This document shows positions 1 through 32,000 of a stretch of 32,000 nt of DNA, piece after piece. Both the position numbers and the translations under genes were made by a program. How positions within the stretch are numbered: the first letter of the stretch is position 1; each line of letters opens with the position of its first letter. Under the pieces are notes generated by a model, which was not told the DNA's origin, did no database searches, and saw nothing but the letters and a program-made list of their open reading frames with translations. This DNA comes from Candidatus Pelagibacter ubique HTCC1062 (GTDB taxonomy: Bacteria > Pseudomonadota > Alphaproteobacteria > Pelagibacterales > Pelagibacteraceae), in NCBI RefSeq assembly GCF_000012345.1, contig NC_007205.1:1260001-1292000 (forward strand). Reading direction: 5' to 3'.

Positions 1-1048
1 GTTCTTTTGCATAATTTTCAACTATATTTACTGTGTTCTCATCTCTACCTGAGAATCTTAAATATTTTAATGTCTCTTCATCAATTGGGAAAAAACCACA
101 TGTCGCTCCATATTCTGGTGCCATATTTGCAATTGTTGCTCTATCAGCAAGAGTTAAATTCTTTAAGCCTTCTCCATAAAATTCAACAAATTTTCCAACA
201 ACTCCTTTATCTCTTAACATTTTTACAACTGTTAAAACTAAATCTGTCGCAGTAGTACCTTCTGGCATTTTATTTTTAACTTCAAATCCTATTACTTCTG
301 GAATTAACATTGAAATTGGCTGACCTAACATTCCAGCTTCAGCTTCTATTCCACCAACACCCCAACCAAGAACTGATAAACCATTAACCATAGTAGTGTG
401 ACTATCAGTACCAACTAACGTGTCAGGAAATAAATAGTCCTCGTTTTGAAATTTTTCAGACCAGACTACTTTTGATAAATATTCTAAATTAACCTGGTGA
501 CAAATCCCAGTTCCAGGAGGAACAATTCTAAAGTTATTAAAAGCTTGTTGTCCCCATTTTAAAAAAGAATATCTCTCACCATTTCTTTTAAATTCAATAT
601 CAACATTTTTTTCAAATGAATCTGAGTTTGCAGATTTATCTACTTGTACAGAGTGATCAATAACTAGATCAACTGCAGAAAGTGGGTTGATTGTATTGGG
701 ATCTTTATTTTTTTCTTTAACCGCTTCTCTCATAGCTGCAAGATCAGCAACTGCTGGTATTCCCGTGTAGTCCTGCAACAAAACTCTAGCTGGTCTATAA
801 GCTATCTCAGTTAATGATTTTTTTGTCTTTAGCCATTCTTTAATTGCTTCTATTTGACTTTTAGTAACTGATAGATCGTCCTCGTATCTTAAAAGGTTTT
901 CTAACAAAACTTTTAATGACTTTGGAAGTTTTGAAATTCCATCTAAACCGTTCTTTTCTGCTTCTACTAGAGAATAATATTTGTAATCCCTATCATTAAT
1001 ACTGATAGTTTTTAGGGAGTTATAAGAATTTTGATTTCCTGGTTTCAT
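1..1048 (-). CDS. acnA: Aconitate hydratase, N-terminal ~349 codons; the gene continues past the left window edge
   Basis: My reverse-complement translation from the ATG at 1048-1046 reads [35 protein letters not shown]...[18 protein letters not shown]...[28 protein letters not shown]...[17 protein letters not shown]...[30 protein letters not shown]...[18 protein letters not shown]. It aligns nearly motif for motif with the AcnA/IRP aconitase N-terminus. The ORF is open to position 2, which explains its absence from the ORF track. Confidence 0.9.
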
Positions 1049-1053
1049 TTAAT

Positions 1054-1641
1054 TTAGATATAGAACCCTATTATACAAACAATAAGTAGCAAGGACATAG
1101 CATAATTAAATCGTTTAATAAAATTATTATTTGTCGCAAAATTCCTTAAAAACTTACCTAAAAAAGCCCATGCTGTAATACTTGTTAGAGCTGTCAAAGA
1201 GCAAACGACAATAACTGTTAAAGAACTATTTAAGTAATCGTTTTCTAATACAAATTTTGAGATTAATGTAATAGCTGCCATTACTCCTTTAGGATTTAAA
1301 AACTGGAATGTAAAAGTATCAATAAATTTTACTGGATTAATTTTTTTACCCTCTTTGGATGTTTCAGAAAATGAAATTTTATAAGCTAAATATATGAGGA
1401 ATAAAGTTCCTAATATTCTGATCACTTCCTGGATTAATGGATATTTAATAAAAGTTGATATCAATACAAAATTGATCAAAATTACTAACACAGTATAACC
1501 CAACCAAACTCCCATTATTAATGGAATTGTTTTTTTTATACCAAAATTAAAACCTGAGTAAGAAGCAACAGCATTATTAGGTCCTGGTGTAAAACCTAAT
1601 GAACAAGAAATTCCAATCAATAAAAATACTTCAGGATGCAT
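1054..1641 (-). CDS. LysE/RhtB-family amino-acid efflux protein
   Basis: 195 aa and about six hydrophobic segments. The N-terminal motif TPGPNN is typical of LysE/RhtB translocators. Confidence 0.75.
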   Translation of the reverse strand: MHPEVFLLIGISCSLGFTPGPNNAVASYSGFNFGIKKTIPLIMGVWLGYTVLVILINFVLISTFIKYPLIQEVIRILGTLFLIYLAYKISFSETSKEGKKINPVKFIDTFTFQFLNPKGVMAAITLISKFVLENDYLNSSLTVIVVCSLTALTSITAWAFLGKFLRNFATNNNFIKRFNYAMSLLLIVCIIGFYI

Positions 1642-1646
1642 AAAGT

Positions 1647-1988
1647 TTAAGCTATTGGAAGCCCATTCTCTGATTGTTGAGATGGGTGAACTAGTATAAC
1701 TTTGCCTTCATCATCAATCGAACCTAAAATAAGAACTTGTGAAACTACACCTGCAATATTTTTTTCTGGAAAGTTACAAACGCCAATAACTTGTTTACCT
1801 TTTAAATTTTCTTCATTGTAATAATGTGTAATTTGTGCAGATGATTGCTTAACACCTATATCTTTTCCAAAATCCACTTCAATTATTAGTGAAGGTTTTC
1901 TAGCTTTTTCATTTTTTTTAACTGATATTACAGTGCCTACTCTAATGTCTATTTTGTCAAAAATATCATAGGTTATTTGTTCTTTCAT
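1647..1988 (-). CDS. tRNA-binding (EMAP/Myf-like OB-fold) protein of the CsaA/YgjH type
   Basis: 113 aa. The sequence F.K.DIRVGTV......EKARKP...EVDFG......SSAQIT..Y....L.GKQV..V.NF.....AG..S.VL matches the CsaA/YgjH tRNA-binding domain pattern. Confidence 0.75.
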   Translation of the reverse strand: MKEQITYDIFDKIDIRVGTVISVKKNEKARKPSLIIEVDFGKDIGVKQSSAQITHYYNEENLKGKQVIGVCNFPEKNIAGVVSQVLILGSIDDEGKVILVHPSQQSENGLPIA

Positions 1989-2015
1989 AAATTTAATATA
2001 TAATACAACTATATT

Positions 2016-3206
2016 ATGAGTACAGAAAATAGTTCAGATCAATTATTCAACAACTCTGTTAAAATCTTAACTGATTTAATTAGTTTCAAAACTATATCTG
2101 GAGAAGACAATAGTTCATTAATTAACTATTGTGATGAAATTCTAAACAAACTAGGTGCTACTTCATTTAAAACTTTTGACGATGAAAAAAAAAGAGTTAA
2201 TCTTTTTGCTACACTTAAAGCAAAGAAACCTAGTAATAAAAAACCTATAATTTTATCAGGTCATACTGATGTTGTTCCAGTTTCTAAGGGATGGAGTACC
2301 GATCCATTTGTTGCAACAATAAAAGATGACAAACTTTTTGGTAGAGGTTCTTGTGATATGAAAGGTTTTATAGCTTGCACATTAGCTTTTGCTCCTATTT
2401 ATGCAAAAGCTAATTTAGATAGAGATATTCATTTCTCATATACGTTTGATGAAGAAACTGCCTGTATAGGGGCTCCAATTTTAATTGAAGAGTTAAAAAA
2501 AAGAGGAGTTAAAGATGGAATTTGTATAATTGGTGAGCCTACTAATATGAAAATAATAGATGCACACAAAGGATGCTACGAATACACAACTTATTTTGAG
2601 GGTTTAGCAGGTCATAGTTCTGCTCCACACAAGGGAGTTAGTGCTGTTGAATACGCATCAAGATATGTGAATAAACTAATTGAATTAAGAGAAGAATTAA
2701 AAGAAAGATCACCTAAAGACTCTATTTTTGACCCTCCTCACTCTACTTTATCAATTGGAGGGATTTTTGGCGGTATAGCACACAATGTAATAGCGGATAA
2801 ATGTCATGTGAATTGGGAAACAAGACCTGTCGTCAAAGAAGATGGTGTTTTTTTAAATGCAAAAATAGATAAATATGCAAATGAAATACTTTTACCAGAT
2901 ATGAAAAAAGTTTTTCCTAACGCATCAATTAAAAAAAAAATTATTGGTGAAGTCACTGGTTTTGATAGAGATGAAAAATCGAATGCTTGTGAACTAGTTT
3001 CAAGTTTAACAGGAGACAACACAAGAGAAGTTGTGTCATTTGGAACTGAAGCTGGTTTATTTCAAGAAATAGGAATAAGCACAGTTGTGTGTGGACCAGG
3101 CTCGATTGAGCAAGCTCACAAAATTGATGAATTTATAATTCTTGATGAGCTTAAAAAATGTTTAAGCTTGCTGGATGGCATTAAAGAAAAATCTGTAATA
3201 AATTAA
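2016..3206 (+). CDS. argE: M20-family metallo-deacylase, acetylornithine deacetylase (ArgE)-like
   Basis: 396 aa with the M20 motifs SGHTDVVPV, GRGSCDMKG and IIGEPT. The C-terminal GPGSIEQAHKIDEF is typical of ArgE/DapE-type enzymes. The substrate cannot be fixed from sequence. Confidence 0.65.
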   Translation: MSTENSSDQLFNNSVKILTDLISFKTISGEDNSSLINYCDEILNKLGATSFKTFDDEKKRVNLFATLKAKKPSNKKPIILSGHTDVVPVSKGWSTDPFVATIKDDKLFGRGSCDMKGFIACTLAFAPIYAKANLDRDIHFSYTFDEETACIGAPILIEELKKRGVKDGICIIGEPTNMKIIDAHKGCYEYTTYFEGLAGHSSAPHKGVSAVEYASRYVNKLIELREELKERSPKDSIFDPPHSTLSIGGIFGGIAHNVIADKCHVNWETRPVVKEDGVFLNAKIDKYANEILLPDMKKVFPNASIKKKIIGEVTGFDRDEKSNACELVSSLTGDNTREVVSFGTEAGLFQEIGISTVVCGPGSIEQAHKIDEFIILDELKKCLSLLDGIKEKSVIN

Positions 3207-3227
3207 CAAATTGTTAATTTAGTTAAA

Positions 3228-4664
3228 TTAATCGTTCCAACCACTAACTACCTTAACTTCTAAATATTCTTCTAAACCTAATTTACCAGCTTCACGGCCA
3301 ATACCTGAATGTTTGTATCCACCAAAAGGGGCATCAGGAGCTAAGCCTGCACCATTAATATCGACCATTCCTGATCTTAATTTTCTAGCAACTCTATTCG
3401 CTTTTTCTTGATCTTGAGTTTGAATAAAATTTAATAATCCATACGGAGTGTCATTAGCTATAGCAATAGCCTCTTCTTCAGTTTCGAAAGGTATAATTGA
3501 CAAAACAGGACCAAATATTTCTGTTCTTGCAATCTGCATTTGGTTATTAACATCCGCAAATGCTGTAGGTTTAACAAAATAACCTTTATCAAGGCCATCT
3601 GGTTTGCCTGTTCCACCAGCAACTAATTTTGCACCTTCATCAATTCCAACCTGTATTAATGTTTGAATTTTTTCAAATTGAGTTTTTGAAACAACAGGAC
3701 CAATATGATCACCATTTTTTGTTGCAACATCAACTTTCATTGAGTTAGCAAAATTTTTAACTCTTTCCACTGCATCTGCATAGATTGATTTTTCAACTAA
3801 CATTCTTGTTGGAGCATTACATGATTGCCCTGAATTTCTAAAACATCTAAGCGCTCCTCTTTCAATTGCTTCAGCGTCAGCATCTTTAAATATGATATTT
3901 GCACCTTTCCCTCCAAGTTCAAGACTAATTCTTTTAAAATCACTTGCAGCATTTTGAGAAATTAAAGCACCTGCTCTAGTTGATCCTGTAAATGAAACCA
4001 TGTTTACATCTGGATGACTAGTAAGTGCATTACCAGCAACAGCACCATCTCCGTTAATAAGATTAAAAACACCTTTTGGTAGTTTAATTTCATCAATCAT
4101 TTCTGCTAAAATTATTGATGATAATGGAGCTATCTCCGATGGTTTAAGAACCATTGTGCATCCAGCTGCTATAGCAGGAATCACTTTCAAGCAAACCTGA
4201 TTCATTGGCCAGTTCCATGGAGTTATTAACGCGCAAACTCCTTTTGGTTCATGTAAAATATTATTATTAAGAGCATGTTCTCCTAATTTTGCTTCAAATG
4301 TGTATTCTTTTAAAACTTTTATATAGGATTTTATGTGGCTAGCTCCAGTTCCCGCTTGTAATTGTGTTGAAAAATCTATCGGCGATCCCATTTCAAGTGA
4401 GATTGCCTTAGCCATATCATTCCATCTTTTTTTATAAACTTCATAGAGGGCTTCTAAATACTTTAATCTTTCTTCTTTAGTAGAGAAGGCCCAAGTTTCA
4501 AATGCTTTAGTTGCAGCACTTACAGCATCATTTACATCATCAACTCCAGCTAAAGATATAACTGCGCATTCCTCTTCAGTTGAAGGGTCAATTACTTTGA
4601 AATCATTTGATTTTTTTGGAGAAACCCATTCTCCATTTATATAAAAATTTTTTTTATCCAACAT
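3228..4664 (-). CDS. NAD(P)+-dependent aldehyde dehydrogenase
   Basis: 478 aa with the ALDH signatures ELGGKGANIIF (catalytic Glu), GQSCNAPTR (catalytic Cys), FTGST and PFGGYKHSGIGRE. Confidence 0.9.
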   Translation of the reverse strand: MLDKKNFYINGEWVSPKKSNDFKVIDPSTEEECAVISLAGVDDVNDAVSAATKAFETWAFSTKEERLKYLEALYEVYKKRWNDMAKAISLEMGSPIDFSTQLQAGTGASHIKSYIKVLKEYTFEAKLGEHALNNNILHEPKGVCALITPWNWPMNQVCLKVIPAIAAGCTMVLKPSEIAPLSSIILAEMIDEIKLPKGVFNLINGDGAVAGNALTSHPDVNMVSFTGSTRAGALISQNAASDFKRISLELGGKGANIIFKDADAEAIERGALRCFRNSGQSCNAPTRMLVEKSIYADAVERVKNFANSMKVDVATKNGDHIGPVVSKTQFEKIQTLIQVGIDEGAKLVAGGTGKPDGLDKGYFVKPTAFADVNNQMQIARTEIFGPVLSIIPFETEEEAIAIANDTPYGLLNFIQTQDQEKANRVARKLRSGMVDINGAGLAPDAPFGGYKHSGIGREAGKLGLEEYLEVKVVSGWND

Positions 4665-4678
4665 TTCTAAAAATTATA

Positions 4679-5644
4679 TTATCTTTTAACTTTTGCAAAC
4701 AAATTAGTTAATTCATAAACAATTGTAGCTGCTGCTAAAGATGTAACTTCTGCATGGTCATATGCTGGAGACACTTCAACTACATCCGCAGAAATTAAAT
4801 TTAAACCTGAAAGGCCTCTTATGACATTAACCATTTCTCTTGTAGTCATTCCTGCAATTTCGGGTGTACCCGTCCCAGGTGCAAAAGCAGGATCCAAAAC
4901 ATCTATATCAATAGATAAATAAAGTGGATTGTTCCCAACTCTTTTTCTTATTCTTTCAGCAATTTTATCTGTACCTTGTGTTTGAAATTCATCACAGTGA
5001 ATGATTTTAAAACCAAACTCTTCATCATTTTTAATATCATCTCTACTGTAAAGAGGACCTCTAATCCCAACATGCATTGAAGCATCATCTAAAAATAAAT
5101 TTTCTTCTCTTGCTCTTCTAAAAGGAGTTCCATGAGTATAGGGCGCTCCAAAATATGTGTCCCATGTATCTAGGTGAGCATCAAAATGTACTAAAGCAAC
5201 TGGCCCATTATTCATTTTATTAATAGCTCTTAGCAAAGGAAGAGCAATTGTGTGATCACCTCCTAAACTAATAATGCCACCTACTTTATCTAAAAGTTCC
5301 GTAGCCCCCTCTTCTATTTGTTTAATGGCTTCATCAATGTTAAATGGGTTACATGTAATGTCGCCTGCATCAGCAACTTGCTGAACTTTAAATGGTTCAA
5401 CGTCGTAACTTGGATGATAATTAGTTCTTAAATGTCTTGATGCCTGTCTAATACTCATGGGTCCAAATCTCGCACCAGCTCTATAACTAGTGCCTGCATC
5501 AAATGGAATTCCAACAATTGCTACGTCACAACTCTCAACATCTCTTAATTCTGGTAATCTTGCAAATGTAGATGGCCCTGCAAATCTTGGAACTTTAGTT
5601 CCACTTATTGGTTGTACTGGATTTTTGTTTCTTTCTTTTTTCAT
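4679..5644 (-). CDS. Agmatinase-family ureohydrolase (agmatinase, guanidinobutyrase or guanidinopropionase)
   Basis: 321 aa with the Mn-binding arginase-fold motifs GGDHTIALP, HFDAHLDTWD, SIDIDVLDPAFAPGTGTPE and ADVVEVSPAYD. It lies 14 bp upstream of the ALDH on the same strand. Confidence 0.85.
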   Translation of the reverse strand: MKKERNKNPVQPISGTKVPRFAGPSTFARLPELRDVESCDVAIVGIPFDAGTSYRAGARFGPMSIRQASRHLRTNYHPSYDVEPFKVQQVADAGDITCNPFNIDEAIKQIEEGATELLDKVGGIISLGGDHTIALPLLRAINKMNNGPVALVHFDAHLDTWDTYFGAPYTHGTPFRRAREENLFLDDASMHVGIRGPLYSRDDIKNDEEFGFKIIHCDEFQTQGTDKIAERIRKRVGNNPLYLSIDIDVLDPAFAPGTGTPEIAGMTTREMVNVIRGLSGLNLISADVVEVSPAYDHAEVTSLAAATIVYELTNLFAKVKR

Positions 5645-5701
5645 TTATAAATAAAATGTACCACATTCTTTAAGAATGGAATATCTTCTATCTTTAAAAT
5701 T

Positions 5702-6439
5702 ATGAACTTAATAAGAGCTATTTTACTATTAATTTTTTTAAGTACACCCCTAAAAGCAAATACTATTTATAATTTAATTAAGATACCTAACTTAGAGATT
5801 TATGAAATAAATACCAAAAATAAACTTAGATATTTTTATGCAGCAAGACCCTTCCAACTAGGCACTCAAAAAAACATTGTTTGTTCAAATCCTAATAAGA
5901 AAGATTTAGAATTAAAATATAAGATTATTCATAAAAATCTTAATAGATACTCTTATGACTATCTAAAAAAAATTAATCTCAAATATATTGTAATGTGTGA
6001 AAATTTATCTATCTCAGAACTATATACAGCTGGTATTCCAGATAATATAATGAAAACATTAATACTAGATATCAAATTTAATGAGAAATATTTTGAAAGA
6101 GTAATTCATCATGAAGTTTTTCATGTAATGCATCTTCAGCACAAAAATATTTTTAATGAAGAAGAATGGGCTAAATTTAATAATTTTGAATTTAAATACG
6201 CTGAATGCTCTACATGCACAAAGAATATATCTTTAGAAAAATATCAAGAGACTGATGGGTTTTTTACAGAATACTCTAAATCAACAGCTTCAGAAGATAT
6301 GGCAGAAGTTTATTCGCATATGATCTTCTTAGAGAAAAAAGAAATTAATCAAATTCGTAAATTAGATCCTATTTTAAATAATAAAATTTCATATATTGAA
6401 AATAAAATAAAAGAAATAGATAATTCTTTTACTTACTAA
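5702..6439 (+). CDS. Secreted hypothetical protein with an HExxH zincin-like motif
   Basis: 245 aa. The N-terminal signal-like segment is MNLIRAILLLIFLSTPLKA. HEVFH is encoded at nt 6110-6124, followed downstream by ASEDMAEVYSHMIF, a possible third-ligand Glu helix as in minimal zincins. I recognise no confident family. Confidence 0.5.
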   Translation: MNLIRAILLLIFLSTPLKANTIYNLIKIPNLEIYEINTKNKLRYFYAARPFQLGTQKNIVCSNPNKKDLELKYKIIHKNLNRYSYDYLKKINLKYIVMCENLSISELYTAGIPDNIMKTLILDIKFNEKYFERVIHHEVFHVMHLQHKNIFNEEEWAKFNNFEFKYAECSTCTKNISLEKYQETDGFFTEYSKSTASEDMAEVYSHMIFLEKKEINQIRKLDPILNNKISYIENKIKEIDNSFTY

Positions 6440-7083
6440 TGATAAAAAAAATTAAAGCTTCTAAATCAGAAAAACTTATTTTTATTTTTTTAATCCTATT
6501 AGCTATCACAACTTTCTGCACATATTTTATAGTTAAGAATAAATGTTTATTTGTCAAAAATATTGATCCAAAGAATATTACTTTTAAAAATCCAAATAAT
6601 ATCGCAGTTTTAAATGCACCTTGTGGAAATGTAATTATAGAACTTTACCCTAATATTTCACCTAATGCTGTTCAAAGATTTGTAACTTTAATTAGATCTA
6701 ACGCTTATGAGAATATTGCTTTTCATAGAGTAATTGAAAATAAACTTATCCAGGCTGGTGACCTAGAGTTTGGAAAAAAAGGAAATTTAGATTATGGAAA
6801 AATTGGAACTGGAAAATCAGGTTTAGGTACAATTAAATCAGAAATTGATAATGATTTTAATTATACCAAAGGTAGTGTCGGATTAGCTCGAACATTTAAG
6901 AATGATACTGAAGACAGTCAATTCTTTATAATCCTACAGGATGAACCATTATTTGAAGGCGAATATACACCCGTTGGAAAAGTTCTTTATGGTTTAGAAG
7001 TATTGAAAAAGATAAAATCTGATAAACGCTCAGAGTATATATTAAGACCAGATTTTATTAATTCCTTTAAAATGCTTAATTAA
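6439..7083 (+). CDS. Cyclophilin-type peptidyl-prolyl cis-trans isomerase with an N-terminal membrane anchor or signal
   Basis: 214 aa. A hydrophobic N-terminus (LIFIFLILLAITTFCTYFIV) is followed by the cyclophilin core F.......N.AFHRVIENKLIQAGD....G.G..G...SQFFI. The start overlaps the upstream stop (TAATG at 6437-6441). Confidence 0.85.
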   Translation: MIKKIKASKSEKLIFIFLILLAITTFCTYFIVKNKCLFVKNIDPKNITFKNPNNIAVLNAPCGNVIIELYPNISPNAVQRFVTLIRSNAYENIAFHRVIENKLIQAGDLEFGKKGNLDYGKIGTGKSGLGTIKSEIDNDFNYTKGSVGLARTFKNDTEDSQFFIILQDEPLFEGEYTPVGKVLYGLEVLKKIKSDKRSEYILRPDFINSFKMLN

Positions 7084-7164
7084 CAATGAATAAAATTTCA
7101 AGTTGAACCCATTTTAGTCACTCTATAACTATTATTATTAATTGAAAATTGATGAGATACGTTT

Positions 7165-8373
7165 GTGAGAAATGTCCTAAAAAATACAATTAGGAAAAAA
7201 ATTAATTTAAGTAAAAAAAAATTAATTGAACAACCCTTAAAAATTTTAAAAAAGATTAATATAGAAAAATTAACAAAATTCACATCATTTTCTCTAATAG
7301 AAAAATACAATAATTTCAAAGAAAGAGCCAAACAAAAAGAACTGCATAGAATTAAATTAATAAAAGAAGAAAGAATTAAAGAATTAAAAAAAGAAAAGTT
7401 AGAACAAGAAAAACAAAAAAATGAAGAAATAAGGTTAATTAAACAAAATGAATTAAATCTAATAAAGGAAGAAAAACAAAGAATAGCTAATGAAGAAAAA
7501 CTGAAAGAAAAAATTATAAAACAACAGCAACAGATTGAAAGAAAAAAAATTAAACTTGAATCTCAAAGAATTAAAGCTGAAGAGCAAAAACTAAAAGATG
7601 AAGAAGAGGAAAAAGTAAGACAAGATGATTTAAAAATAAAAGAAGAAAAACTAAAATTAGAATTTTTTGAAAAGCAAAGAATAAGACAAGAGCAACAAAA
7701 AGCTAAAATTGAAAATGATAAATTAATGGCTCTTGAGAAACAAAAAGCCCGTGAAGCTAAACAGAAAATAAAAGATGAAGAAGAAAGATTAAAAAATATT
7801 GAGATTGATAAACAAAAAAAAAATATGCAAAAGTTAATTGAAGAAGAACATAAATTAAATTATCAAAAACAAAAACTTGAAGAAATTGAACAAAGTATCA
7901 AAAAAATTGAAATTGAAAGAATAAGAGAAAAAGAAATAAAAATATTAAAAGAAGCTGATGAGTTAAGAGAAAAAGAAAAACAACTTAGACTAAAAGAACA
8001 ATTAGAAATAGAGGAGCTTAACGAATTAAGATTAAATGAACTCAATCAAAGAAAAATCCAGGAAGAATTACAACTAAAAGAAGAAAAAATAAGATTAGAA
8101 AATTTAAGAGAACAAAAAATAATTCAAGCTAGAATTCTTGAAGAAAAAAGAATTAAAGATGAAGAAGAGAGAATAAAAGAGTGGGAAAGGAAATTTGATG
8201 AGGAGCAAATAGCAAAAGAAGAAGAATTGATTAAGAAGTTTAATGACCAATTAATTAAAGAAAAAGAACAAAGTGAAAAGATAATAGAATTTAAAAAAGA
8301 AGAAGTAATAGAAGAAAAAAAAGAAGAAATATTAGAAAACGAGGTAAAGAAAGAAGAAGATGATAGATATTAG
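7165..8373 (+). CDS. Lys/Glu-rich, low-complexity, predicted all-helical protein of unknown function
   Basis: A 402-codon open frame in an AT-rich genome where random frames close quickly. The coding strand is strongly purine-rich. The product has no Gly, no Cys, one Pro and one Trp, with no TM segment or signal peptide. The only canonical start is the GTG at 7165, because the frame opens at 7156 after a TGA. Confidence 0.6.
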   Translation: MRNVLKNTIRKKINLSKKKLIEQPLKILKKINIEKLTKFTSFSLIEKYNNFKERAKQKELHRIKLIKEERIKELKKEKLEQEKQKNEEIRLIKQNELNLIKEEKQRIANEEKLKEKIIKQQQQIERKKIKLESQRIKAEEQKLKDEEEEKVRQDDLKIKEEKLKLEFFEKQRIRQEQQKAKIENDKLMALEKQKAREAKQKIKDEEERLKNIEIDKQKKNMQKLIEEEHKLNYQKQKLEEIEQSIKKIEIERIREKEIKILKEADELREKEKQLRLKEQLEIEELNELRLNELNQRKIQEELQLKEEKIRLENLREQKIIQARILEEKRIKDEEERIKEWERKFDEEQIAKEEELIKKFNDQLIKEKEQSEKIIEFKKEEVIEEKKEEILENEVKKEEDDRY

Positions 8374-10592
8374 TTAATTAAAGGCTTTCCTGTTGCTAGT
8401 GTGTGTTTAATACGGTCTTGAGTTTCTTTTGTCTCTATTAATCTCATGAAAGCATCCAATTCTAATTTAAATAAATCATCTTCTGATAAAGTTTTATCTA
8501 TAGTTGTATCTCCTCCACTCAAAACATGAGCGAGTTCTTTTGCAACAGTAACACCGTGATCACGAATTATTTTTTCATTATAAAGGTTTTCTATAATTTT
8601 ATTCATTTCTATTAAAATTTCTTTTCCTGGTAGTTTAAATTCAGTCTCTGATGGAGTTTTAAATTCTTTATTGTCGTCTAAGATCTTTTTTGAAACTTCT
8701 AGTAAACTATTTCTATTCATTATTTTTTTATCTTCTGGTCTTAAATATTTTAATGGTTCTGCCTCAATTGGTGAAGTTGCTGTTTTTCCATAACCAATAA
8801 TATCAAATACTTTAAGTGGTGCATAATGAGGATCTTTTTTAGCCTCGTCTGTATCAAGCCATCTTGCCAACATTTCCTTACATCCACCTCCAGCTGGTAT
8901 CAGTCCAACTATTGTTTCCACTAATCCAACTACAATATTTGTATGTGAAGCAACAAAATTACTTTGGACCATTACTTCAAATCCACCTCCAAGAGTTAAA
9001 CCTGATGGTGCAGATATCACCGGGTGATTAGAATACTTAAGATGCTTGCAGGTTTCTTGAAAATATCTAATAAATTTTTCTATGGATTTAAAATCATTTT
9101 TGTTCGCAAAATCCATTGTATAACTCAAGTTTACTCCAGCAGAAAACTGCATGCTTTCATTTATTATAATCAAAGGTTTGTCTGTAGCTTTTTTTAAAGC
9201 ATCCATTGAATCATAATCTAGAGCATTTGCTTTAGTGGTAAACTCAACAATATTATAATCATTAAATCTATATATCTGTGCTGAACTGTTTCCATCTACA
9301 CTTAATGCTTTCTTTTTAGCTTTTCCAAACGTTTCAATGTCAGTGTATTTTTGTCTAGATCCATAAAAATCTTGATTTCTATTTTTAGATAAATTTTCTA
9401 AAAAAGCATTTCCCTTAAAGTCGTCTATTTTACCAAAAAAAGTTTCAACTCCGATTTCTTCTAACATTTCAAATGGACCTTTAGTCCAATTAAAACCTAA
9501 TCTCATTGCTTCATCAATATCATTGAAATCTTTTGTAATTGATGGAACTAAAGAAGAAGCATATTTGATAATCTTAGAAATAACAGACCAAGCATACTCA
9601 CCATACTTATCCTCTCTAGAAATTAATTCTTTAAGGTCTATTTTGTCTGATTTAATATTAATTTTTTTACTTGCAGAGTATTTTCCAGTTTCAAGATTAA
9701 TTGCTTCCATAACCTTAACTTCACCAGTTTTATTAACTCTATAAAATCCGCCCTTGCCTTTTCGACCGGTATATCCTGTTTCAATTAATTTTTTTACTAA
9801 AGGAATTTCTTTTGCAACTACTTGAAAAGGGTCATTTTCTGATAATTCTTTAATAAAACTTTTTAAAACATCGGCCATTAAATCAATACCAATTAAGTCA
9901 TAAAGACCAAACACACCTGTTTTTGGTATACCCATTGGTCTTCCAAAAATTGCATCAGCTTCTTCTATGCTAAGTTTCATTTTAAAAGCTTCATTCATTG
10001 CAACTTGCATTGCAAAAACACCTATTCTATTTCCTAAAAAGCCTGGCGTGTCATTACAAATAATTGCACCTTTTCCAAGTTCTGTTTCACAAAAAGCTTT
10101 TAGAGAGTTTATTTTATCTAAATCATTATTTTCATTTTTAACTATCTCTAATAATCCCATGTATCTGACTGGATTAAAAAAGTGAGTAATGCAAAAATCT
10201 TTTTTTTCTTCCTCTGATAAGTGTTGAGATAATATTTTGATAGGAATGGATGAAGTGTTTGAAGATACTATCGCACCTTTTTTTCTTTCTTTGAAAATTT
10301 TTTTATAGATATCATGTTTAATATCTATTCTTTCAACAACAGCTTCTACTACCCAGTCAGCTTCTTTTACTTCATCAAAATTATCTAAAATGTTTCCTAC
10401 TTTAATATTTTTTATTTTGGACTTATCTAACAAAAGTGGCGGTCTCGATTTGTAAATTTTATCTCGTGCTTGCTCACTTATTTCAGTTTTTAAATCTAGT
10501 AAAGTTACTGGAATATTTGCATTACACAAATGCGCTGCAATTCCACTACCCATAGTTCCTGAACCTATAACTACTACTTTTTTAATTTCCAT
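8370..10592 (-). CDS. Fused 3-hydroxyacyl-CoA dehydrogenase (N-terminal) and enoyl-CoA hydratase/crotonase-like (C-terminal) protein
   Basis: 740 aa. The N-terminal Rossmann motif VVIGSGTMGSGIAAH and the HFFNPV motif are typical of 3-hydroxyacyl-CoA dehydrogenases. The C-terminal part carries the crotonase-like GLTLGGGFEV and GLIPAGGG. Domain order is reversed relative to E. coli FadB. Confidence 0.8.
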   Translation of the reverse strand: MEIKKVVVIGSGTMGSGIAAHLCNANIPVTLLDLKTEISEQARDKIYKSRPPLLLDKSKIKNIKVGNILDNFDEVKEADWVVEAVVERIDIKHDIYKKIFKERKKGAIVSSNTSSIPIKILSQHLSEEEKKDFCITHFFNPVRYMGLLEIVKNENNDLDKINSLKAFCETELGKGAIICNDTPGFLGNRIGVFAMQVAMNEAFKMKLSIEEADAIFGRPMGIPKTGVFGLYDLIGIDLMADVLKSFIKELSENDPFQVVAKEIPLVKKLIETGYTGRKGKGGFYRVNKTGEVKVMEAINLETGKYSASKKINIKSDKIDLKELISREDKYGEYAWSVISKIIKYASSLVPSITKDFNDIDEAMRLGFNWTKGPFEMLEEIGVETFFGKIDDFKGNAFLENLSKNRNQDFYGSRQKYTDIETFGKAKKKALSVDGNSSAQIYRFNDYNIVEFTTKANALDYDSMDALKKATDKPLIIINESMQFSAGVNLSYTMDFANKNDFKSIEKFIRYFQETCKHLKYSNHPVISAPSGLTLGGGFEVMVQSNFVASHTNIVVGLVETIVGLIPAGGGCKEMLARWLDTDEAKKDPHYAPLKVFDIIGYGKTATSPIEAEPLKYLRPEDKKIMNRNSLLEVSKKILDDNKEFKTPSETEFKLPGKEILIEMNKIIENLYNEKIIRDHGVTVAKELAHVLSGGDTTIDKTLSEDDLFKLELDAFMRLIETKETQDRIKHTLATGKPLIN

Positions 10593-10648
10593 AAGATTTA
10601 AAAATTGAAGAATTGTTTATAATAAAAAAAATGATCTTAGTAAATCAA

Positions 10649-11503
10649 TTACCTATTAATTCCTCTTAGTCTTTCAGACCTTCTTCTTAAAAGTTCTGCA
10701 CTAACAAGAATTAATGTGGACATTATAATTAAACAAGTTGCCACTGCCATTATTGTTGGGCTTAGCTGTTCCCTTAGACCAACCCACATTTGAATTGGAA
10801 TAGTAGTGTTTTCAAGTCCTGCTAAGAATAACACAACAACAACTTCATCAAATGAAGTTACAAAGGCAAATAATGCACCAGAAATAACACCAGGTAAAAT
10901 TAATGGTAATGTTATTTTCATAAAAGTATTAACTGGATTACTCCCCAAACTTGATGCAGCACGTGTTACACTATGATCAAAACCTGTTAAAGTTGCTGTA
11001 ACTGTAATAACTACAAACGGTGTACCCAAAATAATATGAGATAAAATTATTCCTGTATGTGTTGCAGCTAAACCTACTTTTGCCATAAAGAAGAATATTG
11101 CTGTTCCTGAGATAATTAATGGCACAATCATTGGAGATATTAATAAAGCCATGAACGCTGCTTTATATGGCATATGCCTACTACTTAACCCTAGAGCAGC
11201 TACCGTTCCAAGTACTGTAGATCCAATTGTAGCAAAGAAAGCTATTATTAAACTGTTTTTTGTCGCAAGTCCCCAAGGATTTTTAGTCCCATAGATCATG
11301 TCTTCGTACCATCTTAATGAAAATGCGTCTGGGTCAAGGGCTATCATTCCCTTGGAAAAGTGAATGTATTGTTCTGCATTAAATGAAAGTGGTAAAATTA
11401 CAAATAGCGGTGCTATTAAAAAGAAAAATACCAACCCACAAATTGTTAAATAAGTATAATGCCAAATTCTATAATTCCAGGATGTGTAAGTTGGTAATGC
11501 CAT
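10649..11503 (-). CDS. ABC transporter permease, PotC/PotI-like
   Basis: 284 aa and six hydrophobic segments. The EAA-type loop is TRAASSLGSNPVNTFMKITLPLILPG. Confidence 0.85.
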   Translation of the reverse strand: MALPTYTSWNYRIWHYTYLTICGLVFFFLIAPLFVILPLSFNAEQYIHFSKGMIALDPDAFSLRWYEDMIYGTKNPWGLATKNSLIIAFFATIGSTVLGTVAALGLSSRHMPYKAAFMALLISPMIVPLIISGTAIFFFMAKVGLAATHTGIILSHIILGTPFVVITVTATLTGFDHSVTRAASSLGSNPVNTFMKITLPLILPGVISGALFAFVTSFDEVVVVLFLAGLENTTIPIQMWVGLREQLSPTIMAVATCLIIMSTLILVSAELLRRRSERLRGINR

Positions 11504-11506
11504 AAT

Positions 11507-12754
11507 TTATCCTAGTTTAATATTATCAATTCCCACTAATTTATTATAGATCCAGTAGATTGTTAACACTCCAACTAACAGCATAGAACCTAATGCTGCA
11601 GCAAACGACCAATCTAAAGAACTCTTCATATGATACGCAATCGTATTACTAATCAATGATCCACTCGCTCCACCAACTAATGCTGGAGTGATATAGTAAC
11701 CTATAGCTAAAATAAAAACTAATAAACAGCCTGCACCAATTCCTGGAATTGTTAATGGAAAATAAATTTGTCTAAATGCAGTAAATGGAGTTCCACCTAA
11801 TGATTTTCCAGCTCTCATTAAACTTGGAGATATTGTTTTCATCACACTGTAAAGTGGCAAAACCATAAAAGGTAATAAAATTTGTGTCATTGCAACAAAA
11901 GTGCCAACAACATTATACATTAACTCAGGTCTATTATCATCAGCAGCCCAACCTAGCCAAACAATTAGATCGTTTATAGGGCCCTGTTGTTGAAGTAAAA
12001 CCATCCAGCTAGAAGTTCTAACTAATAATGATGTCCAAAAGGGCAACAACACACATATCATCAATAAATTACTATATTTCATTGGTAGTGTGGCCAATAA
12101 ATGTGAAATTGGGTAAGCAAGCAAAAAGCAGAATACAGTTACCCAAAATGCAACTTTTATAGTTCTTAACCAGAGGATTTTATGAATTCTCCTGTCTTCA
12201 TCTTGTTGAATAATATTTCTGTCTTGATCAAATTTTAAATCAAGACCTTTTAGATATTTTGCATAAGACCAATTTGGAGCAGTATTCTTTAAAGCAATCC
12301 AATAATCCACGTTTCTCCATATTTTATGGGTTGCCATAAATTGTTCTTTATAATTAGCTTTTTCAAATTTTTTAATTTTTCTATTTGTTTTTTTTAATCC
12401 ACTACTAAAACCAGATTTTTCATAGTTTAATCTCTGATATAATTTTCCAGCTTCCTTGTTTATAGCCAATGGATAGAAATCTTTATAAAACGCCTCATAA
12501 GTTGCTTCATCAGGCAATTCTTTTCCATCCCATTTTTCTAAAGCAGCAAATGTGTTAGGTAATTTTTGTGTGATCATACGATCATCTACACTTCTAAATA
12601 GCATGTCTCCTATTGGAAATATGTATGTAATTATAAGGAATAAAAATAACGGACCTACAAGCATTAAAGCCTTTAGCTTATTTTTTCTCTCAGCTTTTTT
12701 TAGGCTTATCTCTAGAGGTATCCCGTCTGATGATAATATTTTTTCTGTACTCAT
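11507..12754 (-). CDS. ABC transporter permease, PotB/PotH-like, with a large hydrophilic insertion after TM1
   Basis: 415 aa. The EAA loop is MRAGKSLGGTPFTAFRQIYFPLTIPG. About 135 hydrophilic residues lie between the first and second hydrophobic segments. Classical PotB proteins are roughly 130 aa shorter. Confidence 0.8.
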   Translation of the reverse strand: MSTEKILSSDGIPLEISLKKAERKNKLKALMLVGPLFLFLIITYIFPIGDMLFRSVDDRMITQKLPNTFAALEKWDGKELPDEATYEAFYKDFYPLAINKEAGKLYQRLNYEKSGFSSGLKKTNRKIKKFEKANYKEQFMATHKIWRNVDYWIALKNTAPNWSYAKYLKGLDLKFDQDRNIIQQDEDRRIHKILWLRTIKVAFWVTVFCFLLAYPISHLLATLPMKYSNLLMICVLLPFWTSLLVRTSSWMVLLQQQGPINDLIVWLGWAADDNRPELMYNVVGTFVAMTQILLPFMVLPLYSVMKTISPSLMRAGKSLGGTPFTAFRQIYFPLTIPGIGAGCLLVFILAIGYYITPALVGGASGSLISNTIAYHMKSSLDWSFAAALGSMLLVGVLTIYWIYNKLVGIDNIKLG

Positions 12755-12768
12755 ATTTAAAATTTTTT

Positions 12769-12800
12769 AAAAAAAAAGGGCGGTTATTTTATAACCGCCC
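12769..12800 (-). terminator. Intrinsic terminator or attenuator just downstream of the binding-protein gene and upstream of the permease genes
   Basis: Perfect 10-bp GC-containing stem GGGCGGTTAT / ATAACCGCCC (12778-12800) with a 3-nt loop. On the minus strand it is followed by a run of 9 T (A-run 12769-12777 on plus). Confidence 0.7.
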
Positions 12801-12838
12801 TAATATTTTATAACAAAAACTTAATCTATAAAACTAAA

Positions 12839-13960
12839 TTATAGACCAGCTTTCATTGCTTCCCATTTTTCACCGATTTCATCTTGGTTATCTGCCCAGA
12901 AATCAGGGTTCATAAGAATGTATCTTTTTGTGTTAGCAGGTGCTGTTGGCATATGTGGTACCATACTTGTTTTACCATCTTTAAACCAAGGCTCTCCAGC
13001 TTCCATAACAGCAATTGAAGATTTTCTCCAAGGTGCGTATGCAATATACTTAGCACTTCCAGCTAAACCTTCTGAGCTAGTCATTTCTCTAAGTACTTTC
13101 ATAGCGCTACCGTCAGCATAACCTGGACCATCTTTAACTAATGCAAAATATTCATAGTCAAGAATTTGTCCATCCCATACTTGTACAAGTGGAGTTCCTT
13201 CCATTTGCGCATTAAAGAATCTACCGTTCCAACCAGTTGCCATTACTACTTCACCATTAGCTAGTAGTTCTGGTGGTTGAGCTCCAGCATTCCAGAATAC
13301 ACATCCACCATTTGGATCTGTACAAAGTGCTTTAAGCTTGTTCATAGCTCTATCAATACCGCCGTCAGCATCAAGTTTTCTGTAAGTTAAGTCAGAACCT
13401 TTACCAGGGTTTACACCGTCTGCAGTGATAGCAATCTCTAAGTTAGACATTGCACCTTTGTAAATTGCTCTTTTACCAGGGAAGTTTTTAGTATCAAAAA
13501 AGTCTTTCAATGAGTTAGGCTTTTTAGCACCGATTGTTGCATCGTTATAAGCATAGTTCCAAGAGTACAGAATGTTTCCAACTGCACATTTTGAAGGCAT
13601 GCTTGTAAAGAAGTCCTGACTTGCAGGTGTTCCATCTGGAGCAGGTGCAAAGTCTTTATCAAAATCGAATTCATGGAAAATTCCTTCGTCACATCCAACG
13701 ATAGTGTCTTTTGCGTAAACATCGATGATGTCCCAAGTGATTTTTCCAGCTTCTTTTTGAGCTTTAATTTCTGATAATCCACCAGTGTAGTCTACCCAGT
13801 TTACAGGTATACCTAATTTAGCAGCAGTAGGATCACCATACCCTAATTTTTGACTTTCAGTATAAGCACCACCCCAAGACACTACAGTAACTGCAAATGC
13901 TGAAGTCGTGATAGAAAGTACAAAAGATAGAGCAAGTAATAATTTACTTAATTTTTTCAT
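12839..13960 (-). CDS. Periplasmic substrate-binding protein of an ABC importer (family 1, PotD/PotF-like)
   Basis: 373 aa with the signal peptide MKKLSKLLLALSFVLSITTSAFA. Size and composition fit PotD/PotF-like binding proteins. It has a strong SD (AGGAGAG) and is visibly richer in G/C than its neighbours. Confidence 0.8.
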   Translation of the reverse strand: MKKLSKLLLALSFVLSITTSAFAVTVVSWGGAYTESQKLGYGDPTAAKLGIPVNWVDYTGGLSEIKAQKEAGKITWDIIDVYAKDTIVGCDEGIFHEFDFDKDFAPAPDGTPASQDFFTSMPSKCAVGNILYSWNYAYNDATIGAKKPNSLKDFFDTKNFPGKRAIYKGAMSNLEIAITADGVNPGKGSDLTYRKLDADGGIDRAMNKLKALCTDPNGGCVFWNAGAQPPELLANGEVVMATGWNGRFFNAQMEGTPLVQVWDGQILDYEYFALVKDGPGYADGSAMKVLREMTSSEGLAGSAKYIAYAPWRKSSIAVMEAGEPWFKDGKTSMVPHMPTAPANTKRYILMNPDFWADNQDEIGEKWEAMKAGL

Positions 13961-14094
13961 TTTCTCTCCTATTTAACGTTAACGTTTGTTATTTTATAAA
14001 GTGAAAGTAAAACAATATAGGATACTTTAGTCAACAGGCAATTATGGCTAATTTGCCTTTATTTTATTTATATTTTATTAGGATAGTTTTTAAA

Positions 14095-15183
14095 TTATTT
14101 TGGATCTAAGGCTCTACAGTCAATACTATTCCAGCCTATATCTAGTACATTACCCTTTTTAAGGTCTAATCTTGCAGTACTATTTGGTACTTTAAGGATA
14201 AAATCTTTATTACCTAGTAAGTCAACTCTAAGTCTTGTGTGATCGCCGTGATAAATTATTTCTTCTATTTTTCCTTTATGATTATTATCCATCTTATCTG
14301 AAGGATCTATAATTGCTCTTTCGGGTCTTAGTGAAACTTTAGTCTTATCCCCTTTTGCTTTAACAGCAACTGGATTTGCTAAAATTTCTGTGCCATTTTC
14401 TAATTTAACTTTACATTTATCTCCTGAAATATCTAAAACTTGACCTGAAAATTTATTATTTTCTCCAATGAACTCAGCAACAAACGAATTAACTGGTTTT
14501 TCATACAATTCATCAGGACTTGATAGTTGCTGAACTTTACCATCATTGAAAACTGCAATACGGTTTGACATTGTTAATGCTTCCGTTTGATCGTGTGTAA
14601 CATACACAACTGTTACACCAATACTTTCGTGAATATGTTTAATTTCATATTGCATGCTTTCTCTTAAATTTTTATCTAATGCTCCAAGTGGTTCATCCAT
14701 TAATACCACTTGTGGATCAAAAACTAATGATCTTGCAACAGCAACACGCTGTTGTTGTCCACCTGATAATTGCATCGGCATTCTTGCTTCAAAACCATGA
14801 AGTGAAACCATGGATAAAGCTTTATCTATTTTTTTATCAGCTTCATCTTTTGGAATTTTTCTAACTCTTAATGGAAAAGCTAAATTTTCATAAACAGTCA
14901 TGTGTGGAAATAAAGCATAGTTCTGGAATACCATTCCTATTCCTCTTTTGTGAGGTGGAATATTTGAAATAACCTTACCATCTAAATAAATTTCTCCATG
15001 AGTTGGTGTTTCAAAACCAGCCAGCATCATAAGACAAGTTGTTTTACCAGAACCAGAGGGTCCTAGCATAGTTACAAATTCACCTTCTTCAATGTCTAGA
15101 TTTAATCCTTTAACGACCAATACTTTGCCATCATAGCTCTTGTCTACATTGTCAAATTTTACAAATTCTTTGTTTTTAGTCAT
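14095..15183 (-). CDS. ABC transporter ATP-binding protein, PotA-like
   Basis: 362 aa with Walker A GPSGSGKTT, signature LSGGQQQRVAVAR and Walker B VLMDEPLGALD. It carries a C-terminal TOBE-like regulatory domain. Confidence 0.9.
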   Translation of the reverse strand: MTKNKEFVKFDNVDKSYDGKVLVVKGLNLDIEEGEFVTMLGPSGSGKTTCLMMLAGFETPTHGEIYLDGKVISNIPPHKRGIGMVFQNYALFPHMTVYENLAFPLRVRKIPKDEADKKIDKALSMVSLHGFEARMPMQLSGGQQQRVAVARSLVFDPQVVLMDEPLGALDKNLRESMQYEIKHIHESIGVTVVYVTHDQTEALTMSNRIAVFNDGKVQQLSSPDELYEKPVNSFVAEFIGENNKFSGQVLDISGDKCKVKLENGTEILANPVAVKAKGDKTKVSLRPERAIIDPSDKMDNNHKGKIEEIIYHGDHTRLRVDLLGNKDFILKVPNSTARLDLKKGNVLDIGWNSIDCRALDPK

Positions 15184-15241
15184 ATTTTCTAAATGGATTT
15201 AAAACATTTGTGAGCTTATTTATCAAGTTTTTTTATTTTAA

Positions 15242-16408
15242 TTATTTAATGTGAAGATCTTTTGAAAAATTACAAAATAGCTCACTTCCTTGATCCGTAA
15301 CTCTTATTGCTTCAGAAGCTTCAACTCCCCAATTTCCAAATTGCATAACAGCAATCATATGAAAAGTAATATTTGGCTCTAAAATTGTCATATCTCCTTT
15401 TGATATATTTAAAGTGTGTTCCCCCCAATCAGGTGGGTAACCAATTCCGATAGAATATCCAGTACGAGAGGTTTTCTCTATACCGTACTTATCTAGAACC
15501 TTCCAAAATGCCTGAGCCACATCATCTGCAGTTTTTCCTGGTTTGATAGCATCAATACCTGCCTGCAAGGCTTCGTTTGTTTTTTTCATTGTATCAATTT
15601 TAAGTTGGTCAGCTTTTCCAAGAAGCACTGTTCTTGCCATAGGACAATGGTATTTTTTATGAGAACCTGAAAGTTCAATAATTGTTGCTTCGCCCTCTAC
15701 AAATTTATCTTCTGTCCATGTTAAATGAGATGCTGATGTACCTTTGCCAGTTGGAAGCATTGGAACAATAGACGCATAATCTCCACCAAACTCAGGAGTT
15801 CCCTTTATTAGAGCCGCTTGTATTTCTGATACAGCATCACATTGTCTTACCCCAGGATTGATTACTTCAAAAGCTTTCTTCATTCCTGTTTGAACTATTA
15901 ATGATGCAGCTTTCATTAAATTAATTTCAGTATCTGATTTTACAACTCTAACCCAGTTGACTAATCTTTCACAATCTGAAATTTTTGCATTGGGTAAACC
16001 TGATTTTATTTTTTCATAACAGTAGGCAGTAAAATAATGACTGTCCATTTCAACTCCAATAGAAAGTTTATCCCATTTTCTTTCTTTAATAATATCTGTT
16101 AAAGCTTCATAAGGGTGAAGCGGCCAATTATGAATATATTTTTCACCATACTTTATAATATTTTCATCTTTCAAATAAGTTTTAATATATGCTCCACCAG
16201 CATCTTGGTCTCTAACAAAACATAAGGGCTCATCTGCATTAATATGAACTATGACACATTGGGCATAATAGAATGACCAAGCATCATAACCTGTTAAATA
16301 ATTCATGTTCGATGGATCCTGAGAGATTAATACATCAATGCCTTTATCTTGCATTGATTTTTGAACCTTCTTTAATCTATTTTTGTATTCTTCTTTTGTA
16401 AAATTCAT
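15242..16408 (-). CDS. M24-family (creatinase/Xaa-Pro peptidase fold) hydrolase, ectoine hydrolase DoeA/EutD-like
   Basis: 388 aa with the blocks DPSNMNYLTGYDAWSFY, VNWVRVVKSDTEI, EFGGDYASIVPMLPTG...HLTW, YHCPMARTVLLGK and SRTGYSIGIGYPPDWGEHT. As I recall them, these resemble DoeA/EutD much more than classical creatinase. This rests on memory and was not searched. Confidence 0.65.
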   Translation of the reverse strand: MNFTKEEYKNRLKKVQKSMQDKGIDVLISQDPSNMNYLTGYDAWSFYYAQCVIVHINADEPLCFVRDQDAGGAYIKTYLKDENIIKYGEKYIHNWPLHPYEALTDIIKERKWDKLSIGVEMDSHYFTAYCYEKIKSGLPNAKISDCERLVNWVRVVKSDTEINLMKAASLIVQTGMKKAFEVINPGVRQCDAVSEIQAALIKGTPEFGGDYASIVPMLPTGKGTSASHLTWTEDKFVEGEATIIELSGSHKKYHCPMARTVLLGKADQLKIDTMKKTNEALQAGIDAIKPGKTADDVAQAFWKVLDKYGIEKTSRTGYSIGIGYPPDWGEHTLNISKGDMTILEPNITFHMIAVMQFGNWGVEASEAIRVTDQGSELFCNFSKDLHIK

Positions 16409-17155
16409 TTAGTTAAATTTAAATAGTTTTCCAAAACCTTCAATACTATTTTTATAGCCAATAGCATTTAGACTTTCCCAAATTAATGTTTGATTGCTAG
16501 ATAAAATGACTTTATTCATTTTTTTTTCAAGCTTATCGATTATCGATAATACTGGTAATGCCGTACAAGACACAAATAATGCCTCACTATCTTCTAAATT
16601 AATTTTTGACAAAACTTCAAATAAATATTCTTCATCTACTTTTCCAATATCTAAATCAGACTCAATATCAAAATATGTTAATCCATCAACTGCAATATTT
16701 TCTTTATTAAAATAATTTATAACTGAGTCGTTTATACTTTTTGTATAAGGGGTAAAAACCGATACTTTGTTAATGTTAAAAGCTTTTAAAGCCTTAATAG
16801 CAGATGTAATTGGGGTGGTAACTTTTGCTTCAGGCTTGGCTAACTTCACATTTTTTTCAATCACATCATAACCTGCTGCAATTGTTCCTGATGTACATCC
16901 ATAAGCAACACAATCTATTTTTTGATCTGGTAAAATATCTTTAGTGACATCGGTAATATCATCTGCCATTTTAGCTAACGTTTCGTTGGTCAAGGGATTG
17001 TAACAATGTATTCGATTAACATACAGATCTACATCTCTTCCATAGATCACATTATTAAAATCCTTTTCAATTCTAAAATCGCTACCAAGCGTTATAAGAC
17101 CAATTCTTGGGTTCGATTTTGAAATATATTTTGGCTCAACCTTGTTTAATTTCAT
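16409..17155 (-). CDS. Asp/Glu/hydantoin-racemase superfamily protein (EutA / maleate isomerase / arylmalonate decarboxylase-like)
   Basis: 248 aa. Two Cys-containing motifs, AYGCTSGT and VSCTALPV, sit at the spacing expected for two-Cys racemase/isomerase active sites. There is no gap to the M24 gene (16408/16409). Confidence 0.6.
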   Translation of the reverse strand: MKLNKVEPKYISKSNPRIGLITLGSDFRIEKDFNNVIYGRDVDLYVNRIHCYNPLTNETLAKMADDITDVTKDILPDQKIDCVAYGCTSGTIAAGYDVIEKNVKLAKPEAKVTTPITSAIKALKAFNINKVSVFTPYTKSINDSVINYFNKENIAVDGLTYFDIESDLDIGKVDEEYLFEVLSKINLEDSEALFVSCTALPVLSIIDKLEKKMNKVILSSNQTLIWESLNAIGYKNSIEGFGKLFKFN

Positions 17156-17322
17156 AAATTACCTGTAATATTTGGATTAAATATATATTGAATAAGGAGT
17201 CTAGTTAAAATAAAGTTTAACAAAAGCGTACATAACTCGTCGTTACCTAAGGTTTAAACGGTACTAAAGAATACGAAAGTGGGATCAGTCGTCTTTAAAT
17301 TTAACTATTTAAGGGGGTTTGA

Positions 17323-18489
17323 ATGAAATTTGGATATTTTTGTAACACTACTAATTGGAATCATAAACCATACAATCAACTATTAAAAGAAACCCAAGAG
17401 ATCACTATTTACTGTGATGAAAATAATTGGGACTCTATTTGGTATACCGAACATCACTTTAATCATGAAGGAATGGAATCTTGTACAAATCCTTTAATGA
17501 TGGGTGTGGATGCGGCCGCCAGAACAAAACAAATAAGAATAGGTCAAGCTTGTAATGTAATTACATTTCATAATCCTATCCGTCTAGCTGAAGACATTGC
17601 GTTGCTAGATCAATTGTCTGGAGGAAGAGTTGATGTTGGTATTGGAAGAGGAATTTACGGAAGAGAAGCTATCAATATGAATAAAGAAGCTGACTTAAAA
17701 GATCAGGCAAAAAATTTTAGGTTGTTTGATGAGTCATTAACCATAATGAAAAAAGCTTGGACAGAAGAATTTTTTAGTCACCAGGGTGAGTTTTACACTT
17801 ATCCATCACCAAATTTTACTTGGCAACATGACATGAGTCCACCTAGTGAAAAGTTTTTAGATACAAAAACAAATGAAATTAAAAAAATTAGCGTTGTACC
17901 AAAACCAAAACAAGAGCCACATCCGCCAATATGGCAAGTTGTGGATGGTGCACGTTCAATTGAATGGGCGGCACAGAATGGCTTAAATACAATAATGTGG
18001 ATACCTACAGTTAAAGCATTAAAGAAAAGGTTTGAAATTTATAGAGATGCAAAATCAAAAACTGAAAATAGAGAAGTGCCGCTTGGAGAAGGTATATCTT
18101 TAGTTAGAGATATGTTTGTTGCTGAAACTATGGAAGAAGCTGAAAAAATGGCTGGTGAGCATATTATCAATTATATGAAATGGGTTTGTCATTGGAGAGG
18201 TTTGGGTAATCATATGGATCCAGGAGAAGAACTACCAGAAACAAAACATAAATTAGACTTACTTAATTATGATTTTTTACATAAAAGAAATTTATTATTT
18301 GGAACACCAGAATATGTTGTTAATAAAATAAATGAATTAAAATCAGAATTAAATTTACAAAATCTTCAAGTTTGGTCTAATTTTCCTGGAATAGATCATG
18401 AGGCTTGCATGAGAAGTATAAAACTGTTTAATGATGAGGTTATACCAAAGATTAATTTAGACAATTCAAGTATCGAAAAGGCAAGTTAA
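17323..18489 (+). CDS. Luciferase-like (LLM class) flavin-dependent monooxygenase/oxidoreductase
   Basis: 388 aa with the LLM pattern W.TEHHF........NP..........T..IR.G......T.HNP.R.AED.A.LD.LSGGR...G.GRG. It is preceded by a strong SD (AAGGGGG). Confidence 0.8.
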   Translation: MKFGYFCNTTNWNHKPYNQLLKETQEITIYCDENNWDSIWYTEHHFNHEGMESCTNPLMMGVDAAARTKQIRIGQACNVITFHNPIRLAEDIALLDQLSGGRVDVGIGRGIYGREAINMNKEADLKDQAKNFRLFDESLTIMKKAWTEEFFSHQGEFYTYPSPNFTWQHDMSPPSEKFLDTKTNEIKKISVVPKPKQEPHPPIWQVVDGARSIEWAAQNGLNTIMWIPTVKALKKRFEIYRDAKSKTENREVPLGEGISLVRDMFVAETMEEAEKMAGEHIINYMKWVCHWRGLGNHMDPGEELPETKHKLDLLNYDFLHKRNLLFGTPEYVVNKINELKSELNLQNLQVWSNFPGIDHEACMRSIKLFNDEVIPKINLDNSSIEKAS

Positions 18490-19076
18490 TGAAATTAGAG
18501 CTTAGAAAGTTTACAAAATTTGTAGATAAAACTTTTATCGAAGGTGGTAAGGAAGCTAAAGAGCCTGTTTTGATGGTTTCTGTTGCAGCTGTATTTAAAA
18601 ATCCATGGCATGGAAAAGGCTTTGTTGAAGATTTAAAACCAATTATTTTAGATTTAGCACCTAAATTAGGTGATATTTTAGTTCCAGAGTTAATAAAGGA
18701 GATTGGATCACCTGAAAAAATTTTGGCGTATGGAAAAGCTGGTACGGTCGGACTTGATGGTGAAATTGAGCATGCCTCAGCATTTATTCACACTTTAAGA
18801 TTTGGAAATAAATTTAGAGATGCGGTTGGGGGAACATCTTATTTAAGCTTTACCAATACCAGAGGTCCAGCTGGATCCAAAATGTCTATTCCAATGATGC
18901 ATAAAACAGATTCAGGTCTAAGGCCTTATTATTTAACTCATGAATTTACGATTCATGATGCTCCTTTTGATGATGAAATTGTTATAGCAATTGGTGGAGC
19001 CTCCACAGGTAGAGCTCATGCTAGAACGGGTGATCGTTATCAAGACATGAAAGAAATGGGAATAGATCCCAAATAA
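18489..19076 (+). CDS. AA_synth / DUF1185 'amino acid synthesis' family protein of unknown biochemical function
   Basis: 195 aa. Length and blocks (VAAV.KNPW.G.....L.P..........L......YGKAG.VG..GE.EH..A..H.........S.P..HK...G) match my recollection of this family. The start overlaps the LLM stop (TAATG at 18487-18491). Confidence 0.6.
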   Translation: MKLELRKFTKFVDKTFIEGGKEAKEPVLMVSVAAVFKNPWHGKGFVEDLKPIILDLAPKLGDILVPELIKEIGSPEKILAYGKAGTVGLDGEIEHASAFIHTLRFGNKFRDAVGGTSYLSFTNTRGPAGSKMSIPMMHKTDSGLRPYYLTHEFTIHDAPFDDEIVIAIGGASTGRAHARTGDRYQDMKEMGIDPK

Positions 19077-19080
19077 ATTA

Positions 19081-19863
19081 ATGTTTCAAAATTTTGATCC
19101 AAATCAAAATTATTATTCATTTAATGATAAAAATACAGTTCCTGTAGTTTTTATTCATGGTGTCGGACTTGATCAGCGGATGTGGGAACCTCAAATTGAA
19201 GCTTTCAAAGAATATTCATTAATTACATATGATTTATTAGGGCATGGAAAAACTATTCTCAATAAAGAAGATGTAACATTAAATGATTTTTCAAACCAAC
19301 TAAAATCGATATTAGAATATTTAAAAGTGGATAAGATTAATCTTGTTGGTTTTTCTTTAGGTTCTTTAATTGCACTAAATTTTGCCTCTAAATTTCAAGA
19401 CAAACTAAACAGCCTTGTTGTAATGGGTACAACATATAAAAGAACTTCAGAACAAAGGTCTTTGGTTATAGAAAGATTTGAACAGGCTAAATTAAACAAA
19501 CCTATTTCAAAACAAGCCCTAAAAAGATGGTTTACCAATCAATACTTAAATGACCATCCAGAAACTTATAATCAATTTATAAAAATTTTGACAAAAAATA
19601 AAAAAGATCATTTAAATTTTTTAAAAGCTTACAAATTATTTGCTTATCATGAGGACAATACAGATATAATTAAAAATATTAAAACTAGGACTCTTGTGAT
19701 GACAGGTTCAAATGATTCAGGATCTACTGTCGAGATGTCAAAATCTTTATGTGAAGATTTAATAAACTCAAGTTTTATTGAGATAAATAATGGAAAACAT
19801 CTTTGTAGTATAGAGTGTGCAGATGATGTTAATATCAATCTTAAAAATTTTATTAATAGATAA
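19081..19863 (+). CDS. Alpha/beta-fold hydrolase (enol-lactonase/esterase-like)
   Basis: 260 aa with the oxyanion-hole region VVFIHGVG and the nucleophile elbow GFSLGS. The C-terminal GKHLC holds a candidate catalytic His. Confidence 0.8.
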   Translation: MFQNFDPNQNYYSFNDKNTVPVVFIHGVGLDQRMWEPQIEAFKEYSLITYDLLGHGKTILNKEDVTLNDFSNQLKSILEYLKVDKINLVGFSLGSLIALNFASKFQDKLNSLVVMGTTYKRTSEQRSLVIERFEQAKLNKPISKQALKRWFTNQYLNDHPETYNQFIKILTKNKKDHLNFLKAYKLFAYHEDNTDIIKNIKTRTLVMTGSNDSGSTVEMSKSLCEDLINSSFIEINNGKHLCSIECADDVNINLKNFINR

Positions 19864-21345
19864 ATGACAAAAATTCAAAACTTTAAAATGTATATAAATG
19901 GACTGTGGGTTAATTCAGAGTCTGGAAAAACAATAGAAACTGTAAACCCAGAAAACAACGAAGTTTGGGCAACTGTTCCTGAAGCTAACGAGAAGGATGT
20001 AGATAAAGCAGTTAAGGCCGCACAAAATGCTTTTGAAAAATCTTGGTCAAATTTACACCCAAGAGAAAGAGCTAAATACTTAAGGTCTCTTGCAGATCAA
20101 TTAAGACAAAATGCTGAACATCTTGGAACTATAGAAACAATTGATACAGGAAAAATTTTTAGAGAAACAAAAACACAAGCTAACTATATTGCTGAGTATT
20201 ACGATTATTTTGCAGGACTAGCCGATAAAGTTGAAGGAACAGTTGTGCCAATTGATAAGCCAGACATGCAAGTAACAACTACTAGAATACCTATTGGTGT
20301 TGTTGCTGCGATAATTCCTTGGAACTCCCAAATGTTATTAACTGCAGTAAAATTAGCACCCGCATTAGCAATGGGTAATACAGTTGTAATAAAAGCTTCT
20401 GAACTAGCGCCTGTAACATTATTAGAATTTGCAAAACTAGTTGAAAAATCAGGTATACCTAAAGGTGTTGTAAATATAATTACTGGTCTAGGTGAGCCTT
20501 GTGGTAAAGCTCTAACTACACATGACCTTGTAGAAAGAATTGCTTTTACAGGTGGTCCTGAAACCGCAAAACATATTGTTAAAAATTCAGCAGAAAATTT
20601 ATCGCAAGTAAGCTTAGAACTTGGTGGAAAAAGTCCTGTTGTCGTATTCGATGATGCCGAGCAAGAGAACGCACTAAATGGAATTACTGCTGGTATCTTT
20701 GGTGCAAGTGGTCAAAGCTGTATTGCAGGATCACGACTTTACATCCAATCTAAAATTTATGATGACTTCTTAAATAAGCTAATAGCCAAGGCTGAAAAAA
20801 TAAAATTAGGAGCTCCTATGGATAATGAAACTCAAATGGGACCTTTAAATAGTTATAAACAACTAGAAAATATAGAAAAAAATATCAAAGCTACAATTGA
20901 GCAAGGTGGAAAAATTAGATGCGGTGGAAAAAGGTCCAATATATCTAGTAAAGCTTATTATTTTCCAGCTACAATTATTGAGTGTGAAAATCATAATTTG
21001 CCTACAGCAGAGAATGAATTATTTGGTCCAGTTTTATCTGTTATGAAATTTGAAACAGAAGAGGATGTGATTAAATTAATGAATGATAATAAATATGGCT
21101 TATCTTCTGGAGTTTATACCTCAAACTTCGGAAGAGGTTTGAGAGTATCAAAAGCAATTAGAGCTGGAATTACTTTTGTAAATACTTATAGGTTAATTTC
21201 ACCCATGGCCCCGTTTGGAGGAATTAAAGATAGTGGATATGGAAAAGAAGCAGGAATTGAGTCAATTAAAGAATACACAAGAATAAAAACCACATGGTTA
21301 AATTCATCGGATAAACCAATGACTGATCCATTTACAATGGGTTAA
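19864..21345 (+). CDS. NAD(P)+-dependent aldehyde dehydrogenase
   Basis: 493 aa with ELGGKSPVVVF, GQSCIAGSR, FTGGPE and PFGGIKDSGYGKE. The start abuts the hydrolase stop (TAAATG). Confidence 0.9.
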   Translation: MTKIQNFKMYINGLWVNSESGKTIETVNPENNEVWATVPEANEKDVDKAVKAAQNAFEKSWSNLHPRERAKYLRSLADQLRQNAEHLGTIETIDTGKIFRETKTQANYIAEYYDYFAGLADKVEGTVVPIDKPDMQVTTTRIPIGVVAAIIPWNSQMLLTAVKLAPALAMGNTVVIKASELAPVTLLEFAKLVEKSGIPKGVVNIITGLGEPCGKALTTHDLVERIAFTGGPETAKHIVKNSAENLSQVSLELGGKSPVVVFDDAEQENALNGITAGIFGASGQSCIAGSRLYIQSKIYDDFLNKLIAKAEKIKLGAPMDNETQMGPLNSYKQLENIEKNIKATIEQGGKIRCGGKRSNISSKAYYFPATIIECENHNLPTAENELFGPVLSVMKFETEEDVIKLMNDNKYGLSSGVYTSNFGRGLRVSKAIRAGITFVNTYRLISPMAPFGGIKDSGYGKEAGIESIKEYTRIKTTWLNSSDKPMTDPFTMG

Positions 21346-21349
21346 TTTT

Positions 21350-22207
21350 TTGACTGTCAGACATTATTTTTTAGTTTTATTTATCATGTTTCTTTTTGGT
21401 AGTTCTTATCCAATTAATAAACTTGCATTAAACACATCCCTCACCCCTGTATTGGCAGCCTCATTGAGAATGTTTATACTTTTTGTTTGTCTTGTTCCTT
21501 TTTGTAAATTTAAAATCCCAAACAAAAAATACTATCTGCCTTTAGCAGGTTTTTCTTTTTCAATGGGCTTTGGTGTTTTTATTTTTTTAAATTTATCTCT
21601 GCAAAAAGCAACTATGGTTGCTCCTATAATTATTGGAGCTCAACTAGCAATACCCTTTGCAATTCTGGCAAGCTCTTTATTTTTAGGTGAAAAGGTAACT
21701 CCTAAAATGTGGGTATTAATATTTATTTCTTTTTTTGGAATTTTTTTAATTGGTTATGATCCAAATTTAAAAAGTGAAATTTTTGCAATTTTTCTTTGTG
21801 CAATTTCTGCTTTTTTCTATGGTGTTGCGAATGTGTTTTCTAGATATATTAAAGATATAGATGTTAAATTAACCAACACAGTTATGGGCTTTACTGGTTT
21901 TATACTGCTTTTTCTTTTTTCCATTTTTTTTGAAGGAAACACAGTTTATCAATTACTAAATATTGATTTTTATACTTGGCTTTTATTACTCCATAATGGG
22001 GTGATGGTTTCTGTAATTGCACACACTTCATTATTTTATTTATATAAATTTTATTCAGTAAATAAAATTATGCCCTTTTATTCTTTATTTCCAGTATTTG
22101 GCCTAATCCTAACGTTCTTTATATTCGGAGAAATCCCAACTCTACTTAGTGCGATTGGTGGTTTAATTATAATATTTTCTGTATATAGGCTTCAAAAAAT
22201 TAGATAA
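21350..22207 (+). CDS. DMT-superfamily (EamA-like) transporter
   Basis: 285 aa and about ten hydrophobic segments in two EamA-like halves. The track start is a TTG; an in-frame ATG 12 codons downstream is an alternative. Confidence 0.75.
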   Translation: MTVRHYFLVLFIMFLFGSSYPINKLALNTSLTPVLAASLRMFILFVCLVPFCKFKIPNKKYYLPLAGFSFSMGFGVFIFLNLSLQKATMVAPIIIGAQLAIPFAILASSLFLGEKVTPKMWVLIFISFFGIFLIGYDPNLKSEIFAIFLCAISAFFYGVANVFSRYIKDIDVKLTNTVMGFTGFILLFLFSIFFEGNTVYQLLNIDFYTWLLLLHNGVMVSVIAHTSLFYLYKFYSVNKIMPFYSLFPVFGLILTFFIFGEIPTLLSAIGGLIIIFSVYRLQKIR

Positions 22208-22282
22208 TTCTCCTATTGAAAATTCGTTTAAATAGTCTTTAATTTGATTTTTATAAATTGTTAACAATCAAAGAGGAAAATA

Positions 22283-23467
22283 ATGAAAAAACTATTTATT
22301 GCTGCTTTTATATTCGTTTCTACTTTTACAACGAATACATTCGCAGAAGTTAAAATGGGAATCATTTTAGGATTTACTGGTCCTATTGAATCTCTAACAC
22401 CAGCTATGGCTGCATCTGCAGAGCTTGCATTTAAAGAAGCTTCTGACTCAGGTTCACTATTAGGTGGAGAAACTATTTCAGTAGTAAGAGCAGATTCAAC
22501 TTGTGTTGATTCAGCAGCAGCAACAGCAGCAGCAGAAGGTGTTATTGCACAAGGTGTTGCAGCAATTATGGGTGCTGACTGTTCAGGTGTAACTGGTGCT
22601 ATTGCATCTAATGTTGCTGTACCAAATGGTGTAGTAATGATTTCACCTTCAGCAACTTCTCCAGGACTTACAGCTTTAGATGATAAAGGCTTCTTTTTTA
22701 GAACAGCCCCATCTGATGCTAGAGGTGGTCAGATTTTAGCTGATATTACTAAAGACAGAAAAATCAAAAGTGTAGCAATTACTTACACTAACAATGACTA
22801 TGGAAAAGGTTTGGCTGATGTTTATGAAGCAGCTGTAAAAGCTCATGGTATTAAAGTAACAACTGTATCTGCTCACGAAGATGGTAAAGCAGATTACTCA
22901 TCTGAAGTAGCAACTTTAGCTTCAGCAGGTGGTGATGCCGTAGCAGTAATTGGTTACCTAGACCAAGGTGGAAAAGGAATTATTCAAGGTTCTTTAGACT
23001 CTGGTGCATTTGATAAATTTATTTTATCTGATGGTATGATCGGTGACTCATTAACTGAAGCTTTTGGAAAAGATTTAAATAAATCTTTTGGTTCAATTCC
23101 TGGTTCAATGAATAAAAAAACAGCAGGTACTTTTGCCTCTGTTGCTAAAGCAGCGGGTATCGACTCATCTGGACCTTACACTGGTGAATCTTATGATGCA
23201 GCAGCTTTAATCGTTCTTGCGATGCAAGCAGGTGGATCAGCAGATAGAGCTTCTATTGCAAAAAATGTAATGGATGTTGCTAATGCCCCTGGTACTAAGA
23301 TTTACCCAGGTGAACTTAAAAAAGGTTTAGACTTACTAGCTAAAGGTAAAAAAGTTGACTACGAAGGTGCAACTGGTGTTACTTTTACTAACGTAGGTGA
23401 AGCTGAAGGTTCTTTCCTAGAAAAAGAAATCAAAGGTGGAAAATTCAAAAATAAAAAACAAAGATAA
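22283..23467 (+). CDS. livJ: Periplasmic binding protein of a LIV-type (branched-chain/general amino acid) ABC transporter
   Basis: 394 aa with the signal peptide MKKLFIAAFIFVSTFTTNTFA and the type I PBP pattern G...G.TGP.......ISP.ATSP.LT....FFFRT.PSD..QG. It is Ala/Gly-rich with a higher-GC composition, and has an SD (AGAGGA) and its own terminator. Confidence 0.85.
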   Translation: MKKLFIAAFIFVSTFTTNTFAEVKMGIILGFTGPIESLTPAMAASAELAFKEASDSGSLLGGETISVVRADSTCVDSAAATAAAEGVIAQGVAAIMGADCSGVTGAIASNVAVPNGVVMISPSATSPGLTALDDKGFFFRTAPSDARGGQILADITKDRKIKSVAITYTNNDYGKGLADVYEAAVKAHGIKVTTVSAHEDGKADYSSEVATLASAGGDAVAVIGYLDQGGKGIIQGSLDSGAFDKFILSDGMIGDSLTEAFGKDLNKSFGSIPGSMNKKTAGTFASVAKAAGIDSSGPYTGESYDAAALIVLAMQAGGSADRASIAKNVMDVANAPGTKIYPGELKKGLDLLAKGKKVDYEGATGVTFTNVGEAEGSFLEKEIKGGKFKNKKQR

Positions 23468-23487
23468 TTAAAATCTTAATTTTAAAA

Positions 23488-23521
23488 CCCTCAGCAGTGA
23501 AAATTGCTGGGGGTTTTTTTT
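23488..23521 (+). terminator. Rho-independent terminator after the LivJ-like gene
   Basis: CCCTCAGCA (23488-23496) pairs with TGCTGGGGG (23505-23513): a 9-bp stem including one G-U, with an 8-nt loop, followed by 8 T (23514-23521). Confidence 0.8.
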
Positions 23522-23523
23522 AT

Positions 23524-24285
23524 TTAAAAATTACTAATAATCCTAAAAAAACCAAATATCGAAATTAATATAAGAAAATAAAAAACAACTTTTCTATAAG
23601 TTTCCTCTTTGCTTTTAACAAAAAATTTATCACCAATATAAACACCTATTGGTAAAATAATAATCAGTGGAATAGTTCTATAAATAGTTGTCAGATCTAC
23701 AATTCCTGCAAAAAAACTAAGAATAAATGCATAAATATCTGTTAAAAAGAATAAGGCTGCTAATGAACCTCTAATTACTGCTGGTTGAATACTTGTAACT
23801 AATAAAAAAAGTGCCACAGGCATTCCACCTAATGTGGTTAATCCATTTAATGTTCCAGAGACTATTCCAGTAATAAGCTTTCCATAATTATTATTAATTT
23901 TTTTATTCTCATATCCTTTCATTAATAAAAATGAAAAAAATATAACTAATGCGCAAACTGACAGGTGTGTTGTATCTGGAGATAAATACTTCAATAAATA
24001 AAGCCCAATAGGTGACCCAATGATTATTCCTATCAATAATTTTAAAACAAAATTCCAGTCTATTTTGTTCCATATATATGGAACCATAAAAATACTAATA
24101 ATAACCTCAAGTATTAGAATAATTGGGACTATCTCTATTGCTGGAAGAATAAAAGAAAAGCCAGAAATACATATTGCAGAAAAGCCAAAGCCATTAAAAC
24201 CTCTTATAATAGATGCAATAAATACGGTAAATATTACAAAATAGATTTCAATTAAACTCAGTTGAAGATTAGATAAAAAATCCAC
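23524..24285 (-). CDS. TauE/SafE-family (sulfite/organosulfonate exporter-like) membrane protein
   Basis: 253 aa and about 7-8 TM segments. Its organisation and Gly-rich helices are typical of TauE/SafE (DUF81) proteins. Confidence 0.65.
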   Translation of the reverse strand: MDFLSNLQLSLIEIYFVIFTVFIASIIRGFNGFGFSAICISGFSFILPAIEIVPIILILEVIISIFMVPYIWNKIDWNFVLKLLIGIIIGSPIGLYLLKYLSPDTTHLSVCALVIFFSFLLMKGYENKKINNNYGKLITGIVSGTLNGLTTLGGMPVALFLLVTSIQPAVIRGSLAALFFLTDIYAFILSFFAGIVDLTTIYRTIPLIIILPIGVYIGDKFFVKSKEETYRKVVFYFLILISIFGFFRIISNF

Positions 24286-24286
24286 T

Positions 24287-25450
24287 CTATTTCCTTTTTT
24301 TAAAGTCTGCTCTTAATGTTGATAAAACAATTATTACTAAAAATATTATACAAACTAAATTCATTGTTTTCCAACTTGTTAAGGTTAAAAAAACTCCAGC
24401 CGATAAGCTTGCTACTGCCTGAATTGAATAAACAATTAAATCATTAAAGCCTTGTGCTTTAAATTTTTCATCCTCTCTATAAGATAAAACTAGTAAACTT
24501 GTTCCAGATATAAATAAAAAGTTCCAACCAAATCCTAAAAATATTAATGCAATTAAATAATTAATAAAATTTTGCTCAAATAAACTAGTCAAAATTGTTA
24601 TAAAAAATAAAACAACACCAGCGTACATAATTTTACTATGTCCAAATTTTTTTATCAAATTACCTGTTATCAATGAAGGTAAAAACATAGCTGCGATATG
24701 AAGTTGAATTACAAAACCTGTTTTAGTTAAACTTATTTTTTCCATTACATGCATACTTATTGGAGTTGCAGTCATTAAAAATGACATCACTGCATAAGCA
24801 AATGCCGAAGCCACTAATGCTTGTAGAAATCTTGGTTGAGAAATTAACTCCAAATAACTACGTTTGATTTTCTTGTTAACATGATTGGGTTTATGTCCAT
24901 CCTCATAAAATAATAGAAAAATTGTTGAAGTAAGAGTTAAAGCAGCAAGCGCAATATAAGATCCGGCATATAAATGTTCGGCTATAAAACCTTTTGTTAT
25001 ATTAGCAACATTTGGTCCTATAAAAGCCGAACCTATTCCTGCTAATAATATTATTGAAATAGCTTTTGGTGCCATATCTTTTTTAACAGTCTCAACTGCT
25101 GCAAAACGATATTGATGACTAAAGGCTACTCCTGCACCAAGTAAAAAACATGAAAAATTAAAAAGGATAAAGCTTTCAATAATTATTGCGTACGCCGCTA
25201 GAACAGATGATAAGGAGCTCACTACAGAAGCAAACATAAAGCCTGCTCTTCGACCAATTATACTCATAACCTTTGCTGCAAAGATTGCAAAAATTGCAAT
25301 ACCAACAATTGATAAAGCCATCGGTAAAGTTGCTAAAGATTTTACTGGACTAAACTGAGAGCCAATTATTCCACTTAAGAAAACTGTTACGGGTGCTGCT
25401 GTAAAAGCAAAAATTTGACTTAAAATTAGCAGCCATAAATTTTTATTCAT
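24287..25450 (-). CDS. MFS transporter
   Basis: 387 aa and about 12 TM segments. It has the MFS-like loop motif IIGRRAGF after TM2. Confidence 0.75.
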   Translation of the reverse strand: MNKNLWLLILSQIFAFTAAPVTVFLSGIIGSQFSPVKSLATLPMALSIVGIAIFAIFAAKVMSIIGRRAGFMFASVVSSLSSVLAAYAIIIESFILFNFSCFLLGAGVAFSHQYRFAAVETVKKDMAPKAISIILLAGIGSAFIGPNVANITKGFIAEHLYAGSYIALAALTLTSTIFLLFYEDGHKPNHVNKKIKRSYLELISQPRFLQALVASAFAYAVMSFLMTATPISMHVMEKISLTKTGFVIQLHIAAMFLPSLITGNLIKKFGHSKIMYAGVVLFFITILTSLFEQNFINYLIALIFLGFGWNFLFISGTSLLVLSYREDEKFKAQGFNDLIVYSIQAVASLSAGVFLTLTSWKTMNLVCIIFLVIIVLSTLRADFKKRK

Positions 25451-25526
25451 TAAAAAATGTATTTATCACTAAGATAAAGAGCAAAACCTAGAGCCATCCC
25501 TAATAAAATATATTTCATAATAAAGT

Positions 25527-26897
25527 TTATTTTATTTCGATTTTTTCAGGAAGTATACCTTTAGGTCTATACCTCATGATCAACAGAAGACCCATCCCCA
25601 TCATTAAATATCTAAAGTAAGGAACGCTTTCAATTAAATGAATTTTTAATGAATGTGTATCTGCTAAACCTGCTGTAAATAAATTAATCAAGAATAATGC
25701 AATTGGCGCTGCCTCAATCCATAGAAACCAGACTGCAAAACCTCCTAAAATTGCTCCAAAATTATTCCCACTTCCTCCAACAATAACCATAACCCAGATT
25801 AAAAAAGTATATCTCATAGGTTGGTAACTACCTGGAGTAAATAAACCATCTTGAGTGACTAACATAGCGCCAGCAATTCCAACTATAGCTGAGCCTAAAA
25901 TAAAGATTAATAAATGTTGCTTGACGACATTTTTTCCCATTGCATTAGCAGCTTCTTCATTGTCTCTTATCGCACGCATCATTCTTCCCCATGGAGAGTA
26001 AAGAGCTTTTTGAGTTACTATTAACAAGGCTATAACAACAATTAAAAATAAACCTGAATAACAAAGTTTTACAAAAACTGATGATCCCTCAATTACTAAT
26101 TGGTTAAGAGCTGATTGTTTATCAGTAATACTGGAGATTAAATCTAATTTCCCAGAATTAAATTTTGCAACTAAATTTATAAACCATTCTTTAGTTTGGA
26201 GTTCAATTTCATAAGGCACTGGTCGATCCAGTCCAATTACATTTTTAACACCTCTTGTTAACCAATCTTCATGCTTGATTATGGCTATAACTATTTCTGA
26301 TATTAGTAGTGTGGCAATAGCTAAATAGTCTGCACGTAAACCTAAAGCAACTTTACCAACTATAAATGCTAGACCTGCTGCAAAAAATGCACCTACGATC
26401 CAAGAAAACATAATTGGCAATCCTAATCCACCAAGAAATCCTGTTGTTGCTGGGTTAACATTTTCAATAGCTTCAATACTTGTCTCTGATGTAACTCTTA
26501 TAATTATAATTCCAGCAATAATAATTGTAGCAATACCATAAGTTCTAATTTTAGATTTTTCAAAATTTTTTAATACAAAACGTATTGCAAGGACCATTGC
26601 AACAATTAACCATAAAGACATTAGAATACTAAAACCTCCCGCAACCCATGCTTCTTGTACAGGTTCAACAGAAATTAAAACTGCAGCTAATCCACCTAAT
26701 GCCGCATATCCCATTAGACCAAAATTGATTAACCCTGCATACCCCCATTGAATATTTGCCCCCATAGTCATTACAGCAGAAATTAAACACATGTTAAAAA
26801 TTGATAGAGCTACATTCCAAGATTGAAATATTCCAACTAAAATAATAAGCCCCAACATGATTGCGTAAGCTATAATTACATTTAAGTGCTTTCTCAC
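25527..26897 (-). CDS. livM: LIV-type ABC transporter permease, LivM-like
   Basis: 456 aa and polytopic. It has the conserved region RAIRDNEEAANAMGKNV typical of LivM/LivH permeases. Confidence 0.85.
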   Translation of the reverse strand: MRKHLNVIIAYAIMLGLIILVGIFQSWNVALSIFNMCLISAVMTMGANIQWGYAGLINFGLMGYAALGGLAAVLISVEPVQEAWVAGGFSILMSLWLIVAMVLAIRFVLKNFEKSKIRTYGIATIIIAGIIIIRVTSETSIEAIENVNPATTGFLGGLGLPIMFSWIVGAFFAAGLAFIVGKVALGLRADYLAIATLLISEIVIAIIKHEDWLTRGVKNVIGLDRPVPYEIELQTKEWFINLVAKFNSGKLDLISSITDKQSALNQLVIEGSSVFVKLCYSGLFLIVVIALLIVTQKALYSPWGRMMRAIRDNEEAANAMGKNVVKQHLLIFILGSAIVGIAGAMLVTQDGLFTPGSYQPMRYTFLIWVMVIVGGSGNNFGAILGGFAVWFLWIEAAPIALFLINLFTAGLADTHSLKIHLIESVPYFRYLMMGMGLLLIMRYRPKGILPEKIEIK

Positions 26898-27913
26898 AGT
26901 ACCTTCCCTTTGAATATTCCATTAGGTCTATAAAGTAAGACAATCACCAGTATAGAAAATGAGACAGCAAATTTATAATCTGTTGATAATAACTGAACTA
27001 ACGTTTCTGGCTCCATGCTTGCTGGCAAAACATACATAAAGAATTTTTTATAAGCATAAGTTAGGAATATTTCTGAAAATGCTATGACATATCCTCCTAA
27101 AAATGCTCCAAAGGGGTTTCCAATACCTCCAACAATTGCTGCAGCAAAAATTGGCAACATGTTATTAAAGTAGGTAAATGGCTTAAAACTTTTGTCCAAT
27201 CCATATAAAGCTCCACCAATTGTCGCTAAAATTCCTGCAATAATCCAAGTAATCATAACTACTCTTTTAGGATCAATTCCAGACAATAAAGCTAAATCCT
27301 CATTATCAGAATAAGCACGCATGCTTTTTCCTGTCTTAGTTTTGTTTAAAAACCAAAATAAAATAGAAACCAATACAATTGTTACAAATATAGTTAATAC
27401 CTGACTAGATTTAATTGCTAAACCTTCATTAAGTCCTGTCATTTCTTTAAACTCACTTGCTTTGATAATAAATTTTTCCCCATCAAAAAACCTCTGATCT
27501 GATGGACCGATTATTATTCTAACAACAGCTTGAGTTACAAACATTACACCAATACTAACCATTGCAAGTTGAACAGGAGGACTTTTGCTCACTCTATAAT
27601 ATCTAAAAACAAATTTATCAATTAAGAGCATATATCCAATTGTTAAAACAATTGCAAAAGGGATGGCAAGTAACGCTGTTGGTAAAACACCTAAAGAAAT
27701 TCCAAGTGATTGAAAATACCAAGTAAATAATATGGTGACCATCGTACCAAAAGCCATCATGTCCCCAGTTGCAAAATTAGCAAACCTTAAAATTCCATAA
27801 ATTAAAGTTACAAATATTGCACCTAGTGCTAGTTGAGAGCCATACGTAAGAGCTGGCATAAAAATATAATTTAATAATAATATAATTGCGTTTAAGAATT
27901 CCATACTATCCAC
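26894..27913 (-). CDS. livH: LIV-type ABC transporter permease, LivH-like
   Basis: 339 aa and polytopic. It has the motif MRAYSDNEDLALLSGIDP. It overlaps both neighbouring genes. Confidence 0.85.
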   Translation of the reverse strand: MDSMEFLNAIILLLNYIFMPALTYGSQLALGAIFVTLIYGILRFANFATGDMMAFGTMVTILFTWYFQSLGISLGVLPTALLAIPFAIVLTIGYMLLIDKFVFRYYRVSKSPPVQLAMVSIGVMFVTQAVVRIIIGPSDQRFFDGEKFIIKASEFKEMTGLNEGLAIKSSQVLTIFVTIVLVSILFWFLNKTKTGKSMRAYSDNEDLALLSGIDPKRVVMITWIIAGILATIGGALYGLDKSFKPFTYFNNMLPIFAAAIVGGIGNPFGAFLGGYVIAFSEIFLTYAYKKFFMYVLPASMEPETLVQLLSTDYKFAVSFSILVIVLLYRPNGIFKGKVL

Positions 27914-28613
27914 CTAAAAAAGAGCTTCTTACTCTTGGGTCGTTTAATAATTCTTTTCCTGTTCCTGAATACTTATTTTCACCTGTAACTAGTACATATC
28001 CACGATCAGAAATATTAAGCGCTTGTTTAGCATTTTGCTCAACCATTAAAATTGCAACATTAGTTCTTTTTACTTTGATGATATGATCAAATAATTCATC
28101 CATTACTATTGGAGAAACACCAGCAGTGGGTTCATCTAACATTAATACAGATGGTTTTATCATTAATGCTCTTCCAAGAGCCACTTGTTGTCTTTGACCT
28201 CCAGATAATTCACCAACTAATTGGTTTCTTTTTTCTCTAAGTATTGGAAATAGTTCATAAATTTCTTCTATAATATTTTGATAATTGTCATCTCTTAAAT
28301 AAGCTCCCATCTCTAAATTTTCTTCAACACTCATTCCAGAAAATACATTTTTTGTCTGTGGTACAAATGAAATACCTTCTCTCACCCTATCTTGTGGTGA
28401 AAGTTTTGAAATATCTTTGCCATCAATTATAACTGAACCAGATTTTAAATTTAAAAGACCAAGCATTGCTTTCATGGCTGTTGATTTACCAGCACCATTA
28501 GGTCCAAGAATTGAAACTATTTCGCCTCTGTTTACATTAACTGAACAAGAGTTGATGATATCAGGTCCATTACCATAACCACCTGTCATTTTTAAACCTT
28601 CAAAAAAAGCCAT
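27906..28613 (-). CDS. livF: LIV-type ABC transporter ATP-binding protein, LivF-like
   Basis: 235 aa with Walker A GPNGAGKST, signature LSGGQRQQVALGR and Walker B LMLDEPTAG. Confidence 0.9.
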   Translation of the reverse strand: MAFFEGLKMTGGYGNGPDIINSCSVNVNRGEIVSILGPNGAGKSTAMKAMLGLLNLKSGSVIIDGKDISKLSPQDRVREGISFVPQTKNVFSGMSVEENLEMGAYLRDDNYQNIIEEIYELFPILREKRNQLVGELSGGQRQQVALGRALMIKPSVLMLDEPTAGVSPIVMDELFDHIIKVKRTNVAILMVEQNAKQALNISDRGYVLVTGENKYSGTGKELLNDPRVRSSFLGG

Positions 28614-29407
28614 TAGTTCTCATCCTTTATCTTTGATCCTCTGCCTAAATAGCTTTCTATAACTTTTTCATCTTTCTTAGCTTCTTCAGCGGTCCCTTCA
28701 AATAAAACTGAACCTTCTGCCATAACAATAACAGGGTTACATAATCTACTTATAAACTCCATATCATGTTCGATCATACAGAATGTATAACCTTCTTCCT
28801 TATTTAACTTAAGAATAGCAGTTCCTAAATCTTTAAGCAGTGTTCTATTAACACCAGCACCTACTTCATCAAGTAATACTAATTTTGCATCAACCATCAT
28901 GGTTCTTCCAAGTTCTAATAATTTTTTTTGGCCTCCAGATAAATTCCCAGCTAATTCATTTGATAAATGAGTCAGATTTAAAAAATCAACTACGTCTTGG
29001 GCTTTTTGTTTAACTTTAAGTTCTTCCGTTCTAACTAAACTTGGTTTTAATAAAGCAGTCATTAAATTTTCACCTGACTGATTTGCAGGAACCATCATTA
29101 AATTTTCAAGCACAGAAAGATTAGTAAACTCATGTGCTATTTGAAAAGTTCTTAAAATTCCTTTAGAAAATAATTCATATGAAGGAACGTCAGTAACATC
29201 CTCATTATTAAACAATACTTTTCCTTGTGAGGATTTTAAATTTCCAGCTATTAGATTGAACAAGGTGGTCTTGCCTGAGCCGTTAGGTCCTATAATTCCT
29301 GTAATAGAGCCTTTCTTAATCTTTAATGAACAATCTGACACTGCAGCCAAACCTCCAAAATATTTAGATAGATTTTCAATTTGTAAGATGTTCTGTTCTT
29401 GATCCAT
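28613..29407 (-). CDS. livG: LIV-type ABC transporter ATP-binding protein, LivG-like
   Basis: 264 aa with Walker A GPNGSGKTT, signature LSGGQKKLLELGR and Walker B LLDEVGAG. Confidence 0.9.
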   Translation of the reverse strand: MDQEQNILQIENLSKYFGGLAAVSDCSLKIKKGSITGIIGPNGSGKTTLFNLIAGNLKSSQGKVLFNNEDVTDVPSYELFSKGILRTFQIAHEFTNLSVLENLMMVPANQSGENLMTALLKPSLVRTEELKVKQKAQDVVDFLNLTHLSNELAGNLSGGQKKLLELGRTMMVDAKLVLLDEVGAGVNRTLLKDLGTAILKLNKEEGYTFCMIEHDMEFISRLCNPVIVMAEGSVLFEGTAEEAKKDEKVIESYLGRGSKIKDEN

Positions 29408-29412
29408 GAAAT

Positions 29413-30180
29413 TTATTTATTTAATCTTCTATGTATACTGTTGAGTGTCTTTTCTAAAGATTTATAAAAACCTGCTCTGCTTAATTCTTTAACTCCTTGT
29501 TCATTCAATCCTTTAGGTGTTTGAGACTCTTTTACTAAAAATTTTAAATCTTTTTTAGAGTTTACAACTGCATCTTCTGATAATGCTAAAAATAAAGATG
29601 TTATATATTTTTGTGCATTATTTCGTTTAACTCCTCTTTTCACTAACCAGTCTGTCATTACTCTTAGTAATTCATAAAAGGGTGCCATCATTCCAGAGGT
29701 TGACCAAAAATTGATTGAAGATTTTTCATTTTTAATTTCAACGGTTGTGCCAATTTTATTAAAAAAATCTTTAACTTTTTTATTGGGTGGACAAATGGGT
29801 ACTGGTCCTTTTTTTAAAGATATAGGAGGTAATGGTATCGCTCTTATAATTTTTGCTTTAACTTTGATTGCTTTTTTAAGTTGAGCTAAAGTAATTGTTG
29901 ATATGAAACTAATTACAGTTTGATTTGATCTAAACTTTAAATTTTTAATAATTTTTTCACCCACTGCTGGAGTTACTGATAAAAATATCCAATCACAAGA
30001 ATTAATAATTTCCTGGTTATCTTTACTAACAGTTATCTTTTTAAACTTTTTTTTTAAAATACTAGATGTAGATTTATTTCTCTCAGAGATGATTATTTTG
30101 TTATACGAAATACTGGAACTGCAAATACCAGTGATAACGGCAGACGTAATTTTACCTGTTCCTATAAAGCCTAATTTCAT
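29413..30180 (-). CDS. Divergent pyrroline-5-carboxylate reductase (ProC)-like NAD(P)H oxidoreductase
   Basis: 255 aa. It has the N-terminal dinucleotide-binding motif FIGTGKIT and a C-terminal TPKGLNEQG that resembles the ProC SPGGTTEAG dimerisation/active-site motif. It is clearly diverged. Confidence 0.55.
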   Translation of the reverse strand: MKLGFIGTGKITSAVITGICSSSISYNKIIISERNKSTSSILKKKFKKITVSKDNQEIINSCDWIFLSVTPAVGEKIIKNLKFRSNQTVISFISTITLAQLKKAIKVKAKIIRAIPLPPISLKKGPVPICPPNKKVKDFFNKIGTTVEIKNEKSSINFWSTSGMMAPFYELLRVMTDWLVKRGVKRNNAQKYITSLFLALSEDAVVNSKKDLKFLVKESQTPKGLNEQGVKELSRAGFYKSLEKTLNSIHRRLNK

Positions 30181-30212
30181 AAATATAGTTACTTTATAGT
30201 GATATTAGTGAA

Positions 30213-31124
30213 TTAATTAATAAAAAAAGAACCTCTAATTCTCAATAGTTCTCTGCTTAAATCTTTATTTTCTTTGAAAGGTTTTCTTCCGTGTAACCAA
30301 AAATAATTATTAGCCACAATGGTTGATCCAGGTACTAATTTAGTGATTACTTTGTTCTTACTCTCCTCTAAAGCATCTGATAATTTTTGTAAGAAAATTC
30401 CTTGATCCATATTTTTTGGTTCAGGGAATTGATCAATATAAGAAATATTTGGCTTACCGTTATCATCTGTTGTGAAAACTGGATGTTCAACTTTATATTC
30501 TATATTTTTACTTTTAGGAGACCCCCATACAAAATTTTGTTTTCCAATGGGGTCATTGAATAAATCCTCACAATGTTCCCAGTCATCAAGATGCAACATT
30601 GCTGTTTCTCCTCCTTGGACATTTTGTTCTTCAATTTTAGTCATCAAAAGCCAATCTGTGATCTCTTTAACATATGTCCCATCCGTATGAAGATCCATAT
30701 TTGTGTAAGCTTTTCTTAAGTACGAGTCACTTTTATCTTCATGCTTTACAAAAAATCTTGCATAATATTTTCCAGCCATGGCATCATAATTTGGATTACC
30801 AATTAAATAGGCAATTGCTGTTGATAGCTTTACTAAAAAGATATCATTAATTTTTGCACTTACTTTTTTTGGTCCAATTATAAAACAACCTGTTTCTCTA
30901 TCTCTTACTATTGAATTAAGTAATTTGCTTAATTTATTAGAAGTTAAATCATCTAAACTTTTAGCAATAGTAAATCTGGTAAATGGTTTGTACTCTAAGG
31001 CAGTGATATCAAATTTATTGAATGGAAATATTAATTTATCTAAAATTTCATCTTCAATTCTAATGTCAATTATTCTTTTTGAATTTTGATGTTCTGTTAT
31101 TGTTATTCCAGAGATATTTTCCAT
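30213..31124 (-). CDS. csiD: CsiD/GlaH-like Fe(II)/2-oxoglutarate-dependent dioxygenase (glutarate 2-hydroxylase family)
   Basis: 303 aa with long collinear blocks matching E. coli CsiD as I recall it: ALEYKPFTRF..AK.LDDL; NYDAMAGKYYARFFVKHEDKSDSYLR; MDLHTDGTYVKEITDWLLMTKIEEQNVQGGE...LHLDDWEH; YIDQFPEPK; NNYFWLHGR; RELLRIRGSF. The HxD...H iron triad is present. Confidence 0.8.
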   Translation of the reverse strand: MENISGITITEHQNSKRIIDIRIEDEILDKLIFPFNKFDITALEYKPFTRFTIAKSLDDLTSNKLSKLLNSIVRDRETGCFIIGPKKVSAKINDIFLVKLSTAIAYLIGNPNYDAMAGKYYARFFVKHEDKSDSYLRKAYTNMDLHTDGTYVKEITDWLLMTKIEEQNVQGGETAMLHLDDWEHCEDLFNDPIGKQNFVWGSPKSKNIEYKVEHPVFTTDDNGKPNISYIDQFPEPKNMDQGIFLQKLSDALEESKNKVITKLVPGSTIVANNYFWLHGRKPFKENKDLSRELLRIRGSFFIN

Positions 31125-31447
31125 TAGAAATAATTACTTAGTACCGCCATCATGATAGCAGAAATAACAGTAGGATAAACAAAATTTCTTTTAGATATAA
31201 AAAATATAAATAAACAAAATAAAACAACAGTTACTCTACTTAAGTAACTAGCATCAGACAAAACACCTACTGGAAATATAATTGTTCTTGCTATTAATGC
31301 GGCTAGTGTTGAGTAGGCAAGACAATTAAACCATTTAAATAATTTTGAAGTTTCTTTTATTCCTTGTGAAGAAATTGCACCTAAAAACCTTGAAGAGAAA
31401 GTTGCAAGGGACGTGACTAAGATTGCAAGAAATACACTAGTTGACAT
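31124..31447 (-). CDS. azlD: AzlD-like branched-chain amino acid transport protein (small subunit)
   Basis: 107 aa and four hydrophobic segments. It sits immediately downstream of an AzlC-like gene and overlaps it by 11 nt, the canonical AzlCD arrangement. Confidence 0.7.
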   Translation of the reverse strand: MSTSVFLAILVTSLATFSSRFLGAISSQGIKETSKLFKWFNCLAYSTLAALIARTIIFPVGVLSDASYLSRVTVVLFCLFIFFISKRNFVYPTVISAIMMAVLSNYF

Positions 31448-32000
31448 TTAGCTCTCCTATAAAATAAGCAATTGTTCCACCAACAAGTCCTCCCAATAAA
31501 ATTGACCACTCTGGAGATAGAAAATAAAAAATTGGTCCTAATACCAAGCCTAAAATTACTGCAGCTGTAATTTGAATAGTTTTCATTGCCCCAACCATCA
31601 TGCATAAAAAATAAATTGGGTTTAAAATTGCTAAGCCCATCATCATATTTTTATCCAAATAATCAGATGCGTAAAATCCTATAAAAGTTCCTATTACCGC
31701 TGTAGTCCAAGTAGCACAACCAATTCCAATCCAAAAATCAATTCTATGTTTTTTTTCAATACTTTTATAGTTACTCTTCATAATCAGCCATGCAGATACT
31801 GCTATAAAATGACATGAAAAGTAATATTTCCATTTTGGTTGGCTTTTGTGCATCATTAATGGAAACAAAGAAACAGCCATTGGATAAAGACGAGCATTAA
31901 CAAACCAAACAGCTAAAAAAATATTTAATAATGAAGCTCCAACTAATAACGACTCTGCCATAACTAATGATCCAGGCAAAGCATAAGTAAGCATAGTTGA
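31437..32000 (-). CDS. azlC: AzlC-like branched-chain amino acid transport protein, probably truncated at the window edge
   Basis: At least 185 aa and polytopic. The frame is still open upstream of the ATG at 31994-31992 up to the window end, and typical AzlC proteins are longer. The true start may therefore lie outside the window. Confidence 0.7.
   Translation of the reverse strand, partial: STMLTYALPGSLVMAESLLVGASLLNIFLAVWFVNARLYPMAVSLFPLMMHKSQPKWKYYFSCHFIAVSAWLIMKSNYKSIEKKHRIDFWIGIGCATWTTAVIGTFIGFYASDYLDKNMMMGLAILNPIYFLCMMVGAMKTIQITAAVILGLVLGPIFYFLSPEWSILLGGLVGGTIAYFIGELNVN

Follow-up and report, generated by a model that had tools for sequence, protein, structure and literature searches.

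The window analyzed here, a 32,000-nucleotide stretch of the "Ca. Pelagibacter ubique" HTCC1062 genome, contains a run of genes encoding an EutA-like protein, a DoeA/EutD-like M24 hydrolase, a PotA-type ATPase, a periplasmic binding protein, and two permeases (Table 1). The gene order, coordinates, and strand reported in the first-pass annotation agree exactly with the open reading frames of the window, and its family labels agree, as resemblances, with searches of NCBIfam, Pfam, and the PDB. The stop of the EutA-like gene abuts the start of the M24 gene with no gap (16408/16409), and 58 nt separate the M24 gene from potA; a scan of that gap found no terminator-like site. The binding protein gene is preceded by a 134-bp spacer and followed by a hairpin whose 11-bp stem includes 6 GC pairs and which runs into TTTTTTTT. 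Judged from this pattern, the hairpin is probably a partial terminator or stabilizer that would yield an excess of binding protein mRNA. The spacer dividing the EutA-like gene from the divergent cassette matched no Rfam family.

Table 1. Features of the window discussed in the text
Feature	Position	Strand	Size	Assignment or basis
ArgE-type M20 deacylase	2016..3206	plus	396 aa	ArgE models
PotC-like permease	10649..11503	minus	284 aa	NCBIfam and Pfam matches
PotB-like permease	11507..12754	minus	415 aa	~135-residue periplasmic insertion
Hairpin and U-run, 3' of binding protein gene	12777..12801	minus		Pattern evidence alone
Periplasmic binding protein	12839..13960	minus	373 aa	SBP_bac_8
PotA-type ABC ATPase with TOBE domain	14095..15183	minus	362 aa	TIGR01187; Pfam ABC_tran and TOBE_2
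DoeA/EutD-like M24 "pita-bread" hydrolase	15242..16408	minus	388 aa	Creatinase-type N-domain
EutA-like protein	16409..17155	minus	248 aa	Asp/Glu racemase, maleate isomerase, arylmalonate decarboxylase superfamily
Divergent spacer, EutA-like gene versus LLM cassette	17156..17322	none	167 bp	
LLM-DUF1185-hydrolase-ALDH-EamA cassette	17323-22207	divergent from EutA-like gene		Open reading frame listing

The binding protein is ~93% identical to PDB 8JV1-4 and has a single match per SAR11 genome at an E value of <=1e-40. It is very probably SAR11_1336 ("PotD"), a broad-specificity osmolyte binder. The published ligands of SAR11_1336 are glycine betaine (Kd, 2 nM), DMSP, and further osmolytes rather than polyamines (Clifton et al. 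2024, Nature; PMC11485210), and the uptake of zwitterionic osmolytes by the ABC importer that this protein serves rests on published experiments, with glycine betaine and DMSP binding measured. The ATPase passed the subfamily model TIGR01187 (374.6 bits; cutoff, 355.6) without reaching the PotA equivalog, both permeases fell short of the Pot models (PotB-like, 152 bits versus a cutoff of 348; PotC-like, 141.5 versus 326), and no NCBIfam model matched the binding protein. The initial placement of the transporter in the spermidine/putrescine class is correct by homology but not by ligand, given that SAR11_1336 is published as an osmolyte binder. The accompanying premise that a Pot-type importer speaks against an osmolyte substrate is out of date, because the importer itself carries osmolytes. 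In our literature search, accounts of the SAR11_1336 transporter left the two upstream enzyme genes undiscussed and named ectoine neither as a ligand nor as a nonligand, and no evidence of ectoine binding by SAR11_1336 was found.

The M24 protein matched the EutD model TIGR02993 with an E value of 3e-138 and 461.4 bits (462.5 bits in the whole-genome search), below the cutoff of 613. Its nearest characterized enzyme is DoeA, the hydrolase that turns ectoine into N-alpha-acetyl-L-2,4-diaminobutyrate (PDB 6TWK; E value of 8e-105, 44% identity), with prolidases (6e-14) and creatinase (2e-10) far more distant, and no non-SAR11 protein closer than 43% was found among 1.8 billion representatives. 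In the phylogeny, the SAR11 M24 proteins grouped by themselves (support, 98/100), apart from a core EutD clade that comprises the biochemically verified Halomonas elongata DoeA and all EutE-adjacent EutD proteins (support, 100/100); a sister relationship between the two clades was not rejected (AU p = 0.245). The proposed kinship with DoeA is sound to the extent that the protein lies nearer to DoeA than to prolidases or creatinase, and it does not extend to membership in the certified EutD clade. Family-wide residues kept in the M24 protein are H228, E245, Y253, H254, R259, R315, Y318, E330, H350, and E366. Core-invariant EutD positions were kept at 65% in SAR11, compared with 65 to 73% in rhizobial paralogs from genomes that also encode a true EutD. 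At sites that are near-universal in the wider family, SAR11 carries R347S, W367Q, and W67C/L (H. elongata numbering), the first two being specific to SAR11, and the SAR11-specific changes that adjoin conserved catalytic-region residues are F253I, F254I, F362M, W367Q, and R347S.

The EutA-like protein matched TIGR02990 with an E value of 8e-58 and 195.7 bits (cutoff, 318) and is 31% identical to a certified EutA; NCBIfam thus certifies neither member of the pair as an equivalog. Its best PDB match is the maleate cis-trans isomerase 4FQ7. The catalytic cysteines C87 (in YGCTSG) and C197 (in VSCTALP) align with both cysteines of 4FQ7 and of a certified EutA and are invariant among the SAR11 copies inspected, which bears out the initial two-Cys description. 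The best non-SAR11 relatives are mostly certified EutA proteins encoded within 3 kb of EutD.

The presence or absence of the EutA-like gene and that of the M24 gene agreed in 77 of 77 Pelagibacter genomes: the EutA-like gene is present in 75, the same two genomes lack both genes, and the two are adjacent in 71 of the 75. Four genera jointly lack the M24, EutA-like, ArgE-like, and binding protein genes. The first-pass annotation had treated enzymes and importer as one module; co-conservation upholds this for the enzyme pair across the genus Pelagibacter, and the tie to the Pot genes does not extend beyond it.

Partners of the ectoine pathway were sought in the complete genome (one 1,308,759-bp contig, 99.8% complete). 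No match to EutE or EutC, no certified diaminobutyrate transaminase, and only weak generic PLP-enzyme matches in place of a real EutB were found there, and the absence of eutE/doeB and of eutB and eutC, the hydroxyectoine-branch genes that accompany eutA, noted earlier for the window consequently holds genome-wide. The ArgE-like deacylase passed PRK07522 (435.6 versus 412 bits) and TIGR01892 (340.5 versus 297.7 bits) and appears to be spare, because ArgJ is present in the genome. Its gene, 13 kb from the enzyme pair, occurs in 75 of 77 genomes of Pelagibacter; a search of 73 genomes covering the eight remaining genera of the order found no copy. In a second SAR11 family, from which the ArgE-like gene is missing, M24 is operon-fused with an M20D amidohydrolase, so a deacylase always accompanies M24. 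The spare status, the restriction to one genus, and EutD-adjacent relatives (see below) support the earlier nomination of this deacylase for a minimal ectoine route, and the case for it as a candidate substitute for EutE, deacetylating N-alpha-acetyl-diaminobutyrate, is strengthened. The other nominee, an aldehyde dehydrogenase (ALDH) at 19864-21345, found no support; it is part of the LLM cassette, which is missing from 21 genomes that keep the EutA-like and M24 genes.

Among EutD genes of the comparison set scoring at least 610 bits, 34 of 35 have EutE adjacent. According to PMC8739950, Mais et al. 2020 recognize EutD/DoeA by a juxtaposed eutE/doeB, and EutD needs EutE for efficient function; the SAR11 M24 gene has no such neighbor. 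EutE-less core-clade EutD loci occur in five genomes, none of which yielded a certified EutE. In one, G456, the core-clade EutD lies beside the same transporter type (61% identity for PotA, 38% for the binding protein, and 55% for PotC), including the long PotB form shared with the window (50% identity over 417 aa). In G320 and G520, core-clade EutD is operonic with, and directly adjacent to, ArgE-like genes that are 48 to 49% identical to the SAR11 ArgE-like gene, the adjacent copy being its best match in those genomes; the G320 operon also includes a class III aminotransferase.

Because an osmolyte importer is preceded here by two co-inherited genes resembling those for ectoine ring opening, a pared-down route for the consumption of ectoine or a related osmolyte may exist in SAR11. 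We give an even chance to the proposal that the module combines osmolyte uptake with ring opening in the genus Pelagibacter and is completed by the ArgE-type deacylase. Ectoine or hydroxyectoine is our best guess for the substrate from sequence comparison, a guess that may prove right or wrong with roughly equal probability. The importer with SAR11_1336 brings in zwitterionic osmolytes, and the DoeA-like amidine hydrolase, by homology, would yield an N-alpha-acetyl-diamino acid by opening the ring of ectoine, 5-hydroxyectoine, or some closely similar compound. The EutA-like putative racemase/epimerase may act on a stereocenter of the substrate or product, and the ArgE-type M20 deacylase, by context, would take off the acetyl group in place of the missing EutE. 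More speculatively, a generic class III aminotransferase could convert the resulting diaminobutyrate to aspartate semialdehyde, which would enter central metabolism. The complete scheme, in which Pelagibacter catabolize ectoine, hydroxyectoine, or an unnamed cyclic-amidine osmolyte independently of EutE (by "PotD" import, DoeA-like ring opening aided by an EutA-like epimerase, and ArgE-type deacetylation, with the same exchange of ArgE for EutE in marine Rhodobacteraceae), is offered tentatively, with somewhat more doubt than confidence.

The considerations counted for the ectoine reading were DoeA proximity, EutA relatives, co-inheritance, the osmolyte importer, the G456, G320, and G520 recurrences, the spare deacylase, and joint absence. 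Counted against it were the subcutoff scores, the separate clade, the residue changes, the lack of EutE and of a certified transaminase, the confinement of M24-Pot adjacency to one genus, the persistence of the transporter without M24 in genome G109, and a literature search that turned up neither ectoine binding by SAR11_1336 nor ectoine use by SAR11.

The same enzyme logic (amidine or ring hydrolase, N-acyl-amino-acid deacylase, and accessory racemase) might instead serve another substrate, such as a cyclic amidine, guanidino, or N-acyl amino compound of seawater, which we consider a serious possibility though short of an even one. The first-pass annotation had likewise put forward a different cyclic amidine or guanidino-type solute. 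The subcutoff scores, the separate deep M24 clade, the missing EutB, EutC, and EutE, the five substitutions near conserved catalytic-region residues, and a retention of EutD-invariant positions no better than that of paralogs found beside true EutD are all in keeping with such a substrate. So are genomic contexts elsewhere: in other SAR11 genera the M24 ortholog either follows an amidinotransferase-like gene or has an M20D amidohydrolase and a Rieske oxygenase of the GbcA/Stc2 type as neighbors, and the rhizobial paralogs, at 449 to 457 bits, are also paired with M20D. However, no characterized relative points to a particular alternative, prolidase and creatinase being far more distant, and the AU test keeps SAR11 as a possible sister of core EutD. 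Ectoine fits the independent association of core-clade EutD with this Pot-type transporter and with this ArgE-like subfamily.

Enzymes and importer could also be mere neighbors in a compact genome, with the importer serving only glycine betaine and DMSP and the M24/EutA-like substrate entering by another route. This is unlikely, even though M24 and the binding protein gene lie on separate contigs or tens of kilobases apart in the second SAR11 family, the transporter of G109 outlasted the loss of M24, EutA-like, and ArgE-like genes, and the spacer before and hairpin after the binding protein gene suggest separate control. Against it, M24 adjoins potA in 8 of 8 Pelagibacter loci inspected and stays within ~2.5 kb of the binding protein gene in four rearranged genomes, the short M24-potA gap lacks a terminator-like site, and the same transporter type lies beside core-clade EutD in the unrelated G456. 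We regard as very improbable a third arrangement, in which the EutA-like isomerase partners the LLM-DUF1185-hydrolase-ALDH cassette (for example, in a maleate-isomerase-like cis-trans step) rather than M24. Its PDB match to maleate cis-trans isomerase would suit that role, and in all four rearranged genomes, where it is parted from M24, the EutA-like gene is still divergently adjacent to the LLM gene. Yet the EutA-like gene is kept in the 21 listed Pelagibacter genomes lacking LLM and is missing from two LLM-bearing genomes without M24; LLM lies at least 20 kb from it in many genomes, and its stop abuts the M24 start.

SAR11 Pelagibacter are the most abundant bacteria of the sea, the "polyamine" (SAR11_1336) transporter is their most highly expressed transporter, and the organisms known to consume ectoine are copiotrophs, Ruegeria among them. 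Marine phytoplankton and diazotrophs release this nitrogen-rich osmolyte (e.g., PMC13012070). Our literature search found no report linking doeA/eutD to SAR11 or describing ectoine use by SAR11. Should the module act on ectoine, a major ectoine sink, so far uncounted, would lie in SAR11, whose top-expressed transporter would then supply a third kind of osmolyte catabolism in addition to those of glycine betaine and DMSP. If the EutE-independent route holds, marker surveys, which require eutD-eutE pairs, overlook a large fraction of the ectoine consumers in the ocean, and replacement of EutE by an ArgE-type enzyme, seen independently in Rhodobacteraceae-like genomes, would alter how ectoine degraders are recognized in genomes and metagenomes. 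The question is directly testable, since HTCC1062 can be grown in culture and purified binding protein has already been obtained.

Among known systems, the transporter genes of the window are the SAR11_1336 system or its ortholog (Clifton et al. 2024; transport in Noell and Giovannoni 2019). Creatinase and Xaa-Pro peptidases share the two-domain fold family of the M24 protein (Pfam Creatinase_N and Peptidase_M24) but are far more distant from it than DoeA is. As in SAR11, the canonical ectoine clusters (eutABCDE-ssd-atf in Ruegeria pomeroyi and Sinorhizobium meliloti and doeABCD in H. elongata) encode an M24 hydrolase and a two-Cys EutA-type protein together beside an osmolyte importer. In contrast to them, the SAR11 genome lacks EutE/DoeB, EutB, EutC, EnuR, and a certified transaminase, both of its proteins score below the cutoffs, and its M24 protein falls outside the certified clade. 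The canonical importers are Ehu (ABC) or Ueh/Tea (TRAP), whereas that of SAR11 is Pot-type, and the canonical EutE/DoeB deacetylase is AstE/AspA-type, whereas the SAR11 candidate is ArgE-type (M20). The Rhodobacteraceae-like genomes resemble SAR11 in the ArgE-like subfamily (G320 and G520), in a Pot-type transporter with a long PotB (G456), and in having no certified EutE; they differ in that their EutD belongs to the core clade and their ArgE-like genes adjoin EutD, whereas the SAR11 M24 protein lies outside that clade and the SAR11 ArgE-like gene is encoded at a distance.

The ORF listing confirmed six minus-strand open reading frames at exactly the coordinates assigned in the first-pass annotation, encoding an EutA-like protein, an M24 hydrolase resembling DoeA/EutD, and the ATPase, binding protein and two permeases of a Pot-type ABC importer. 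A spacer of 58 nt separates the M24 and ATPase genes, and one of 134 nt precedes the binding-protein gene. The sequence scan found no terminator-like sites between the EutA-like, M24 and ATPase genes and a strong hairpin with a U-run 3' of the binding-protein gene (12777-12801). An Rfam search over 10000-23000 returned no relevant family, and promoter-like sites were not commoner than in shuffled sequence. Elsewhere in the window, an aldehyde dehydrogenase and an agmatinase-family ureohydrolase are encoded as a minus-strand pair (3228-5644) convergent with the gene for an ArgE-like M20 deacylase; the ureohydrolase exceeds the agmatinase cutoffs, and the left half of the window as a whole resembles a catabolic neighborhood for nitrogen-rich solutes.

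Genes of the enzyme-importer string, in window positions
Product	Position	Strand	Remarks
EutA-like protein	16409-17155	-	248 aa
M24 hydrolase	15242-16408	-	388 aa; start abuts upstream EutA-like stop
ATPase	14095-15183	-	ABC transporter gene
Binding protein	12839-13960	-	ABC transporter gene
Permease	11507-12754	-	415 aa
Permease	10649-11503	-	second permease of importer

The binding protein, very probably SAR11_1336, is about 93% identical to PDB entries 8JV1-4 ("Spermidine/putrescine-binding periplasmic protein"), and matches at E ≤ 1e-40 were found once per SAR11 genome. An AlphaFold2 model built from a 23-sequence alignment had a pLDDT of 37.9, too low for a fold search. The function of this transporter has already been published (PMC11485210). 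SAR11_1336, annotated as potD, is no polyamine binder (Clifton et al. 2024, PMC11485210); its ligands are glycine betaine (Kd 2.0 nM), DMSP, and other osmolytes, and it matches the multifunctional osmolyte transporter of Noell and Giovannoni 2019, measured in vivo (PMC11485210). In a later paper it is taken to import DMSP and betaine (PMC13310141). The earlier contrast between ectoine-type enzymes and a polyamine importer therefore dissolves, and the enzymes stand before an osmolyte importer.

The closest characterized relative of the M24 protein is DoeA of H. elongata (PDB 6TWK; E = 8e-105, 44% identity), and its match to the EutD model (E = 3e-138) reaches 461 bits against a curated cutoff of 613. 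Identities as a creatinase, prolidase, or DddP were rejected because these matches are far weaker than those to DoeA/EutD, those to prolidases (6e-14) and creatinase (2e-10) being remote. Among 1.8 billion representative proteins, there were no relatives from outside SAR11 above 43% identity. The protein is labeled "ectoine hydrolase" by JGI and "M24 family metallopeptidase" by NCBI.

EutD-model scores over 401 genomes of the phylum formed a continuum from 832 down to 244 bits, and paralogs at 375 to 485 bits coexist with certified EutD (above the NCBIfam equivalog cutoff) in the same genomes. EutE directly adjoins 34 of the 35 EutD genes scoring at least 610 bits in the comparison set; the sub-cutoff rhizobial paralogs have no directly adjacent EutE. 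In a careful maximum-likelihood tree, the verified DoeA, all of the EutE-adjacent proteins, and a Rhodobacteraceae-like group made up a core clade (support 100/100), outside which the SAR11 M24 proteins formed a separate clade (98/100); the backbone is weak, and a position of SAR11 as sister of the core clade was not rejected by the AU test (p = 0.245). The SAR11 proteins keep 65% of the 134 core-invariant positions (paralogs, 65 to 73%) and are changed at positions conserved almost family-wide (R347S, W367Q, and W67C/L in H. elongata numbering; the first two correspond to S336 and Q356 of the SAR11 enzyme). Residues conserved throughout the family are retained (H228, E245, Y253, H254, R259, R315, Y318, E330, H350, and E366 in window numbering). 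The proposed affinity with DoeA rather than with prolidases or creatinases is borne out in that DoeA is nearest, although the protein lies outside the core EutD clade. The M24 protein is predicted to work like a DoeA-type hydrolase, at a score below that of the certified ectoine hydrolase family.

Several observations concern the wider family. In the same maximum-likelihood tree, M24 genes from two genera of the second SAR11 family (g6 and g8; rows L027 and L030) nest among Pelagibacter (g1) sequences, with a third genus (g7) branching first, which hints at transfer of the gene between SAR11 families. One Pelagibacter genome (G015; L035, C1:309000-329000) carries a second DoeA-like gene at 9191-10408 that is 42% identical, comes from a different deep clade, and is overlapped by a 500-aa ORF. 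Rhizobial genomes with a canonical eutABCDE cluster contain up to three further EutD-like paralogs (L066:8314-10657 and L067:8598-10947), some of them as tandem pairs next to ABC transporter genes of the amino-acid type and others with an M20D amidohydrolase as partner.

With 196 bits, the EutA-like protein falls below the model cutoff of 318; its identity to a certified EutA is 31%. The paired catalytic cysteines attributed to it earlier are both present (C87 and C197) and invariant in the SAR11 copies inspected, and its best relatives outside SAR11 (at most 37% identity) are mostly certified EutA genes located less than 3 kb from EutD.

Co-conservation was surveyed in 151 genomes of the order, 77 of them Pelagibacter. 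The M24 and EutA-like genes occur together in 75 of the 77 and are missing from the same two (G109 and G136); judged by position, 71 of the 75 have the two side by side. In the four exceptions (G011, G105, G134, and G033), the EutA-like gene lies by the divergent LLM cassette (LLM-DUF1185-hydrolase-ALDH-EamA) and the M24 gene lies with the transporter genes. Of the Pelagibacter genomes with the enzyme pair, 21 lack the LLM gene, and both genomes that lost the pair have it, so by phyletic pattern the EutA-like gene does not belong with the cassette. The aldehyde dehydrogenase of the cassette (19864-21345), which had been put forward as a completing enzyme, was rejected as a specific partner because of the same 21 genomes. 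The transporter is kept in G109, where unrelated genes have replaced the enzyme pair, and its binding-protein ortholog in the second family (61 to 65% identity) is not near M24; the transporter is independent of the enzymes. The predicted co-conservation holds for the enzyme pair within Pelagibacter, and the link of M24 to the Pot genes is limited to this genus. The M24, EutA-like, ArgE-like, LLM, and binding-protein genes are all missing from four genera of the same family.

The PotB-like permease (11507-12754) carries a periplasmic insertion of about 135 residues that is not peculiar to SAR11, being also found in a Rhodobacteraceae-like genome, in the permease by a core-clade EutD (L077:12503-13921; 50% identity over 417 aa).

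The genome searched is a single contig of 1,308,759 bp, 99.8% complete. The absence of pathway partners noted earlier for the window extends to this whole genome, in which EutE, EutC, and a real EutB were not found and the aminotransferases are class III and generic only. According to published work, EutD requires EutE for efficient function (PMC8739950). The ArgE-like deacylase (2016-3206, plus strand), suggested earlier as a stand-in, gains support from five observations. ArgJ is encoded in the genome, so ArgE is probably unnecessary for arginine synthesis. Of the 77 Pelagibacter genomes, 75 carry the ArgE-like gene, and its neighborhood is always that of M24; none of the 73 genomes from the other eight genera has it. 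Two Rhodobacteraceae-like genomes have a core-clade EutD in an operon with an ArgE-like gene, which is the best match there to the SAR11 protein (48 to 49% identity), and in one (G320) a class III aminotransferase completes the operon. Certified EutE was found in none of five such genomes. Finally, in SAR11 lineages devoid of the ArgE-like gene, M24 and an amidohydrolase of the M20D type, of which HTCC1062 has no ortholog, are fused in one operon; the hydrolase therefore has a deacylase of some type as its companion. In one Pelagibacter genome (G087; L090, C1:836000-856000), a TAA interrupts the EutA-like gene and three stop codons lie in the ArgE-like gene, but M24, the transporter genes, and the LLM cassette are intact; this single case hints that two proposed partners decayed together, or at an assembly error.

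The neighbors of M24 differ in other SAR11 genera. In g6, a tight operon encodes a Rieske oxygenase, an M20D amidohydrolase, and M24, in that order (L030:9276-12761). In g7 (L032:3123-10863), M24 belongs to a larger set with Rieske, EamA, PLP-enzyme, M20D, and distant EutA-like genes, the PLP enzyme resembling diaminopropionate ammonia-lyase by motif. HTCC1062 itself has a third, distant M24 paralog outside the window (C1:671507-673795, L003; 77 bits to the EutD model) with an amidinotransferase-like gene 3' of it; the g8 ortholog of the latter (73% identity) lies directly upstream of the DoeA-like M24 with a 6-nt gap (L028:8243-10524). This suggests a link between amidino/guanidino metabolism and creatinase-fold enzymes.

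In the route proposed here, an osmolyte would enter via the SAR11_1336 system, and the M24 protein would hydrolyze the cyclic amidine group of ectoine or hydroxyectoine, or that of a close analogue. Deacetylation of the product may then fall to the ArgE-like enzyme, a generic transaminase could pass diaminobutyrate to aspartate semialdehyde, and the EutA-like enzyme would adjust a stereocenter. We infer every enzyme step; the part backed by the literature is only the transporter's binding of betaine and DMSP. The main rival, which we regard as somewhat improbable, keeps the same logic with another substrate, such as a different cyclic amidine, a guanidino compound, or an N-acyl compound. In its favor are the separate SAR11 clade, the changes at conserved residues, and the Rieske oxygenase and amidinotransferase neighbors in other SAR11 genera. 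Among the papers that could be searched, none linked doeA or eutD to SAR11 and none mentioned the presumed locus tags of the neighboring genes, SAR11_1335 and SAR11_1337-1339.

The arrangement is real, conserved, and ecologically relevant, and the enzyme functions are putative. The enzyme-importer link has an independent recurrence in G456, in which a core-clade EutD adjoins the same Pot-type transporter, its unusually long PotB included.

Follow-up and report, generated by a model that had tools for sequence, protein, structure and literature searches.

Introduction

The tgnABCDEF genes of Acinetobacter baylyi ADP1 are reportedly the cluster for the catabolism of trigonelline (Perchat et al. 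2018, PNAS). Trigonelline is a plant and algal osmolyte, and together with its isomer homarine it is among the abundant N-containing metabolites released by phytoplankton. A tgn cluster with the gene order DUF1185, alpha/beta hydrolase, tgnA, tgnB, tgnC, NCS1 and, further along, SSADH is carried by a plasmid of Acinetobacter sp. PK01, on which tgnA, tgnB and tgnC are annotated in RefSeq. Counterparts are found on plasmids of Leisingera and Chimaeribacter as well as on pSymA of S. meliloti, which this bacterium requires for growth on trigonelline. In the A. baylyi pathway, the protein TgnF belongs to the DUF1185 family. Regarding homarine, a route in SAR11 appeared in print only in 2026: the available part of the description reports the operon homABCDER in Pelagibacter genomes (Ferrer-Gonzalez et al. 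2026). A route of the trigonelline type was not reported for SAR11 in the literature searched.

Results

Gene arrangement and extent of the conserved unit

The locus was analyzed in a window of 32 kb, i.e. the whole stretch of DNA under study, and comprises the following features:

10649-15183, minus strand, PotABCD-type ABC transporter (ATPase, binding protein, two permeases; domain matches)
15242-17155, minus strand, divergent neighbours: DoeA/EutD-like M24 hydrolase and EutA-like protein (NCBIfam scores)
17156-17322, divergent intergenic region of 167 nt, 5' of the LLM gene, Shine-Dalgarno sequence AAGGGGG directly before the ATG
17323-18489, plus strand, luciferase-like (LLM) flavin monooxygenase, 388 aa (Pfam Bac_luciferase, E 6e-44)
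18489-19076, plus strand, AA_synth/DUF1185 protein, 195 aa, TgnF-like helper protein (PF06684, E 7e-64)
19081-19863, plus strand, alpha/beta-fold hydrolase, 260 aa, TgnD-like (Abhydrolase_1, E 5e-23)
19864-21345, plus strand, aldehyde dehydrogenase (ALDH), 493 aa, TgnC clade member (Aldedh, E 5e-162)
21350-22207, plus strand, EamA/DMT permease, 285 aa, TTG start (EamA, E 1.5e-24)
22283-23467, plus strand, LivK-type periplasmic binding protein, 394 aa (Peripla_BP_6, E 2e-30)
23484-23517, plus strand, terminator-like hairpin (15-bp stem, then a run of T), the first strong terminator 3' of the block

The five plus-strand ORFs from the LLM to the DMT permease gene lie exactly where the sequence-only reading had placed them. 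Read directly from the sequence, their gaps are -1, 4, 0 and 4 nt, with the junctions TAATG at 18487-18491 and TAAATG at 19861-19866. This spacing had been taken to imply a single functional unit. However, about 14 of the 24 same-strand junctions counted from the ORF list of the window measure 5 nt or less; tight spacing is thus usual in this genome and four consecutive tight junctions are weak evidence alone. The functional unit is rather supported by synteny across phyla, which backs four genes and not five.

The order LLM, DUF1185, alpha/beta hydrolase and ALDH recurs in all 17 further Pelagibacteraceae loci of sufficient length, and in 10 of 12 non-SAR11 genomes of Bacillales and Actinomycetota with an LLM of at least 49% identity. 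The non-SAR11 carriers with this order include Alteribacillus, Bacillus salipaludis, Sinomonas, three Streptomyces species, Nocardia, Actinomadura and an Actinomycetota MAG, while Sporosarcina has the same cassette genes with a displaced hydrolase. The LLM homologues of at least 49% identity are all located in the same cassette. Single LLM clusters at 90% identity contain up to 2,852 sequences, and the cassette is common in marine metagenomes.

An orthologue of the DMT permease (48-53% identity) follows the ALDH gene in only 3 of the 17 other SAR11 loci (L013, L021 and L022) and in none of the non-SAR11 loci. In L008-L010, the closest relatives, panB/guaA-type genes on the opposite strand come after the cassette. 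Hence, the expected five-gene synteny holds for the four core genes, which form the conserved unit, and the permease, formerly regarded as a dedicated part of it, is a variable accessory gene outside this core. Between the DMT gene and the next gene no terminator-like site was found; the sole strong one is the hairpin after the LivK-type gene. This gene, which has its own strong Shine-Dalgarno sequence and orthologues (79-88% identity) downstream of the cassette in most SAR11 loci, is possibly co-transcribed with the block. The intergenic region 17156-17322 gave no match to a known RNA family.

The divergent DoeA/EutA-like pair stays below the NCBIfam equivalog cut-offs for ectoine utilisation (461 versus 613 bits for DoeA/EutD, 196 versus 318 bits for EutA). 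It adjoins the cassette in L008-L010, L013 and L023, and in the Actinomycetota MAG (L030) an EutA-like and M24 pair is situated upstream of the cassette in the same direction; the pair may be functionally linked to the cassette. The PotABCD-type system is a candidate uptake system, and its binding protein is 30% identical (E 6e-36) to a binding protein in the S. meliloti tgn cluster.

Three enzymes resemble Tgn proteins

The Pfam searches assigned the five proteins to Bac_luciferase, AA_synth (PF06684), Abhydrolase_1, Aldedh and EamA, in line with the families recognised before. The 195-aa protein matched PF06684 over its full length (profile positions 1-175 of 175) with 214.9 bits compared to a cut-off of 27. 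It is 54-55% identical to the products of the DUF1185 genes at the TgnF position of tgn clusters. The sequence-only reading had described the family as one without established biochemical function, but with TgnF as a member it is not wholly uncharacterised. An alignment of 12 DUF1185 sequences contained 48 invariant columns, and the PDB relatives 2qtp and 3byq matched with only E 1e-20 to 1e-25.

The ALDH is 52-53% identical to annotated TgnC proteins compared to 34% for the SSADH of tgn clusters, and it groups with TgnC in a neighbour-joining tree. Moreover, it shares with TgnC the C-terminal tail W.NTSD.P..DPFxM(R/G), which is absent from other ALDHs. These features predict the activity of a TgnC-type ALDH (MFMB dehydrogenase). 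The hydrolase has a GFSLG nucleophile motif in its translation and is PcaD-like, below the NCBIfam cut-off; a tblastn search with it against 72,556 plasmids ranked TgnD genes from tgn clusters highest (E 1e-30 to 1e-36) and placed annotated PcaD behind them. The protein is proposed to be a formamide/enamide hydrolase. Since its identity to TgnD is low (27-30%), we infer the orthology rather than consider it proven. For TgnC, TgnF and TgnD, the identities are 72, 72 and 51% within tgn clusters and 52, 55 and 30% to the proteins of our locus, a roughly proportional drop that fits orthologues. Judged from their sequences, three of the four cassette enzymes are TgnC-, TgnF- and TgnD-like.

The oxygenase belongs to another clade

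The LLM is a member of the luciferase-like monooxygenase family (PF00296, 151 bits), and none of the NCBIfam models was reached. Its AF2 model (pLDDT 88) showed the TIM-barrel fold of the LuxA/type II Baeyer-Villiger monooxygenase structural group, and Foldseek retrieved LuxA-type luciferases, RslO1 and 3,6-diketocamphane monooxygenase (3,6-DKCMO) as closest folds, with a TM of about 0.75 and 21-24% identity to the closest solved structures. Compared to TgnB, the LLM is 26% identical over the full length (S. meliloti) and 30% identical over 162 aa (Acinetobacter), whereas TgnB of Acinetobacter and Sinorhizobium are 72% identical to each other. TgnB-type LLMs are about 345 aa long, which makes the LLM 43 residues longer, and tgnB was not among its plasmid matches at E <= 1e-20. 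Its clade is distributed in SAR11, Bacillales and Actinomycetota; neither Acinetobacter nor rhizobia appeared among the best 80 LLM loci. By these measures the LLM is a distinct clade and not a TgnB orthologue. The oxygenase is the component that sets the substrate, and its low identity to TgnB counts against the explanation that we favour below.

The lack of a flavin reductase, noted already in the sequence-only reading, was reproduced by domain searches: among the window's ORFs of 90 aa or more, none contains a Flavin_Reduct or FMN_red domain, and there is no linked TgnA-type reductase. Likewise, no clear SSADH (TgnE) was found in or near the block within the window, where the sole other ALDH (3228-4664) is 34% identical to the SSADHs of tgn clusters and scored below every SSADH cut-off. 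Both absences also count against the explanation favoured below, as does the low identity of the hydrolase to TgnD. The non-SAR11 copies of the cassette come with the additional components that a two-component betaine pathway requires, namely reductases with a Flavin_Reduct or FMN_red domain, transporters of the BCCT (betaine) or NCS1 type, and GntR regulators. The NCS1 protein of B. salipaludis is 33-35% identical to those of tgn clusters.

Discussion

A proposed variant of the trigonelline-type pathway

Collectively, our data are best explained by a variant of the tgn-type pathway, in which the cassette would serve the oxidative ring opening of a pyridinium-type betaine, a view that we hold with slightly more than even confidence. 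Three enzymes in common with the trigonelline pathway, combined with another oxygenase, indicate that SAR11 probably consumes trigonelline or a close relative. Among individual substrates, trigonelline ranks first, at roughly one chance in three. As the cassette oxygenase and TgnB are not orthologues, we give a close analogue about the same probability.

The proposed steps are modelled on the published Tgn pathway and on the tgn gene names. Uptake might proceed through the DMT permease, the neighbouring Pot-type ABC system or a transporter whose gene lies elsewhere. The LLM, as the proposed FMNH2-dependent ring-opening oxygenase, would then use O2 and FMNH2 from an unlinked flavin reductase for the direct cleavage of the N-heteroaromatic ring, yielding an N-formyl enamine with an aldehyde or lactol end. 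This end would be oxidised to the carboxylate by the TgnC-like ALDH, before the TgnD-like hydrolase strips the formyl and amine parts, which may give formate, methylamine or ammonia, CO2 and succinate semialdehyde. The TgnF-like DUF1185 protein might assist a late step. By analogy with tgn, the order would be oxygenase, ALDH and hydrolase, instead of the sequence oxygenase, hydrolase and ALDH suggested earlier.

It is conceivable that a cassette of this composition degrades another compound class, such as an ectoine-like cyclic amidine, another saturated N-heterocycle, or a cyclic ketone or lactone via Baeyer-Villiger chemistry. In that case, analogous aldehyde oxidation and hydrolysis would fall to the TgnC-, TgnD- and TgnF-like proteins, and the DoeA-like and EutA-like proteins as well as the ABC transporter would be part of this route. 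This possibility draws on the lack of orthology to TgnB, on the type II Baeyer-Villiger monooxygenases among the nearest solved folds, and on the DoeA/EutA-like genes, which flank the cassette in several SAR11 genomes and recur, co-directional, in the Actinomycetota MAG. BCCT transporters also carry ectoine. However, three of the four proteins fall into Tgn-specific rather than generic subfamilies, and the DoeA/EutA pair scores below the ectoine-family cut-offs and is missing from the majority of cassette loci, among them all those of Bacillales and most of those of SAR11, which renders another compound class rather unlikely.

Even less probable is that the cassette is an ordinary orthologue of the known tgn cluster. 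Both systems draw on the same protein families, and identity to the respective tgn proteins exceeds 50% for the DUF1185 protein and the ALDH, but the oxygenase with its different length and its separate LLM clade, the taxa carrying it, the absence of TgnA from the window and the deviating gene order are all at variance with such an assignment. A chance assembly of unrelated neighbours, packed by genome streamlining without common pathway, could explain the short junctions that are the norm here, but it is hardly credible and already contradicted by a four-gene order that Alphaproteobacteria, Bacillales and Actinomycetota have in common and that is confined to loci with an LLM of at least 49% identity. 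Least probable of all is the homarine operon, though homarine is an isomer of trigonelline and hom genes are reported from Pelagibacter genomes, because the available part of its description lists an FAD-binding HomA (gene of about 700 nt), a homB of about 1,700 nt and a peptidase-like HomC, mentions neither an LLM nor DUF1185 there, and no adjacent homA and homB pair of the described sizes and families was found in the window.

Returning to the tgn-type variant, one may speculate that a previously unrecognised LLM clade replaced TgnB in a tgn-like cassette of SAR11, halophilic Bacillales and many Actinomycetota. These groups would then have a second, undescribed way to cleave directly the ring of trigonelline or of another abundant pyridinium or aromatic betaine, and SAR11 would do so with no flavin reductase dedicated to it; we rate this scenario as tentative, at a little under an even chance. 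If true, the adjacency of the DUF1185 and hydrolase genes together with the ALDH tail would point to a role of DUF1185 with the hydrolase or the ALDH, not only with SSADH. If the prediction of a tgn-type pathway holds, the cassette would provide a gene marker for pyridinium betaine turnover by the marine heterotroph of highest abundance. Its oxygenases would be a new LLM clade that determines the substrate in direct N-heteroaromatic ring cleavage, and there would be a second genetic context for working out the role of DUF1185/TgnF proteins. Cultured carriers make the prediction directly testable; they include Pelagibacter sp. HIMB1748, Bacillus salipaludis PS3-36, Alteribacillus sp. YIM 98480, Sporosarcina sp. 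P13 and members of Nocardia and Streptomyces.

Comparison with known systems

The homarine operon, compared here by the available part of its description only, shares with the cassette the catabolism of a phytoplankton aromatic betaine, the presence in SAR11 and an ALDH-like enzyme, but differs in protein families, gene sizes and its product, N-methylglutamate. Type II Baeyer-Villiger monooxygenases and luciferases (3,6-diketocamphane monooxygenase, LuxA, RslO1) are the structural relatives of the LLM and depend on free FMNH2 that a separate reductase supplies, in some cases an unlinked one, which fits the proposed scheme; however, they act on ketone or aldehyde substrates in unrelated gene contexts, and the identity is too low to transfer a substrate from them. 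In the Rut pyrimidine pathway, an FMNH2-dependent LLM (RutA) likewise opens an N-heterocycle directly, with an alpha/beta hydrolase (RutD) in the same operon. The cassette LLM has no listed match to the RutA model, its hydrolase reaches 75 bits compared to the RutD cut-off of 238, and RutB, RutC and RutE have no equivalents here, whereas Rut, with RutF as flavin reductase, includes neither DUF1185 nor an ALDH.

The closest system remains the tgn cluster, which contains the same families (LLM oxygenase, DUF1185, alpha/beta hydrolase and ALDH), has the DUF1185 gene immediately before the hydrolase gene as in the cassette, and resembles the non-SAR11 copies in their GntR regulators, NCS1 transporters and flavin reductases. 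It differs in gene order (F-D-A-B-C versus LLM-F-D-C), in its TgnA-type two-domain reductase, in contrast to SAR11 without any linked reductase, in its SSADH (TgnE), and in taxa other than the SAR11, Bacillales and Actinomycetota carrying the cassette. Above all, the oxygenase of 388 compared to 345 aa represents another LLM clade with 26-30% identity to TgnB, hence the cassette is not the known tgn cluster, and the block as a whole is only in part, namely for three of its four enzymes, homologous to a characterised pathway. The earlier proposal of an undescribed catabolic system thus applies to SAR11, for which this route has not been described, while the pathway has a characterised relative in tgn.

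Gene organisation of the block

Five genes on the forward strand had been read from the sequence alone as one co-translated unit of an undescribed catabolic system. This observation was confirmed, the ORFs being present exactly as claimed, and its interpretation was partly supported.

Features of the block and its 3' flank
17323-18489, + strand: luciferase-like flavin monooxygenase (LLM), Pfam Bac_luciferase, E 6e-44
18489-19076, + strand: DUF1185 protein, Pfam AA_synth/PF06684, E 7e-64, full length
19081-19863, + strand: alpha/beta hydrolase, Pfam Abhydrolase_1
19864-21345, + strand: aldehyde dehydrogenase (ALDH), Pfam Aldedh
21350-22207, + strand: DMT permease, Pfam EamA
23484-23517: strong terminator-like hairpin, after the gene of a LivK-type binding protein

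Direct reading of the sequence bore out the gaps of -1, 4, 0 and 4 nt with their TAATG and TAAATG junctions, and the assignment of the second gene to AA_synth/DUF1185 holds over its whole length. The tight spacing is weak evidence for a functional unit, because about 14 of the 24 same-strand junctions in the window, counted from the ORF list, measure at most 5 nt. The sole strong terminator-like hairpin 3' of the block lies beyond the next gene, Rfam gave no family match anywhere in the window, and a promoter scan performed no better than on shuffled sequence. None of the five proteins reached the cut-off of any NCBIfam model among those listed; identities from the Rut pathway and as PcaD lactonase were rejected, their matches being sub-threshold only. 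The homarine operon homABCDER, reported for SAR11, is excluded as an explanation of the block by its gene sizes and families.

Conservation of a four-gene cassette

Marine metagenomes and Pelagibacteraceae genomes abound in close homologues of the LLM, and a first large protein search matched near-identical SAR11 sequences only. In contigs reached via one close homologue the order LLM-DUF1185-hydrolase-ALDH recurs, and none of them has a DMT gene after it. The synteny scan compared an LLM-clade alignment with one genome per GTDB species, and the ORFs of the best 80 loci were labelled by BLAST. Among these, the four-gene order is kept in all 17 other Pelagibacteraceae loci of adequate length, whereas just three of them (L013, L021, L022) have a DMT orthologue after the ALDH. 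The functional unit is hence the four-gene cassette defined by the LLM clade, to which the DMT gene was added locally; the five-gene unit of the sequence-only reading stands for the first four genes and not for the permease. In the closest relatives (SAR11 loci L008-L010, LLM 94-96% identical), panB- and guaA-type genes follow the cassette on the other strand.

The cassette is also kept with non-SAR11 LLM homologues of 49-58% identity, and its order is retained in Alteribacillus, Bacillus salipaludis, Sinomonas, three Streptomyces, Nocardia, Actinomadura and an Actinomycetota MAG. The hydrolase gene has moved upstream in Sporosarcina, where all cassette genes are present, and a Rhodospirillales MAG (LLM 71%) lacks DUF1185 alone. 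The Stellaceae MAG locus L029 (LLM 57%) is an exception to synteny: the hydrolase adjoins without a neighbouring ALDH or DUF1185, and a 494-aa ORF encodes an AMP-binding enzyme. Among the best 80, roughly 46 loci have an LLM of less than 45% identity, and a DUF1185 gene is missing from every one of them. That the block consists of unrelated neighbours fails against this synteny across phyla.

Some cassettes are modified. Apparently two tandem DUF1185 genes, and not one as elsewhere, lie between LLM and hydrolase in L034-L039 (Sinomonas, Streptomyces, Nocardia, Actinomadura). In a SAR11 subgroup, a 567-aa thiamine-diphosphate enzyme resembling sulfoacetaldehyde acetyltransferase and acetolactate synthase, below their cut-offs, is inserted between LLM and DUF1185 (L015:10167-11870; also L014, L017-L022, L026). 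In L015-type SAR11 loci, the DAO gene that lies upstream of the LLM gene is of the GlpD glycerol-3-phosphate dehydrogenase type and thus probably an unrelated neighbour.

Relation to the trigonelline cluster

In the Acinetobacter baylyi trigonelline (tgn) pathway, TgnF reportedly belongs to the DUF1185 family and stimulates TgnE, the succinate-semialdehyde dehydrogenase (SSADH). A tblastn search of plasmids with the window DUF1185 protein returned 387 mostly rhizobial records with 56-59% identity, and the annotated regions share a constant cluster of GntR, DUF1185, alpha/beta hydrolase, flavin reductase, LLM (345 aa) and ALDH. On pSymA of S. meliloti, a plasmid required for growth on trigonelline, the cluster has nod genes as neighbours, and genes for an ABC transporter and an SSADH come after it. 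The same cluster on an Acinetobacter plasmid, reached via a plasmid search with the NCS1 permease of a Chimaeribacter cluster, bears the RefSeq gene names tgnA, tgnB and tgnC, which settles that the plasmid cluster is tgn and that the ALDH beside its LLM is TgnC.

Identity of window proteins to Tgn proteins, with the value within tgn (Acinetobacter versus Sinorhizobium)
DUF1185 versus TgnF: 54-55%; within tgn 72%
ALDH versus TgnC: 52-53% (34% versus SSADH); within tgn 72%
Hydrolase versus TgnD: 27-30%; within tgn 51%
LLM versus TgnB: 26-30%; within tgn 72%
TgnA: no window counterpart; within tgn 41%

From the within-tgn to the window comparison, identity drops roughly in proportion for TgnF, TgnC and TgnD, and the LLM is the outlier. 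A link to tgn for these three proteins agrees with the ALDH tree, the DUF1185 alignment and the hydrolase plasmid search. A neighbour-joining tree separates the ALDHs of both cassette types, as one clade, from six other ALDHs. A C-terminal extension (W.NTSD.P..DPFVMR) is common to the whole clade, including the annotated TgnC, and absent from the other six; it lies at 21289-21345 in the window and at the same position in L001, L002, L007, L027, L030-L033, L036 and L088, and may serve in docking or oligomerisation. The DUF1185 alignment across both types has 48 invariant columns, and solved DUF1185 structures match the window protein at only E 1e-20 to 1e-25. Searched against all plasmids, the window hydrolase found TgnD genes first (E 1e-30 to 1e-36), with annotated PcaD behind, in taxa that mirror the distribution of the tgn cluster. 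The view that the block is simply the known tgn cluster fails, because TgnB, TgnA, TgnE and the gene order do not match.

The oxygenase and its flavin supply

The LLM behaves in the opposite way to these three proteins: searched against plasmids, its best match was a Peribacillus LLM (34%), and tgnB was not among the matches past E 1e-20; another match, the Rhodococcus locus L089, was set aside as an unrelated multi-LLM cluster. At E <= 1e-30 the wider family amounts to 233 representative clusters; in the representative search and cluster look-up, all members that have a name are annotated generically. By these searches, the LLM clade is small and has no name of its own; a literature search on an LLM in SAR11 yielded nothing relevant. 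An AlphaFold2 model (mean pLDDT 88), for which 15 sequences were aligned, resembles most closely the LuxA-type luciferases, RslO1, Atu2307 and 3,6-diketocamphane monooxygenase, a type II Baeyer-Villiger enzyme (TM about 0.75, 20-24% identity), and a sequence search of the PDB agrees.

Enzymes of the LuxA and type II Baeyer-Villiger kinds use free FMNH2 that a separate reductase supplies, and the gene for this reductase is in some cases located elsewhere. As the sequence-only reading had noted, no flavin reductase is found in the window, the domain being absent from all scanned ORFs of at least 90 aa. Outside SAR11, Flavin_Reduct occurs in the cassettes of Nocardia, Sporosarcina and the Rhodospirillales MAG, and FMN_red in that of B. 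salipaludis. Hence, the best reading of the absence of a reductase in SAR11 is that the gene was lost, or is shared, in a streamlined genome, and not that the cofactor differs.

Riboflavin-pathway genes adjoin two LLM clusters, namely a DHBP synthase and flavokinase-like fusion in Alteribacillus (L031:7295-8293) and RibBA in Rhodococcus (L089:11956-13200), and may serve local flavin supply. In the Alphaproteobacteria MAG loci L043 and L045, more distant LLM homologues (38-40%) lie near a second LLM 41-43% identical to TgnB. A flavin reductase, GntR regulators and an ALDH that shares 49% identity with that of the window accompany them, a hint that modular heterocycle clusters built on LLMs form a broader set.

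Neighbouring modules in the window

A divergent operon (10649-17155, - strand) combines genes for a Pot-type ABC transporter with those for two proteins below the ectoine-family cut-offs, one EutA-like and the other a DoeA/EutD-like M24 hydrolase. The EutA-like/M24 pair also stands beside the cassette in SAR11 loci L008-L010, L013 and L023, and upstream of it and co-directional in the Actinomycetota MAG (L030:306-2251), so it may be functionally linked to the cassette. On the - strand at 29413-31994, a CsiD-family dioxygenase gene (Pfam E 1e-146) beside P5C-reductase-like and AzlC/AzlD transporter genes looks like another small catabolic module. With the grouped arginase-family hydrolase, ALDH (478 aa) and M20 peptidase genes at 2016-5644 added to these modules, the window looks like an island for the catabolism of nitrogen-rich small molecules. 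A composition anomaly at 7001-8000 (GC 0.215, AT skew 0.43) is due to a 402-aa ORF (7165-8373, + strand), extremely Lys/Glu-rich, coiled-coil-like and matching no Pfam family.

Candidate substrate and proposed mechanism

Several clues, together with the TgnC-, TgnD- and TgnF-like enzymes, point to a zwitterionic N-heteroaromatic betaine as substrate. BCCT transporters (betaine/carnitine/choline family), 53% identical to each other, occur in the Alteribacillus and Sporosarcina cassettes, and NCS1 permeases in those of B. salipaludis and Nocardia, the Bacillus copy being 33-35% identical to the tgn-cluster NCS1. GntR regulators accompany tgn clusters and this cassette alike, and the binding protein of the neighbouring ABC transporter in the window is 30% identical to that of the S. 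meliloti tgn cluster. The foremost candidate is trigonelline; since the oxygenase and TgnB are not orthologues, a related compound has about the same likelihood. A different heterocycle or a Baeyer-Villiger substrate is a possible alternative, somewhat supported by DoeA-like and EutA-like genes flanking the cassette in five SAR11 loci and by the EutA-like/M24 pair preceding it in one Actinomycetota MAG.

For a betaine of the trigonelline kind, a route can be proposed by analogy with the Tgn chemistry, reportedly that of Perchat et al. 2018, and with the RefSeq product name of tgnC. The LLM with FMNH2 and O2 would open the ring to an N-formyl enamine aldehyde or lactol, which the ALDH would oxidise to a diacid; the hydrolase would then release formate, methylamine or ammonia, CO2 and succinate semialdehyde, and the DUF1185 protein would help in a late step. 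The DUF1185 gene directly precedes the hydrolase gene in both types, F-D-A-B-C in tgn and B'-F-D-C in the window type (letters as in the Tgn names, B' being the cassette LLM), which suggests that the role of the protein extends beyond SSADH to the hydrolase or the product of the hydrolase.

The cassette is relevant to marine carbon and nitrogen cycling and to DUF1185 function. As for the undescribed system proposed from the sequence, it is not categorically new, since the cassette is tgn-like, but it differs from tgn in its oxygenase.
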